Source: Bacteroidota bacterium (GTDB lineage Bacteria > Bacteroidota > Bacteroidia > NS11-12g > UBA9320). From it: a stretch of 64,000 bases of DNA. The notes under the pieces are model-generated. The model was not told the DNA's origin. It searched no databases and was given only the letters and a program-made list of their open reading frames with translations. The stretch spans positions 72,455 through 136,454 of the forward strand of contig NVWV01000009.1 of assembly GCA_002746305.1 (NCBI GenBank), in the 5' to 3' direction. Positions 1 through 64,000 of this stretch are shown here, in pieces. Positions within the stretch are counted from its first letter, which is position 1. Each line of letters opens with the position of its first letter. The position numbers were made by a program, and so were the translations under genes.

Positions 1-1174
1 ATACGCGTGTAAAATCTTGTGTTCTTGTTAAATAAGCATCACTATGATCTCTATAAAAAACATTGGCAAATCTGAAATTCAAGCTAGAGCTGATTTCTTT
101 TGATTTAAACATTACATCATTCAGTTCTGCTTTCAAAAAATTGAGCTCATCACTCATGCTACCAGTAGCGTCTACCACAAATGCAATATCTACCCTTTGA
201 CTTTGATTACATTCAGTGGTCAACTTCAGTGTATTTAAACCTTTATCCAACGGCAAGGCCTTTTTGATGATGTGTTTTTTGCCATTGAATAGTACCTCTA
301 TACTCATTTTAGTAGACTGCACCTTTTGGCTAAATAACAAACTCTTCCATAGCTCGGCTTTTCCTGTATTATCAGTTCTTGCAGAATAGAATCTTACTCC
401 GCTTTTATCCAATAAATGCACACTAACATCAGCCAATGGCAATCCCCTCTGGTCTATTAATTGAACCATGTATCGCTGCTCTGGACTAAAATTCCATTGA
501 GACTTGTATTTTGATAATTCCTCATTTTTCAAATCCGTCCATAGATTCCACTTGCTAAAATCGTTGATTTCTCCAGCGGTTAATCTTCCTGCAACTCCTT
601 GTTCATTCCCTCCGGGATAATCTCCTGCTACAATTCCTATTGACCTCTTACTTCCTGATGCAAAATCACTTATATCAGCCTCACCTCGCCCCACTATCTC
701 TTCAACAACTTCCGCATCGTCATAATCAGAATCTCTAAACGAGTTAAAATCTCTAAGAAAATCATCCTCTTTTTCAAAAGTGCCATAAATAGCGGGAGAT
801 ATATCTTTTGAAGATGGCTTTCCGGCTTTTCCATCCTTCACCTTATATCTACTTTCTTTATCTCCTTTTAACCCAAAATTCACTTTCTCATCATTGGTCA
901 CCCGGATTTCTTGAACAATTTTTTTATACCCTGCATAAATTATCTCTGCTTTGTACAGACCCGTGTCTAACTTTACGTTAAAATTCCCATCCTTATCTGC
1001 CAATACGGAGGCAACTAGCTTAGTGCCTTTGTAAATATCTACGTTTGCGTAACCCAGACTATTTGTACTACTAAAATCTGAAATGCTCCCACTGATGGAT
1101 TGTGCGTTAACGGTTAATGTGACAATGAATAATGCTAAAAAGCTAAAAAGAATTTGAAGTTTACTGTTTTTCAT
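1..1174 (-). CDS. VWA (von Willebrand A) domain exported protein with N-terminal carboxypeptidase-regulatory-like domain; truncated by window edge
   Basis: Manual translation from ATG at 1174 (not in ORF track because it runs off the edge): MKNSKLQILFSFLALFIVTLTVNAQSISGSI... signal peptide, then DIAFVVDATGSMSDELNFLK (MIDAS-type DxTxS). Confidence 0.8.
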   Translation of the reverse strand, partial: MKNSKLQILFSFLALFIVTLTVNAQSISGSISDFSSTNSLGYANVDIYKGTKLVASVLADKDGNFNVKLDTGLYKAEIIYAGYKKIVQEIRVTNDEKVNFGLKGDKESRYKVKDGKAGKPSSKDISPAIYGTFEKEDDFLRDFNSFRDSDYDDAEVVEEIVGRGEADISDFASGSKRSIGIVAGDYPGGNEQGVAGRLTAGEINDFSKWNLWTDLKNEELSKYKSQWNFSPEQRYMVQLIDQRGLPLADVSVHLLDKSGVRFYSARTDNTGKAELWKSLLFSQKVQSTKMSIEVLFNGKKHIIKKALPLDKGLNTLKLTTECNQSQRVDIAFVVDATGSMSDELNFLKAELNDVMFKSKEISSSLNFRFANVFYRDHSDAYLTRTQDFTRV

Positions 1175-1321
1175 AAGATACAATATGGTATAAAGATACT
1201 AATTAATACCACTGCTAGGGGAAAGGTAAACGGGACGGAGTTCTGTTTTTAATCTCCAATAGAAAATAGCCTTTCAAGATCTCACCTACTTAGTCATTTT
1301 TTATAAAAACTCACCCCACAT

Positions 1322-1352
1322 AAAAAGCCCCCTGCCAATGGCAGAGGGCTTT
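1322..1352 (-). terminator. Intrinsic terminator of the 2209-aa gene
   Basis: Minus strand AAAGCCCTCTGCC-ATT-GGCAGGGGGCTTTTT: GC-rich stem with one G-U pair and a U-tract, 22 nt after the stop. Confidence 0.8.
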
Positions 1353-1374
1353 GAGTGTTATTTAATACTAATAA

Positions 1375-4300
1375 TTATCGTTTTATTACTTTCACTAGCT
1401 TAGTGCCAGCTTTGGTAGTTATGTTTATAAAATACATCCCAGAATTTAAACTGCTCAAATCTATGTTTTGGATACGTTGAGTACCTGCCAAACTAGCTTC
1501 TAGTAGTAGTTTTCCTTCTATGTCTGTTACTGTGATGCTAACATCACTTTCTGCTTCTGCTCCTAGGTCTATGTACACATTAGCTGTAAATGGATTTGGA
1601 TATACTGCTATATCTAGCACTTCTATCTCCTGTCCAAATAGAACTTTGCGTACTTCAGTATACTCATTTTCTCCATTGTAGTCAAACTGGTTTAGGCGGT
1701 AGTATGCCCCCTTAGTTCCTTTGGCTACCTCATGGTCTGTGTAGTTATAGTGTAGTACTTCGTTGCTATTGCCGTTTCCTGCAACTTGGTCTATAGCTGT
1801 AAAGGTGTGTCCATCATAACTGCGTTCTATCACAAAGTGACTGTTGTTTATTTCAGTAGCTGTAGCCCAGTTAAGTTGTGCTGATGTACTGGACAATGCT
1901 CTAGCTGTGAAGTTGATGAGCTCTACGGGTATTGGTGTAGAACTAGCTCCACCGCCTCCGCCGCTTCCTCCGCCACCGCCAGAGAATGAACTTACCTTAA
2001 ATTCTGCTTGGTGATCTGATATACCAAATGCTGTATAAACCCACGTGTTAATACTTGCAGTACTCCCATTAGCTAAAATTTGCCCTGTAACTCCAGACGC
2101 ATGTGGATCTAAAAATGTACCCGCTGTCGTTAGTTTATACATATCCAAATCTAAAACAGTATCAATATGCGATGTATCTGCTCCATTGTTATGATTGGCT
2201 AAGGTATCTTTCAAAGCAAGATATTCTAAATTGGTAAAATAATATCTAATGCCTACATCTCCGGCACTTGGTTGCACAGAAGGTGTTACATTCCATCTAC
2301 GGTCTAGTATTGATCCTCCCGACACATTATGTATTATTCCGCTGCTGTCACTCCAACTTATAGTTTTTGTTGCTCCTAGTTTTAAACTTACTCCATTGTC
2401 TGGCACTACGGCTCCTGTCCCATTAGTATCTAGTGATAGGATAAGCATATTGGTTCCACAATCACAATAGTGTGTCCAATCGCCATCTTTAATACTTCCA
2501 GTTGACGTGTATGTTGTACTTATAGTAGTAGGCAACACTAACGAAATAAGAAAATTATTTTCGTAAGCTCCCATATCTACATCTGTATTTTGAATACGTA
2601 TAGAATCGACAATATCCGTCATTACTCCAGATGGGATATTCCCATTATTCCCGCTATTAATCCCTTTACTACAAGGTGCTAAATACAATCCATCATCTGC
2701 GGTCATCCAAGTATTATCTGCTCCGTCTGCATCTGCATTATCTATAAACTGAGCAGGGCTGATTACACAACCTGTACCTCCACTATAACTCTGCAATAGT
2801 GAATAAGTAACGTTTGCCGTACCTCCACTCACAAGCTCTATATCTGCTCCTGATGTGGCTGTTGATCCTCCTTTGGTATTACCAGATATGATACTGTTGA
2901 CTACTGTTACTGCTGAACCATCTACTGATATAGCTCCTCCTTGATTTGCTTCGTTGGCACTAAAGGTAACTGCATTTAATGTAGCTTCTGAACTACCTGC
3001 TAGCGAGAGACCGCCACCTAAACTACTTCCTCCAGTAACACTGTTGTCTGCAACTACTGCTGTAGTAAGTGATAATATTGTAGAATTACCTAAGTGAATG
3101 GCTCCTCCTTCTTCTACCGCCATATTATTATCATACACCATACGTGATGCAGAAATATCTGCGTGGCCTGTTTGCATGCCGCCACCATTTTTCGCTGCTT
3201 GGTTATCGGCTACTATCATATCCGAGAATACTACCGTACCTCCTAGTATGTTAAGTCCTCCTCCATATTCTCTGTCTACGGTTTCTCCGCTTATGGTTAC
3301 ACTTCCACTTTGAATCGCTTTTCCGTTTACAATTTGGAATCCACTCATGGTTACTTTTCCATTTGCTTTAGTCCAGTTATCTGAACTATCTATAAGCACT
3401 ACGTGATTGGCAAATACACTACTTCCCAAGTCACCATCTAGTACAGCTGGATTAGCCAACAAATCAATAATTCCTCCACCTGTAGCATAACTACCTATTA
3501 ACTCTAGCCCTGGACGGATATGGAACGTTTTATCTTCGGCATTTGCACCAGAAATAATACTTCCACTCATATCTGCATTCATATCATACGGCTCAGTACT
3601 AGGTGTGTACGTACCTTGTGCTACATGTACTTTTTCTACTTCAGCGTACGTCCAAGCAAAATCTAAGGCTTCACCTACTGTTTTAAATGGATTTGCCCAA
3701 CTAGCTCCGTGACCACTCATTGGCACACTTGCATCTACATAAATGTCTGCCGGCGGGTCTGAAAGTGTAGAATCACTTATAGAAACTACCGTAAAGTAGG
3801 TGGTAGAACCTAACTCAAATACATCTGTAGTAATACCTGAGATGGTAAGGGCTCCGTTATTTACTGTAAACGTAGCTTCTTTTAATTCTCCATCACTCAA
3901 ATCACTATCGGTATCTACCAATAGTCGCATATCGTCCATGTTGGCATAGAAATTTTTACCGCCTAGGAGTAGATCAATGGCAAATTCTTGATTGAAACTA
4001 GTATTGGTAGTTTTCCATTCTCTACCTATTCTAGTAACTACACTAGATGGATACTCCGTAGAAACTACTCTATTTAGTGAATCTCCATTGTGTCCCATCA
4101 TAAAATAGGCTTGCCCACCAAATCCTGCTGTATTAGCTGCATTGGTAGTGGCTAGCGTACCTACATAAAGTCTAGTTGAATCATTTTTTTGATGCGACTG
4201 CTTTTGATTGAAATCACTAAATACATCACTGGCTATACCCATTATATCTTGGTTATAGTTGGCCACATCATATATTACAGTACCGCACGTACTATAATAG

Positions 4301-7300
4301 TCGCTTGGTAATACTACACCATACTTGATAGCAAGGTATGATGTCATTTGGTTTAATTCATTGGTACTTAAACTGGTATCATAAGCGATAACCTCTGCGA
4401 TGCTTCCATTCAAAAACTGATTAGGCGTACCATTCAATCTACCGCTTAAAGCAAATTTATTGAAGGTCAAGGTATCATCTCCTGTATTGATACTATCATA
4501 CGTCATAGTGGTATTGACATACATATTGGTAATGGTATCTGTGATAACTACCGAATAAATAGACGGTGTAAGTGTACCGTTGCTCTGCGATACAGGTGTG
4601 GCTCCATTTCTAATGCTACCTACTGTACTGGCAGATGTACGGGTAATCAAGGCAGATGTAGCTATTTCGCTATCATCATTTAAGGCATCTTTGGATGCGG
4701 TAAATAACGATGGATTATCTCCTTCCGTACTTTCTAAATTGGCTACTACCAATACCGAAAAACTAGTCGTGCTATCTTTTATAGATGACCCAAATGCACC
4801 TGATAAACCACCATTGTCATTAAAATTGACCGTAGGATTATAGTTATGTGCATTCATCTCTAATACAGGACTAGTACCCAACACGGTAGTGGCATTATTG
4901 CCTGCACTCGAAAAATCTGTCCAAGACTGTACATCTACTCCGCTTAGTTGCACGCCTTCATCTGCTCGTAGCCACAGCTGTACATTGGGTGTGAAACCTG
5001 CCGGTGCTGACTGCGTACAGATAGCTTCTAACTCCGCCTTGTCTGTACATCCACAGCCATTGCCTGATATAGATACAAGATTATTTATAGTAGCTATATA
5101 ATTACACATGTTGGCATACTCACAGTCAGATAGCATATCATTATTTCTAATATACACTCGCTCATTTATAGTAGCTATGTTTTCTATTCCTTTTAGGCTA
5201 ATAAGCGAATCATTATTGTCAATATGAATACGATAAACGTGGGTAAGCCCACTTAAAGCTTCTATATTTTGTAGGCGAGGATTGCTTTGTATTTCTAAGT
5301 AATGATTGGTAGTACCTACGCAGCCTTTTAGTCCATCTAGATTTTGCAAATTAGTATTACTGGTAAACTTAATCCTCCCACCTGCATCTATTTTATGAAA
5401 TGAATCTACATTTTGCACCAACGGATTACTCTCAAAATAAAAATGAGAAATACCTCCTACTATTTGCCCCAAGTGATCTACATTTTCTAATTTTAAATTT
5501 CCCGATATTGAAAATTGTTGATTGCCTGTAGTGCTCACTATGTTACGTAAGCCATAAAAATTACGGATAGAATCATTGTTGTTGAGTACTAAGCCTCTAA
5601 TACCTGTAATACCATCCAAACTATCCATATTCATCAGGTTATTGTTATCTGATATATTGAGGTTTTGTATAACTCCTGATATCTTGCCCAGTTCATCCAG
5701 ATTGGAGATGCCGTAGTTATTAGCTATCGTAAGGTGGGTTCCTACCGAGGCTATATTGTGTATGCCCTCCATATCAGTAAGTGAATCATTTTGATATATA
5801 TACAACTGCCCTGTAATACTGGTAATACCATCCAGACTATCCATAGTGCGTAAGCGATGGTTGTTTTGAATATTAAGATTATTTATGCCTGTATGAATAT
5901 TACGTAACCCATCCAAATTTTCGATGTAACTGTTGTTATTAATATCTAAATTACCATTGATGGTGGTAATGTTATGCAGACCTTGTAAATCTTCTAAGGA
6001 GTCATTGTTGTAGAGGTATAGTTGTCCATTGAGAGACGTAATACCATCTAGCGAGTCTATATTTTCTAAGCTTTTATTATTGTAAATATAAATATACCCA
6101 TTGAGGTGACCGCTAAGTTTACCCAGTGCATTTAGGTTACGCAGAGAATCATTTTCTCGTATGTGTATATATCCGTTTATACTGTCCAGTACCGCAAAAT
6201 TGTCTAATGAATTTAATTTATAGTTCCTATATATATTAAAGTAGCCATTTATCATTCGCAGGTTTTCAAAACCAGCCAAGCTAATAAGACTCCGATTTCC
6301 ATAAATATACAAACTTCCCCAAAGCGTGTCTAAGCCGGATAATGCTGTTACATCGTTTAACGAATCATTGTTATATATCTGTAGATTAGTGATCCTATCA
6401 CCTATTCCCGCAAGGGCATCTAGGTTATCCAGTATTTTATTATCTCGTATATTCAGTACCCCGTTCATAGAGGCTATATTATCCATACCGTCTAGATCAT
6501 ACAGTTTATCGTTGTTACGAATACTAATAGTCCCATTTACACGTATTACATTTTCCAGTGAATCTACGTCCGTTAGCTCATAGTTGTTTTGTATAGTCAA
6601 AGACCCATTGATGGTATCGGTTAGGTTACGCAGCGGATTAAGGTTAGGTATAAGATTGCAATTTCCAATATACAGCTGGCCTCTACACGCCGTAAGCCCT
6701 TGCAATCCTCGCAAATCCACCAGCTTGGGAAGATTAGTGAGAGTCACGTATTGCACTGTAGAGATACCTTTTAGAGCTTCTATACTAGTCAACTCTGCAT
6801 TAGTCTCCATATAAATATACCCTGATATCTCGTCTATACCTGCTAGGCCATCTAGGTTCTCCAATTTCCCCATGCTTTGAATGGATATGGAGCTAACAGT
6901 AACAGAAGACGAGGAGGTGTGAAGACCACTTAATCCATCTAAGTCTTCTACCAATGGACTGTTATAAAAAGTTATTTGACCATTCATACTGGTAAGGTTA
7001 GACAGTCCGTCTATATTTTCCAGTTTATTGTTTATATAAAAATAAATATTCCCGTTGCAACCAGTGACACTATTTAGCCCATCTACGTTTTCTAACTTCT
7101 TATTACGATTAAACTCAATCTTTCCACCTACGGAGTCTATGCCTGCGAGTCCATCTACATGGATAAGCTCTGGATTATTTATAATATAGAGCTGTCCAAT
7201 GGTTCCTGACAAACCACTTAATCCATCTAAGTTAGCCAATATAGCATTATTATTTATGGTAATACTACCATCAAGATTTACCAAACTGGTCATATTCATA

Positions 7301-8004
7301 GTAGCCATTTTATCATTGTTAAAAATATCCATATAACCGTTTATGCCAGTAATGCTATTGAAATCATCCAAATCAGTAAGTTCTTTATTTTGCCATATTC
7401 TAAAATATCCATCTATGGAATCTAGACTACTTAGGTCTATACTAGTAAGTGCATTGTTGTCTTGAATATTAAGGTAACCTCCAAGCGTACCGTCCAAATT
7501 AGACAACCCATCTAAATCTTCTAATACATTATTGTAATCTATTAGCAAATACCCTCCAATAGAATCCAACGCAGACAGTCCATCTACATTAAGTAATGCA
7601 TCATTATCATAAAATCGAAGATAACCATTTATATAAGCAAGAGCAGACAGCCCATTTACATTGAGCAATGACGAGTTTCTATAAAAATACAGTTGATTTC
7701 CAATGGAGTCCAGTTGGCTTAATGCATCTACATGGGTTATAGATGTGCTTTGTATTTGAAGTCGCCCATAAATTTTCTTTATCTTGTGTAGCGAATCGAG
7801 ATTAAGAATTGCTGACCCACTGATGGTAAGATTACCTGTAATGGTATCTACCTGCCCCAGTGCATCTACCTGTGTTTGGGTGGTTAGTGTGCCTCCTGCA
7901 TGAGTAGTAGCTAAAACATTCTGGCTAAATAGTAATAAGAAGACAAATAGGGCTGATAGTCCTGTTTTCTTCATTGAGAAAGGACATTTGTAGTGTGATT
8001 TCAT
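1375..8004 (-). CDS. 2209-aa T9SS type A cargo: receptor-L/LRR-like solenoid, LamG-like domain, beta-helix (DUF1565/choice-of-anchor-Q-like), shared pre-CTD module, Ig-like domain, CTD
   Basis: Signal peptide; ~24-aa repeats LxxIxGxLxIxxNxxLxxLDGL; VQLWLRADEGV...SYLAIKYGV; IYVDAS..GHGASWANPF..VHVAQGTYTP; VDMGAYE; PIPVELINFTA; VYPNPF...KLVKVIKR. Confidence 0.85.
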   Translation of the reverse strand: MKSHYKCPFSMKKTGLSALFVFLLLFSQNVLATTHAGGTLTTQTQVDALGQVDTITGNLTISGSAILNLDSLHKIKKIYGRLQIQSTSITHVDALSQLDSIGNQLYFYRNSSLLNVNGLSALAYINGYLRFYDNDALLNVDGLSALDSIGGYLLIDYNNVLEDLDGLSNLDGTLGGYLNIQDNNALTSIDLSSLDSIDGYFRIWQNKELTDLDDFNSITGINGYMDIFNNDKMATMNMTSLVNLDGSITINNNAILANLDGLSGLSGTIGQLYIINNPELIHVDGLAGIDSVGGKIEFNRNKKLENVDGLNSVTGCNGNIYFYINNKLENIDGLSNLTSMNGQITFYNSPLVEDLDGLSGLHTSSSSVTVSSISIQSMGKLENLDGLAGIDEISGYIYMETNAELTSIEALKGISTVQYVTLTNLPKLVDLRGLQGLTACRGQLYIGNCNLIPNLNPLRNLTDTINGSLTIQNNYELTDVDSLENVIRVNGTISIRNNDKLYDLDGMDNIASMNGVLNIRDNKILDNLDALAGIGDRITNLQIYNNDSLNDVTALSGLDTLWGSLYIYGNRSLISLAGFENLRMINGYFNIYRNYKLNSLDNFAVLDSINGYIHIRENDSLRNLNALGKLSGHLNGYIYIYNNKSLENIDSLDGITSLNGQLYLYNNDSLEDLQGLHNITTINGNLDINNNSYIENLDGLRNIHTGINNLNIQNNHRLRTMDSLDGITSITGQLYIYQNDSLTDMEGIHNIASVGTHLTIANNYGISNLDELGKISGVIQNLNISDNNNLMNMDSLDGITGIRGLVLNNNDSIRNFYGLRNIVSTTGNQQFSISGNLKLENVDHLGQIVGGISHFYFESNPLVQNVDSFHKIDAGGRIKFTSNTNLQNLDGLKGCVGTTNHYLEIQSNPRLQNIEALSGLTHVYRIHIDNNDSLISLKGIENIATINERVYIRNNDMLSDCEYANMCNYIATINNLVSISGNGCGCTDKAELEAICTQSAPAGFTPNVQLWLRADEGVQLSGVDVQSWTDFSSAGNNATTVLGTSPVLEMNAHNYNPTVNFNDNGGLSGAFGSSIKDSTTSFSVLVVANLESTEGDNPSLFTASKDALNDDSEIATSALITRTSASTVGSIRNGATPVSQSNGTLTPSIYSVVITDTITNMYVNTTMTYDSINTGDDTLTFNKFALSGRLNGTPNQFLNGSIAEVIAYDTSLSTNELNQMTSYLAIKYGVVLPSDYYSTCGTVIYDVANYNQDIMGIASDVFSDFNQKQSHQKNDSTRLYVGTLATTNAANTAGFGGQAYFMMGHNGDSLNRVVSTEYPSSVVTRIGREWKTTNTSFNQEFAIDLLLGGKNFYANMDDMRLLVDTDSDLSDGELKEATFTVNNGALTISGITTDVFELGSTTYFTVVSISDSTLSDPPADIYVDASVPMSGHGASWANPFKTVGEALDFAWTYAEVEKVHVAQGTYTPSTEPYDMNADMSGSIISGANAEDKTFHIRPGLELIGSYATGGGIIDLLANPAVLDGDLGSSVFANHVVLIDSSDNWTKANGKVTMSGFQIVNGKAIQSGSVTISGETVDREYGGGLNILGGTVVFSDMIVADNQAAKNGGGMQTGHADISASRMVYDNNMAVEEGGAIHLGNSTILSLTTAVVADNSVTGGSSLGGGLSLAGSSEATLNAVTFSANEANQGGAISVDGSAVTVVNSIISGNTKGGSTATSGADIELVSGGTANVTYSLLQSYSGGTGCVISPAQFIDNADADGADNTWMTADDGLYLAPCSKGINSGNNGNIPSGVMTDIVDSIRIQNTDVDMGAYENNFLISLVLPTTISTTYTSTGSIKDGDWTHYCDCGTNMLILSLDTNGTGAVVPDNGVSLKLGATKTISWSDSSGIIHNVSGGSILDRRWNVTPSVQPSAGDVGIRYYFTNLEYLALKDTLANHNNGADTSHIDTVLDLDMYKLTTAGTFLDPHASGVTGQILANGSTASINTWVYTAFGISDHQAEFKVSSFSGGGGGSGGGGGASSTPIPVELINFTARALSSTSAQLNWATATEINNSHFVIERSYDGHTFTAIDQVAGNGNSNEVLHYNYTDHEVAKGTKGAYYRLNQFDYNGENEYTEVRKVLFGQEIEVLDIAVYPNPFTANVYIDLGAEAESDVSITVTDIEGKLLLEASLAGTQRIQNIDLSSLNSGMYFINITTKAGTKLVKVIKR
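5010..7910 (-). repeat. In-frame ~24-aa (72-nt) receptor-L/LRR-like repeats with a 72-aa (216-nt) super-period
   Basis: Protein repeats in the ORF track; DNA motif aataccatc recurs at 5608, 5824 and 6040 (216-nt spacing). Confidence 0.85.
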
Positions 8005-8065
8005 TGATGATATAAGTTATAATAGCGTACAATATGCATTCGACAAATACAGAGGGGCAAAAAAA

Positions 8066-8100
8066 TGTGAAGTAATGACCAGTTTTTGTGAAGTACTGAC
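8066..8100. promoter_or_regulatory. Candidate LytTR-type operator: 14-bp direct repeat with 21-bp period
   Basis: TGTGAAGTAATGAC (8066-8079) and TGTGAAGTACTGAC (8087-8100), 13/14 identical, ~60-95 bp upstream of the 2209-aa gene and just downstream of a LytTR regulator gene. Confidence 0.65.
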
Positions 8101-8269
8101 ATTTGGGGTCAAACTCCTGTTGTTTTAACCCTGAATTCGATTAATAATTCAAGACATAGTTTATTAAAAACCTATAGATATAAGACGATTTTTTTGCAGC
8201 ACTAATGGATTAATTGAACTTAGGTTTTAAGCTAAATATGTCACAGGTTCACAAAAGATAAAAGTACAC

Positions 8270-8965
8270 TTATAGTTCCTTGCATCTTTCCAAGACGCTT
8301 TTTTTATAAAGCTTGGAAATAGGAATACTCTCCTCTTCATCAGATATCCACAACTGATCTCCTTCTATGCGTTTCACAAAATCTGTATTGACAATGAATC
8401 TACGATGTACTTGGATGAAATGGCTATTCAGTTTTATGGATATATCACTCAATTTGGAGCGAGTAATGTGATTGGAATTGGGCAATACTATTTTTACATA
8501 GTTAGCATCAGAATATACCATCTTAATGTCCGATTGCTTAAGATTTCTCATTGTCTTTTTGGACCCTATGGTTAGGAAATCACTCTTTACTCTAGAAATA
8601 GAATCTATGACAATTTTTAAATTTGTAAGCACAGAAACCTCATTGTATGGTTTAAGAATAAATCCATCCGGTTTGGTTTCCATTACCGTTTTCATTGTTT
8701 GATGATCAGAATAGGCCGTCAGATACACAATTTTCAAATCCATTTCAGCCCTAATTTGTCCAGCTAAATGTGTACCAGATTGTCCAGAGCCCAGATTCAC
8801 ATCTAATAATACGATGTCTACTTGAAGCTGTCGCAACTCCTGCCATGCCTTTTCTGCATTGGATGCAGACCCAACTACATCGTATTTGTTTTTAAGCAAA
8901 AGTATCTCCAATGCTGTGCGGCTCACCGCCATGTCTTCTACTACGTAGACCCGATTATTTCTCAT
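8270..8965 (-). CDS. LytTR-family response regulator (REC + LytTR)
   Basis: VYVVED, VLLDVNL phosphoacceptor, FILKPY; C-terminal IKMVYSDANYVKI...FIQVHRRFIVN...IPISKLYKK LytTR motifs. Overlaps kinase stop by 11 nt. Confidence 0.92.
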   Translation of the reverse strand: MRNNRVYVVEDMAVSRTALEILLLKNKYDVVGSASNAEKAWQELRQLQVDIVLLDVNLGSGQSGTHLAGQIRAEMDLKIVYLTAYSDHQTMKTVMETKPDGFILKPYNEVSVLTNLKIVIDSISRVKSDFLTIGSKKTMRNLKQSDIKMVYSDANYVKIVLPNSNHITRSKLSDISIKLNSHFIQVHRRFIVNTDFVKRIEGDQLWISDEEESIPISKLYKKSVLERCKEL

Positions 8966-18387: not shown

Positions 18388-19368
18388 ATGGCAAGACAAC
18401 TGCAAATACGTGAGGCACTTCGTGAAGCAATGAGCGAAGAAATGAGAAAGGATGCTAACGTTTTTCTAATGGGAGAAGAAGTTGCTGAATACAACGGTGC
18501 TTACAAAGTGAGTCAGGGGATGCTAGATGAGTTTGGGGCAAAACGTGTAATCGACACGCCAATTGCAGAACTGGGCTTTGCTGGTATTGCTACAGGTGCT
18601 GCTACTAATGGACTTAAACCTATTGTAGAATTTATGACCTTCAATTTTAGTCTTGTGGCTATTGACCAAGTCATAAATGCAGCAGCTAAGATGAGCAGTA
18701 TGAGTGGTGGTCAATTCACATGTCCAATGGTGTTTAGAGGACCTACAGGCAGTGCTGGTCAATTGGGAGCTCAACACTCGCAAGCTTTTGAAAACTGGTA
18801 TGCCAACTGCCCTGGACTTAAGGTAGTTGTACTTTCTAATTCTTACAATGCAAAAGGTCTTTTAAAATCTGCAATCATTGATCCAGATCCAGTTATCTTT
18901 ATGGAAAGTGAGCAGATGTATGGTCTTAAGCACGAAGTACCTGAAGAGGAATACTACATCCCTTTAGGACAAGCAAATATTCAAAAATCAGGCACTGATG
19001 TTACTTTGGTTTCATTTGGTAAGATGATGCGAGTAGCTGAAGATGCAGTTAAAGCATTAGCTGAAAAAGGTATAGATGTAGAACTTATAGATTTACAATC
19101 TGTTCGGCCTATAGACTACGATACCGTTGCAACTAGTATTAAAAAGACTAACCGATGTGTGGTACTAGAAGAAGCATGGCCATTGGCTTCTATTTCTTCT
19201 GAGATAGCCTACATGATGAGTCAAATGGTATTTGACCATTTAGATGCTCCTATAAAACGTGTAACTACACGTGACACTCCACTTCCTTATGCTGCTACTT
19301 TGGTAGAAGCATGGCTACCAAACGTACAACGCGTGGTGGAAGCTGTAGATGCAGTGATGTACAGATAA
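18388..19368 (+). CDS. pdhB: Pyruvate dehydrogenase E1 beta subunit
   Basis: REALREAMSEEM..VFLMGEEVAEYNGAYKVS, IDTPIAELGF, EFMTFNF, QHSQ. The ORF-track TTG 18367 lies inside the promoter box, so ATG 18388 is preferred. Confidence 0.95.
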   Translation: MARQLQIREALREAMSEEMRKDANVFLMGEEVAEYNGAYKVSQGMLDEFGAKRVIDTPIAELGFAGIATGAATNGLKPIVEFMTFNFSLVAIDQVINAAAKMSSMSGGQFTCPMVFRGPTGSAGQLGAQHSQAFENWYANCPGLKVVVLSNSYNAKGLLKSAIIDPDPVIFMESEQMYGLKHEVPEEEYYIPLGQANIQKSGTDVTLVSFGKMMRVAEDAVKALAEKGIDVELIDLQSVRPIDYDTVATSIKKTNRCVVLEEAWPLASISSEIAYMMSQMVFDHLDAPIKRVTTRDTPLPYAATLVEAWLPNVQRVVEAVDAVMYR

Positions 19369-19384
19369 GATATAACTGAAATAC

Positions 19385-19421
19385 AAAAAAGCCTCGTTCT
19401 GTTTATCAGAATGAGGCTTTT
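19385..19421 (+). terminator. Intrinsic terminator after pdhB
   Basis: AAAAGCCTCGTTCTG-TTTAT-CAGAATGAGGCTTTT. Confidence 0.8.
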
Positions 19422-19501
19422 GTTTTTATGAAGTATACTTCATAAAAACTATCTTCGTTAATGACAAAACGTGTTCCTTCTTCTAAATACCAAGTAGCCT
19501 T

Positions 19502-20854
19502 ATGAAATATACGATAGCCATCACGCTAAGCTTTATAATTTTAATCTTTGCATATAGTTGCAAAGACAAAGCTGAGATAGATGTAGAACCGATTTCGACA
19601 TGGGAAGTAATCCAGCAAAACATTCTAGATACCAAATGTATCTCTTGTCATACAGCAGGAAGCAGTCAAGCCACACAATCTGGTCTTGTACTTACATCAG
19701 ACGTAGCCTATGCCAGCTTAATTAATAAAACCCCAAAAAACACAGCAGCAGCTTCAGACAGCCTTAAGCTACTAGAAACCAAAGGATTAGAAAGTATATA
19801 CAACAGCTTTCTTTGGGAGAAAATAAATGCTCCGAACCAGGAACATTTCTATGAAGATCATCCTGAATATGGTGAGATTATGCCTCCTGGAAACATTCCA
19901 CTTACCAACGGAGAACTAGAGTTCATTCGCCAATGGATAGTGGCTGGAGCTCCTAAAACTGGCGGAGTAGTCAATACCTCATTGCTTGATGATAAATCTC
20001 TATTCACACCTGACACCTCATTCATCCCGCTAACACAGCCAACATCTGGAGTTCAAATCCACCTAGGTCCATTTAATGTAAAGACAAATTATGAACGGGA
20101 GCTATACGCATATAAACTTTTAGGAAACACCGAAGACATTTATGTGAACCGAATAGAAACGGCTATGAGACCTGGTACTCATCATCTCATTTTATATGAC
20201 TTTGAAGAAAATGCTACGCTTCCACAGAAAGACATTTTACGTGATATACGAGATGAAAATGGGAATCAAATAAACAGTACATTCCAAAGCCTTGCGGACC
20301 AAATTTTTATGTTTGGCACTCAATTTAGAAGCACAGATTACAAATACCCTGATGGAGTAGCTCAAAAGATTGTTGCCGGGAAGGGGCTTGATTTAAACAC
20401 GCATTATGTAAACTATGGTACCGAAGATATACAAGGAGAACTATATGTAAATCTTCACACCGTTGATAAAAGCCAGATCCAATATGAGGCTCAAAACCTA
20501 TTTCTGAATAGACTAGGTATTAATCTGCCTCCTAACCAAGAAACTACGCTTACTTCCGACTATACGTTTAACGATACCCGAAGCATCTTTATGCTTACTG
20601 CTCATGCCCATAAGCTAATGACGGAGTTTAGAATTCAAATAAAGGGAGGAGCCCGTGACGGTGAATTAATATACTATACTAATGACTGGGAACATCCTGA
20701 GATTAAAGAATACGACCCTCCTTTGGAGCTTGGTCCAGGAGAAGGGCTACGTGGCATTGCCACCTATAACAACACTACTAGTAATACGAAACGTTTCGGA
20801 CTACTTAGCACCGATGAAATGATGATCATCTTTGGGGCTTACTACACTCCATAA
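19502..20854 (+). CDS. Lipoprotein: c-type cytochrome domain fused to a PHM/DBH-like (copper type II) monooxygenase
   Basis: Lipobox AYS-C20; C46-I-S-C49-H50 heme motif with IMPP (M127) and IRQWIVAGAP; GTHHLI (H227,H228), LNTHY (H301), TAHAH (H368,H370), DEMM (M440). Confidence 0.75.
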   Translation: MKYTIAITLSFIILIFAYSCKDKAEIDVEPISTWEVIQQNILDTKCISCHTAGSSQATQSGLVLTSDVAYASLINKTPKNTAAASDSLKLLETKGLESIYNSFLWEKINAPNQEHFYEDHPEYGEIMPPGNIPLTNGELEFIRQWIVAGAPKTGGVVNTSLLDDKSLFTPDTSFIPLTQPTSGVQIHLGPFNVKTNYERELYAYKLLGNTEDIYVNRIETAMRPGTHHLILYDFEENATLPQKDILRDIRDENGNQINSTFQSLADQIFMFGTQFRSTDYKYPDGVAQKIVAGKGLDLNTHYVNYGTEDIQGELYVNLHTVDKSQIQYEAQNLFLNRLGINLPPNQETTLTSDYTFNDTRSIFMLTAHAHKLMTEFRIQIKGGARDGELIYYTNDWEHPEIKEYDPPLELGPGEGLRGIATYNNTTSNTKRFGLLSTDEMMIIFGAYYTP

Positions 20855-20967
20855 ACTTAAACCCCTTTGGTTTAAGAAAGGTATATCTGTTTTCTTTCAA
20901 TGTCAGAGACTTAAACAGTCTTTTGTTAATGAATTAGACTAATACATTAAATACATATCTTTGAAAT

Positions 20968-21396
20968 ATGAGATTCGTAATCGCCGCATGCATATTTCTA
21001 TCTATTCTAAGTTGTTCAAAGATTAAAAATAAAGCATCTGAAGCTGCTGGAGAAGTGGGTGAAGTTGTTGGACAAACTGGAAGTGAATTTATCAAGGGAG
21101 TAGGCGATGGAAGTGGCATAACCTTGGAGTGCGACCTAGAATTATCTGAGAAAATTAAGGAAATGAACATCTTTAACGGTCATTACGATGTTAATGTTGC
21201 CGGAGTTGAAATCTATGCAATCTTTGAAAAAGACGTGAATGATTCTGCTATGGTAGTACTCAGAACCGAAGATGGTTTAGAATATGCCAGAAGCAAGATG
21301 TAACTCGTTGGTACAGCTAAGGAAGGAAAAAATGTCTCAGTTTCATTTGACGAACATATTAAAAAGGGAACAACAATCTACATTGATAAATACTAG
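20968..21396 (+). pseudogene. Hypothetical lipoprotein interrupted by an in-frame TAA (21301-21303)
   Basis: Lipobox ILSC; the frame continues 30 codons past TAA (LVGTAKEGKNVSVSFDEHIKKGTTIYIDKY) to TAG at 21396, 3 nt before the next ATG; TATCTTTG box at 20956-20963. Confidence 0.6.
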
Positions 21397-21399
21397 ATT

Positions 21400-21768
21400 A
21401 TGAAAGTAATAAGCATCATTTTAATAGCAATTGTAGCTATTGAGCATATCTATATTATGTACATGGAAATGTTCGCTTGGGAAACTTTAGGTCGTAAAAC
21501 CTTTAAAGGAGCTCTACCGGATGAGTTATTCACTCCAACTAAAAGTTTGGCCGCTAACCAGGGTTTATACAATGGATTCTTAGCTGCTGGTCTCATCTGG
21601 AGTTTATTTATAGACAATGCAGAGTGGTCTAGTAACGTTGCCATTTTCTTCTTAGCTTGTGTAGCAGTAGCCGGCTTATATGGTGCTGCGACTGCTAGTA
21701 AAAAAATACTGTTTGTACAAGCATTGCCCGCTATCATTACCTTAATCTTGGTAATACTAACCCGATAA
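21400..21768 (+). CDS. DUF1304 family membrane protein
   Basis: EHIYIMYMEMFAW, AANQGLYNGFLAAGL, KILFVQALPA; hydrophobic helices. Confidence 0.85.
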   Translation: MKVISIILIAIVAIEHIYIMYMEMFAWETLGRKTFKGALPDELFTPTKSLAANQGLYNGFLAAGLIWSLFIDNAEWSSNVAIFFLACVAVAGLYGAATASKKILFVQALPAIITLILVILTR

Positions 21769-21955
21769 ATTAGGCTATTTATTTTGTGACACAAATGCTC
21801 CAAATATGTTAGCATTTGCGGTTAATGATATTTGCTTTTTTTGGAACGCTTAAAAAAAGTACTACCTTAGTAATAAGTAAAAGTTTGGAGTCTGCTGAAA
21901 ACCCTTAAAGATTAAGCAACTCAAAATTCATTTACAACCCAAAATAACCCCAATC

Positions 21956-23815
21956 ATGAAAAAAACAATTACCCTGAAACAGTATGTTCTTTTATTAGCA
22001 TTTCTGTTGTTACTCCCTTCGTTAATGGTAGCCCAAACAATCACATTTGGATTTAAAAACCCAGTTCCAAAACCCTATGTAATGAATGGCCCAAATTTTG
22101 AATTTGAAGTTCAAGGAGCCATGCACAATTTTGATCCAAATGGTTCTGTTACAAGTACTAACTTAAACGTTCCATTAGCCACCTATTGTTACAACGCTGT
22201 AGGAAATAGCTCAATGACCTATTTGGGTCCATTACTAATTTTCAAGAGAGGTGTTCACCATACGTTTAAAATTACGAACCTGCTTCCAGATGGTGTAAAT
22301 ACTACGGTGCATTGGCATGGTTTAAATATTCCGGCAAAGGATGATGGAGGACCACATCAAGTGATTCAGAACAATGATACTGACGGTTGGAAACCTAGCT
22401 TTACCATGATAGATCCTGTACAAACGGTATGGTATCACACACACTTAATGAATCAAACCACGGATCAGGTAATCAGAGGACTCGCAGGAATGATTATTGT
22501 AGAAGACGACAACGACCCAATAGCTTCTAGTGTGCCAACGGATCTTTGGGAAAACGACTTTCCACTTTGTATTCAAGAAAAAAACTTTGTTATTGATTCC
22601 GCAACAAATAAAGCAACTGCAATAGTGGCAGGAGAGAAACCAGGTCCAGGCCCTTATACTTTAGTAAATGGAGTTGTAGGCGGATATTTAAGAGTGCCAC
22701 CAGAGATGGTGAGATTACGAATTTTGAATGGTTCCCCTAGAATGATGTACAATATAGGTCTAACACCAGAGGCAACTGCTATGTCAGGCTTTGCAAAAAT
22801 GCACATGATCGCTACTGGAGGAGGTTATTTGGCAGCTCCAGTATCTGTAGACTCCACTTTAATGTCAATTGGTGATAGAAGAGAATTTATAGTAGACTTC
22901 TCCTTATATGCAAATGGTGACACTGTATATATGAGAAATCTCACAGTACCAAAAGATGCCGCTTATGGTAAAACTGCAGGGAATGCTTTGATGGCATTTG
23001 TAGTTTGGAATCCAATTGTTCCTCCAAATCCAATTGTTTCTGTACCTGCAACATTAGATGCATCTTATGGTTTATCTGCAGGAAGTATAGATCACTCCAG
23101 AACGAAACGTCTTCAAAATGTCAAAGGCACTCCCGGCAACGGAAAAGGCGGTGCTTGGTTAATAGACGGAACGGGAATGGATATGAGCGTTATTAATGAT
23201 ACTGTATTGGTAAACACCAAAGAAAGTTGGACTATCATTAATGAAACCAATCATGCCCACCCCTTTCATATTCACAAAGTGCAATTCCAAATAACTGAAT
23301 ATAGAGGGACCCCAGGAACTACAAATCCAAAAGGAGTATATACTTTCCCTAATTTACCAGCTGAACTTGTAGGCTATAAAGATGTTCAATTATTAAGGGC
23401 TAATGACACAATGACTTTTGAAGCTCGTTTTGATAGCTTCCCAAGTCCTGTACTCGCTCCAACAGAAGGCTACATGTACCATTGCCATATTCTTACTCAT
23501 GAAGATACAAGCATGATGCATCAGTTTGTTGTAGTGGACTCAGCACTGTTCTTTGCAGGCTTAGAAGCACTTTCAGGAGTTGAATACTTAACAGTTTATC
23601 CGAACCCAGCAAGCAACTCCATTTCATTTAAAGGAGATTTTGCAAAACCAGGGGTTCTAACGGTGTTTGATGTATTCGGAAGAGAAATTAAAAAACAAAA
23701 TATTATTTCACTGAGCAACTCAAGAATTGACGTAACTGATCTTCCAAAAGGAATGATAATTATAGAGTTTTTGTCTGGCAATAAACGCTACATATCAAAG
23801 GTAACTTTGCAATAA
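21956..23815 (+). CDS. Multicopper oxidase (laccase/CueO-like) with T9SS type A CTD
   Basis: VHWHGL, WYHTH, HPFHIH, HCHILTHEDTSM (Met axial ligand); signal peptide; VYPNPAS...ISKVTLQ CTD. Confidence 0.92.
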   Translation: MKKTITLKQYVLLLAFLLLLPSLMVAQTITFGFKNPVPKPYVMNGPNFEFEVQGAMHNFDPNGSVTSTNLNVPLATYCYNAVGNSSMTYLGPLLIFKRGVHHTFKITNLLPDGVNTTVHWHGLNIPAKDDGGPHQVIQNNDTDGWKPSFTMIDPVQTVWYHTHLMNQTTDQVIRGLAGMIIVEDDNDPIASSVPTDLWENDFPLCIQEKNFVIDSATNKATAIVAGEKPGPGPYTLVNGVVGGYLRVPPEMVRLRILNGSPRMMYNIGLTPEATAMSGFAKMHMIATGGGYLAAPVSVDSTLMSIGDRREFIVDFSLYANGDTVYMRNLTVPKDAAYGKTAGNALMAFVVWNPIVPPNPIVSVPATLDASYGLSAGSIDHSRTKRLQNVKGTPGNGKGGAWLIDGTGMDMSVINDTVLVNTKESWTIINETNHAHPFHIHKVQFQITEYRGTPGTTNPKGVYTFPNLPAELVGYKDVQLLRANDTMTFEARFDSFPSPVLAPTEGYMYHCHILTHEDTSMMHQFVVVDSALFFAGLEALSGVEYLTVYPNPASNSISFKGDFAKPGVLTVFDVFGREIKKQNIISLSNSRIDVTDLPKGMIIIEFLSGNKRYISKVTLQ

Positions 23816-23832
23816 AAGTAAATATCATTATG

Positions 23833-23872
23833 AAAAAGACCTTTCAGATAATATTATCTGAAAGGTCTTTTT
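23833..23872. terminator. Bidirectional terminator; perfect 40-bp palindrome
   Basis: AAAAAGACCTTTCAGATAAT|ATTATCTGAAAGGTCTTTTT between convergent genes. Confidence 0.85.
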
Positions 23873-23930
23873 TGTCTCGTCAAACTGGTGAAACAAACGA
23901 AATATTTTCCTTTAAATTAAACGACATTAC

Positions 23931-26900
23931 TTACTCCTTTACTACTTTCTTTTCAATCACTTCTCCATCGGTGATTATCCTAAGTATGTAAATACCATGT
24001 TCAATCCCATTTCTGAATTCAAGCTTTACCAGATTCGAATTAACATCTTCACTATAAATAGTTCTACCGTACAAATCGAGTAACTCCACTTTTTGAATTT
24101 CATCATGACCTACTGATACAGAGATAGAGTTCTTAAATGGATTTGGAGATATATGAATACTTGACTCTGCTTTTATAACTATAATTTCAGAAAAACTAAA
24201 GTTACCATCAAAGTCAATTTGCTTTAACCTATAGTAAGATTTCTCATTGCCCATATTTGAGTGATTGAATGAATATTTAGATATGGAAGTGGTAGTTCCA
24301 TTTCCTGCTTCAATTCCAACGGTTCTAAAATTATCTTCATCCACACTTCGTTGAATTTCGAAATGACTACAATTGATTTCCGAAGCCGTGATCCACTCAA
24401 GATTAACTATTTCAGCTCTTTTACGGCCAATGAAACTAAGCCATTCCACAGGAACTGGGGCTGTTACATTACCTGGATTAAATATTGGGACAAAATTGGA
24501 AAATGAAGTGATGCTAAACTCAGCCATCACAACTGAATCACGAACTAAAGTCATTGTAGGATTTATCTGAATGGGGTTAGCTCCTAAATAATTTGTGAGA
24601 CTACCTTCGTCCATCTTAGAGATCCGCATGCTATCCGTATAAAAAATTTCCAAACTTGGACCAACTGCAATTCCCCTATTTGCTAATGAGTCTCTCCAAA
24701 TAGCCAACTCTCTTTCGTTAAAATACAATCGAACAATTGCACTTCTATTGGTAAACTGTGGAGTAATGTAAAAATTTCGAGGAGACAAGAGTGCCATATT
24801 CCCAAATGTATCCAAGGCCGTTCTGACAATTGCACTTGAATCCTCTATGTTAATTCCAAAACATGTAGCACCCAAATAACTCCCATTTGGATCTATACTC
24901 ATTAAAAGTCTTCCTGTAGAATCAACCATATCAAACCATCCACTTCCGGATAAGATTGAACATGAAGCTGATCTTTCATATTGTCCTGTTTCGACTCTGA
25001 TTGGAGGTAATACAGTGTCTTTTACGCATAAACCGAATGTATCTCCAACTTCACTATTACTTGCTCTGTATACTTGTAAATAAACGGTATCCCCAGCCAA
25101 ACCAAGGTTTCTCAAACTTAAATCAGGGTAATTCCCCGAAGAATTACAATCTTCTTCTACTAAACTTGCACAACTTCCTGAGTAAGCTACGATTCTAAAG
25201 TTTGACGAAACAACATCTACCTGTTCCATACTAATAAATACATCATCTGAGCTAGGCACTTCAAATGCAAACCACACATCCGCACCAGAATACGCCCCAC
25301 AAGCTCCAGATGGAACTGAACTAAATGTCGCATTCATATTATTAAAAGTATCGAGGACACAGTTACCTTGAGTTACACTCATAAATTGAGCCTTCTCGCA
25401 ATTATCATTTCCTGGCAACTGACTCGTTCCGAATGAATCCAATCGTAAGGAAAATGAACCTAAAACATCACCGCTAAATCTATTTGCAATCCGCACCCAA
25501 ATACTATCTCCGGCTATACTTGGGTCTATTACCCTTAAAAACTCACTACAATTATTGGTCTGACCATTGTTGCAATTTCCATTCACACAGTTGTATATAC
25601 TTAGAGCTCCACACCCCCCGGTATAGACTCTTAAATATTGATTCCAAGTTCCAGCAATTTTAGTGGTCCTCAATTCAAAGCCCCCACTACTTGGCATCTT
25701 AAACTTAAACCACACATCTTGGTCATCTCCGCATGTAGCTAGATTTGTATTTGCAATAGCACCAAGAAGCGTAAAAGTATCAATAGACCCAAAATTTGAA
25801 CTCAAATCTATTGCCGCTTGGCAAGAATCATTTACTGAGAATTCAGAGGTAGGTATTTCAGTAATATTCAAGGAAAATGAATCTAAAACATCATTGTTAA
25901 ATCTATTTGCAATCCTCACCCAAACAGTATCTCCAATTATGCTGGGATCTATTATTTTCCGATAGGCTCCGCAATTTGAAGTTGCATTATAACTATCACA
26001 CGTACCATCACACGCATAGTCCGTAAGACTTGCACACCCGCCGGTGTACACTCTAAAGTATTGATTCCAAGTTCCAACAAGCTTAGTGGTACTCATTTCA
26101 AATCCACCACTGCTTGGCACCTCAAACTTTACCCAAACATCTTCATCTGAACCACATGTGGCCATATTTGTCTCAACAATAGCGTTCTTTAAGCTAAGTG
26201 TATCTGATGCCGTAGTATACAAATTTGTACTTATGTCTATAGCATCACCACAGGAATCATTGGGAGCAAAATCTGAGGTTGAAATTTCGGAGAGATTAAA
26301 AGAAAAAGAATCCGGAGGAGTGTTACCGAATCTATTTGATATTTTTACCCATAAAGTATCTCCAGCGATACTCGGGTTTATTATTCTTCTATGATCTCCA
26401 CAATTGGAAGTAGCATTGTAATCGTCACATGTGCCATCACAAGCATAATCAGCAAGGCTTGCACATCCTCCTGTATACACTCGCAAATATTGGTTCCAAC
26501 TACCAGATTGTCTCGTGGTACTCATTTCCATTCCTCCACTACTTGGCACTTTAAATTTCACCCATATATCATTTGCGGTTCCACAAGTAGAAAGGTTGGT
26601 CTCAACCAGAGCGTTCAACAATGAAAGGGTATCCGAAGTCGGACTATAGAGATTTGCACTTACATCTTGAGCTGCTCCGCAAGAATCATTAACTGGAAAG
26701 TCAGAATCCGAAAGTTCTTGATATATAATCGAACCATTTGAATCTACATTACTGAAACGACCAGATATCCGTATGTAAACAGTATCACCAGCAAGCGAAG
26801 CATCTTTTAATAGAATATAGTCTCCACAGTTTGTTCCTGAGTAATACTGACAGGTGCCTTGACAGGCATATGTCGTAAGGCTTCCACAACTCCCTGTATA

Positions 26901-27173
26901 TAGGCGTAAATACTGGTTCCAACTCCCTCCAATTACACTCGTACGCATTTTAAAAGCCCCGCTACTGGGCACTTCAAACTTGTACCATACATCTTGACTT
27001 GACCCACAGCCTGTAAGATTAGATGTAGCATCTTTTAATCTAAAAGTATCTGTTATTTCAGTTGTTGACATAGTCAAAATAGTAGCGTTTTGACATGAAT
27101 CATTACTTGGTGCCTGAGCAAATGCTGAGCAGCAAAAAGTAAACAAGGAGGCAATATGCACAAGTCTTCTCAT
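23931..27173 (-). CDS. 1080-aa T9SS type A cargo with five Cys-rich ~140-aa NDxC...DVW repeats, pre-CTD module, Ig-like domain, CTD
   Basis: Signal peptide; repeats NDSC...DVWxKF.VPSSG...WNQYxRVYTGGC; PVPVEWLSF; ISPNPF...KKVVKE. Confidence 0.85.
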   Translation of the reverse strand: MRRLVHIASLFTFCCSAFAQAPSNDSCQNATILTMSTTEITDTFRLKDATSNLTGCGSSQDVWYKFEVPSSGAFKMRTSVIGGSWNQYLRLYTGSCGSLTTYACQGTCQYYSGTNCGDYILLKDASLAGDTVYIRISGRFSNVDSNGSIIYQELSDSDFPVNDSCGAAQDVSANLYSPTSDTLSLLNALVETNLSTCGTANDIWVKFKVPSSGGMEMSTTRQSGSWNQYLRVYTGGCASLADYACDGTCDDYNATSNCGDHRRIINPSIAGDTLWVKISNRFGNTPPDSFSFNLSEISTSDFAPNDSCGDAIDISTNLYTTASDTLSLKNAIVETNMATCGSDEDVWVKFEVPSSGGFEMSTTKLVGTWNQYFRVYTGGCASLTDYACDGTCDSYNATSNCGAYRKIIDPSIIGDTVWVRIANRFNNDVLDSFSLNITEIPTSEFSVNDSCQAAIDLSSNFGSIDTFTLLGAIANTNLATCGDDQDVWFKFKMPSSGGFELRTTKIAGTWNQYLRVYTGGCGALSIYNCVNGNCNNGQTNNCSEFLRVIDPSIAGDSIWVRIANRFSGDVLGSFSLRLDSFGTSQLPGNDNCEKAQFMSVTQGNCVLDTFNNMNATFSSVPSGACGAYSGADVWFAFEVPSSDDVFISMEQVDVVSSNFRIVAYSGSCASLVEEDCNSSGNYPDLSLRNLGLAGDTVYLQVYRASNSEVGDTFGLCVKDTVLPPIRVETGQYERSASCSILSGSGWFDMVDSTGRLLMSIDPNGSYLGATCFGINIEDSSAIVRTALDTFGNMALLSPRNFYITPQFTNRSAIVRLYFNERELAIWRDSLANRGIAVGPSLEIFYTDSMRISKMDEGSLTNYLGANPIQINPTMTLVRDSVVMAEFSITSFSNFVPIFNPGNVTAPVPVEWLSFIGRKRAEIVNLEWITASEINCSHFEIQRSVDEDNFRTVGIEAGNGTTTSISKYSFNHSNMGNEKSYYRLKQIDFDGNFSFSEIIVIKAESSIHISPNPFKNSISVSVGHDEIQKVELLDLYGRTIYSEDVNSNLVKLEFRNGIEHGIYILRIITDGEVIEKKVVKE
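25020..27115 (-). repeat. Five in-frame domain repeats (periods 414, 429, 429, 423 nt)
   Basis: The N-D codon pair motif gaatcatt/ttatcatt at 27097, 26683, 26254, 25825, 25402. Confidence 0.85.
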
Positions 27174-27279
27174 TTGGTTTTAATAAAGTTAGTGGACCAA
27201 ATATACTTGCACATCCAAACATAGTCTAAATGCCAGAGGCAAATGTGGTGAATGGTAAGAAAATCGTGGTGAACTGTTA

Positions 27280-28290
27280 TTATCTGAACCTTCCCTTGCT
27301 AAAAATACGCACACCAGTATCCTTTCCCTTGCGTAACTCTCGTTGTTCCTCTTCTGGTAAAATTGCGATTTTTTGGCATTCAATAGAACAAGTACCATTA
27401 TACTTTTCAGCACATTTTTGGCATTGAATAAACAGTAAATTACACGCTTTATTTTTACAGTTGGTATGGTCGTCAAACGGTTCTCCACACTGATGACATT
27501 GAGCAATAACATCGTCCGAAATACGCTCATTTAGACGCTCATCGAAAACGAAATTCTTACCGATAAACTTGTTTCTTAATCCGTTTGTCTTTGCATCTCG
27601 AGCATACTTAATAATACCTCCTTCTAAATGATATACATCTTTGAAACCTTTATGTTTGAGATATGCACTTGCCTTCTCACAACGTATACCCCCAGTACAG
27701 TACATTACTACCGTTTTATCCTTTTGATCTTCGAGCTCATCAATAACCAATGGCAACTGCTCTCTAAAGGTATCTACATTTGGACACCAAGCTCCTTTAA
27801 AATGCCCAACTTCACTTTCGTAGTGATTTCGCATATCTATGAGTATGGTATTCTCTTTATCAGTTAGCTCATTGAACTCTTCAACCTTTAAGTACTCTCC
27901 GGGTTTTGAAACATCAAATAAATCATCCTCCAAACCATCTGCGACGATCTTATTACGCACCTTTATCGCTAGCTTAAAAAATGACTTCCCATCATCTTCT
28001 ACCGCAAAATTTAGACGTATATTTTCTAAGAATGTAATATCATCTAAGGCTGACTTATATTCCTCCAGATTACTTGTAGGAACACTCAACTGAGCATTTA
28101 TGCCTTCATTTGCGACATAAATTCTACCCAAGACTCCTATTGGATTCCAGTAATAAAAAATATGATCTCTAAACAATTGGGGATTGCCAATTTTGGCATA
28201 GGCATAAAACGAAATAGTAGTTCTTTCTTCATCACTACTTTTTATTTTTTCCTTTAACTCTTCCCCATTAATAGTATTATGCAATTTCAT
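27280..28290 (-). CDS. trhO: tRNA uridine(34) hydroxylase (rhodanese-domain YceA/TrhO family)
   Basis: LGRIYVANEGINAQ, IDMRNHYESEVGHF, MYCTGGIRCEKAS, HLEGGIIKY, FVFDER, NKACNLLFIQC; TATCTTTG box at 28315-28322 (-). Confidence 0.92.
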   Translation of the reverse strand: MKLHNTINGEELKEKIKSSDEERTTISFYAYAKIGNPQLFRDHIFYYWNPIGVLGRIYVANEGINAQLSVPTSNLEEYKSALDDITFLENIRLNFAVEDDGKSFFKLAIKVRNKIVADGLEDDLFDVSKPGEYLKVEEFNELTDKENTILIDMRNHYESEVGHFKGAWCPNVDTFREQLPLVIDELEDQKDKTVVMYCTGGIRCEKASAYLKHKGFKDVYHLEGGIIKYARDAKTNGLRNKFIGKNFVFDERLNERISDDVIAQCHQCGEPFDDHTNCKNKACNLLFIQCQKCAEKYNGTCSIECQKIAILPEEEQRELRKGKDTGVRIFSKGRFR

Positions 28291-28373
28291 GTTACACCCT
28301 TTTTAATGGTTTTGCAAAGATAACAAAGTGACTATTATAGGCTAACTTCGTCTAAACTATTGAAGTACATTTT

Positions 28374-29042
28374 ATGAAGAACATCACACTACTACTATTG
28401 TCTTTCCTTATTATTTCACCATCCATTTTTGCTCAAATCGGAAAAGTGAATGAAATCAGTGCTAAAATGAGTGAAGGAACGAATAGGGGATTTAAAGTTC
28501 TCATTCCTGAAACCAACAAAAAAGAAGTTTTAAAGGCTTGGAGTAGACTAATGAAAGACTACGAAGCCAAAACCGAAAAGGTTAAAAAATACGATGATTA
28601 TAGGAGTATGAATGCAAGTATCCCGTCTGTAAGTGATCGCCCAATTGTTGTTTATGCTATTTTTCAAGAAACACCAGAAGGTGTTTATCTAAAGTCATTC
28701 TTCGACCTGGGTGGAGCATATTTGAATAGGGATTTGCATAAGGAACAAGCAGCAGCAGCTCAAAAATTACTTAAGACATTTGCCACCTCAGTTGCTAAAG
28801 CAACTATAGAATCCAAAGTAAAACAAGAGACCAAGAAGTTAGAAAAGCTAGAAAAGGAGCAAAAAGGACTTGTAAAAAGTAAAGAAGGGTATGAAAAGGA
28901 CATAAAAAATGCTAAGGAAACCATTGAAAAGAGAGAAAAATCCATTACCGAAAATGCAACTAAACAAGCAGGTAAAATGAAAGAAATTGGCGAACAAAAG
29001 AAAGTGACCGAACAAATTAAAGCCAAACTGAAAAAATTTTAA
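28374..29042 (+). CDS. Exported hypothetical protein with C-terminal coiled coil
   Basis: Signal peptide; K/E-rich heptad C-terminus; followed by a terminator. Confidence 0.8.
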   Translation: MKNITLLLLSFLIISPSIFAQIGKVNEISAKMSEGTNRGFKVLIPETNKKEVLKAWSRLMKDYEAKTEKVKKYDDYRSMNASIPSVSDRPIVVYAIFQETPEGVYLKSFFDLGGAYLNRDLHKEQAAAAQKLLKTFATSVAKATIESKVKQETKKLEKLEKEQKGLVKSKEGYEKDIKNAKETIEKREKSITENATKQAGKMKEIGEQKKVTEQIKAKLKKF

Positions 29043-29059
29043 TTCCTATAGAATATAAA

Positions 29060-29100
29060 ATAGAAAAGCCCAATGTTTAATTTACATTGGGCTTTTCTAT
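29060..29100 (+). terminator. Hairpin/terminator after the 222-aa gene
   Basis: 17-bp stem ATAGAAAAGCCCAATGT / ACATTGGGCTTTTCTAT. Confidence 0.7.
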
Positions 29101-29113
29101 TTTACAGCAACAT

Positions 29114-31093
29114 ATGAAAAAGACAATCCTTATACTCTTAACCTTGATAATTGGGACTGGTGGATTCTTTATTTATCGACTTCTAAGTAATGAAACTGAA
29201 AGAGAAGAAGCTCTTAACTTAATTCCTTCTGATGCAATTTACATCCTACAAGCAGATGACCCAATCTCCAATTGGAGAGAATTTAGTCAAAGCTCATTTT
29301 GGAAATTCCTTAAACAGCATCCTTCACTTGCAGAAATTTCATCTGACGCAGAATTTTTAGACTCTCTAATCAATCAAAACAGTACGCTTTTTCGTCAGTT
29401 TGGAAAAAGAGACTTCTACATGTCGGCTCATTTAACAGGCCAAGACAACTATGATTTTCTTTTCTTAGTAGATCTTAGGAAGGCCAGTAGACTAGATCTT
29501 CTACCTATGATTCTTAAAATGATCACTAACAAAAACGATTATACCCTAACAGAAGATGAGTATAAAGGCTATAACGTAGTTGAAATGTATGATAAAGCAA
29601 ATCGAAGCCACTTATTTCTGACTCAAGTCAAGAACTTCCTTGTGTGCACGTACTCAGAAGATCTAATGCTAGATGCTATTGATCAACAACTGAATCAAGA
29701 ATATATTATCTCATCAAAATTTACAGAAGTAGAAAACCGAATTGATAATGATGGTCTTGCTCGACTTTATATTAACTATGCTTATATCGACAACTATATC
29801 AGGCTGTACACAGATATAAATTCTTCTACACTTTCAGCTTTGAGTTCATCCTTTTCCTACAGTGGTTTGGATATGATTCTGGATGAAAATGAAGCCATAT
29901 TAAAAGGCTATACATCCTTGCCCGATAGCATTGACCAATATAGCAAGTTACTTCAAGAGTATGGGAATGCAGAATTCAGTTTTGACGAAGTAATCAGTGC
30001 TCGAACTGCATATCTTCAAGCAATTGGCATCAATAAATTTAAGGAGTTCTACCATCGCGTATTGGAACTAAGAAGCAAAGAGTCTGAGAGTGTTGTAGAA
30101 TACAACGCAATGAAACAAAAAGTGGAGAAAGTTCTTGGTCTTTCTTTGGAAAAAGACATTCTATCATGGATCGGTAATGAGATAATTTTAGCTCAAAATG
30201 ATCCTAGTAAATTGCACCGAAACGAGGACGATCTGCTAGTCGCTATTAAAGCCTACAACATAGACTTTGCGAAAGAAAAATTACTCTTGATTCAAAAAGC
30301 TATCAAAAGAAGAACTCCCGCACGATTTAAAAAAATGAAGTACAAGACCAATGATATTTACTATTTAGATATTAAAGGATTCTTTGGTTTGTTCTTTGGG
30401 AAGGCTTTTGAAAAATTGACAAAACCTTACTATACCATAGTAGGTGATTATATTCTCTTTAGTAACAGCCCAAAAACATTAGTCTCTGCATTGGAAGATT
30501 ATGAAAACGGATATGTTCTAGCAAAATCTGAAAATTATATGAATGTAAAAAATAACCTTCCTGATGAATCTACGCTATTCACGTATATCAATGGGCCATT
30601 GACTTATCCTGTTCTTGGCACTACCATAAAAGCAAATGAACAAGCAGATTACACTAGGAACAAACCTTATATCACATTCTTTAAAGGTATTGGGATTTCT
30701 TATTCAGCACATGGGGATGGATTTCAAAATAGTATTTACCTTAATTTCAAGGAAGACGCAACGAAAGAACAAATTCCAAAAAATGAATCTAGTCATTTGG
30801 TTCAAGAGTATTTAGAAGATTACAGTGTATCACTTCGAAACTTAAGTGAAGCTGAAACCTTCGTCTTAAAAGAAATAAATGATGGCACCTTTGTAAAGTA
30901 CCATCATAATTCTGACGTAGTCCAACTTAAATCCGAAACACGAAATGGTCGTCTCCATGGAGATTTTCAAGAATTCTATAAAGATGGAACTATTCGAAGT
31001 GAGGGAAAGTACCGTAAGGGACGAAAAGTAGGTCGATGGAAATATTACAACAATGAAGGAGAGCTTACCGAAAAAAGTTGGGAAGGAATATAG
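29114..31093 (+). CDS. DUF3352-like membrane-anchored protein with C-terminal MORN-variant repeats
   Basis: N-terminal TM, LIPSDAIYIL, KPYYTIVGDYILFSNS; C-terminal LHGDFQEFYKDGTIRSEGKYRKGRKVGRWKYYNNEG. ATG 29114 preferred over TTG 29087, which lies in the hairpin. Confidence 0.75.
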   Translation: MKKTILILLTLIIGTGGFFIYRLLSNETEREEALNLIPSDAIYILQADDPISNWREFSQSSFWKFLKQHPSLAEISSDAEFLDSLINQNSTLFRQFGKRDFYMSAHLTGQDNYDFLFLVDLRKASRLDLLPMILKMITNKNDYTLTEDEYKGYNVVEMYDKANRSHLFLTQVKNFLVCTYSEDLMLDAIDQQLNQEYIISSKFTEVENRIDNDGLARLYINYAYIDNYIRLYTDINSSTLSALSSSFSYSGLDMILDENEAILKGYTSLPDSIDQYSKLLQEYGNAEFSFDEVISARTAYLQAIGINKFKEFYHRVLELRSKESESVVEYNAMKQKVEKVLGLSLEKDILSWIGNEIILAQNDPSKLHRNEDDLLVAIKAYNIDFAKEKLLLIQKAIKRRTPARFKKMKYKTNDIYYLDIKGFFGLFFGKAFEKLTKPYYTIVGDYILFSNSPKTLVSALEDYENGYVLAKSENYMNVKNNLPDESTLFTYINGPLTYPVLGTTIKANEQADYTRNKPYITFFKGIGISYSAHGDGFQNSIYLNFKEDATKEQIPKNESSHLVQEYLEDYSVSLRNLSEAETFVLKEINDGTFVKYHHNSDVVQLKSETRNGRLHGDFQEFYKDGTIRSEGKYRKGRKVGRWKYYNNEGELTEKSWEGI

Positions 31094-31147
31094 AAGAGTA
31101 TCCGTTCATCCATTTTTTGATACGTTTTGTATAAAAGGGGCATTTTC

Positions 31148-31176
31148 GGAATCAAAAACCTACTTTCACTCGTATA
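31148..31176 (+). promoter_or_regulatory. Candidate ECF-sigma promoter of msrAB
   Basis: GGAATC-N17-CGTATA, 7 nt before ATG 31184. Confidence 0.5.
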
Positions 31177-31183
31177 ATAAAAT

Positions 31184-32242
31184 ATGAAACCAATAGTCTA
31201 TATCATTTGTTTATTCTTTGTAGTGGCATGCAATGCACAAAACTCTAGTGATTCCAAATCAGAAATAACACGTAATACAGAAGTAAAATCAAAAACAATG
31301 ACCAAATTTAATGTCCTTACAGAAGGTGAAAGCAGGGTGATTTTAGGCAAGGGAACGGAGTCTCCTGGCACTAGTGAATTTACTGCTAGCGAAGAAAATG
31401 GAACATATGTATGTAAACAATGTAATCAAGCTCTTTATACTTCGGACAGCAAGTTTAATAGCCATTGTGGATGGCCAAGTTTTGATGATGAGATAGACAA
31501 CTCTGTTACGCGTGTTCAAGACGCAGATGGACGCAGGACTGAGATTGTTTGTTCCAATTGCAAAGGTCATCTTGGTCATGTTTTCGAAGGGGAAATGATG
31601 ACCAAGAAAAATATTCGTCACTGTGTCAATGGCATTTCAATGAATTTTATAGATGGAGGTAATGAGCTACCAGCTGTAATAAAAGAAGAGCAAAAAGATT
31701 TGAGCAAATTTGAGACAGCTACTTTTGGTGCAGGATGTTTTTGGTGTGTTGAAGTTCTCTTCCAAAAACTTAAAGGCGTAGAATCAGTAGAAAGTGGTTA
31801 CGCAGGGGGTAAACTAAAAAATCCAACTTACAAAATGGTATGCCAAGGCAATACTGGCTCTGTGGAAGTAACACAAATAGTATTTGACCCGAGTATTATC
31901 ACCTATGAAAAGTTGGCAGACATACTTTTTCACGTCCACGACCCTACTACTTTAAATCAGCAAGGTGCAGATAAAGGAACTCAATACAGGTCAGTTATTT
32001 TTTATCATAGCGAAGAGCAAAAAGCAAGTGCTGAAAAAGTGCTGAAGGAGATAGATGCTAGCAATCTTTGGAGTAATCCAATTATCACTGCAATTGAACC
32101 CATTAATAATTACAGTAAAGCCGAGGACTACCATCAGGATTATTACAACAATAACAAGAGTACAAATGGATACTGCAATGCTGTAATAGGACCCAAAGTG
32201 GCTAAGTTTCAGCTTAAATATAAGAATTTGATAAAGGAGTAA
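31184..32242 (+). CDS. msrAB: Bifunctional methionine sulfoxide reductase (MsrB-MsrA order) with lipoprotein-like signal
   Basis: MsrB CKQC, CGWPSF, CSNCKGHLGHVF, RHCVN; MsrA FGAGCFWC, GTQYRS, AEDYHQDYY; N-terminal FFVVAC. Confidence 0.93.
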   Translation: MKPIVYIICLFFVVACNAQNSSDSKSEITRNTEVKSKTMTKFNVLTEGESRVILGKGTESPGTSEFTASEENGTYVCKQCNQALYTSDSKFNSHCGWPSFDDEIDNSVTRVQDADGRRTEIVCSNCKGHLGHVFEGEMMTKKNIRHCVNGISMNFIDGGNELPAVIKEEQKDLSKFETATFGAGCFWCVEVLFQKLKGVESVESGYAGGKLKNPTYKMVCQGNTGSVEVTQIVFDPSIITYEKLADILFHVHDPTTLNQQGADKGTQYRSVIFYHSEEQKASAEKVLKEIDASNLWSNPIITAIEPINNYSKAEDYHQDYYNNNKSTNGYCNAVIGPKVAKFQLKYKNLIKE

Positions 32243-32271
32243 TTTCCTTTTGATTTTAATTGGTTAGTTAG

Positions 32272-32301
32272 AAAATCCTCTGCCATTGGCAGGGGATTTT
32301 T
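32272..32301 (+). terminator. Intrinsic terminator after msrAB
   Basis: AAAATCCTCTGCC-ATT-GGCAGGGGATTTTT. Confidence 0.8.
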
Positions 32302-32366
32302 ATATATACGAACCTTTACAAACTAGATTCAATACTATTTTAGAATGTATACATTTGTAAGGACTC

Positions 32367-33665
32367 GTGTACAAACTTGCTTCCATAGTACTTATTATCT
32401 TTAACCTGCTACTAACTCACTATTGTGTAGCTCAAACAGCCTGTGGACAGAGCCAATATATGGACCATCTGAAACAGACTCAACCTGAGACTTATTATCA
32501 CTTCATAGAAAACTATAAAAGATTAAGTACTGAATTTAGGCTCAAGAAAAAAGGGACCATAACAGATACTATTTACAGAATTCCAGTCTTTTTTAATATT
32601 CTCAGTAGGAATAATAGAACGGTAAACTTTACGAAGTTAGACACCATGTTGGCCGTCTTAAATAGAGGTTTCAATAGAGGAGATGACACGAGTATTGTAC
32701 GAGAACCTTTTGCAGATAACATTGCAAATGTTAGAATTGAATTTTACAGAGCACTTCTTGATATCAATGGAGATACCATAAAACGGCTTAGAGCTAAGAA
32801 CAGTTTTTATTACTATGAAGCTGACGACAAAATGAAATATGATGATATAGGCTTGTCGGCATATCATCCAGAAAAGTATCTGAATATTTGGGTTTGTAAC
32901 CTTACCAAATTATGGGGTTATGCAACTCCACCAGTCTACGCAGCTCACTGGCCAGAATCATATTACAAACCGCTTCATCTCCAAGGAATAGTTCTTGATT
33001 TTACCACCATCGTTACAGAATATTCAAACAATTTTGAAGAAAGGCGAAAAACCATCATTCACGAAGCTGGCCATTACCTAGGACTCAGACATACTTGGGG
33101 TGATGGGCATTTGGTTATTGCCGGAGATAGTAGCGAATGTTGGCGTGATGATGGCATTAAAGACACCCCATATACGATTACTCCAAGCAGAAAATGTGAC
33201 GACTCTAAAAACACTTGTATTGAAAAAGAAGGTCCAGACTACCCTGACCAGTATGAAAATTATATGGACTATACCAATCAAACTTGTGCTGTTATGTTTA
33301 CCAATGAGCAAAAAGACTTAATGCTCTATAACCTCACTAACCTAAGATCAACTATTTATGATACCGCTTATCGATACACCGAAATTCCAGAAGAATACAG
33401 CCCACATTATCAGACAGAAATAAAGGCATATCCCAATCCTGTTAAGGAAGACTTGCATTTAGAGTTTAGCAATATTTATCTAAATAGAACCGTGGGATTG
33501 GAAATATATTCAACTCAAGGCAAGAGCGTTTATCACGAAGTAATAGTCGCTAATTTCAGAAAAGTTATTTCTTTAAACTCTCTGTCTGCTGGTGTATACT
33601 ATCTTGAAATATCCGCAGATAATAATCTAATATTTAGACGAAAAATCGTTGTTTTAGGACCTTAA
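32367..33665 (+). CDS. M43 (pappalysin/ulilysin-like) zinc metalloprotease with T9SS CTD
   Basis: Pro-region CG, YLNIWV, HEAGHYLGLRH (HExxHxxGxxH), ENYMDY Met-turn, YPNPVK CTD. Confidence 0.9.
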   Translation: MYKLASIVLIIFNLLLTHYCVAQTACGQSQYMDHLKQTQPETYYHFIENYKRLSTEFRLKKKGTITDTIYRIPVFFNILSRNNRTVNFTKLDTMLAVLNRGFNRGDDTSIVREPFADNIANVRIEFYRALLDINGDTIKRLRAKNSFYYYEADDKMKYDDIGLSAYHPEKYLNIWVCNLTKLWGYATPPVYAAHWPESYYKPLHLQGIVLDFTTIVTEYSNNFEERRKTIIHEAGHYLGLRHTWGDGHLVIAGDSSECWRDDGIKDTPYTITPSRKCDDSKNTCIEKEGPDYPDQYENYMDYTNQTCAVMFTNEQKDLMLYNLTNLRSTIYDTAYRYTEIPEEYSPHYQTEIKAYPNPVKEDLHLEFSNIYLNRTVGLEIYSTQGKSVYHEVIVANFRKVISLNSLSAGVYYLEISADNNLIFRRKIVVLGP

Positions 33666-33781
33666 GAATTAGCGTATTTGGCCATACAAACAAAAAGAAC
33701 TCAGAAGGCCGTACGTACTCCCATAAATACAACAGTAAAAATGTGCTCCATGTATTTTACTTATCTTCGTAAAACCAGTAT

Positions 33782-36151
33782 ATGCGAAAGATTTTAGGGC
33801 TCATAACATTACTCATTGGATTGTTTTTTGTTTATGTATTAAACACCCAGCAAAAAATAGGTGACAAACCAATTCCTCCACTTGGTAAACTTCTAAACCC
33901 ATATAGCGGAGTGTGGCAAAATTCGGAAGATTCATCGGACTATGAGGATTTCAACCTCAAATGCACTCACGTAAAAGAAGAAGTTAAAATCATTTTTGAC
34001 GATAGGATGGTTCCTCATATATACGCCCAAAATCTTCAAGATGCGATGTTTGCACAAGGATATGTGGAAGCCTATCACCGTCTATTTCAAATGGATATTT
34101 CTACTCGATCTCCTGATGGCAGGTTATCCGAAATTTTGGGAGAAAACCTACTGGACTATGATAAAAAGCAAAGGCGATTGGGTTTAAGTTATGCGGCGGA
34201 CAATGCGGTAAAAGGATGGAATAAATTTCCTGAAGAATTAAAAAATGTGGACGCATACTCTGCAGGTGTTAATCACTTTATTTCTAACCTAAAGCCCAAA
34301 GATTACCCAATGGAATACAAGCTTTTGGACTTTGAACCTTCAGAATGGACCAACCGACATTGTGCCCTCCTACTAAAGGCGATGACTCAAACTTTAGCAG
34401 GTTACGAAGAAGACATCGAAATGAGTAACGCATTAAAGCTTTTCGGAGAAGAGGATTTCCAAATCATATATCCGGACCGAAATCCAAAAGACATCCCTGT
34501 AATACAAGGCTCATATCCAAAAAACTCCACTTTAACTAGTGACCAAATAATTCCAAACTCCTTTATAAGCTCAATCCAAAGACCTAGATCTCCAGAAGGT
34601 GTTGGAAGTAATAATTGGGCCATCAGTGGGAGAAAAAGTGCAACTGGCAAACCCATATTAGCCAACGACCCACATCTTAGCTTAAGTCTTCCTTCCGTTT
34701 GGTATGAAATAGCAATTACAACTCCCAATTTTTCTGCTCAAGGAGTGACCTTACTCGGCATGCCAGGCATTATGATTGGATTCAATGAGAATATTGCTTG
34801 GGGAGAAACGAATGTTGGTCATGACGTCATGGACTATCATACTATTAAATGGGCTAATCAAGAAAAAACAAAGTATTACCTCGACAGTAATTTGGTAGAG
34901 GCAAAGCTTAAAATAGAATCCTACGAAGTCAAAGGGTTAGGTACTGTTTACGACACTGTACGCTATACCTATTGGGGACCAATTGTAGAAGATGAATCCA
35001 ACCTAGCTCTCAGATGGATAGCACATGACCCATCTCCTACTCCGGACTTCATGACGTTCATCAACGGAATGACATGTGAAAATTACGATGAGTATTTAGC
35101 TGCCACTGCAACGTTTCATGCCCCAGCACAGAACTTCATCTACGCTGACAATAAAGGAGAAATAGGACTTCGAATAAATGGAAATCTTCCAATTAAGGAT
35201 TATAAACAAGGTGTAGGAATAAGCAGTGGGGATTCTAAAGCTAACGGCTGGAAAGGAATTATACCAAGAGACAAAACTCCCCAAGACAGAAATCCAGAAA
35301 GAGGATTCGTGACAAGCTGTAATCAATATAGTGCTGGACCTGACTATCCCTATTATTACAACGGAAATTTTGAGCCATACAGAGGAAGAATGGCTAACCG
35401 TCTTTTAGAAGCAAAAGACACACTTGACATAGATTATTTCAAGGCAATGCAAAACAGCACATATAGCATCCTAGCAGAGGAAGCTCTAGGTGTAATGCTT
35501 CCTCTGCTAGATTCACTCTCCATAGCTCACCCTCATGCTAAGGGACTTCTCCAGTGGGATAGGAATTACACAGCCAATTCTACAGATGCAGTTCGATTTG
35601 ATCGCTGGTTTAAACACTTTCACGAAATGTTATGGGACGAGGTTTATACAGATAAAACAGGCATTTCGCTTCCTGAACCAGATATGTGGGTTACGGTTAA
35701 TATGATCCAACTGAATGCTTCTAACAAATTCTATGATGTCCTTTCTACCCCTGAAGTAGAAAACCTGTCCTACTTAGTAAACCGATCATTTAAATATATG
35801 CTAGACCCAGACCCGGCACCATTAAGTCAGGTAAAGAATGCCCAAATTCTGCATCTTACTAGATTACCTGCATTTTCAGAAACTGATCTTGCTTTAGGTG
35901 GAACTAAATATAGCCTCAATGCAATGCAACAAACCTTTGGCCCAAGTTGGAGAATGATCGTTGCACTAGGAGACACTCCAGAAGCCTATGGAACTTATCC
36001 CGGAGGACAAAGCGGAAATCCGGCTAGCCCATTCTATAAAAATAGAATAAGCACATGGGCAAACGGAGAATATGATAGACTGGTTCTAGCTCCGAAAGCA
36101 AAAGACATATCAAAATCACTATTTACAGTAACTATTAACCATGAAGAATAG
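33782..36151 (+). CDS. Penicillin acylase family Ntn-hydrolase (peptidase S45)
   Basis: DDRMVPHIYA, AQGYVEAYHRLFQMD, GVG-SNNWAISG, LANDPHL, QNFIYAD, PGGQSGNP. Confidence 0.92.
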   Translation: MRKILGLITLLIGLFFVYVLNTQQKIGDKPIPPLGKLLNPYSGVWQNSEDSSDYEDFNLKCTHVKEEVKIIFDDRMVPHIYAQNLQDAMFAQGYVEAYHRLFQMDISTRSPDGRLSEILGENLLDYDKKQRRLGLSYAADNAVKGWNKFPEELKNVDAYSAGVNHFISNLKPKDYPMEYKLLDFEPSEWTNRHCALLLKAMTQTLAGYEEDIEMSNALKLFGEEDFQIIYPDRNPKDIPVIQGSYPKNSTLTSDQIIPNSFISSIQRPRSPEGVGSNNWAISGRKSATGKPILANDPHLSLSLPSVWYEIAITTPNFSAQGVTLLGMPGIMIGFNENIAWGETNVGHDVMDYHTIKWANQEKTKYYLDSNLVEAKLKIESYEVKGLGTVYDTVRYTYWGPIVEDESNLALRWIAHDPSPTPDFMTFINGMTCENYDEYLAATATFHAPAQNFIYADNKGEIGLRINGNLPIKDYKQGVGISSGDSKANGWKGIIPRDKTPQDRNPERGFVTSCNQYSAGPDYPYYYNGNFEPYRGRMANRLLEAKDTLDIDYFKAMQNSTYSILAEEALGVMLPLLDSLSIAHPHAKGLLQWDRNYTANSTDAVRFDRWFKHFHEMLWDEVYTDKTGISLPEPDMWVTVNMIQLNASNKFYDVLSTPEVENLSYLVNRSFKYMLDPDPAPLSQVKNAQILHLTRLPAFSETDLALGGTKYSLNAMQQTFGPSWRMIVALGDTPEAYGTYPGGQSGNPASPFYKNRISTWANGEYDRLVLAPKAKDISKSLFTVTINHEE

Positions 36152-36488
36152 CATACTATTTCTATTATTAGTAGTCTTGACGATTACCCTCTCACTATTC
36201 CTTCCTTGGTGGATAATAGCTCCTCTTTCCATTGCTGCCACCTATTTTAGCAAAAGCAAACCTTTAAGTTCATTCTTCCTTCCATTTAGTGCGATATTCT
36301 TAGCTTGGCTTCTGAGTATCTACTTCAATAACTCAGGTACAATAAGTGAATTAATGGGAAAACTATTTGAAATTGATGGATTCATTATTCCATTTATTGC
36401 TTCAGCATTAGGAGGTCTAGTAGCTGGTTTCTTTGGATTAGCAGGTTCACTGTTTTCTTCTCCAAAGAAAAACTGGGTTAATGGATAA
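36141..36488 (+). CDS. Small multi-pass membrane protein
   Basis: Hydrophobic 115 aa, LPWW motif; start overlaps the acylase stop (coupled). Confidence 0.75.
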   Translation: MKNSILFLLLVVLTITLSLFLPWWIIAPLSIAATYFSKSKPLSSFFLPFSAIFLAWLLSIYFNNSGTISELMGKLFEIDGFIIPFIASALGGLVAGFFGLAGSLFSSPKKNWVNG

Positions 36489-36524
36489 GGATTATATGTA
36501 TTTATCTGCGGACCACTGACAACC

Positions 36525-36974
36525 TTATTTGGTATGCCCATTATCCAAGGTTTTACTCATCTCTAAGTGTGGTATCCCATCTTCATTAAAATAGTCTCCA
36601 AATCCTAAATATCCATTTCTTAAGTAAAAATTTACAGCACTATCTCTAGCATGGCAATAGATGGTGGTGTAACCTTTCTTCATGGCTAAAGTTTCACAAA
36701 ACACCATCATTCTTGACCCTATACCTAAGTTCCTCTGCTTATCTAAAACTACAACCCTTTGCATTTTCATTGATACTTCTTCAGGTACCAGAACTGCAGT
36801 TGCAACTAGTTTATTTTTGACTTGGCCAATTACTTGATAGTGATTTTTTTCTTCTTCCAGTTCTTTAGCCGTAAATTTTTCACCTAATGGTTCACGAAGT
36901 ATTTCTTCTCGAAGCTTCACGGCTTCCTCCCAGGCTTTGCTAGAATGAGAAACAGTCCTAAACTCAATTTCCAT
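36525..36974 (-). CDS. GNAT family N-acetyltransferase (ElaA/YjcF-like)
   Basis: LREEILREPLG, MQRVVV...RNLGIGSRMM, HARDSAVNFYLRNGY, EDGIPHLEM; TACTTTTG at 36997-37004 (-). Confidence 0.9.
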   Translation of the reverse strand: MEIEFRTVSHSSKAWEEAVKLREEILREPLGEKFTAKELEEEKNHYQVIGQVKNKLVATAVLVPEEVSMKMQRVVVLDKQRNLGIGSRMMVFCETLAMKKGYTTIYCHARDSAVNFYLRNGYLGFGDYFNEDGIPHLEMSKTLDNGHTK

Positions 36975-37033
36975 TTTATTCTTTAACTTTATATCTCAAA
37001 AGTAGAAAAATTGGCTACCAATGCAACTTACAG

Positions 37034-39115
37034 CTATAAAGCTGCAAGCTGAGTTTTCAGTTCTTCTAAACTCACTTCCTTATAGTCTGGTCTTATCTTC
37101 ACTCCTTTTCTTGCTACAAAATCAACTATTGAAAGCTGAGGTTTCCCCTCAACAGCCATGATATGAATCACCTTGGCCTTTTCCCTTACGGGTATCTTCA
37201 CTTGCCTTTCTTCACCAACACTACTTGTACTCATTAGGCTTTTGAACTTTTTAATATAGACCATCACTCGCTCTCCTACTACTCCGGCTACAGCAAATTT
37301 AGCAGCTACCTTAAACTTTATTTTAGAGAATCTATCACAATTAATCCAACCTAACTTTTTAACTCCAGCAGAATAAAAATTATCTACGGCTCCTTGAGTT
37401 GAAATTCCATTGGCTGCATCAGTTTCAAACTTTTTACTTATCGCTAGATTAATCATTTCTTTCACCTCCTTGTCTTGCATCATTTCATGAGCAAGCTTAT
37501 TGTTCTGAAGTGAATAACTTCTATTAAAATTCATACTTCTCCTGTGCTTTGAGTAGTACTTTCTCATCTTGGAAATGCTAATTTCATTATCCTTTACAAA
37601 GTTTTTTGCAATAAACTTAGCATCAAATCGAGACAACATGTTGTAGTATGCCAGTTGATTAGCAAGGTACTCCAAATGTCCAGACCTAGCAAAATCCATC
37701 TTCGCTTGTGTCACTCTATAAATATACTTTTCAGGTTTAACAGATGTAAACTTCCCCTGATCGTTTCGACTTCTTATGTAGTTTATGCCGTAGTTTATAC
37801 GAGCTTGATCATACACTCTTTTGTGCTTGTTATACTCCTTTTTTAGATAGTCGATATGTTGTTCTATATCATCACTAATATCAGCCATTTTCTCTTCATA
37901 AAGTGCGAAATTTTGCTTGTATTCTGCTAAATCCTTATCGTAGTCCTTTTTGTGCTCTTGATATCTGGCCAGCCTTCCTTCATAGTCCTCATACCTTTCA
38001 TCATATATTTCTTGAGCAATTTCCTCTTTTCGTGCATCGGATGTAAACCACGCTTTAATTCCGGTTACCACTTTATCCGGATTAACTTCCTTTGGCATCC
38101 TTGGCATTCTTGGTTGCTTTAGCACACTAGGAGGCACGGGAAAAGTAACAACCTGCTCTTGCATATCAGCTTTACTTATAGCGGGTATTGGTCTAACAAA
38201 TTTTTCGAATACACTGAGATCTAATCTCAATGGAGCTCCTATAATATCTTGCCTACCTGCTGCAAATTTATCCTTAGTAATATTCCAACGCATTAGTCCA
38301 TCTGCATTTCTACTTCCAGTAAACACAGACATTCCATCTTCCAGATTCTCAGAAGGCAGATCTACTCCAAGAGCTTTATCACCCCTAAGCTGTAATGGTT
38401 TTCCGTCCAAACTTGCAGTAACTTTAATCATCCCACCACTCTCAAGCATTTCTCCACTCTCTGTTTCTGTAACCAACAAACTGGTAATACCATCTTTTGC
38501 CGAAAGTGCCTCTTCAATAGAAATTACGACTCTTCTATTTCCAATCTTTCGCCCTAAATCATCGACAAAAGCATTTTGAGGAATAAATATTTCACTCCCA
38601 TTACTAGCCGTGATGGAATAATCTTCATTCGTTGGAATTTCAAAATGTTGTTCCTCATCTCTTATCCGTTCCAAAATTTCATCTGCTGATGTGAAGGGCT
38701 TGTACTCCAAGGATATTTCTACACGTCGATTTAGTTGCTTCCCTTCCAAAGTCGAGTTACTTGCAATTGGAATTTGCTCCCCATGCCAACCCGCTTTCAT
38801 TTCGCTTTGTTTTATATTTCTTGCTGTAAGATAATCTACAACACTTCTTGCTCGGTTCTGTGATAATACTTTATTGTAATCATCACTTGCATCAAAATCT
38901 GTATGAGCGGATAATCCAATCCCTGTTACATAATTTTCATTATACAAGGTTAAAATCTGCTCCAGAGTCTTAACACTCTCTTCTTTGAGTGTGTATTTGT
39001 CTACGTCAAAATAGACATTAAATTTTTTAACAGTTTGACTATAAAGAGTCCCAAAACATAAAATAAAAGTTAGTGTTAATAGTGCGTTTTTCATAATATC
39101 AGCTTTTGTTTTCAT
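37034..39115 (-). CDS. Exported protein with N-terminal OmpA-like peptidoglycan-binding domain plus large uncharacterised region
   Basis: VYFDVDKYTL, AHTD, YNKVLSQNRARSV, NRRVEI; then IFIPQNAF...MLESGGM, Pro-rich and coiled-coil segments, LGWINCDRF. Confidence 0.85.
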   Translation of the reverse strand: MKTKADIMKNALLTLTFILCFGTLYSQTVKKFNVYFDVDKYTLKEESVKTLEQILTLYNENYVTGIGLSAHTDFDASDDYNKVLSQNRARSVVDYLTARNIKQSEMKAGWHGEQIPIASNSTLEGKQLNRRVEISLEYKPFTSADEILERIRDEEQHFEIPTNEDYSITASNGSEIFIPQNAFVDDLGRKIGNRRVVISIEEALSAKDGITSLLVTETESGEMLESGGMIKVTASLDGKPLQLRGDKALGVDLPSENLEDGMSVFTGSRNADGLMRWNITKDKFAAGRQDIIGAPLRLDLSVFEKFVRPIPAISKADMQEQVVTFPVPPSVLKQPRMPRMPKEVNPDKVVTGIKAWFTSDARKEEIAQEIYDERYEDYEGRLARYQEHKKDYDKDLAEYKQNFALYEEKMADISDDIEQHIDYLKKEYNKHKRVYDQARINYGINYIRSRNDQGKFTSVKPEKYIYRVTQAKMDFARSGHLEYLANQLAYYNMLSRFDAKFIAKNFVKDNEISISKMRKYYSKHRRSMNFNRSYSLQNNKLAHEMMQDKEVKEMINLAISKKFETDAANGISTQGAVDNFYSAGVKKLGWINCDRFSKIKFKVAAKFAVAGVVGERVMVYIKKFKSLMSTSSVGEERQVKIPVREKAKVIHIMAVEGKPQLSIVDFVARKGVKIRPDYKEVSLEELKTQLAAL

Positions 39116-39119
39116 CTAT

Positions 39120-39148
39120 ACAACGGAGACAAATGCCTACATGTTACA
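39120..39148 (-). promoter_or_regulatory. Candidate ECF-sigma promoter of the OmpA-domain gene
   Basis: Minus strand TGTAAC-N17-CGTTGT followed by ATAG-ATG. Confidence 0.5.
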
Positions 39149-39296
39149 TTTCTATGACAACTTTAAGATGCCTCAAAACAACCGAGCTTAAAACTAAACC
39201 TAATAACTTACTGTTTTTCAGCAAGTTAAATCCACATTAATTGTTGTTAATATTCTTTAATATAAAACCGATTGGTTTATTCCGTTTATTTGAAAA

Positions 39297-39740
39297 ATGG
39301 AAAACCTAACAGATTCACAAATTGAAGACACTGAAGTCTACCCCTTAATATCAGATAGATACAAAGCATTTTTCATTGATGCACTTGTTATGATAGGCTT
39401 CTGGTATATCTTTTCAATGATCTTTTCATCTTTTGACAACGTGCCAAAAGAAATACGATTTTCTGCTTATCTCTTCAGTGTCTGGTTATACGAACCCCTA
39501 TTTGTTTCTGTATTTGGTGCGAGCATTGGTCATTACTCTGGGGGTATGCGAGTGGTACGAGAATCAGACCGTACTCGTAAAATCAATATCGTTATGGCTA
39601 TATTTCGTTATGCTATAAAGTTACTCCTAGGGATTCTTTCGTTGCTTACAATTACAAAAGCCAATAAAGGCAGGGCCATCCATGATATGGTAGCACTATC
39701 TATTGTAATATTTAAGGATTCAGAAGAAAAGACTACTTAA
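39297..39740 (+). CDS. RDD family membrane protein
   Basis: RYKAFFIDA, GASIGHYSGGMRVV, IFRYAIK, RAIHDMVA..IVI. Confidence 0.88.
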   Translation: MENLTDSQIEDTEVYPLISDRYKAFFIDALVMIGFWYIFSMIFSSFDNVPKEIRFSAYLFSVWLYEPLFVSVFGASIGHYSGGMRVVRESDRTRKINIVMAIFRYAIKLLLGILSLLTITKANKGRAIHDMVALSIVIFKDSEEKTT

Positions 39741-40818
39741 CAGGATTCACCGCAGCTCGGATACTAAATACATGAGAGTATTGAGCAGCACTTTGATCAC
39801 CAATGTCACTTAACGCATAATCAATGCTAATTTGATTTAAGTTTAAACCCAGACCTATATTCGGCATAAAGGTCCATTGTTGCTCATAGTTAAAGTCTTT
39901 GGTTTGTTGGATATTACCTATACCGGCTCTCAGGTAGATTATCTTTTTGTATCCAGCTTCAATTCCTAGATGTGGGTCTCCGCTAATAAAATTAGTCTTA
40001 ATGAGTGTATTCCTTTTACCATCCGTATTTAGGTCTAAATTGACTTCTGCCAATAAATCAAAATCATCATTAAACTCTACTCTCTTTGCAGCTCCAAGGA
40101 TAAACTTTGGGAGAGTTAGTTCCAATGAATTAATTGGCACTTCATTACCGGTTTGTCTAAATACCTGCTCTTCAGCCTCAGTAAAATTAAAATTCCATGC
40201 ATTGAACGTTGTTGTAATATCTCTAGCCATTACAGCAAATTTCCAATCATTATCCGTTTCATACTTTGCACTTACATCGATACCAAATCCCCACGCTGTT
40301 GTAAATTCTCCAGCCCGTCTGTGAACTATCTTAGCACTTCCACCGAAACTAAGTCCCTCAGTCAAAGCCTTTTGAGCATAGCTAATAAAAAAACCGTAAT
40401 CTACTGCACTGAACTCTGTAACACGATCATAATTTATTTGTCCATTTCTTATCAAATCCAATGTATTTGGAATTCCATCTACACCAAATCTTACCATAGA
40501 AAAACTCAATGCTGCATTGTCTTTCACCTTGGTACTTAAAGCCAAATAATCATAATTTGCTAATCCATTAAAGTAGTTGGAATGCATGAATGAAAGTTGG
40601 AGTTTATCTTTTTGACCAACCAGACCTGCAGGATTCCAAAAGCCAGAAGTTACATCATCCGTAGATGCAATAACCGAATTTGACATACCAAAAGCTCTTG
40701 CTCCTACACCAATAGACAAAAACTCATTACTGTATTTTGGTGTTGATTGTGCAGATACATCAGCTACACATAATGCAGCAAGAATGATGAAGACACATTT
40801 TATATTGGCAAGTCTCAT
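39733..40818 (-). CDS. PorV/PorQ-family outer-membrane beta-barrel (PorV2-like T9SS accessory)
   Basis: KYSNEFLSIGVGARAFGM, SGFWNPAGL, FGIDV, IDYALSD..YSHVFS. Confidence 0.8.
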   Translation of the reverse strand: MRLANIKCVFIILAALCVADVSAQSTPKYSNEFLSIGVGARAFGMSNSVIASTDDVTSGFWNPAGLVGQKDKLQLSFMHSNYFNGLANYDYLALSTKVKDNAALSFSMVRFGVDGIPNTLDLIRNGQINYDRVTEFSAVDYGFFISYAQKALTEGLSFGGSAKIVHRRAGEFTTAWGFGIDVSAKYETDNDWKFAVMARDITTTFNAWNFNFTEAEEQVFRQTGNEVPINSLELTLPKFILGAAKRVEFNDDFDLLAEVNLDLNTDGKRNTLIKTNFISGDPHLGIEAGYKKIIYLRAGIGNIQQTKDFNYEQQWTFMPNIGLGLNLNQISIDYALSDIGDQSAAQYSHVFSIRAAVNPVK

Positions 40819-40834
40819 TTGATAAGATGGGTAA

Positions 40835-41491
40835 TTATAATAGTTGAATTTCTAAAGCATCAATAGAACGAGCAAGCTCTGGTTCTATTGTCTCACAAAT
40901 GTCAATTAATAATTGACGTTGATCATCATTCAATTCAATCATGTCTAGTTTACGACAAACACCTTCTACAGCAGCCACTACATTTTCTAAACTTGTATAG
41001 CTGTTTAAGAAATTTGCCTTCATAAACCTTTTGTGTTGTCCTTTCCAAAGTTCATCATCTTGCAAACCTGCATAACGCATAAACTTCAGGACCCATTGTT
41101 GCTCTACGCTATTAATCATATCGTAAAACTCATTGGCCAAGTTTGGATTCTTATCGAGTAATATTTTATCCAAAAGAACTTCCACCATGATATGAGTGAT
41201 AAAGTAATCTCTATTGATATCTTTATCTCCGCTTTCTCTAATCATATCAGTCGCTCTGTTTGTAATATCTACAAACACCATCCAGTTGTGAAACTTTCGA
41301 TCACTAGCGAAGTGCTTATTACATCCATCATTCATGGACGCAATTTCTTTGGTAGTAAAGGTTATATTTTTGTATGGATTTATTCTTAGTTTAGAGATGT
41401 GTGCTCTTGCAAGATCGGGAAGTATTAAACCAATATTGTAATACTTATTATCCTCAATTTGATCGAAATAAAAATGACTTAAATAATTCAC
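40835..41491 (-). CDS. ACP phosphodiesterase (AcpH)-like protein
   Basis: (M)NYLSHFYF, GLILPDL, H...DRKFH, HIMVEVLLD; GTG 41491 preferred over the ORF-track start 41548. Confidence 0.65.
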   Translation of the reverse strand: MNYLSHFYFDQIEDNKYYNIGLILPDLARAHISKLRINPYKNITFTTKEIASMNDGCNKHFASDRKFHNWMVFVDITNRATDMIRESGDKDINRDYFITHIMVEVLLDKILLDKNPNLANEFYDMINSVEQQWVLKFMRYAGLQDDELWKGQHKRFMKANFLNSYTSLENVVAAVEGVCRKLDMIELNDDQRQLLIDICETIEPELARSIDALEIQLL

Positions 41492-41650
41492 TGCTGCAAA
41501 GGAAATGAAATGTAGCCAATAAATAACAAGTGAATATAACATAGCCAAACCTTTCGATTTATATTAAGGACAATGGAATCATATTATTTACTAATAGTTC
41601 TATTCAAATTCATTTTTTCGGAGTCCCTAAACCTAATTTAACTTTGCAAT

Positions 41651-42115
41651 ATGAATAGTATAGGATTACCACAAAATGAAAGTCAAGTTGTAGTAGATAA
41701 ACTCAATAAGTTACTTGCTACATACTCTGTTTTGTATATGAACACTCGAGGATTTCATTGGAATATAAAGGGGAAAGAATTTTTTGAACTACACCTGAAG
41801 TTTGAAGAGATTTACAACTCTCTTGTATTACAAATAGACGAAATTGCTGAACGCATACTTACCTTAGAGGGCACGCCAGTTCATAGTTATTCTGACAATA
41901 TAAATCTTTCATTGATATCAGAACAAATGAATGTCACTAATGGTACTGAAGGACTAAAACACATCCTAGATGGGTATAAGACCATCATCCTTTTACAACG
42001 AGAGATTCTTGTTTTATCAGGGGAGATAAATGATGAAGGGACCACCTCTCAAATGAGTGACTACATCACTTTACAGGAAAAGGAAGTTTGGATGTATCGT
42101 TCCTATTTAGCTTAA
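41651..42115 (+). CDS. dps: Dps family DNA-binding ferritin-like protein
   Basis: FHWNIKGKEFFELHLKFEE, DEIAERI, EKEVWM; TAACTTTG box at 41639-41646. Confidence 0.93.
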   Translation: MNSIGLPQNESQVVVDKLNKLLATYSVLYMNTRGFHWNIKGKEFFELHLKFEEIYNSLVLQIDEIAERILTLEGTPVHSYSDNINLSLISEQMNVTNGTEGLKHILDGYKTIILLQREILVLSGEINDEGTTSQMSDYITLQEKEVWMYRSYLA

Positions 42116-42138
42116 GCTAAAGTACTACATTCGCGAAC

Positions 42139-43533
42139 TTGAAAAAAACGAACAAAACATCAGATAGGCTAGGAACCGAGAGTATTGGAAAATTGCTTTT
42201 ACAGCAATCTCTTCCTGCTTCAATTGGTTTTTTGGTGATGTCTGTTTATCAATTGATTGATGTTTTATTTGTCAGCAGATACGCTGAAGGAGAAATTGCA
42301 ATTGCAGCCATCACGGTTGTACTTCCCATCACCTTTTTAATTTCGTCCTTTGGAATGGCTGTTGGTGTAGGAGGAGCGTCGGTACTTGCTCGTGCATTAG
42401 GTGAAGGAAATCCACAAAAGGCACAAAAAATATTTGGCAATCAAATTACTTTAACTCTTGGCTTTGTTTTATTCTTTGTAGCCGTAGGTTATATTTTCCA
42501 AACTGAACTTCTTACTCTTTTTGGAGCGAACGAGGAAATAATGCCCTATGCTAAAAAATACTTAAACATATTACTTATAGGTCTCCCCTTCCTAGGATGG
42601 GCTATGATGAGTAATAATGTAATACGTGCAGAGGGTAAGCCAAAGGTGGCTATGCTCACTATGATCATTCCTGCTATCTCTAATATTCTATTAGACTACA
42701 TTCTAATCTACCATTTAAATATGGGAATAGCTGGAGCTGCAATAGCAACCACGGCAGGATATATTCTCAGCGGAGGCTACACCTTATGGTTCTTTTTATC
42801 TGGTCGAAGTGAATTGAAGCTCCTCGGAGAAAGTCTCAAATTAAACATTCCCATTGTACGTGAAATCACATCCATTGGTTCTATTACGTTAGTACGTCAG
42901 AGTATGTTTAGCCTTTTAGCAATTGTCCTTTATAGTCAATTGGACAAATGGGGACAAGTAGAATATGCCTCATTGGGAAAAAGTGGAGGGTCACATGCAA
43001 TAGCAATTTATGGACTTATCCGTGGATTTACCCTTTTTGTTGCCTTCCCTATTATTGGAATAATGCAGGGACTCATGCCCATCGTAAGTTACAATTATGG
43101 AGCTAAAAATGGAGAACGGGTAAAGCAAAGTGTACAGCTCGCTATTAAATGGACCACCATTATTTCACTGTTTTTATTGAGCATTATTGTCATCCTTCCA
43201 GAGTTCCTTATTTCAATATTCACAGAAGACAAAGACCTACTGGAACATACACCACGTGTGCTTCAGCTTATATTCATTTCTTTACCGATTATGGGAATCG
43301 GGTTTATAGGTGGGGCATATTTTCAAGCTATGGGAAAACCTCTACCTGCTTTGATACTTACTCTTGCTCGTCAAGGTCTTTTTATGATTCCTCTAATGTT
43401 CATCTTTAGCCACTTTATCGGTCTAGATGGTGTTTGGGTATCCCTGCCTGTCGGAGAAATTTTAGCAGGAATCTGGTCAGCAATTTGGTTGTACATGGAA
43501 GTGAATAAGTTGCAAAGTTTAAAAAAGGCTTAG
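42139..43533 (+). CDS. MATE family efflux transporter (MepA-like)
   Basis: IGKLLLQQSLPA, IRAEGKP, NILLDYILI, GIAGAAIAT, YNYGAKN; ~12 TM helices. Confidence 0.9.
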   Translation: MKKTNKTSDRLGTESIGKLLLQQSLPASIGFLVMSVYQLIDVLFVSRYAEGEIAIAAITVVLPITFLISSFGMAVGVGGASVLARALGEGNPQKAQKIFGNQITLTLGFVLFFVAVGYIFQTELLTLFGANEEIMPYAKKYLNILLIGLPFLGWAMMSNNVIRAEGKPKVAMLTMIIPAISNILLDYILIYHLNMGIAGAAIATTAGYILSGGYTLWFFLSGRSELKLLGESLKLNIPIVREITSIGSITLVRQSMFSLLAIVLYSQLDKWGQVEYASLGKSGGSHAIAIYGLIRGFTLFVAFPIIGIMQGLMPIVSYNYGAKNGERVKQSVQLAIKWTTIISLFLLSIIVILPEFLISIFTEDKDLLEHTPRVLQLIFISLPIMGIGFIGGAYFQAMGKPLPALILTLARQGLFMIPLMFIFSHFIGLDGVWVSLPVGEILAGIWSAIWLYMEVNKLQSLKKA

Positions 43534-43548
43534 TAACTCACCATATAC

Positions 43549-46269
43549 TTACACATTAAAAGCTTCTGTCACAATTGCTTCTTGCTCTTTTTTATGTACC
43601 GATGCATACCCAGTAGCTGGACTTGCACTACTTCTACGTGTAATTTCTTTAAAACCACGTGCCCAGTCGTATCTTAATATGTGCATCCAGGCTCCCATAT
43701 TTTTAGGCTCTTCTTGAACCCATGTAAACTCTGCTTTTGGATACTTCTTAAACAATGCTTGCATTTGTGTTTCAGGCATTGGATAGATCTGCTCCAATCT
43801 AACAACAGCAACATCTTTACGTTTACCCTCTTGTTGCCTTGCTAGCAAATCATAGTAGATTTTACCAGAACAAAGGTTAACTCTCTTCACTTTCTTCGTA
43901 TCTACGTAGCTATCATCTATTAACTCTTGAAATCCTCCTTTGGTAAACTCATCAGTTGTACTTACCGCCAATGGATGACGCAATAAGCTTTTTGGGCTCA
44001 TTATGATCAAAGGCTTTCGAAAATCTCTTTTTAATTGACGTCTAAATGCATGAAATAGATTGGCAGGAGTTGTTATATTCATTACCTGCATATTTGCCAT
44101 AGCACATAGCTGTAAGTACCTCTCCAAACGAGCACTACTGTGTTCAGGTCCTTGCCCCTCATACCCGTGAGGAAGTAACATTACTAGACCACTATATCTT
44201 CCCCACTTGGTCTCACCACTTGCTATAAACTGATCTATCGTTACTTGACATCCATTAGAGAAATCACCAAACTGTGCTTCCCAAATAGTTAAACCCGTTG
44301 GATTGGTCATTGAATAACCATATTCAAAACCTAATACTGCATATTCTGAAAGCAAAGAGTTATATATTTCAAATTTCTGCTGTTTATCGGAGATGTGATT
44401 CAAAGGAACAAACTCTCCTTGACCATCTTCTGTCTTTATTACTGCATGACGATGGGAGAATGTACCACGTTCTACATCTTGACCACTCATTCTAACCGAA
44501 TGTCCTTCTTCCAACAAAGTTCCATAGGCCATAAGCTCTCCCATTGCCCAGTCATACTTACCTTCTTCAACCATCCGCTTTCTATCGGTATACAACTTGG
44601 TCACCTTCTTTATCGGTAGATAGTTATCTGGAATATTTGTAATTGCCTTTGCTACTGTTTCTAAAGCTTTTTTAGAAACTGCTGTCTTTACTGACTTTTC
44701 AAAATCATCCTTGGTTCCGGTTTTCAGCTTACTCCAAGAGCTTTTGGGCAGATTGTTATTTTTAGGTTTTTTGTCAGCACGTACATCCTCAAGGTCTTGT
44801 TGCAACATGGCCTTGAATTCCTTTTCGAGCTTTTTTGCTAAACTTGCCTCGATACTCCCTTGCTCAGATAATTTCTTTGCATAAATCTCTCTTGGATTAT
44901 CATGCTTGGCAATTGCCTTGTACAAGGCTGGTTGTGTAAATTTAGGTTCGTCACCCTCGTTATGACCGTATTTTCTATAGCCCAATATATCTACGAATAC
45001 ATCTGAATGGAATGTTTGACGATAATCCATTGCTAACTTTATAGTATATACCAAAGCCTCTACATCATCACCATTTACATGAAACACAGGACATTTAGTA
45101 GTTTTAGCTACATCAGTACAGTAAATAGAAGTACGAGCATCCGTATAGTTAGTGGTAAAACCAATTTGGTTATTGGTGATTAAATGAAGAATACCTCCAA
45201 CTTCATATCCATCTAAACCAGCCATTTGTAAAACCTCGTAAACGATACCTTGACCAGCAACTGCTGCATCACCATGAATAAGTATGGGTATAATTTTAGA
45301 CAAGTCATTGTTATAACTTTTATCCAACTTAGCTCTGGTAATACCCTGGACTACAGGATCTACAGCCTCCAAATGACTCGGATTGGGACAAAGATTAAGC
45401 TTAACCTCTTTACCCAAACTTGTTTTCACTTTGCTCGTATACCCTAGGTGATATTTTACATCACCTTCAAAAACAGAATCTTCGTATGCTTTTCCTTCAA
45501 ACTCATTGAAGATTTCTGCATAGCTCTTCTTCATAATATTGGCCAAGACATTAAGTCTACCTCGATGAGCCATCCCAATCACAAACTCTTCTACTCCTTG
45601 ACTTGATCCTAACTCTATAGCAGAATCAAGTGCTGGGATTAGTGTTTCTAATCCCTCCAGAGAAAATCTTTTTTGACCGACATACTTGGTATGCAAGAAA
45701 TTCTCAAAAGCTACTGCTTGATTTAATTTCTCAAGTGTAAGTTTCTTTTGTTCAATTGTAAAACTGGGCGTGTTCTTACGCTTTTCCATTCTACTTTGTA
45801 ACCATTCCACCTGTTTAGGATCAGGAATGTACATGTACTCAACTCCTATGCTTTCACAATAGGTTATTTCGCAATGAGCTATTATATCCTTAAGCTTGGC
45901 AGTACCAATTCCTATGGCTACACCAGCATTAAATTTTTTATCTAAATCCGCTTTGGAGAGACCAAAATTTTCAATTGATAAATCGGGAGTATACGTTCTA
46001 CGCTCTCTTACGGGATTGGTCTTCGTAAATAGATGACCTCGGGTTCTGTAACCATTATTGATAAGATTAAGGACATTTATCTCCTTCATCATATCTTCAC
46101 TCACCGCTCCTCCAGCATCATTCAGCCCCAACTCTCCGTAAGCTAGATCGAAACCTTCAAAAAAACGTTGCCAGCTTTCGTCTACAGAGGATTTATCTGT
46201 TTTATACTGCTCATACATGTGGTCTACAGAATCTACATCTGCATTGCTTAAGTAGGAATGGTTTAACAT
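43549..46269 (-). CDS. sucA: 2-oxoglutarate dehydrogenase E1 component
   Basis: GQKRFSLEG, GMAHRGRLNVL, GDVKYHLG, IHGDAAVAGQG, GHNEGDEP, LLPHGYEGQGPEHSSARLER; TATTTTTG at 46286-46293 (-). Confidence 0.97.
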   Translation of the reverse strand: MLNHSYLSNADVDSVDHMYEQYKTDKSSVDESWQRFFEGFDLAYGELGLNDAGGAVSEDMMKEINVLNLINNGYRTRGHLFTKTNPVRERRTYTPDLSIENFGLSKADLDKKFNAGVAIGIGTAKLKDIIAHCEITYCESIGVEYMYIPDPKQVEWLQSRMEKRKNTPSFTIEQKKLTLEKLNQAVAFENFLHTKYVGQKRFSLEGLETLIPALDSAIELGSSQGVEEFVIGMAHRGRLNVLANIMKKSYAEIFNEFEGKAYEDSVFEGDVKYHLGYTSKVKTSLGKEVKLNLCPNPSHLEAVDPVVQGITRAKLDKSYNNDLSKIIPILIHGDAAVAGQGIVYEVLQMAGLDGYEVGGILHLITNNQIGFTTNYTDARTSIYCTDVAKTTKCPVFHVNGDDVEALVYTIKLAMDYRQTFHSDVFVDILGYRKYGHNEGDEPKFTQPALYKAIAKHDNPREIYAKKLSEQGSIEASLAKKLEKEFKAMLQQDLEDVRADKKPKNNNLPKSSWSKLKTGTKDDFEKSVKTAVSKKALETVAKAITNIPDNYLPIKKVTKLYTDRKRMVEEGKYDWAMGELMAYGTLLEEGHSVRMSGQDVERGTFSHRHAVIKTEDGQGEFVPLNHISDKQQKFEIYNSLLSEYAVLGFEYGYSMTNPTGLTIWEAQFGDFSNGCQVTIDQFIASGETKWGRYSGLVMLLPHGYEGQGPEHSSARLERYLQLCAMANMQVMNITTPANLFHAFRRQLKRDFRKPLIIMSPKSLLRHPLAVSTTDEFTKGGFQELIDDSYVDTKKVKRVNLCSGKIYYDLLARQQEGKRKDVAVVRLEQIYPMPETQMQALFKKYPKAEFTWVQEEPKNMGAWMHILRYDWARGFKEITRRSSASPATGYASVHKKEQEAIVTEAFNV

Positions 46270-46444
46270 TATTTTTATGTTATTGCAAAAATAGAAAAGG
46301 GGTTTACATTGTCCTTCTTTTTTGAAGCAAAAAAGAAGGCTTTATGCACCCTTTCTACAAAAAGGATGCTCTTGTTACATCTTGACGTTTGAAATATCCG
46401 GTTTTTACTATATTTGGAAACAACCAAATCAAAGTTTACATCCA

Positions 46445-46954
46445 ATGGAAGAAAGTCAATTACAACCCCAACCGAGAAATACCTTTATCACTATTTTATG
46501 CGTCCTAACTTTTATAGGAAGTGGATGGGGCATATTAAGTAACATTATGAATTATGTAAATGCCAACTCTATTGAGGTCACATCAGAAGCAATTGAAGAA
46601 TCAATGGATGAGGCAATGGAACAAATCCAAGACAGTGATGACATAACAGATAAACAGAAAGGACTTATTGAAAAAATAATGAATGGGGTTTCTGAAGTAC
46701 TTACTCCCGCAAATGTTAGGAAATCATCACTAATTTCTATTCTATCAGGTCTTCTATGCATTTTCGGAGCTGTGCTAATGTGGAATTTACGAAAAGTTGG
46801 ATTTTATGTATATATCGGAGGAATACTCCTAGTAATTATAGGTATGATCGTAATTTTCGGACCTCTAATGGGGGCAATTTCAGCATTCTCTGCAGCATTT
46901 GGAGGATTCATCATGACCATACTTTATGGAGTCAACCTAAAACATATGAATTAA
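46445..46954 (+). CDS. Hypothetical membrane protein (about 4 TM helices)
   Basis: Hydrophobic segments flanking an acidic helical insert; ATG 46445 preferred over 46322. Confidence 0.75.
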   Translation: MEESQLQPQPRNTFITILCVLTFIGSGWGILSNIMNYVNANSIEVTSEAIEESMDEAMEQIQDSDDITDKQKGLIEKIMNGVSEVLTPANVRKSSLISILSGLLCIFGAVLMWNLRKVGFYVYIGGILLVIIGMIVIFGPLMGAISAFSAAFGGFIMTILYGVNLKHMN

Positions 46955-46977
46955 CATAAAAAATCTAAAACGATAAG

Positions 46978-47012
46978 AAAGGTGTGCGGTTATATTCGCA
47001 CACCTTTTTTTT
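46978..47012 (+). terminator. Intrinsic terminator
   Basis: AAAGGTGTGCG-GTTATATT-CGCACACCTTTTTTTT. Confidence 0.8.
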
Positions 47013-47034
47013 GTCCCTGAGACAAGAGTGGAGA

Positions 47035-50000
47035 ATGAACAGCAGAGAATTCGTACAAATCTTCAATGAGTATCCGATTTTACAAGAATTGGAAAGGGAG
47101 ATTACTGCCGGAAAAACAAGGTTCGGGATTCAAAACAGCATAGGTTCTTTTAAATCCATACTCTTTGCTCATCTCCAAAAACATACGGAACGTAGTGTTT
47201 TAATCTTGTGCAATGATCAAGAACAAGCCGAGTATGTATACTCAGACTTACAGGTATTTACAGACCATAACTATGTTTTTTTATGGAAGGATTCATTTCG
47301 AAGAAGCTTTGACTTATCTATACCCATAAGTACTAAAATACAAAGCAAAGCAAGTGTTCTAGATGCTTTATCAGATTTGGACAAACCTAAAATAGTGGTC
47401 ACATACCCCGAAGCATTTGTAGAAAAAATTGTCAAACAGGAGGTTTTCCAGAAGAGCAAAATCACATTCAAGATAGGAGAAGAAGTAGACCTAGACTTTT
47501 TGATTGAAGTGCTTAATGAATATGCTTTTTATCGAGAAGACTTTGTTTATGAGCCTGGTCAGTTTTCAATCCGTGGAGGAATCCTCGATTTGTTTTCATA
47601 CGCCAGTGATTTACCATTTAGATTAGAGTTAGATGGTAGGACTATAGAAAGCATTCGTGAATTTGACCCGATAAGTCAATTGAGTACTCGGAAATTGGTA
47701 AGAGCCACCATAGTACCAAACGTACAAGAAAGTGGTAGAGATCAAGGTCATACTGACATATTTGAATATTTAGGAAAACGACCAATTGTTTGCACATATG
47801 ACCTACCATACTTATTTGCCAAACTGGAAAAGGGCTGGAAAAAAGCCATTGAAAAATCGACAGCTGAGCATAACCCAAAAGACCTATATTTTGATGAGGA
47901 AGAACTTGCTAACCAGCTTAATAAAAGGCCAATTATTGAGTTTAGTAGTCAAACATTCTTTCGACCATCAGTAAAGTTAAAATTTAATCAAGTACCACAA
48001 CCACCTGTAAACAAGAATTTTAACTTACTCATAGAAACACTTAAAACTTTAGAACAAAAAAAATATACTACCCTAATATTCTCTGAAAGTGCAAAACAGA
48101 TAGAGCGACTAGAAAGCATTTTTGATGATGTACAAGCAGGGTACAAAATACAACCAGTATACAAAAGCTTAAGTGAGGGATTCATAGATCATGACCTCAA
48201 AATAGCAGCCTATACTGAGCATCAGATTTTCAACAGATACTACCTTGCAAAATCAGGCAAGTCAGTCTCAACTGCTGGAGCCATCTCACTTAAAGAACTT
48301 CAAGATTTAAACCCTGGAGACTATGTCGTACATATAGATCATGGTGTGGGACAATTCAAAGGGCTTCAGCGAATGGAGATGGGAGGGAAATTACAAGATG
48401 CTGTTCGAATAGAATACAAGAATGGCGACTTACTCTATGTAAATATTGGCTCTCTTTATAAAATATCCAAGTTCAAAGGCAAGGATGGTACTGAGCCTAA
48501 AATGAATAAACTTGGAAGTGATGCATGGAGTAATTTAAAGCGAAAAACAAAAGCTCAGGTTAAGGACATTGCCCGAGACCTTATTAAACTCTACGCAAAA
48601 CGAAAAGCAGAAAAGGGTTTCCAGTTTACCCCAGACACTTACTTACAAACTGAACTTGAAGCTAGCTTTTTGTATGAAGATACTCCGGACCAAGTAAAAG
48701 CTACAGACGATTTCAAAAAAGATATGGAAGGTCCTAACCCAATGGATCGCTTAATCTGTGGTGATGTTGGCTTTGGAAAAACTGAAATTGCTATTCGAGC
48801 AGCATTTAAAGCTGTTTGTGATAGCAAGCAAGTGGCTATTTTAGTACCTACAACTATCTTAGCTCAGCAACATTATCATACATTTAAAGATCGTTTAAGG
48901 GATTTTCCTTGTACAGTAGACTACATCAATAGATTTAGAACTACCAAACAACAAACTGAAACACTCAAAAGATTAGAAGAAGGACGAGTTGACATTATAA
49001 TTGGAACGCATAAACTACTCAGTAAAAAGACTAAATTTAAAGATTTAGGCTTACTGATTATTGATGAAGAACAAAAATTCGGTGTAAGTGCGAAGGAAAA
49101 ATTAAAAGAATTTAAGGCTAGTGTAGATACACTAACTCTTACAGCAACACCTATTCCACGTACTCTCCATTTCTCTTTAATGGGAGCCCGCGACTTAAGT
49201 TTGATACAAACACCCCCTCCCAATAGAAGGGCTATACAAACGGAAGTTCAAGTTTGGAATGATGAAATAATTCAAGAGTCTATAAGCAATGAAATAGCCA
49301 GAGGTGGTCAAGCTTTTATGGTTCACAATCGAGTAAAGGATATTGATGAAGTAGCACAACGCATCCGTAATTTAGTTCCACATGCTCGCGTAATTGTTGG
49401 CCATGGTCAAATGAAAGGTGACCAACTAGAGCAAGTAATGGTTCAGTTTATAGAAGGGGAATATGATGTACTAGTAGCTACTACAATAATAGAAAGTGGA
49501 CTAGACATACCTAACGCCAACACTATAATCATAAACAATGCACACATGTTTGGACTCAGTGATCTTCATCAAATGCGTGGCCGTGTGGGACGAAGCAATG
49601 TAAAAGCCTATTGCTATCTGCTAGCACCTCCAGTGCATTCGTTACCTGAAGATGGAAGACGAAGACTACAGACAATTGAGGAATACTCTGACTTAGGAAG
49701 TGGATTCAATGTGGCAATGCGTGATCTAGACATACGTGGTGCTGGAAACCTTCTAGGTGCTGAACAAAGTGGTTTTATCTCAGAGATAGGCTTTCATATG
49801 TTCCATAAAATTCTAGACGAAGCAATGCGAGAACTCAAAGAAGATGAGTTCAAAGACATACTAGAAGCCGTAGATGGAAAACCAGAAGCACCTAAGCTAC
49901 ATGTAACAGCTACTGTAGAACCAGATTTTGATGCTAGATTACCAGAAAATTATGTAAGTAATGTTGCAGAACGTCTAAACTTATATACTCGGCTATCTGA

Positions 50001-50352
50001 GCTCAATGATGAGCAAGACCTAGATAAATTCACCTTCCAACTTGTAGATAGATTTGGAGAAATGCCAAAATCAGTAAGCAACTTAGTGCTTAGTGTACGA
50101 TTTAAAATAGCTGCTCAAAACATCTTTGCAGAAAAGGTTAAAATCAAAGAAGAAGAGATATATCTTTTCTTTAACAATGATTTAGGGGAACATTTTTACC
50201 AAGCACAAACATTCACTACGATACTCGCTAAGGTAAATACACATCCTTCACATTTCAGTTTCAAACAAGGAAAAAACCACTTAATCCTTGCTATCAAAGG
50301 GTTCACAAGCTACAGAGAGACCTTGGAACAAATAAAACTTCTTAGACAATAG
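47035..50352 (+). CDS. mfd: Transcription-repair coupling factor
   Basis: GDYVVHIDHGVG, YEDTPDQ, DRLICGDVGFGKTE, IIDEEQKFGV, TATPIPRTL, QMRGRVGRS, RDLDIRGAGNLLG. ATG 47035 preferred (46984 lies inside the terminator). Confidence 0.97.
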   Translation: MNSREFVQIFNEYPILQELEREITAGKTRFGIQNSIGSFKSILFAHLQKHTERSVLILCNDQEQAEYVYSDLQVFTDHNYVFLWKDSFRRSFDLSIPISTKIQSKASVLDALSDLDKPKIVVTYPEAFVEKIVKQEVFQKSKITFKIGEEVDLDFLIEVLNEYAFYREDFVYEPGQFSIRGGILDLFSYASDLPFRLELDGRTIESIREFDPISQLSTRKLVRATIVPNVQESGRDQGHTDIFEYLGKRPIVCTYDLPYLFAKLEKGWKKAIEKSTAEHNPKDLYFDEEELANQLNKRPIIEFSSQTFFRPSVKLKFNQVPQPPVNKNFNLLIETLKTLEQKKYTTLIFSESAKQIERLESIFDDVQAGYKIQPVYKSLSEGFIDHDLKIAAYTEHQIFNRYYLAKSGKSVSTAGAISLKELQDLNPGDYVVHIDHGVGQFKGLQRMEMGGKLQDAVRIEYKNGDLLYVNIGSLYKISKFKGKDGTEPKMNKLGSDAWSNLKRKTKAQVKDIARDLIKLYAKRKAEKGFQFTPDTYLQTELEASFLYEDTPDQVKATDDFKKDMEGPNPMDRLICGDVGFGKTEIAIRAAFKAVCDSKQVAILVPTTILAQQHYHTFKDRLRDFPCTVDYINRFRTTKQQTETLKRLEEGRVDIIIGTHKLLSKKTKFKDLGLLIIDEEQKFGVSAKEKLKEFKASVDTLTLTATPIPRTLHFSLMGARDLSLIQTPPPNRRAIQTEVQVWNDEIIQESISNEIARGGQAFMVHNRVKDIDEVAQRIRNLVPHARVIVGHGQMKGDQLEQVMVQFIEGEYDVLVATTIIESGLDIPNANTIIINNAHMFGLSDLHQMRGRVGRSNVKAYCYLLAPPVHSLPEDGRRRLQTIEEYSDLGSGFNVAMRDLDIRGAGNLLGAEQSGFISEIGFHMFHKILDEAMRELKEDEFKDILEAVDGKPEAPKLHVTATVEPDFDARLPENYVSNVAERLNLYTRLSELNDEQDLDKFTFQLVDRFGEMPKSVSNLVLSVRFKIAAQNIFAEKVKIKEEEIYLFFNNDLGEHFYQAQTFTTILAKVNTHPSHFSFKQGKNHLILAIKGFTSYRETLEQIKLLRQ

Positions 50353-50427
50353 TCTCATTTTGGGATTGTTTTGTGTCATTTTTAGACAAATGACAAATTA
50401 AATTTGGAAAATAGGAACTTATCATGT

Positions 50428-50623
50428 TTACTTTGTAGCATAAATAAACTACTACTTATTTCAGATACAAAGTATTCGAGATAACCAACACTTATTTATA
50501 GGAGCTGTGATGAGCTTCGGTTTGAGGTTTGATGGAGTGGTTTCCAAAAACCTTAGTCTTACATGATGAGACATCTTAGTTAATAAAGTTAGTAAAAGTC
50601 CAGCTAAAATTAGCTGGACTTTT
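50428..50623 (+). ncRNA. Candidate orphan small RNA (promoter-like box to terminator, no long ORF)
   Basis: TTTG (50403)-N21-TTACTTTG (50428-50435), ~160-nt non-coding stretch, then a terminator hairpin. Confidence 0.3.
50594..50623. terminator. Bidirectional terminator at kynU 3' end
   Basis: AAAAGTCCAGCTAA / TTAGCTGGACTTTT. Confidence 0.85.
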
Positions 50624-50630
50624 ATTTTGA

Positions 50631-51890
50631 TTAAAATTTACTGAGTAAGTCTCCAAACTCCCAGACATCCATAAAGGAATTGTACATCGGTACCGGGGCT
50701 AGTCGAATAACATTTGGTTCTCGCCAGTCTGCTATTACATCGTTTAGGGTAAGGTAATCAAAAAGGGCTTTGCCATTTTTATTGGTTAACATACTCAATT
50801 GGCACCCTCGTTCCTCAGGAGTTATTATTTCAAACTCTAACTTTTCATTCACATTTTGTGCATCAAGAACCACTTCTTCCATAAAAGAGTTCAGTTTTTT
50901 TCCTTTTGCTGCTAACGCCGGCATACCCACCTCATCAAACATATCCAAAGACGCTTTGTGAGCCGCCATCGCTAGTACAGGTGCGTTGCTCAATTGCCAC
51001 CCAGCTGCTCCAGGTTCAGGGATGTAACCCTTCTTCATTTGGAAGCGTTCACTTTCTTTATGTCCCCACCATCCTGCAAACCTTGGTGTTTCCGGATTAT
51101 TCCCATGCTTTTCATGCACAAAGATGCCGCTTACTCCTCCAGGACTACTATTCAGATACTTATAAGTACACCATGCAGCAAAATCAACCTCCCAATCATG
51201 CAATTGCATTTCAATGTTTCCTGCAGCGTGGGCACAATCAAAACCAGCAAATGCCCCCACAGAATGAGCGACCTCAGTTAGTCTTTTTATATCAAACGCT
51301 TGGCCCGTATAGTATTGCACTCCACTAAAAAAAACCAGTGCACATTCGTCCCCAACTTCTTTAATCTTAGCTACAATATCCTCCGTACGCAATGCGTGTT
51401 CTCCTTCTCTCGGCTCTATTTCTATTACTGCGTCTTGGTAATCATACCCGTGATGTTTGACCTGACTCTCAATAACATACATATCACTAGGAAAGGCACC
51501 ACCTTCCATGATAATCTTATACCTCGAATTTGTTGGCCTATAGAAACTTGCTAGCAATAAATGAAGGTTAACAGTAAGATTATTCATCACCACCACTTCT
51601 TCCGGTTTTGCTCCGACAATCTTAGCTTCCTTATCAAAAAAATGATGATAACCGAACCAAGGATTTTTACTGTGAAAATGTCCTTCTACTCCTAACTTTT
51701 GCCAATCATCTAACTCTTGCTGAATGTAATCCTTGACAGCTCTTGGCTGAAGACCCAATGAATTTCCCGTAAAATATAGTTGTTCACTTCTAGTCTTACC
51801 TGGTGGCATAAAAAATTGACTTCGATACGAAGACAATACATCCTCATTGTCCAACTTCTCAGCGACTTCTCGGCCTATAGTCATTTGCAT
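50631..51890 (-). CDS. kynU: Kynureninase
   Basis: YFTGNSLGLQP, NNLTVNLHLL, FPSDMY, FDCAHAAGN, WCTYKYLN (PLP Lys), GWWGH, DWREPNVIRLAPVP. ATG 51890/51884 preferred. Confidence 0.96.
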   Translation of the reverse strand: MQMTIGREVAEKLDNEDVLSSYRSQFFMPPGKTRSEQLYFTGNSLGLQPRAVKDYIQQELDDWQKLGVEGHFHSKNPWFGYHHFFDKEAKIVGAKPEEVVVMNNLTVNLHLLLASFYRPTNSRYKIIMEGGAFPSDMYVIESQVKHHGYDYQDAVIEIEPREGEHALRTEDIVAKIKEVGDECALVFFSGVQYYTGQAFDIKRLTEVAHSVGAFAGFDCAHAAGNIEMQLHDWEVDFAAWCTYKYLNSSPGGVSGIFVHEKHGNNPETPRFAGWWGHKESERFQMKKGYIPEPGAAGWQLSNAPVLAMAAHKASLDMFDEVGMPALAAKGKKLNSFMEEVVLDAQNVNEKLEFEIITPEERGCQLSMLTNKNGKALFDYLTLNDVIADWREPNVIRLAPVPMYNSFMDVWEFGDLLSKF

Positions 51891-51970
51891 GGTGCAAATA
51901 AAGTTAGAAATTGAACACTTAAGAAACACTCTTCTAAAGTCCAATAAATAACACCCTAATTTTATAGATT

Positions 51971-52582
51971 TTACTTAAATAGCCTGAGATGCTTCCCATT
52001 CCTATACCCCATTCCAGAGGAAGTGATATACTGATAGGCACAATTGAAAACTATTTCATTGCAGTCATTTACAACTCCATATGCTTCTTCGCGTCTAACA
52101 ATAATGTGCTCCAGATTAAGAATATTAGGAGGCAGGTCATATACAAAAGGAATTTTTTGATTCCCTAGTGTATCAAAAGCTCCCCATAAACCTGTATTTA
52201 ATTGAACCACTACAAGACCAAATTGAGGCAATCTCACTTGTGTAAATTCAAATGGCAGAATCAATTGCATCCTACTATTAAGTAAGCTAATGCCAAAACT
52301 GTCCCCAACTATTGCAAATCCATTGGTGAAATTATTTGCTTCCGCAAAAACATAAGGAGTAAGCTCCTTGCCTTTTGAATCAATATAGGCATACAAATCC
52401 CCCTTAGCGACGTAAGCCTTCCCTTCTGACAACTCACTCACTTCACTGTATACATAGTCAGAAATCAGAACACTGTCAGCGATTATAGCTTTTCTCCTAT
52501 TGTTTGTATGATTTTTCACATCCCAAGTCTGCCCATAAATCTGAAGGCTTGAAATCAATAGTATGACACTTAATAATCTCAT
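51971..52582 (-). CDS. WG-repeat-containing exported protein
   Basis: YSEVSELSEGKAYV, YAYIDSKG, FAEANNFTNGFAIV, LWGAFDTLG. Confidence 0.82.
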   Translation of the reverse strand: MRLLSVILLISSLQIYGQTWDVKNHTNNRRKAIIADSVLISDYVYSEVSELSEGKAYVAKGDLYAYIDSKGKELTPYVFAEANNFTNGFAIVGDSFGISLLNSRMQLILPFEFTQVRLPQFGLVVVQLNTGLWGAFDTLGNQKIPFVYDLPPNILNLEHIIVRREEAYGVVNDCNEIVFNCAYQYITSSGMGYRNGKHLRLFK

Positions 52583-52587
52583 TCTAT

Positions 52588-53118
52588 TTACTTAACTATT
52601 TCTTTAAAATTCAGTTCGTCTCCAACAAACCAACTTCCATTTAACAAGATGGCTAAGTACTTTAACTCATACTGATGCTTTCGCCTTTTGCAATTTACAG
52701 TGACATAGCAATACCTATTATTATCATCATCTTTACCAAAATTATACTGTGTTTTCCCTCTTTCGATTCGCTTTAATTTCAACTTTGATTTTTCCGAATT
52801 CTTAAGAATTTTTCTATAATCTTTCTGCAAATTTCTAAGAATCATTTGCTGTCTATAAATAACCTGATCCTCGCGGTACTCGATCGACATAGTGTCAAAC
52901 GTTGCTCTAAGGTATTTAACCTGAGGCACAAATTTCTTCATACCTCCCAAGTCTTTTTTCAAGAAAGTAATATAAAAGGAATCACACATTTCTGGGAGTG
53001 AGTCAAAAAGCTGTTGGTAATGCTCGTTACTATCTGGCCTATGATCTTTAAGCACGTAGAGTTGTCCTTGCGAAGTAGCAAAAAAACCAATTAATATAAT
53101 CACTGAAACAAGTCTCAT
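52588..53118 (-). CDS. Exported hypothetical protein
   Basis: Signal peptide; 176-aa ORF 5 nt upstream of the WG-repeat gene. Confidence 0.75.
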   Translation of the reverse strand: MRLVSVIILIGFFATSQGQLYVLKDHRPDSNEHYQQLFDSLPEMCDSFYITFLKKDLGGMKKFVPQVKYLRATFDTMSIEYREDQVIYRQQMILRNLQKDYRKILKNSEKSKLKLKRIERGKTQYNFGKDDDNNRYCYVTVNCKRRKHQYELKYLAILLNGSWFVGDELNFKEIVK

Positions 53119-53192
53119 ATATCCATTATCTAAGCAAATTTATAGCCAAAAAAGATTATCCCATCAATTTTAAACAAAATCTAATTTTAAAA

Positions 53193-53292
53193 TGCAACGT
53201 TTAATCGGCGTGGAAGGTCTACTTACTTAATCGTCTTAATTTACTAAAAGTAAATATTCAAGGGCTGAAGAATTTTCTTTGGCCCTTTTTTT
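53193..53292 (+). ncRNA. Candidate ECF-promoter small RNA with its own terminator, upstream of the metal ABC operon
   Basis: TGCAAC-N17-GGTCTA (53193-53221), ~70-nt transcript without ATG, hairpin AAGGGCTGAAGAA..TTCTTTGGCCCTT + 7 U (53260-53292). Confidence 0.4.
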
Positions 53293-53329
53293 ATGAAATA
53301 CCTTGACACAAGATGATTATCTTTGCCCA

Positions 53330-54244
53330 ATGACATACAGAGGCAATTTTTTAGCCCTATTTATCATTCTTCTTGTTCTTATTGGCGGATGCACTGAACC
53401 ACAAAAAGATGGCACCATTACCATAGTTACTACCACAGGAATAGTTGGAGACTGCGTAAGGAACATTGTTGGAGATCAAGCAAAAGTCATCTCGCTTATG
53501 GGGGCAGGAGTAGATCCACATTTATATAAGGCTTCTCAAGGAGATATATCAAAGCTTGCTAATGCAGACATAATAATATATAACGGCTTGCACTTAGAAG
53601 GGAAGATGGCAAAAATGCTAGACAACTACGCTAAGAGAAAGCCTGCTTTCGCTTTAGGAAGTTACATATCAAGTGAAAAACTAAAGAAAATAGACCAGAA
53701 ATCCGACTTAGTTGATCCGCACATATGGTTTAGTCCGTCCATTTGGATGGAGGGCCTGGGGGGGATCGCAGCTGAACTTAGTCAAATCAAAGGACTGGAA
53801 AACACTTCTACAAATTTTGAAATTTATCAAAAAGAAATAGATCAAAGTACAAATCAACTTTCTGCTTTGCTTGACTCTAACTTAGCTGTTGATGAACGTA
53901 TTTTGATAACAAGTCATGATGCTTTTTCTTATTTTGGAGATGCTTTTGAATTTAAAGTAAGAGGCTTACAAGGGATTTCAACAGCAGCTGAATACGGAGC
54001 TAAAGATGTTAAGGACCTAATTGATTTCATCATTGAGAATGGCATTAAATCTGTATTCATTGAAACTAGTGTTTCTGACAAAAATTTGCGTGCCGTTATT
54101 GAAGGAGCAAATGCTCGCGACTATGAACTTAAAATCGGAGGCATACTATATAGTGATGCTTTAGGAGAGGATAAAAGCTACGAAGGCACGTATAAAGGGA
54201 TGCTTGAAGCTAATGTAAAAACTATTATCTCAGGATTAAAATGA
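53330..54244 (+). CDS. Mn/Fe/Zn ABC transporter substrate-binding lipoprotein (TroA/MntA family)
   Basis: GVDPHLY, YNGLHLEG, DPHIWF, TSHDAFSYF, IETSV, LYSDALG; TATCTTTG at 53318-53325 supports ATG 53330. Confidence 0.92.
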   Translation: MTYRGNFLALFIILLVLIGGCTEPQKDGTITIVTTTGIVGDCVRNIVGDQAKVISLMGAGVDPHLYKASQGDISKLANADIIIYNGLHLEGKMAKMLDNYAKRKPAFALGSYISSEKLKKIDQKSDLVDPHIWFSPSIWMEGLGGIAAELSQIKGLENTSTNFEIYQKEIDQSTNQLSALLDSNLAVDERILITSHDAFSYFGDAFEFKVRGLQGISTAAEYGAKDVKDLIDFIIENGIKSVFIETSVSDKNLRAVIEGANARDYELKIGGILYSDALGEDKSYEGTYKGMLEANVKTIISGLK

Positions 54245-55017
54245 GCGATACAATCATAGAAGCTCATAACCTGACTGTACTTTACGGTCGAAAACCCGCA
54301 TTGTGGAATGTTGATTTTGAACTTCCTAAAAAAAAGGTAATTGGGATCATGGGACCAAATGGTAGTGGTAAGAGTACCTTACTAAAATCAATTATGGGTG
54401 TAGTAGAACCTACTAGTGGTTTCACTAAAATATACAACCAAGAACTAGATCAGGTAAGGGACAGAGTAAGTTATGTACCACAACGACAAGAAATTGATTG
54501 GGATTTTCCAGCTAGTGTTTGGGACATTGTCTCAATGGGGCGATTTCAAAAAAGAGGATTGTTTAAAAAGCTGACGGGAGAAGACAAAGACATTATCACC
54601 GATAGTCTTCAAAAAGTAAATATGCTTGGTTATGCCAAACGTCAAATCAGTCAACTTTCGGGAGGACAACAACAACGTGTATTCCTAGCTAGGGCCATTG
54701 CCCAACAAGGAGATTTATTCTTAATGGATGAGCCTTTTGCAGGAGTTGATATTGCAACTGAAGAAATGATTATTTCTCTGTTAAAAGACATGAAAGATGC
54801 AGGTAAAACACTGGTAATCGTTCATCATGATTTGCATACCGCTCAATCTTACTTTGACCACTTGGTACTGCTGAATACACGACTCATTGCTTGTGGACCG
54901 ACCAATGAAGTATTTACAGATCAAATACTAACAGATACCTATGGGGGTAGGCTTACTACCATTTCTAAGATTAGTCAAGAATTAGAGAATAAAGAATTCC
55001 CTATTCGTCATAAATGA
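54241..55017 (+). CDS. Metal ABC transporter ATPase (TroB/MntB family)
   Basis: GPNGSGKSTL, LSGGQQQRVFLARA, MDEPFAGVD, VHHDL. Confidence 0.95.
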   Translation: MSDTIIEAHNLTVLYGRKPALWNVDFELPKKKVIGIMGPNGSGKSTLLKSIMGVVEPTSGFTKIYNQELDQVRDRVSYVPQRQEIDWDFPASVWDIVSMGRFQKRGLFKKLTGEDKDIITDSLQKVNMLGYAKRQISQLSGGQQQRVFLARAIAQQGDLFLMDEPFAGVDIATEEMIISLLKDMKDAGKTLVIVHHDLHTAQSYFDHLVLLNTRLIACGPTNEVFTDQILTDTYGGRLTTISKISQELENKEFPIRHK

Positions 55018-56303
55018 TGCAATTTTGGGAAAATATCACCACTTTTTTTTCGGCTGAGAACTACACCTTATTTGTAGTCAGCTTGGGTTCAGGAATTCTC
55101 TGTTTTGCGGCGGGTGTCGTTGGAACATTTACATATCTCCGAAAAAGAGCTTTAATAGGTGATGTAATTTCTCATTCTGTACTACCAGGAGTAGCAATTG
55201 CATTCATGCTTACAGGAGTGAAAAATCCAATTTATTTTTTAACAGGAGCAATAATATCTGGCCTTCTATCCATTTGGATTGTAGATTTCGTTCAGGCTAA
55301 ATCTAAGCTGAAACCAGACACTATTTTAGCCCTTACACTTAGCGTATTCTTTGGTGTAGGCATAGTTCTACTTACCAGAATACAACATAGTGGGGTTGCA
55401 GCACAAAGTGGTCTGGATAGTTTTCTGTTTGGCCAGGCTGCATCAATGGGAATCTTTGATGTAAAATTATTCTCAGCAATAGCTGTAATCAACATCATTT
55501 GTATCACCGTTTTTCTACGCGGATTTAGTCTCGTGAGTTTTGACGAACATTATGCAAAAGGTCTTGGTTTTAACATATCTATTCTTAAATCCTTTCTAGC
55601 CTTAATAACTGTAATAACTGTGGCAATTGGGGTACAAGCCGTGGGTGTAGTCTTAATGGCAGCATTGTTAATTACACCTGCCGCAGGAGCTCGATTCCTG
55701 ACTAACTCCATTCCTAAAATGCTAGCATTTGCTGGATTATTTGGTTTTTTAAGCGGCTTAATTGGAGTCTTTATTAGCTACAGCGGTACAGGTATGCCTA
55801 CAGGACCATGGATAGTTGTTGTTCTTTCCATTTTTGCTTTGATTGCCATTTTATTTGGCAAGAAAAAGGGAGTGTTTGCCAGAATGAGACTCCGCAAATC
55901 AAACAACGTTAAGATTAATAATGAAAATGTTTTGAAGGACATATATAAACTTGCAGATAAAGGCAATAATACCATCTCAGTTCAAGACTTAATTGAAAAG
56001 GAAAAACACAGCCTTAGTAAGCTAAAAAGCACTTTGAACAGACTCGAAGCTACAGATTACATTGACCAGGTTAGGGGACTTGTAATACTAAGTGATAAAG
56101 GCAGAATTGCGGCAAGAGAAGTTATTAGGAAACACAGATTATGGGAGATTTACCTCTCAAAATATTTCCAATTGGATGAAGACCATTTACATGACGATGC
56201 AGAAGGAATAGAACACGTAATTACACCAGAGATTGAGAAAGAATTAATTAAACTGTTGGACCGACCAAAAACAGACCCACATCAAAGCGAAATACCCTAC
56301 TAA
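55014..56303 (+). CDS. Metal ABC permease (TroC-like) fused to a C-terminal DtxR/MntR-family repressor domain
   Basis: GDVISHSVLPG, LFGQAA, VQAVGVVLMAALL permease; then ENVLKDIY, HTH region, RKHRLWEIYL, DAEGIEH, DPHQSEIP. Confidence 0.9.
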   Translation: MMQFWENITTFFSAENYTLFVVSLGSGILCFAAGVVGTFTYLRKRALIGDVISHSVLPGVAIAFMLTGVKNPIYFLTGAIISGLLSIWIVDFVQAKSKLKPDTILALTLSVFFGVGIVLLTRIQHSGVAAQSGLDSFLFGQAASMGIFDVKLFSAIAVINIICITVFLRGFSLVSFDEHYAKGLGFNISILKSFLALITVITVAIGVQAVGVVLMAALLITPAAGARFLTNSIPKMLAFAGLFGFLSGLIGVFISYSGTGMPTGPWIVVVLSIFALIAILFGKKKGVFARMRLRKSNNVKINNENVLKDIYKLADKGNNTISVQDLIEKEKHSLSKLKSTLNRLEATDYIDQVRGLVILSDKGRIAAREVIRKHRLWEIYLSKYFQLDEDHLHDDAEGIEHVITPEIEKELIKLLDRPKTDPHQSEIPY

Positions 56304-57163
56304 TGATGGATTTCTATATCATATTAACTGCAAGTCTAGTCGCCATCAATTGTGCATTAATGGGTTGTTTTCTTGTGATGCGAAAAATGGTAATGATTGG
56401 TGACGCAATTTCTCACGCTGTGCTTCCAGGAATATTCATAGCTTATTACATTTCTGGCACTACCGCAAGTTTACCTATTCTTATAGGAGCTGCATTAAGT
56501 GGGATTCTTGCTACCATAATGATCGAATGGTTCACTAAAAAAGCACGTTTACAAAGCGATGCTGCAATTGGGATTTCCTACACATTGTTATTTGCCATTG
56601 GAGTAATACTAATTTCAAAGTTTGGAGAAAATGCAGACCTCGACCAAGAATGTGTGCTTTATGGAGAAATAGAATACATAACTGGATGGTTACAACCTTT
56701 TATTGGAGGATTTGAATTACCAAAACAAACCATAATTTTACTGATTGTCTGCGTGATACTTATTACTGCGGTAGTTTGGGGCTACAAGGGATTATTTATA
56801 ACAACCTTTGACCCAAATTTCGCTCTATCAACAGGTGTTGCTGTTACATTTTGGCATTATTTCTTAATGAGTGGAGTATCACTTACCACAGTAGTTAGTT
56901 TTGAGTCCGTAGGTGCCATTTTAGTAATCGCTTTTCTTTCTGGACCTCCTGCTATTGCCTATTTATTAACAGAAGATTTTAAGAAAATGCTGGTACTTGC
57001 ATGTTTAGTAGGTATCGCTTGCTCTGTAGCTGGATATTATTTTGCGGTGTGGCTAGATGTATCTGTAGCTGGTTCTATTGCAACTATGATTGGTATTGCA
57101 TTTATCGTGGTATTTACCTTCACTTCGTTGCTTAAAAGTAAGGCTGACGTAATTTCTGCCTAA
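56303..57163 (+). CDS. Metal ABC permease (TroD-like)
   Basis: GDAISHAVLPG, DLDQECVLYGEI, FESVGAILV; TAATG overlap with the upstream gene. Confidence 0.92.
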   Translation: MMDFYIILTASLVAINCALMGCFLVMRKMVMIGDAISHAVLPGIFIAYYISGTTASLPILIGAALSGILATIMIEWFTKKARLQSDAAIGISYTLLFAIGVILISKFGENADLDQECVLYGEIEYITGWLQPFIGGFELPKQTIILLIVCVILITAVVWGYKGLFITTFDPNFALSTGVAVTFWHYFLMSGVSLTTVVSFESVGAILVIAFLSGPPAIAYLLTEDFKKMLVLACLVGIACSVAGYYFAVWLDVSVAGSIATMIGIAFIVVFTFTSLLKSKADVISA

Positions 57164-57235
57164 AATTAATGTCACGACTGCTTTTGTGTTCATATTCTCA
57201 CAAGATGTAGCACTATCATTGCAGTCTGGAGTAGA

Positions 57236-59119
57236 TTGGTCTTGAAATTGGATAAACTAATATTATTTACTTTCTGTGTAGTTATGGGTGTTAAAACCAT
57301 GGCTCAAGATTCCAGTGCCTTTTTCACCTTCACTTCTGAAGATATAGAAACCAATAATATCCAAAACTTAGAAGGTGTTTTAAGATTACTCCCCTCATTA
57401 CATCAGTATACTATAGACGATAGAGCCATTACTTCTTTTGGGATGCTTTCATTGCAAAATATTGCAATATTAAAAGATGGCCTTCCTCTTATGATGGATC
57501 AAAACACTTACTACGATCTAAGATCTATTCCAATCTGGGATTTAGAAAAAATAGAAGTACTCCTTGCTCCGATTTCAAATACCATTAAGAATAGCAGTGC
57601 CATTATTATTAAACTATTCTCGAAAAGCACTAATCCCATCGCTTCGGAGTCAGCTATTTATATAATCAATAACTCTGCTTCTGACTTACACGCTAATCTT
57701 CAATTTGGATTCAGCAATTTAGTTCATACTGCAAAGATTGGCATTAATAGGAGCTTTACTCAAGCTCTATATAAAGATGTTGAGGATAGAGGAACTTCCA
57801 TAAGTGCAGCTGAAAGATATGATTTGAATTTTAGATATAAATTTCAAATACTTAGGAGTTTAAGCCTAACAATCAGCAGTGATAATAGTCTACTCAGGTC
57901 AAAAGATAAAGGTGAAATAATAGAAGGGACTACAAGGGTGCGGGATGTAAATCAGGACTTCAACAGACATATATTAAGAGGATCTATTGAAACGGCTCTA
58001 TCTAAAAATCACATGCTTACTCTAAATGGGTTGATTCATAGATACAAAAATGGTCTTTCAACCTGGGATAAAGACCTTAGCAATTCTGAACAACAACAGT
58101 ACTACGGCAAGGACATACCCTACAGTGTGGGCTATGATCAAGGGTACATGCAATTGATTTTGACCTCAAAAAACAGAACATTAAACTATTCTGCAGGAGT
58201 TGAACTTTCAAACACAAAGGACAACCAGTTTTCTAATATAAATGCAATAGCTACAGAGTATGCAGATTACTCGGCATTCGGTATGTTTGAATATCAATTT
58301 AGAAATACCTTTAAGTTACAGGGCGGAGCCAAACTATTAACCAATAGTCTAAGTGGGAGTTATCTACTTCCTCATGGGAGACTTACTCTTGCTCCTAACA
58401 ATGAATTACAACTAGAAGCCACCTATCAGAAATCACTTTCCTATGCTCGATTTGAAGAACTGTTTTACACTTCAGACCTTAACAACGGAATACAAAATAA
58501 TATCCTACTGAGCCCAATTGACCTCAACTCCTTCAATTTTAGAGTATTGATTGAAAAGAAACATCTTCGAATACAATCCGGGCTTCTTTATGTCAATAAA
58601 AATAGGATTCCACAGGTTTCTAATCTCAATACATTGACCAATACTGGCAAAAGTATAAGTACTACAACCTATGCATCTTTAGCATATAAAACCGACTGGA
58701 TCAACATTAGACCAACAGTCATGCTTCATGGAATTAATGGAACCAGAGATACTACTAGTTTGACCTTCTTCTATCCAGAACTTAATATTTACGGACATAT
58801 ACAGATCCCCAACACTTCACTCTTGATTGGCTCAACAGCACGTTTTTTGGGAAAGAACAGCTCAACATACTTGAAGCACAATAAAATTTTCCTAAAACAA
58901 GTAGATGGACATAGACACATTTCTGTTTCTATTAAAAACACGTTCAAGAATGATAAATTGAGTGTCCTTTTCGGAACAACTAACCTTTTGAATACCAATT
59001 TTATATCAGAAAAGACTTTTAGGTTAACAAATACGGGGCAAGAACTAATTAGTGATTTGGATGCCGTAGCATCCAGAAATAGAGCATTCTTCTTCAAAAT
59101 TAATTATAGAATAAAGTGA
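57236..59119 (+). CDS. TonB-dependent receptor (short, divergent; HmuR-like context)
   Basis: Plug-like N-terminus (SEDIE..NIQNLEGVLRLLPSL, ILKDGLP, EKIEV), amphipathic beta strands, C-terminal GTTNLLN...RAFFFKINYRI. Confidence 0.72.
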   Translation: MVLKLDKLILFTFCVVMGVKTMAQDSSAFFTFTSEDIETNNIQNLEGVLRLLPSLHQYTIDDRAITSFGMLSLQNIAILKDGLPLMMDQNTYYDLRSIPIWDLEKIEVLLAPISNTIKNSSAIIIKLFSKSTNPIASESAIYIINNSASDLHANLQFGFSNLVHTAKIGINRSFTQALYKDVEDRGTSISAAERYDLNFRYKFQILRSLSLTISSDNSLLRSKDKGEIIEGTTRVRDVNQDFNRHILRGSIETALSKNHMLTLNGLIHRYKNGLSTWDKDLSNSEQQQYYGKDIPYSVGYDQGYMQLILTSKNRTLNYSAGVELSNTKDNQFSNINAIATEYADYSAFGMFEYQFRNTFKLQGGAKLLTNSLSGSYLLPHGRLTLAPNNELQLEATYQKSLSYARFEELFYTSDLNNGIQNNILLSPIDLNSFNFRVLIEKKHLRIQSGLLYVNKNRIPQVSNLNTLTNTGKSISTTTYASLAYKTDWINIRPTVMLHGINGTRDTTSLTFFYPELNIYGHIQIPNTSLLIGSTARFLGKNSSTYLKHNKIFLKQVDGHRHISVSIKNTFKNDKLSVLFGTTNLLNTNFISEKTFRLTNTGQELISDLDAVASRNRAFFFKINYRIK

Positions 59120-60114
59120 AAAAGCTGCTTTACATATCAATTCTATTGCTTGCAACAAGTTGTTTCAAAAAGGATGCTGTTTTACCGAAAAAATCTCCGG
59201 ACTCGTTTGAAATCAACCTTAGTATAAAGGGAAACCAAGCATCTTATATTAATTTAACCAATCTACAAAATAGTTACGATGGAAAAACTGCTAACTGGCA
59301 CCTTAAGTTTCAAAACGATGAATTGGGCTGGTACATTTACCTAAACACTTTACAAAATGTTGCAATCCATAACACAACAGAAACAGACTATGATCTGGTT
59401 GACCAAGACTACAATATCCTAGACCTTCCATGGCAATTAGATATTCCTGCTTCCCAAGGTTCGCAACCCGCCATAGGCGAATGGGGAGACTTCAACTTCC
59501 CCAACCCAAAGTCCTTTAAGAACGTATATTTAATCTCTTGGAATGATGGGATTACTTCTTTCGTTTACAAACTTCAAATTTTAGACGCAAGCACAGATAG
59601 GTATCATCTACGATATGGCACCTTAGATGGAGCTATCACTAAATCAGTTTGGATTACAAAAGACAAAGAACACAGACACTCCTATTTCTCATTTAAGTCA
59701 GGGAGTGACATACAAATAGAGCCTAAAGTAAACGATTGGAACTTTTGTTTCACATACTTACAAGACTCCATCATTAGCCATAAAAACATACCTCATGCTA
59801 CAACTATCAATAAGTCTTTCGGCTTGTATCAGGGTGTTATTATCAACCAATCAAATACTCAGATTTTCTTGGACACTTCAAATAGCTTCGATGATATCGA
59901 CTTCTTTTTCGCCAGAGATCTGGAATACAATACCATTGATGAAATTATAAATCTATTCTATACTTGGAATATAAATAGTCAGTCAATTGAGGCATCAGAA
60001 AACCTAACCTTAATCACAAAAGACGAAAACAGATACTATGCTTTAAAAGCAGAGGAACTTGAAGGTTCCAGTATTGAAGACATCAGAATAAAGCTTAAAA
60101 TTAAACAGCTTTAG
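59116..60114 (+). CDS. HmuY-like lipoprotein with two internal HmuY-type repeats
   Basis: Lipobox LATS-C; SYINL...NWHLKF and SYFSF...EP..NDWNFCFT; GTGA overlap with the receptor. Confidence 0.65.
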   Translation: MKKLLYISILLLATSCFKKDAVLPKKSPDSFEINLSIKGNQASYINLTNLQNSYDGKTANWHLKFQNDELGWYIYLNTLQNVAIHNTTETDYDLVDQDYNILDLPWQLDIPASQGSQPAIGEWGDFNFPNPKSFKNVYLISWNDGITSFVYKLQILDASTDRYHLRYGTLDGAITKSVWITKDKEHRHSYFSFKSGSDIQIEPKVNDWNFCFTYLQDSIISHKNIPHATTINKSFGLYQGVIINQSNTQIFLDTSNSFDDIDFFFARDLEYNTIDEIINLFYTWNINSQSIEASENLTLITKDENRYYALKAEELEGSSIEDIRIKLKIKQL

Positions 60115-61433
60115 TTAAAGGCAAAGTCGGCATCCTCAAACTTTCCGGAACTCATCAGAAGTATATTCTGTTTATTATTAAATGCTAAATTCACAATTTC
60201 AGTTAGTTCCTCTGGAGAATTAACTACTTCCACGTTTTTGAAACACTTTATAACGAATGACGCAGCAATTGGTTCCATTTTCTTATGGGCAAAAACTGAA
60301 TCATTGTAAAAAACAATTGCTCTATCTGCACTCTCCATCGTATCCTGATACAGTGGTAAAAACTCTTTATTGAGACTACTAAAAGTATGCAATTCAAAAA
60401 CTGCTAATAGATTCCCATCATATGTCTCTTTAATTGCCTCGGTGGTAGCCTTTAACTTGCTTGGAGAATGTGCAAAATCCCTATAAACAACCTGATGTTC
60501 ATTCTCTACAACCTTTTCCATCCTTCTACCAGCTCCCGAAAAAGACTTGGCGGCACTGTAAAATTCATTCTTTGAAACCCCCAACTTCTCACATATTATT
60601 TGAGCAGATACGAGGTTCTCCAAATTATGCTTTCCAACAATAGACAACGGGTACTTCAAATCTCCATCAACTATGATACTTCCATTCTTTGTTGTAACAA
60701 ATTCTGGAGTATCATAAAATTGATTTAACACTCTAGTTTCCTTAGACAGCTCAGATAGTATTGGATCTTTTTTAAACCAGTAATATTCACCATCAGATGT
60801 ATGAGTTTCAATGTATTTTCTAAACGTATCAATGTATAAATCAAAAGTTGGAAAAACATTGATATGGTCATAAGCTATTCCTGTAATTATGGAATAGTGA
60901 GGTTTATACCACAAAAACTTGGACCTCAAATCCATTGGAGACGATAGGTACTCATCTCCTTCTATTATAATCAAAGGGGCATCTGTAAGCTTTACAGAAA
61001 GGTCAAATCCATTAATAGAACTTCCTACCAGAAAATCGAATTCCATTCCAATTTCGGAAAGCACGTGCATTATCATAGCTGTAGTGGTCGTTTTCCCGTG
61101 ACTTCCTGCTACTACTACTCTCTTCTTATCTGAAGATTCCGACGCCACAAACTCAGGGAAAGACATGATCTTTAATCCCAGTTCTTTGGATCTTTTTAGC
61201 TCAGGATTATCTTTCCTAGCATGCATCCCTAAGATTATTACATCAATCGAATCATCAATGACAGAAGCATCCCAACCTATAGAAGGTAAGAGACCTGCTT
61301 CTTTCAAATTGCCTCTTGCAGGGTCATAGATTGCATCGTCACTTCCTGTGACTTTATACCCTCTTCTTTTGAGTGCTATAGCTAAATTGTGCATAATAGC
61401 ACCTCCTACTGCAATTAAATGTACGCGTTTCAA
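60111..61433 (-). CDS. mpl: UDP-N-acetylmuramate:L-alanyl-gamma-D-glutamyl-meso-diaminopimelate ligase (Mpl/MurC-like)
   Basis: HLIAVGGAIMHNLA, VTGSD, VAGSHGKTTTT, IEGDEY, DHINVF, GAGRRME, DFAHSPSK, FELHTFS. Confidence 0.88.
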   Translation of the reverse strand: MKRVHLIAVGGAIMHNLAIALKRRGYKVTGSDDAIYDPARGNLKEAGLLPSIGWDASVIDDSIDVIILGMHARKDNPELKRSKELGLKIMSFPEFVASESSDKKRVVVAGSHGKTTTTAMIMHVLSEIGMEFDFLVGSSINGFDLSVKLTDAPLIIIEGDEYLSSPMDLRSKFLWYKPHYSIITGIAYDHINVFPTFDLYIDTFRKYIETHTSDGEYYWFKKDPILSELSKETRVLNQFYDTPEFVTTKNGSIIVDGDLKYPLSIVGKHNLENLVSAQIICEKLGVSKNEFYSAAKSFSGAGRRMEKVVENEHQVVYRDFAHSPSKLKATTEAIKETYDGNLLAVFELHTFSSLNKEFLPLYQDTMESADRAIVFYNDSVFAHKKMEPIAASFVIKCFKNVEVVNSPEELTEIVNLAFNNKQNILLMSSGKFEDADFAFN

Positions 61434-61480
61434 TACTATTTTTACCTAAATCTACGTTTACGAATGTATATCCTATTCTC

Positions 61481-61711
61481 ATGAAAAAAATAGCATTTGT
61501 TGGCATAATATTAGTTTCTGGCTTATTTAGTTTACAGTATAGCCTCTTTGGTTCTCACGGAGAGAGATATCTCCAAAATAATCTTCCAGCATTTGAAACA
61601 GAAGCGTTTTGTGCACCAAATGAAATTACTAAATACCAAGTAATTTATATTTGTCCGGACGATAGCTCCCAATTAAAAAAATTGGAAGAAGCAGTAAGGA
61701 TATTGCTCTGA
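61481..61711 (+). CDS. Small hypothetical protein with N-terminal hydrophobic segment
   Basis: 76-aa ORF, MKKIAFVGIILVSGLFSL; fills the gap between mpl and the glycosyltransferase. Confidence 0.55.
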   Translation: MKKIAFVGIILVSGLFSLQYSLFGSHGERYLQNNLPAFETEAFCAPNEITKYQVIYICPDDSSQLKKLEEAVRILL

Positions 61712-61788
61712 AACATCCTGAATACATTTTCTATTCAATCATCTTAATTATATTCTCATAAAATAATAATTGCCTTAATTTGCATTTT

Positions 61789-62718
61789 ATGATTTCAGTC
61801 ATTCTACCTGTATATAATGAGGAGGAAGGTCTTCAAACCTTTGTCAAAAGTCTTATAATCGAGCTTCAAAAAACAAAGGAAGTATTTGAACTCATATTTG
61901 TAAATGACGGTAGTAAGGATAAATCACTTCAGGTGATTAAACACATCTGTACTGAATGCTCCAATTATAAGTACATTGATTTAAGCCGAAATTTCGGACA
62001 CCAGATTGCTGTTTCTGCAGGAATAGATTATGCAACTGGTGACAAGGTAGTATTAATAGACAGTGACGGTCAAGACCCACCGGAAGTAATTCACGAAATG
62101 CTTCTCAAATTACGGGAGGGCTTTGATGTCGCATATGCTCAGCGTGCAAAAAGGGAAGACGAATCCGTTTTAAAAAAACTCACTGCAACATTTTTCTATA
62201 AGCTTCTTAATAGAATTACGTCTATTGAGATACCTGTAGACACCGGAGATTTTAGAATCATGAATAGGAAGGTAATTAACGCTTTAAAACGAATGCCCGA
62301 AAAACAGCGGTACCTAAGAGGTCAGATTGCTTGGCTAGGATTCAAACAAACCCCTGTTATATACGAAAGAAAGGGACGTGAAACAGGAGAAACTGGTTAC
62401 ACCTACCGTAAGATGATTCATTTAGCATTAGATGCAATCACCTCCTTTTCAAATTGGCCACTTCGGGTAGCTACTATTTCTGGCTTTGCATTTGCAATTA
62501 TTGGGTTCTTCTTAATTCTATACACCTTATACGCTAGATTTGTGCTCAACGATTATCAACCAGGCTGGCCATCATTGATGATTACAATCGTTTTTTTAGG
62601 AGGCATACAGCTTCTTGGGATAGGTATGATTGGAGAGTACATTAGTCGAATCAACGAGAATGTAAAAAATCGACCTCTTTACCTTATTGGTGAAAGTAAT
62701 ATAGAGGAGGATGCATAG
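61789..62718 (+). CDS. GT2 glycosyltransferase (YkoT/GtrB-like, two C-terminal TMs)
   Basis: ISVILPVYNE, VNDGSKD, SRNFGHQ, IDSDGQDPP, DTGDFRIM, GIGMIGEYISRI...RP.Y. Confidence 0.93.
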   Translation: MISVILPVYNEEEGLQTFVKSLIIELQKTKEVFELIFVNDGSKDKSLQVIKHICTECSNYKYIDLSRNFGHQIAVSAGIDYATGDKVVLIDSDGQDPPEVIHEMLLKLREGFDVAYAQRAKREDESVLKKLTATFFYKLLNRITSIEIPVDTGDFRIMNRKVINALKRMPEKQRYLRGQIAWLGFKQTPVIYERKGRETGETGYTYRKMIHLALDAITSFSNWPLRVATISGFAFAIIGFFLILYTLYARFVLNDYQPGWPSLMITIVFLGGIQLLGIGMIGEYISRINENVKNRPLYLIGESNIEEDA

Positions 62719-63268
62719 CATAGAACCTTTTTTCTTATGGAGAGACTTCTATTTATCAGACCAAGATCCCAATGCCTTAAACTATGGCCTAGAGTATTCT
62801 GAGTTTAATTACACCAATCAAGTCTATAATTATCTTCTTCATCCGCAATGGGATGATTTCGGGAGTGACACTCTATTCTATAAACTATTGTATGCTGATT
62901 ATGACGAAAAATTTTGTGTAATCGAACTAATCGGAGAATGGAATGATGCCATTAGCAATGACATCATGGTACTCAAAACTGAATTGATAGATCATTTAAT
63001 CGATCTCGGCATAGAAAACTTTGCAATAATCGCTGAAAACGTGCTCAACTTTCATGCTGGAGACGATGACTACTACCAAGAATGGAAGGACGATATAGGT
63101 GGAGGTATCTATATTATAAATGCTCTTCCACATGTATTAGAAGAAATGGAGTCCATTAGACTTCAACACTACATTACCTTTGGAGGCAGGCTAAACGACA
63201 TAAGTTGGCGAGGAATAAAACCCGATCAACTCTTGGAGTTATTAGAGACCCAATATCTCGATATATAA
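62711..63268 (+). CDS. Conserved-looking acidic hypothetical protein
   Basis: 185-aa ORF overlapping the GT2 stop; aromatic-rich motifs HPQWDDFGS, ELIGEWND. Confidence 0.8.
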   Translation: MHSIEPFFLWRDFYLSDQDPNALNYGLEYSEFNYTNQVYNYLLHPQWDDFGSDTLFYKLLYADYDEKFCVIELIGEWNDAISNDIMVLKTELIDHLIDLGIENFAIIAENVLNFHAGDDDYYQEWKDDIGGGIYIINALPHVLEEMESIRLQHYITFGGRLNDISWRGIKPDQLLELLETQYLDI

Positions 63269-63332
63269 ATTTCATTTTTCAGCTTGAAACTACACTCGTA
63301 TATTGCTTGATTTTTCAGAGAGTGCAATTGAA

Positions 63333-64000
63333 GTGAAAGTAGAAAACGACTCAAAATATAAATTAATATTCAGTGTATTTAGACACCCATTCTTGGGTGT
63401 TATGATACACCCTTATGTTGTTGCATATACTTCTTTAGACACTCTTTCTTTAACATATCAAAAGGTATTCTCGGGGAATGCTTCCTACTATTCAAAGTTA
63501 AGTACCCAAGAACTAGAACAAATACGTGCTTTAGACGATATAATGGTTGAAAATATTGTTAAAATATTCTCACCTAAAGAAAAAATAAGACCAAAGGAAT
63601 ATTTTCATAAATACTTTACAAAGGATGAACTTAAAAAATCGATTCGTCCCTATATTGAAAAAAGGATCACCAATCTATTCAGCTTTTTACCAGATGATAT
63701 GGATAGTCTTTATGTAGCCGACGAAATAAATCCTGCAGCCATACCAATAACCATTCATAAAGACTTCACAAAAGTCTTATTTCATTTTAGAAAAAACGAG
63801 AATGGCACTTCCTATTTTATTACTTTAAAACATGACGATGAGCGAATTCCGTTTATGAAACTTGGAGGAATGCTCCTCTCCCAAAACCCTGCTCGCATAC
63901 TCGTAAATCGAGCTGTTTATAAATTCTACGATTTTGTTGATGGAAGCAAAATCGGAATATTTATAAATAAAAAATTCGTTCATATCAAACCTGAGAACGA
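63333..64000 (+). CDS. N-terminus of a large protein, probably a Bacteroidota SNF2/DEAD-box helicase; truncated by window edge
   Basis: Open frame from GTG 63333 (MKVENDSKYKLIFSVFRHPFLGVMIHPYVV...) to the window end. The helicase call rests on recalled resemblance of this N-terminus; no helicase motif is inside the window. Confidence 0.55.
   Translation, partial: MKVENDSKYKLIFSVFRHPFLGVMIHPYVVAYTSLDTLSLTYQKVFSGNASYYSKLSTQELEQIRALDDIMVENIVKIFSPKEKIRPKEYFHKYFTKDELKKSIRPYIEKRITNLFSFLPDDMDSLYVADEINPAAIPITIHKDFTKVLFHFRKNENGTSYFITLKHDDERIPFMKLGGMLLSQNPARILVNRAVYKFYDFVDGSKIGIFINKKFVHIKPEN

Follow-up and report, generated by a model that had tools for sequence, protein, structure and literature searches.

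The window, by which we mean the whole 64,000-nucleotide stretch analysed here (contig NVWV01000009.1 of the Bacteroidota assembly GCA_002746305.1), encodes near its left end three T9SS cargos, A, B and C, together with two signal systems that use periplasmic TPR sensors (Table 1). This arrangement had been proposed by a sequence-only reading and is confirmed by Pfam and hydropathy. Sequencing runs containing the stretch are DNA only and come from a subsurface metagenome.

Cargo A combines a signal peptide, a long receptor-L/LRR-like solenoid and a type A T9SS CTD; cargo B is secreted, with Ig-like and propeller-type repeats and a type A CTD, and cargo C is secreted, with a signal peptide and a type A CTD (Pfam, hydropathy). 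All three have an N-terminal hydrophobic segment and a Por_Secre_tail match (E-values of 1.8e-14, 3e-12 and 3e-12 for A, B and C) that ends at most two residues from the C terminus. A fourth cargo enters the window with its N-terminal part; the whole protein, which runs past the left edge, has 658 aa (G000:C1:71661-73637) and comprises a signal peptide, CarboxypepD_reg, a VWA-like region and a CTD. The genome also carries the T9SS translocon, as judged from SprA, the sole core gene sought (2365-aa ORF, SprA_N match at E=1.3e-157). Ten ORFs between 1 and 20854 were scanned with Pfam and gave no match to a SusC/SusD or glycoside hydrolase family (0/10), which bears out the earlier claim that such genes are missing here. 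The descriptions of these loci as non-PUL, and of the cargos as large repeat or solenoid proteins of surface type, are likewise supported.

The regulator passes the curated cut-offs for Response_reg (2.1e-19) and LytTR (2.9e-15), and its gene overlaps that of the kinase by 11 bases; D55, within VLLDVNL, is the predicted aspartate of its receiver. All domains of the hybrid score above the Pfam cut-offs, and its sensor is bracketed by two hydrophobic segments (hydropathy). Terminator-like elements appear to divide the region into units. Cargo A would be a single-gene transcription unit, because a candidate hairpin lies directly 3' of its stop codon; another putative terminator separates cargo B from the kinase operon. 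A third follows cargo C, so that transcription of the hybrid gene probably starts from a separate promoter.

Table 1. Coordinates of genes and proposed regulatory features, numbered from the first letter of the window.
Feature	Position	Strand	Basis or detail
ORF, N-terminal part of fourth T9SS cargo	2..1183	-	Pfam, CTD HMM match
Hairpin, intrinsic-terminator-like	1321..1348	-	CCCTCTGCC-ATTG-GGCAGGGGG, then T run; sequence inspection
Cargo A, 2209 aa	1375..8004	-	Recep_L_domain/LRR-like + Por_Secre_tail (Pfam)
Proposed LytTR operator	8066..8100	-	GTCAGTACTTCACA-N7-GTCATTACTTCACA; 9-bp core TACTTCACA, 12-bp spacer, period 21
Response regulator, 231 aa	8270..8965	-	Response_reg + LytTR (Pfam)
Sensor kinase	8955..10937	-	TPR_12/TPR_1 + HisKA_2 + HATPase_c (Pfam)
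Hairpin, terminator-like	11050..11073		Perfect 11-bp arms (10 pairs counted), flanking A and T runs
Cargo B, 1018 aa	11096..14152	-	Ig_7, propeller-like repeats, Por_Secre_tail (Pfam)
Proposed AraC-type site 1	14237..14262	+	TGACAAAGTTGTACGTTTTTTCGCCA; half-sites TGACA and CGCCA, 21 bp apart
Proposed AraC-type site 2	14339..14364	+	TGCCAAAGTTGTTCAATATTTCGCCA; 21/26 identical to site 1
Cargo C, 213 aa	14482..15123	+	Por_Secre_tail (Pfam)
Inverted repeat, terminator-like	15182..15266	+	12-nt arms, 92% complementary, then T run; 3' of cargo C
Hybrid two-component protein, 935 aa	15405..18212	+	TPR + HisKA + HATPase_c + Response_reg + HTH_18/AraC (Pfam)

Topology and fold of the TPR sensors

Each TPR block has an N-terminal signal-like segment before it and one transmembrane helix after it (residues 420–446 in the kinase, 388–419 in the hybrid; hydropathy), and is predicted to be periplasmic because of this flanking. 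From residue 40 to 418 of the kinase the domain spans about 380 aa, as a superhelix, and from 46 to 386 of the hybrid about 340 aa; residues 45–388 of the hybrid match TPR families only (Pfam) and no Reg_prop/Y_Y_Y sensor. An AlphaFold model of the kinase (pLDDT 83.7) has 16 helices between residues 52 and 360, after which one long helix crosses the membrane into the kinase core.

The modelled kinase sensor is structurally closest to TPR superhelices of eight repeats that wrap around extended peptides (LGN, NprR and Rap), at 11–15% identity; a sequence search of the PDB returned the kinase core only (EL346) and a weak LGN TPR match. The modelled likeness to RRNPP-type receptors (NprR, Rap) and LGN/Pins would be one of fold class, silent on ligand, and those proteins differ from ours in being cytoplasmic and not kinases. 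By this fold analogy, the cue is possibly a protein or peptide. TPR sensors were thought unusual in the sequence-only reading, a view that found no support: TPR-HisKA_2 kinases are a common type in Bacteroidota, with a standard NCBI name, and TPR hybrids account for roughly half of the 120 proteins most closely related to the hybrid's transmitter.

A direct repeat upstream of cargo A and its relatives in Bacteroidota

The two repeat copies ahead of cargo A (8066–8079 and 8087–8100) are identical at 13 of 14 positions, with starts 21 bp apart, and both match the degenerate 14-mer TGTGAAGTAMTGAC exactly. Allowing up to two mismatches, TGTGAAGTAMTGAC has five matches in the window against 1.09 expected; the exact repeat pair occurs once in the 3.87-Mb genome. 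Of the two sets of 21-bp-period direct repeats first described, this one is real and unique; the element at 14236–14364 is not a simple 21-bp array. The candidate operator lies 61–96 bp upstream of the cargo A start codon, with TTTTTTTGCC directly after it. Published LytTR operators are direct repeats, 11–13 bp apart, just upstream of the −35 element (PMC6193735; AgrA, PMC4227749), and the geometry here, TACTTCACA twice with a 12-bp spacer, agrees with them (PMC6193735).

The cargo A start codon is not preceded by an evident canonical TAnnTTTG box, which counts against reading the element as part of a switch. Bacteroidota promoters depart from the sigma-70 consensus, and a scan for that consensus was uninformative as a promoter guide (64 sites against 69.5 expected). 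An autoregulatory site was not found upstream of the window's own kinase; orthologous loci do carry the site upstream of the kinase operon, which suggests autoregulation.

In Polaribacter, Fulvivirga and Flavobacteriaceae MAGs, orthologous kinase/regulator pairs also have the core ACTTCACA-N13-ACTTCACA beside them, located ahead of giant secreted proteins that are not homologous or ahead of the kinase operon. A LytTR regulator follows the kinase in all four of the closest kinase homologue loci (4/4). One of these relatives (L022, kinase 37% identical) has tACTTCACA-N13-ACTTCACAaatttttgcc directly after the regulator stop codon and ahead of the gene for a HYR/Ig/lectin protein of >1091 aa. When 596 Gb were scanned for exact copies of the core plus TTTTG, 14 matches came up, 10 of them in Bacteroidota; those elsewhere (L026, L027, L029 and L033) were rejected as operators, being CTTCACA tandem or chance matches. 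At four Polaribacter loci (L025, L030, L034 and L038) the site adjoins HisKA_2 kinase and/or LytTR genes, and in Fulvivirga marina 29W222 (L039) the order is site, 2528-aa giant, kinase, regulator, the last two at 5492–8181 of that locus. One Flavobacteriaceae MAG has two near-identical sites 1.08 Mb apart, the first preceding a kinase, a regulator and an 896-aa Por_Secre_tail cargo, the other a 2845-aa NHL/Calx-beta/CHU_C giant. Elsewhere (L023), a variant ACTTAACA pair lies 60–85 bp upstream of a Por_Secre_tail gene; the half-site variants observed are ACTTCACA, ACTTAACA and ACTTTACA. The window regulator clusters with regulators of other HisKA_2 kinase loci in one clade (support 100/98), outside which fall 15 of 16 paralogues from its own genome.

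Across 301 genomes of the class, the exact 16-base core gave five sites against four for the control, so the operator family is sparse; two of the five resemble low-complexity CACA runs. For a census, the core by itself is too rare and too strict a query. Among 40 relatives (same genus, same order) no kinase orthologue was found, the best match being 33% identical and from another family, and a back-translated peptide search of genome contigs for close kinase relatives gave no match. The N-terminal 1400 aa of cargo A (the solenoid) also lack an orthologue in these 40, a shared C-terminal module being the only match. Since neither partner has an orthologue there, the kinase–cargo pair is absent rather than unpaired; at family level, sensor–cargo pairing is conserved in distant Bacteroidota.

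In the mechanism that we propose for this module, the periplasmic TPR HisKA_2 kinase would phosphorylate the LytTR regulator, a dimer of which would bind the two TACTTCACA repeats and activate a weak promoter directly downstream, switching on the cargo A unit.

Twin sites in the divergent promoter region of cargos B and C

The element between cargos B and C resolves into two 26-nt sites spaced 102 bp apart, each pairing a TGMCA half-site with a CGCCA half-site at 21-bp spacing; a further TGACA occurs at 14321. Site 1 is 85–110 bp from the cargo B start and site 2 is 118–143 bp upstream of the cargo C start. Both sites point the same way despite the divergent promoters, which counts against a switch. 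The repeats of both modules, which have counterparts at corresponding places in distant relatives, probably mark docking places of regulators.

The reading that we consider reasonably probable is of two independent conventional switches, each wired to adjoining T9SS surface-protein genes. In the second, the TPR hybrid kinase–receiver–AraC protein would bind the twin sites in the divergent promoter and control cargos B and C. For both switches, binding and activation are inferred, as are which way control runs and what kind of signal is sensed. A tentative and, in our judgement, unlikely alternative keeps the first switch but has the twin sites serve another regulator, or no operator function at all, with the hybrid controlling distant genes and its nearness to the cargos incidental. 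The precedent for it is GppX of Porphyromonas gingivalis and Tannerella forsythia, alike by architecture (a non-PUL hybrid with two membrane segments, kinase, receiver and AraC-like HTH). T. forsythia GppX directly activates the promoter of a muropeptide-uptake/glycosylation operon, with pleiotropic effects that reach surface glycoproteins; that known direct target is not described as adjacent and, in contrast to our proposal, is not a neighbouring T9SS cargo (PMC5388701). A role of GppX in gingipain secretion was not reproduced, gppX mutants being without a T9SS defect (PMC6590471).

The hybrid's sensor domain, searched alone, detected no orthologue, and of the six homologous loci with TPR hybrids one (L092) lacks a neighbouring cargo, points that also favour distant targets; so does the upstream side of another (L043), cut by a contig end. 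Yet the other five loci abut Por_Secre_tail or Peptidase_S74 giant genes, and in the shared promoter region of three (L045, L091 and L044) there are TTCGCCA or TTGGACA half-sites at a spacing of exactly 21 bp, a match noticed after the fact. Direct half-sites 21 bp apart are the classical, textbook AraC/XylS geometry. No further DNA-binding regulator was found by Pfam within about 10 kb, and the twin sites are unique: their 26-mer consensus occurs nowhere else in the genome at up to three substitutions (reversed control, also 0). Three of the genome's five hybrids directly abut cargos. With these loci and those of the LytTR family, the claimed coupling of sensor systems to adjoining T9SS cargos gains comparative support in both modules.

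From transmitter to HTH, the hybrid is up to about 51% identical to Reg_prop/Y_Y_Y hybrids, most of them around 40%. A tandem 21-bp array at another locus (L048) had no informative genes within 3 kb.

Nature of the proposed switches and what they would mean

A further alternative accepts the switches but has the periplasmic TPRs monitor the cell's own secretion traffic (cargo CTDs, unfolded giant passengers or T9SS load), giving feedback instead of sensing an external peptide. We hold it to be quite improbable. The giants targeted by the conserved LytTR module are not homologous and have T9SS export signals as their sole common feature, and small CTD-only proteins repeatedly accompany TPR hybrids, both of which such feedback would explain; against it, the Fulvivirga marina target has no CTD match, and the strong divergence of sensor domains between orthologues suits varied external ligands equally well. 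The small CTD proteins were themselves considered as a conserved co-sensor, an idea that found no support, their mutual match lying in the CTD only.

Within the genome, 10 of the 17 LytTR regulators have a CTD cargo no more than 1.5 kb away, where 2.6 would be expected (13 of 41 in relatives). Some adjacency is expected by chance, because the roughly 220 CTD cargo genes cover 12% of the genome. That the whole arrangement is a coincidence of a cargo-rich genome in which such neighbours are inevitable, with the repeats chance or relics, is very improbable and already disfavoured: the abundance of cargos, the 31 of 1341 intergenic regions with an 11/12 repeat at 19–23 bp spacing and the absence of the exact cassette from the 40 relatives speak for it, but none of 2000 randomisations reached 10 (P<0.0005), both repeat elements are unique in the genome and other orders of the phylum share the operator core next to orthologous regulators.

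On the favoured reading of two switches, both modules are a familiar kind of two-component switch, in unstudied families. The first resembles AgrCA of Staphylococcus aureus, ComDE, PlnBCD and HdrRM/BrsRM of Streptococcus mutans in its receiver–LytTR regulator adjoining the kinase, in two 9-bp direct repeats with a 12-bp spacer just upstream of an apparently weak promoter, in the proposed targeting of adjacent genes for exported products and, in orthologous loci, in a site upstream of the kinase operon (PMC4227749, PMC6193735). It differs in the kinase, polytopic in AgrC/HPK10 and here a single-TM HisKA_2 protein with a periplasmic TPR superhelix, and in lacking any evident peptide-pheromone gene; the proposed targets are giant T9SS surface proteins and the host belongs to Bacteroidota. 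The second resembles the HTCS of PULs (BT1754 and BT4663 of Bacteroides thetaiotaomicron) in joining periplasmic sensor, TM, HisKA, HATPase_c, receiver and AraC-type HTH in one polypeptide whose gene adjoins presumed targets. In those systems the sensor is a Reg_prop/Y_Y_Y propeller, whereas here it is a TPR array, and the neighbours are T9SS cargos instead of SusC/SusD or glycoside hydrolase genes.

A bolder view, which we regard as improbable, is that TPR-HisKA_2 kinase, LytTR regulator and TACTTCACA-N12-TACTTCACA form a portable cassette, repeatedly put before unrelated giant T9SS proteins across Bacteroidota. With the LytS-type and AraC-hybrid cassettes of the genome, it would amount to phylum-wide, gene-by-gene control of the surface proteome, in which the TPRs may respond to secretion traffic of the cell itself or to peptides derived from contact, and not to nutrients.

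Bacteroidota genomes hold hundreds of T9SS cargos each and, to our knowledge, almost nothing is known of how individual ones are switched. Even if true, two such switches would establish no new signalling principle. The locus and its relatives do provide a concrete operator consensus for one unstudied regulator family, and the TTCGCCA/TTGGACA half-sites a candidate consensus for TPR-type hybrids. Knock-outs and reporter assays are within reach, because Fulvivirga marina, which is cultured, has the same circuit. If the proposal is true, regulons of giant adhesin-like proteins would become predictable from sequence.

Gene layout and predicted sensors

The locus lies in a 3.87-Mb, 22-contig assembly (G000; window, C1:72455-136454), whose matching sequence runs are DNA only and all labelled subsurface metagenome. 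ORF calling and Pfam scans recovered the genes of the sequence-only reading, T9SS cargos accompanied by TPR-sensor systems and by no polysaccharide-utilization genes: the Pfam scan assigned none of its 10 ORFs (1-20854) to SusC/SusD or to any family of glycoside hydrolases. A fourth cargo has a full length of 658 aa (signal peptide, CarboxypepD_reg, VWA-like part and T9SS C-terminal domain, CTD), and G000 encodes the T9SS translocon component SprA. Hairpins after cargo A and between cargo B and the kinase, with an inverted repeat after cargo C, make five separate transcription units likely: cargo B; kinase and regulator; cargo A; cargo C; and the hybrid. The pre-CTD stretch of cargo A (roughly 110-540 residues) is 33-55% identical to parts of cargo B, three other G000 proteins and many related-genome proteins, whereas its first 1400 residues are unique to cargo A; this pattern fits a common pre-CTD module, as another first-reader note proposed.

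Features of the locus and of related sites (window positions unless a contig or outside locus is named)
Feature	Coordinates	Strand	Basis
Fourth cargo, N-terminal part, cut by window start	2-1183	-	Pfam, whole ORF
Hairpin + T run, 3' of cargo A stop codon	about 1321-1348	-	sequence
Cargo A, 2209 aa, receptor-L/LRR-like repeats + Por_Secre_tail	1375-8004	-	ORF calling, Pfam
Pre-CTD match, cargos A and B	1920-2520, 11640-12260		
Repeat 61-96 bp 5' of cargo A start codon	8066-8100		
Regulator, receiver-LytTR	8270-8965	-	ORF calling, Pfam
Kinase, TPR-HisKA_2-HATPase_c	8955-10937	-	ORF calling, Pfam
Perfect 11-bp-arm hairpin (10 pairs counted), cargo B/kinase gap	11050-11073		sequence
Cargo B, 1018 aa, Por_Secre_tail	11096-14152	-	ORF calling, Pfam
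26-nt site 1, TGACAAAGTTGTACGTTTTTTCGCCA, 85-110 bp from cargo B start	starts 14237		
26-nt site 2, TGCCAAAGTTGTTCAATATTTCGCCA, 118-143 bp from cargo C start	starts 14339		
Cargo C, 213 aa, Por_Secre_tail	14482-15123	+	ORF calling, Pfam
Long inverted repeat + T run, 3' of cargo C	15182-15266		sequence
Hybrid, 935 aa, TPR-HisKA-HATPase_c-receiver-AraC	15405-18212	+	ORF calling, Pfam
ATCCATTGGGAAATAAATCA array	C19:200794-200853		
AAACTTTACA pair	C19:217467-217495		
Second HisKA_2-linked LytTR regulator	C13:214324-219157		
TTAACCA repeats	C3:140365, C5:259742, C10:270739, C16:122107		
TTGTCCGAA(T/C)A motif (approximate)	C4:21370-21390, C4:24400-24420, C3:125640-125660		
TPR-LytTR protein, 527 aa	L021:13328-14911		
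Tandem AGGTCAACTTCACATTGAAAT units, genome G093	L048:1417-1550		
S74 giant + TPR hybrid loci	L044 (1-4944), L045 (2907-8000), L091 (1-3819)		

Kinase and hybrid each carry an N-terminal signal-like segment and a later single TM helix (residues 420-446 and 388-419, respectively) followed by basic residues on the kinase side, an arrangement that predicts a periplasmic location for both TPR blocks. The kinase as modelled with AlphaFold2 from 20 homologs (mean pLDDT 83.7; >90 across most of the sensor) has a 16-helix sensor (residues 52-360) and an unbroken helix (364-493) running through the membrane to the dimerisation domain. The best structural matches form two groups, the HWE/HisKA_2 kinase EL346 and eight-repeat peptide-wrapping TPR superhelices (LGN/Pins, with NprR and Rap lower down). 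The sensor's resemblance to LGN/Pins, NprR and Rap is one of fold class, at 11-15% identity, and would be compatible with a peptide or protein ligand.

The LytTR module and its candidate operator

The sequence-only reading had the sensors controlling the cargos; support for this wiring is good in the LytTR module and moderate in the AraC hybrid. The repeat 5' of cargo A, read in the cargo direction, is GTCAGTACTTCACA-aaaactg-GTCATTACTTCACA-tttttttgcc, and its copies (TGTGAAGTAATGAC and TGTGAAGTACTGAC) do start 21 bp apart, as first reported. With its 9-bp core and 12-bp spacer, the element has the geometry of published LytTR operators, which lie just 5' of the promoter (PMC6193735; AgrA in PMC4227749). 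The exact pair occurs at one site only in G000, and single copies with up to two mismatches are not commoner than control genome-wide (48 versus 55). No site of this type was found 5' of the window's own kinase, which gives no indication of autoregulation here.

TPR-HisKA_2 kinases are common in Bacteroidota (NCBI standard name 'tetratricopeptide repeat-containing sensor histidine kinase'), the window kinase's closest relative being only 36-37% identical. A LytTR regulator lies directly 3' of the kinase in all four homolog loci examined. At L022, tACTTCACA-N13-ACTTCACAaatttttgcc directly follows the regulator stop and precedes a >1091-aa HYR/Ig-like/C-type-lectin protein; at L023, the variant pair ACTTAACA-N13-ACTTAACA lies 60-85 bp 5' of a Por_Secre_tail gene divergent from the kinase. 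Scanning 596 Gb for the exact pattern ACTTCACA-N13-ACTTCACA-N1-4-TTTTG returned 14 matches, 10 in Bacteroidota. Four Polaribacter loci place the site beside a HisKA_2 kinase and/or LytTR gene, either 5' of the kinase (L025, L034 and L038) or between the regulator and the next gene (L030). In Fulvivirga marina the site, a 2528-aa Laminin_G_3/CBM6 giant, kinase and regulator follow one another on a single strand; in a Polaribacter MAG the site precedes a >1755-aa DUF285/YDG/MBG protein. The Flavobacteriaceae MAG OZ255723.1 has two nearly identical sites 1.08 Mb apart, one 5' of a kinase, regulator and 896-aa FG-GAP Por_Secre_tail cargo, the other 5' of a 2845-aa NHL/Calx-beta/CHU_C giant.

The regulators at these loci group with the window regulator in a single clade (ultrafast bootstrap 100, SH-aLRT 98), 15 of the 16 other G000 LytTR regulators falling outside it, across the root; the target proteins are mutually non-homologous. 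The regulator family and a common operator core recur over several orders of the phylum, and some of the loci also have a giant secreted protein as target. This recurrence provides good footprinting evidence that the window regulator would bind the repeat and control the gene downstream. Two further loci were noted: a TPR protein with a LytTR domain and no receiver domain (L021), which would be a one-component relative adjoining a TPR-HisKA_2/LytTR pair, and at least five tandem 21-bp units containing the ACTTCACA core (L048), with no informative genes in the 3 kb around.

An iterated HMM search finds ~220 G000 ORFs with a terminal type A CTD, occupying 12% of the genome. Ten of its 17 LytTR regulators have a cargo gene no more than 1.5 kb away, against 2.6 under random placement (0/2000 randomisations reached 10), and the remainder are mostly 5' of large signal-peptide proteins. 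Several cassettes carry their own 20-22-bp-period repeats in the regulator–target gap; genome-wide, only 31/1341 intergenic regions hold an 11/12 repeat at 19-23 bp spacing. One such gap, before an 854-aa T9SS cargo gene, contains ATCCATTGGGAAATAAATCA three times in tandem (period 20; copies 1-2 exact, copy 3 differing at its 3' end), which looks like the separate operator of a paralogous cassette. In five related genomes 13/41 LytTR regulators are equally close to a cargo, by rough estimate about twice the expectation from cargo densities. The association is general and, among the genomes compared, strongest in G000, which exceeds all sampled members of its genus in size and has 17 regulators versus 2-8 in four congeners.

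Elsewhere in G000, AAACTTTACA-N11-AAACTTTACA (period 21), one base off the ACTTCACA core, lies 66-94 bp 5' of the gene for a 274-aa signal-peptide protein, with ABC-transporter-like genes after it; this pair may serve the second HisKA_2-linked LytTR regulator of G000. Intergenic direct repeats with TTAACCA or its complement occur at exactly 21-bp spacing in at least four places, where regulators of a different family may have their operator.

The AraC hybrid and its candidate twin sites

Between cargos B and C, at 14236-14364, 21-bp-period direct repeats had been described. The 21-bp spacing holds, between half-sites, but the element is no plain array and resolves into two 26-nt sites, 102 bp apart and identical at 21/26 positions. 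Direct half-sites at 21 bp are the classical AraC/XylS arrangement. Allowing up to three substitutions, G000 has no further match to the 26-nt consensus, nor any to the reversed control. No ortholog of the hybrid's sensor domain was detected. From transmitter to HTH, the closest 120 relatives divide about evenly into ~930-aa TPR hybrids and ~1350-aa Reg_prop/Y_Y_Y hybrids; TPR hybrids are therefore a common yet unstudied architecture. TPR sensors are not unusual in this phylum.

Three of the five G000 hybrids directly abut cargos. Six homologous loci with TPR hybrids were examined, and in five the hybrid abuts Por_Secre_tail genes or Peptidase_S74 giants. Three of these five, on unrelated metagenomic or MAG contigs (L044, L045 and L091), have a common layout in which an S74 giant, accompanied in L045 and L091 by a small Por_Secre_tail protein, diverges from a single TPR hybrid kinase-AraC gene or a pair of them. 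Their common promoter regions contain TTGGACA-N14-TTGGACA (L044), TTCGCCA-N14-TTCGCCA (L045) and TTGGACA-N14-TTCGCCA (L091), and the promoter region at L043 has tandem 21-bp units with GGACA. The TTCGCCA half-site matches the window's sites. Because this match was spotted post hoc and the regulators compared are only ~40% identical, we rate this module below the LytTR module. A separate motif, TTGTCCGAA(T/C)A, lies 5' of two paralogous G000 TPR-hybrid genes and a 1588-aa cargo gene, and is absent 5' of the window's hybrid.

Relation to characterized systems

The LytTR module would work in the manner of AgrA/ComE/PlnC-type systems; its targets, its Bacteroidota host and its kinase, with a single TM helix, a HisKA_2 core and a large TPR sensor predicted to be periplasmic, set it apart from them. 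The hybrid shares its domain order with Bacteroides HTCS, without their propeller sensor or PUL context. The nearest characterized non-PUL hybrid is GppX, which is known to act directly on a muropeptide operon (PMC5388701); a part in T9SS had been proposed for it but could not be reproduced (PMC6590471). Full-text literature searches pairing LytTR with tetratricopeptide, T9SS or type IX secretion returned only descriptions of genomes and surveys by comparative genomics or transcriptomics, with no title or abstract addressing LytTR-T9SS or LytTR-tetratricopeptide regulation.

Judged against 40 relatives, the exact cassette is species-specific; its design is phylum-wide. The type of switch is already known; the locus offers a variant of it with a clear experimental route.

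What the first reader, a model, noticed from the sequence alone, without database searches (positions are those of the whole stretch)
19502..20854. Cytochrome c - PHM/DBH-like copper monooxygenase fusion lipoprotein (self-sufficient electron supply?)
Seen: lipobox Cys20; CxxCH (C46,C49,H50) with a distal Met candidate (M127); H227-H228...H301 and H368-x-H370...E439-M440; no other Cys. Known: animal peptidylglycine alpha-hydroxylating monooxygenase uses H107,H108,H172 (CuH) and H242,H244,M314 (CuM), needs ascorbate, and is disulfide-rich. The HxH-to-Met distance here (70) equals that of PHM. Inference: a bacterial, disulfide-free, membrane-tethered two-copper monooxygenase whose heme domain replaces ascorbate by taking electrons from the respiratory chain. 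Substrate unknown (peptide C-terminal amidation, amine or aromatic hydroxylation). I know of no characterised enzyme with this architecture.
Basis: partly seen in the sequence, partly recalled or inferred. Interest (0 to 1): 0.8.

Follow-up and report, generated by a model that had tools for sequence, protein, structure and literature searches.

The report
Cytochrome c fused to PHM-like copper monooxygenase
This gene encodes an uncharacterised bacterial lipoprotein in which a haem (cytochrome c-type) domain is fused to a two-copper oxygenase domain of the kind that makes adrenaline precursors and amidated hormones in animals. It belongs to a large, unnamed family in marine bacteria whose substrate is unknown.

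Summary
ORF 19502-20854 (+) encodes a 450-aa protein with Cys20, C46xxC49H50, M127, H227-H228, H301, H368xH370 and E439-M440, and no other Cys.

All of these are invariant in 25 homologues. The copper ligands are kept in 106-110 of 110 diverse relatives.

An AlphaFold model (pLDDT 86) matches human DBH and rat PHM (Foldseek E about 1e-12). A profile of related proteins aligns to PHM (E 1e-6), with every proposed ligand on H107/H108/H172/H242/H244/M314.

The N-domain is helical. [quoted passage not shown]

Relatives that lack this domain have it as a separate gene immediately upstream in 5 of 5 contexts. The two parts therefore work together.

The family is large (3748 clusters), unnamed, and mostly from marine Bacteroidota, Gemmatimonadota and Marinimicrobia.

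PHM's peptide-binding residues are absent and there is no PAL-like neighbour, so peptide amidation is unlikely.

Not tested here: haem and copper binding, the direction of electron flow, the electron source and the substrate.

Verdict: real, a new variant of a known enzyme kind, with no experimental data.

The parts
19387..19421 (+). Terminator-like hairpin (15-bp stem followed by a T-run) after the upstream pyruvate dehydrogenase E1-beta gene. It suggests the gene is transcribed on its own.
   Evidence: The upstream gene is identified by Transket_pyr and Transketolase_C hits.
19502..20854 (+). Whole coding sequence, 450 aa plus stop: cytochrome c-like domain fused to a PHM/DBH-like two-copper domain.
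19502..19561 (+). Signal peptide ending in the putative lipidated Cys20 (codon 19559-19561).
   Evidence: The sequence is read directly. Cys20 is invariant in 25 homologues. A crude count finds a lipobox-like Cys in 32 of 37 family members of 520 aa or less.
19589..19996 (+). Cytochrome c-like helical domain, residues 30-165.
   Evidence: The model is all-helical: pLDDT 88 for the domain alone and helices 33-163 in the full model. There are sub-threshold Pfam CTI and Cytochrom_C hits. Of 44 weak PDB profile hits, 40 are c-type cytochromes. Stand-alone homologues of about 160 aa exist.
19637..19651 (+). Haem c attachment motif C46-I-S-C49-H50.
   Evidence: C..CH or a C(x3-4)CH variant in 96 of 110 representatives
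19880..19885 (+). M127-P128, candidate distal haem ligand.
   Evidence: It is invariant in A1 and in the N-domain alignment A4, which includes the stand-alone proteins. M is present in 91 of 99 aligned representatives. H115 and H120 are not conserved outside the close subfamily.
20048..20467 (+). First beta-sandwich (about residues 183-322), the equivalent of the PHM CuH domain. It carries H227-H228 (nt 20180-20185) and H301 (nt 20402-20404).
20468..20851 (+). Second beta-sandwich (about residues 323-450), the equivalent of the PHM CuM domain. It carries H368-x-H370 (nt 20603-20611) and E439-M440 (nt 20816-20821).
   Evidence: Pfam Cu2_monoox_C matches residues 361-449 at E 0.0067, below threshold. 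Also. The model has low confidence at residues 436-438.

Best explanation
The gene encodes an exported, probably lipid-anchored, two-module redox enzyme.

The C-terminal module is a bacterial, disulfide-free homologue of the non-coupled binuclear copper monooxygenases PHM, DBH and TBM. It would have an electron-transfer copper site (CuH: H227, H228, H301) on the first beta-sandwich. It would have an O2-activating copper site (CuM: H368, H370, M440) on the second.

The N-terminal module is a monohaem c-type cytochrome. Haem would be attached at C46/C49, with H50 and M127 as axial ligands.

The proposed mechanism is as follows. The haem accepts single electrons from a periplasmic or membrane donor and passes them to CuH. 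This does the job that ascorbate does in the animal enzymes. CuM then uses O2 to hydroxylate a C-H bond of a substrate that is not a glycine-extended peptide.

Shown here, by computation only: the fold, the ligand homology, conservation across the family, and the genetic coupling of the two modules.

Inferred: metal and haem binding, the direction of electron flow, the identity of the donor, and monooxygenase chemistry.
For: Fold. The AlphaFold model has pLDDT 85.8 and pTM 0.80. Its best PDB matches are human DBH 4zel (E 2.5e-12) and about 30 rat PHM entries (E about 1e-11, TM 0.60-0.67 on the target, about 290 columns). The next unrelated hits have TM below 0.25.

Ligand homology. A profile of 12 copper-only relatives hits PHM at E 1e-6 over both domains. 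It aligns HH to HHMLLF (H107/H108), H to VHYGD (H172), HxH to HTHHLG (H242/H244) and DEM to SDEMC (M314). Those relatives match the query's family profile at E about 1e-80.

Conservation. All ligands are invariant in 25 homologues and present in 106-110 of 110 diverse representatives.

Cytochrome domain. C(x2-4)CH and Met-Pro are invariant, including in the stand-alone proteins. 20 of 25 members give sub-threshold hits to the N-terminal part of Pfam CTI. Cti is an experimentally shown periplasmic haem-c protein with His/Met ligation (PMC11727003). 40 of 44 weak PDB hits are c-type cytochromes.

Coupling. In 5 of 5 contexts of copper-only relatives, the gene immediately upstream encodes a lipoprotein of about 160 aa homologous to the N-domain. 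Conversely, the fused gene has no conserved neighbour in 81 loci, as expected for a self-contained unit.

Precedent from general knowledge. Fused cytochrome c donors are known for the copper enzymes NirK and NosZ, and for caa3 oxidases.
Against: No experimental data exist for any family member.

Model coordinates could not be read, so the copper-site geometry and the haem-CuH distance were not measured. The loop carrying M440 is modelled with low confidence (pLDDT below 50 at residues 436-438).

The N-domain model alone finds no structural neighbour in the PDB. All its sequence matches to cytochrome families are below curated thresholds.

Pfam's Cu2_monooxygen N-domain model does not match at all, and Cu2_monoox_C matches only below threshold in this protein.

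About 47 of 110 family representatives carry a type IX secretion tail. They would be outside the outer membrane, away from respiratory donors.

Half of the family uses Cx3CH or Cx4CH. These are unusual haem attachment motifs.
Confidence: 0.7

Rival explanations
1. The cofactors are the same but the electrons flow the other way. The copper domain oxidises a substrate as a dehydrogenase or oxidase, and the electrons leave through the haem to the respiratory chain or another acceptor. This would resemble periplasmic copper or quinoprotein dehydrogenases that pair with a dedicated cytochrome c.
For: A fused or adjacent cytochrome c is equally typical of periplasmic dehydrogenases. Nothing computed here fixes the direction of electron flow. 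The stand-alone gene pairing fits either direction.
Against: All three CuM ligands, including the Met that is characteristic of O2 activation in PHM, DBH and TBM, are conserved in 106-110 of 110 representatives. From general knowledge, no member of the PHM/DBH fold is known to act as a dehydrogenase.
Confidence: 0.1
2. The N-domain does not bind haem. Its Cys-...-Cys-His and Met-Pro residues instead bind copper or form a redox-active dithiol. On this reading it acts as a metallochaperone or thiol-based partner for the copper domain.
For: The N-domain model finds no cytochrome structure in the PDB. The Cys spacing varies from 2 to 4 residues. All cytochrome family hits are sub-threshold. One split operon has an MbnP-family copper-binding protein nearby.
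Against: The His directly after the second Cys and a distal Met-Pro are the classical class I cytochrome c signature, and both are invariant. The weak hits are almost exclusively c-type cytochromes. The closest Pfam family (CTI) is a proven haem-c protein with a Met distal ligand. The topology also fits class I cytochromes: N-terminal helix, then CxxCH, then Met, then C-terminal helix.
Confidence: 0.08
3. The copper domain is a non-catalytic binding module of the PHM/PNGase F superfamily, or a copper-storage or detoxification protein, rather than an oxygenase.
For: The substrate and the activity are unknown. A type IX-secreted multicopper oxidase lies 1.1 kb downstream in this window.
Against: Two complete PHM-type ligand sets are conserved across more than 100 divergent sequences. 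The multicopper oxidase neighbour is missing in the closest relatives and in the 81-locus survey.
Confidence: 0.04

Closest known systems
Peptidylglycine alpha-hydroxylating monooxygenase (PHM, catalytic core of PAM; PDB 1PHM, 1OPM, 1SDW)
   Same: Both have a two-beta-sandwich fold (Foldseek E about 1e-11, TM 0.60-0.67). The CuH (His, His, His) and CuM (His, His, Met) ligand sets are homologous and sit in aligned positions. The spacing from HxH to Met is identical at 70 residues.
   Different: Identity is only 13-15%. PHM has five disulfides and this protein has none. PHM's peptide-binding residues R240, N316 and Y318 are replaced by T366, I442 and F444. There is no PAL partner. Ascorbate is presumably replaced by a fused cytochrome c. 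The protein is bacterial and lipid-anchored.
Dopamine beta-hydroxylase (PDB 4ZEL), tyramine beta-monooxygenase, and MOXD1/2
   Same: DBH is the best structural match (E 2.5e-12). The binuclear non-coupled copper core is the same.
   Different: DBH has an N-terminal DOMON domain and a C-terminal dimerisation domain, and it is disulfide-linked. Here the accessory domain is an unrelated helical cytochrome c-like domain.
Copper-only bacterial relatives with a separate cytochrome gene (for example P0162, P0163, P0179; operons in L009, L010, L092, L094, L096)
   Same: The copper domain is the same (E about 1e-80 to the family profile). The N-domain is the same, encoded as its own lipoprotein of about 160 aa.
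   Different: The system is split into two genes. It always uses Cx4CH. It is followed by a third conserved gene of about 200 aa for a putative outer-membrane beta-barrel. No homologue of that gene lies near the fused genes. None of these proteins has been characterised.
Lipid cis-trans isomerase Cti (Pfam PF06934), N-terminal haem-c domain
   Same: It gives the nearest Pfam match to the segment around M127 (20 of 25 members, best E 1.7e-5). Cti is a periplasmic haem-c protein with His/Met ligation (PMC11727003).
   Different: The match is sub-threshold and covers only about 45-60 residues. The rest of Cti (about 600 aa) is unrelated. In Cti the haem is the catalytic centre, not an electron relay.
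Copper enzymes with fused cytochrome c donors (cytochrome-fused NirK, cytochrome-fused NosZ, caa3 oxidase subunit II); fungal LPMO with the cellobiose dehydrogenase cytochrome domain
   Same: The logic is the same: a haem domain delivers single electrons to a copper centre that reacts with a small oxidant. This comparison rests on general knowledge and was not tested here.
   Different: The copper folds are unrelated (cupredoxin, LPMO), and the haem domains are mostly unrelated. This is a functional analogy only.

Membership tests
PHM/DBH/TBM copper type II monooxygenase superfamily (Pfam Cu2_monooxygen + Cu2_monoox_C) | Fold of two antiparallel beta-sandwich domains | tested here: met
   The AlphaFold model (pLDDT 85.8) matches 4zel and about 30 PHM entries with Foldseek at E 1e-9 to 2.5e-12 over 282-316 columns.
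PHM/DBH/TBM copper type II monooxygenase superfamily (Pfam Cu2_monooxygen + Cu2_monoox_C) | CuH ligands: an HH pair plus a third His in domain 1 | tested here: met
   H227, H228 and H301 are each present in 110 of 110 representatives. They align to PHM H107, H108 and H172 through the profile of copper-only relatives.
PHM/DBH/TBM copper type II monooxygenase superfamily (Pfam Cu2_monooxygen + Cu2_monoox_C) | CuM ligands: HxH plus Met in domain 2 | tested here: met
   H368 is present in 109, H370 in 110 and M440 in 106 of 110 representatives. They align to PHM H242, H244 and M314.
PHM/DBH/TBM copper type II monooxygenase superfamily (Pfam Cu2_monooxygen + Cu2_monoox_C) | Score above the curated Pfam thresholds | tested here: not met
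   Cu2_monoox_C scores 16.4 bits against a cut-off of 23. There is no hit to the Cu2_monooxygen N-domain model. The copper-only relative P0162 does pass (35.4 bits). The family is therefore a distant branch that the models do not cover.
PHM/DBH/TBM copper type II monooxygenase superfamily (Pfam Cu2_monooxygen + Cu2_monoox_C) | Binds two Cu about 11 Å apart and hydroxylates a C-H bond with O2 | not testable with these tools
   This needs metal analysis, a structure and an activity assay.
Peptidylglycine alpha-hydroxylating monooxygenase proper (EC 1.14.17.3) | Substrate carboxylate and backbone anchors R240, N316 and Y318 (residue roles are from literature knowledge of the PHM-peptide complexes) | tested here: not met
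   The aligned positions are T366, I442 and F444. Across 110 representatives position 366 is T/S/Q/V/F/M and position 442 is I/L/V/F.
Peptidylglycine alpha-hydroxylating monooxygenase proper (EC 1.14.17.3) | Partner lyase (PAL, NHL-repeat propeller), fused or adjacent | tested here: not met
   No neighbour family occurs in more than 9 of 81 loci. The neighbours in the window are E1-beta, a small lipoprotein and DUF1304.
Class I c-type cytochrome | CxxCH haem attachment motif in an exported protein | tested here: met
   C46-x-x-C49-H50 follows a signal peptide. It is invariant. Family-wide the motif is C(x2-4)CH in 96 of 110 representatives.
Class I c-type cytochrome | Distal Met ligand, with N- and C-terminal helices flanking | tested here: inconclusive
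   M127-P128 is invariant, including in the stand-alone proteins. The helices at 33-45 and 136-147 fit the class I topology. However, Foldseek finds no cytochrome match for the domain, and the HMM hits are sub-threshold.
Class I c-type cytochrome | Covalently bound haem | not testable with these tools
   This needs a haem stain, a pyridine haemochrome spectrum or mass spectrometry.
Bacterial lipoprotein | Signal peptide II with a lipobox Cys | tested here: inconclusive
   A hydrophobic segment is followed by A-Y-S-C20, and the Cys is invariant in 25 homologues. The box is non-canonical, and no dedicated predictor was available.

The most novel reading that the evidence does not exclude
This is the founding member seen here of a large, unnamed family of non-coupled binuclear copper monooxygenases from the FCB group of bacteria (Bacteroidota and allies). 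These enzymes are driven by a dedicated c-type cytochrome, fused or encoded next door, instead of by ascorbate. They act on a non-peptide substrate at the cell envelope or cell surface. That would make them the first PHM/DBH-type enzymes with a protein electron donor built in.
Probability: 0.55. Interest if true: 0.8.

Novelty: new variant of a known kind. Interest (0 to 1): 0.68.

Why it matters
PHM, DBH and TBM are the textbook non-coupled binuclear copper monooxygenases. How electrons cross the roughly 11 Å solvent gap from CuH to CuM is still debated.

The animal enzymes are disulfide-rich and glycosylated. They are awkward to produce, and they depend on a diffusible reductant.

A disulfide-free bacterial homologue with a covalently attached haem wired to the CuH domain would help in two ways. 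It could be expressed in bacteria, and it would carry a built-in spectroscopic electron donor for timing the haem to CuH to CuM transfer.

The family is also large. It comprises 3748 clusters at 50% identity and occurs in marine Bacteroidota, Gemmatimonadota, Rhodothermia, Marinimicrobia, KSB1 and Poribacteria. It has no name in any source consulted. Its substrate could therefore point to an unrecognised oxidative reaction at the envelope of abundant marine heterotrophs.

The split and fused forms, and the lipoprotein and type IX-secreted forms, are natural variants that could be used to test where the enzyme works and what reduces it.

Tried and rejected
1. Direct sequence searches against the PDB, with the protein and with its 25-sequence profile, found nothing. 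The link to PHM appeared only through the copper-only relatives and through fold comparison.

2. A fold search with the N-domain alone gave no match (best E 8.3). The cytochrome assignment therefore rests on motifs and weak HMM hits.

3. Neighbourhood analysis of the fused gene found no conserved partner (5 individual look-ups; 81 loci clustered). The DM13 gene upstream in L001 and the multicopper oxidase downstream in the window are not conserved. I rejected both as partners.

4. I rejected a PAL-like partner and peptide amidation.

5. I considered H115, H120 and H398 as extra ligands. They are invariant only in the close subfamily and not family-wide.

6. Seven literature searches found no description of this architecture. 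Only the Cti haem-c paper was useful. The library is incomplete, so absence there is weak evidence.

7. NCBIfam gave only a 13.6-bit hit to a dihaem cytochrome family.

8. The haem-CuH distance and the copper-site geometry could not be computed, because model coordinates are not exposed to the scripting tool.

Full report
**Observation**

Window 19502-20854 (+) is an intact ORF of 450 codons that starts at the first possible start codon. The protein has only three cysteines.

A strong hairpin terminator (19387-19421) separates the gene from the upstream pyruvate dehydrogenase E1-beta gene. The window contains no paralogue and no other CxxCH protein of 150 aa or more.

**Conservation**

The protein has 971 word-indexed homologues at E ≤ 1e-3. 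Every one that a source names is called a hypothetical protein, and the precomputed Pfam column is empty for all but one (a CTI entry).

In 25 homologues at 52-80% identity, all the proposed lipid, haem and copper residues are invariant.

An exhaustive profile search finds 3748 clusters (at 50% identity) at E ≤ 1e-3, and 313 at E ≤ 1e-30.

In 110 of the best representatives (27-50% identity to the query) the counts are:
- HH pair: 110/110
- H301: 110/110
- H368: 109/110
- H370: 110/110
- E439: 108/110
- M440: 106/110, with His in 3 of the others

**The copper domain**

Pfam gives only a sub-threshold Cu2_monoox_C hit (16.4 bits against a cut-off of 23, residues 361-449). It recurs in 16 of 25 homologues.

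An AlphaFold model built from the 25-sequence alignment has pLDDT 85.8 and pTM 0.80. It shows a helical N-domain (residues 33-163) and two beta-sandwiches (183-448).

Foldseek against the PDB puts human dopamine beta-hydroxylase first (E 2.5e-12). About 30 rat PHM entries follow (E about 1e-11, TM 0.60-0.67 normalised to PHM, about 290 aligned columns, 13-15% identity). Everything after that has TM below 0.25.

The family also contains lipoproteins of about 310 aa that lack the N-domain. One of them passes Pfam's threshold for Cu2_monoox_C.

A profile of 12 such proteins hits PHM at E 1e-6 across both domains. The alignment places the family's residues on PHM as follows:
- HH on H107/H108
- the single His on H172
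- HxH on H242/H244
- E-M on E313/M314

The Cu-site geometry in the model could not be inspected, because coordinates are not exposed. The M440 loop is also locally low-confidence.

**The haem domain**

Residues 30-165 are helical. An N-terminal helix runs into C46xxC49H50, and a C-terminal helix follows M127-P128. That is the class I cytochrome c layout with a large insertion.

Across fused and stand-alone homologues, the only invariant features are Cys, Cys-His, Met-Pro and a W-I-x-x-G-A-P helix end. The Cys spacing is 2 residues in 48 representatives, 3 in 11 and 4 in 37.

20 of 25 members give sub-threshold hits (best E 1.7e-5) to positions about 74-131 of Pfam CTI, centred on the Met-Pro segment. 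Cti is a periplasmic haem-c enzyme with a CXXCH motif and a Met distal ligand, shown experimentally (PMC11727003).

A profile of the domain hits 44 PDB sequences weakly. 40 of them are c-type cytochromes, the best being cytochrome c6 at E 0.006.

Against this, the domain model on its own has no structural neighbour in the PDB. The fold is either a new cytochrome c variant or one not yet solved.

H115 and H120 are conserved only in the close subfamily. Met127 is therefore the better candidate for the sixth ligand.

**Coupling of the two modules**

The copper-only relatives supply independent genetic evidence. I examined five contexts (L009, L010/L011, L092, L094, L096). In every one, the gene directly upstream encodes a lipoprotein of about 160 aa that is homologous to the N-domain, always with Cx4CH and Met-Pro. 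In every one, a third gene of about 200 aa follows. These third genes are homologous to each other and look like a small outer-membrane beta-barrel.

The N-domain profile retrieves more than 100 clusters of such stand-alone proteins.

The window protein is the fused form of genes 1 and 2 of this operon. The junction lies near residue 165, where the stand-alone cytochromes end.

The fused gene has no conserved neighbour: no family recurs in more than 9 of 81 loci. No homologue of the third gene lies near it.

In the two closest genomes the gene also follows E1-beta directly. The window's 20.9-27.2 kb segment, which holds the multicopper oxidase and a large type IX cargo protein, is missing there. 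Those are not functional partners.

**Mechanism**

The best-supported reading is a self-contained copper monooxygenase. The haem takes single electrons and reduces CuH, which sits on the sandwich directly linked to the haem domain. CuM then activates O2. I put this at about 0.7.

Fold, ligands, conservation and module coupling are shown computationally. Cofactor binding, the direction of electron flow and the chemistry are inferred from the PHM/DBH paradigm.

About 47 of 110 representatives carry a type IX secretion C-terminal tail instead of a lipobox. This was confirmed by Pfam for three of them. Those proteins should end up on the cell surface, where a respiratory donor is hard to picture.

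**Substrate**

The PHM residues that hold the peptide's C-terminal carboxylate and backbone are R240, N316 and Y318. They correspond here to T366, I442 and F444. Family-wide, position 366 is T/S/Q/V/F/M and position 442 is aliphatic. No PAL-like gene is nearby. Peptide amidation is therefore unlikely, and nothing computed here points to a specific substrate.

**Distribution**

One scan of species-representative genomes found 197 loci. The 80 retained come mainly from marine Bacteroidota (Saprospiraceae, Cytophagales, Cyclobacteriaceae, Flammeovirgaceae, Chitinophagales), Gemmatimonadota, Rhodothermia, Marinimicrobia, KSB1 and Poribacteria. Cultured carriers include Ekhidna lutea DSM 19307, Portibacter marinus and Imperialibacter. 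The closest match is a Sphingobacteriales MAG at 80% identity.

**Comparison and novelty**

The protein works like PHM or DBH and belongs to that structural superfamily. It fails the curated Pfam thresholds and lacks PHM's substrate anchors, disulfides, and the DOMON and PAL partners.

The haem domain is closest to the Cti haem-c domain. Fused cytochrome donors are familiar from NirK, NosZ and caa3 oxidase, which is an analogy only.

Seven literature searches found no description of this architecture. This is weak evidence, because the library is incomplete.

I classify it as a new variant of a known kind: real, widespread, unannotated and experimentally untouched.

Noticed in passing
L009:3-2138, L010:4421-6575, L092:5001-7091, L094:5001-7103, L096:5001-7478: Copper-only relatives sit in a conserved three-gene operon. 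The first gene encodes a Cx4CH cytochrome-like lipoprotein of about 160 aa. The second encodes a PHM-like copper lipoprotein of about 310 aa. The third encodes a putative outer-membrane beta-barrel of about 200 aa. The third proteins are homologous to each other (E 1e-11 to 1e-24) and give weak OMP_b-brl hits. The third gene has no counterpart near the fused genes.
   Followed up: partly
family-wide (alignment A6); stand-alone proteins in L010, L092, L094, L096: The haem attachment motif is Cx4CH in 37 and Cx3CH in 11 of 96 representatives, and always C-x-[TLS]-S-G-C-H in the split form. Which cytochrome c maturation system handles these spacings in Bacteroidota is unclear.
   Followed up: no
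L009:2205-2813: An MbnP-family protein (E 1.6e-12), from a family of periplasmic copper-binding proteins, lies two genes downstream of one split operon.
   Followed up: no
L001:7315-7737: A 140-aa DM13-domain protein lies 264 bp upstream of one fused homologue. DM13 domains accompany DOMON and DBH-type redox proteins in eukaryotes. It is not conserved in other loci.
   Followed up: partly
window 21956-23815 (+): A multicopper oxidase (Cu-oxidase_2 and Cu-oxidase_3) with a type IX secretion C-terminal sorting domain lies 1.1 kb downstream of the finding. It is absent at this position in the closest relatives.
   Followed up: partly
window 1100-18360 and 20900-27200: Relative to the two closest genomes (L012, L016), these segments look like insertions around a conserved pair, pdhB followed by the cytochrome-copper gene. 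They are rich in type IX secretion cargo genes: 1375-8004, 2209 aa (tail motif seen by eye only); 11096-14152; 14482-15123; 23931-27173.
   Followed up: partly
window 11096-14152 (-): A 1018-aa type IX cargo protein contains about eight tandem copies of a repeat of roughly 55 residues (…GTPYVAYxDxANSxKATVMKYNGSxWxxVGSAGFS…), probably a beta-propeller.
   Followed up: no
window 23931-27173 (-): A 1080-aa type IX cargo protein contains several repeated Cys-rich modules of about 125 aa. They match the GBD_T9SS_assoc galactose-binding-like domain.
   Followed up: no
window 15405-18212 (+): A hybrid regulator combines TPR repeats, a transmembrane segment, HisKA and HATPase domains, a receiver domain and an AraC-type HTH in one 935-aa protein.
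   Followed up: no
window 53330-57163 (+): Four consecutive genes look like a metal ABC importer (lipoprotein binding protein, ATPase, two permeases). This is judged from length and sequence ends only.
   Followed up: no
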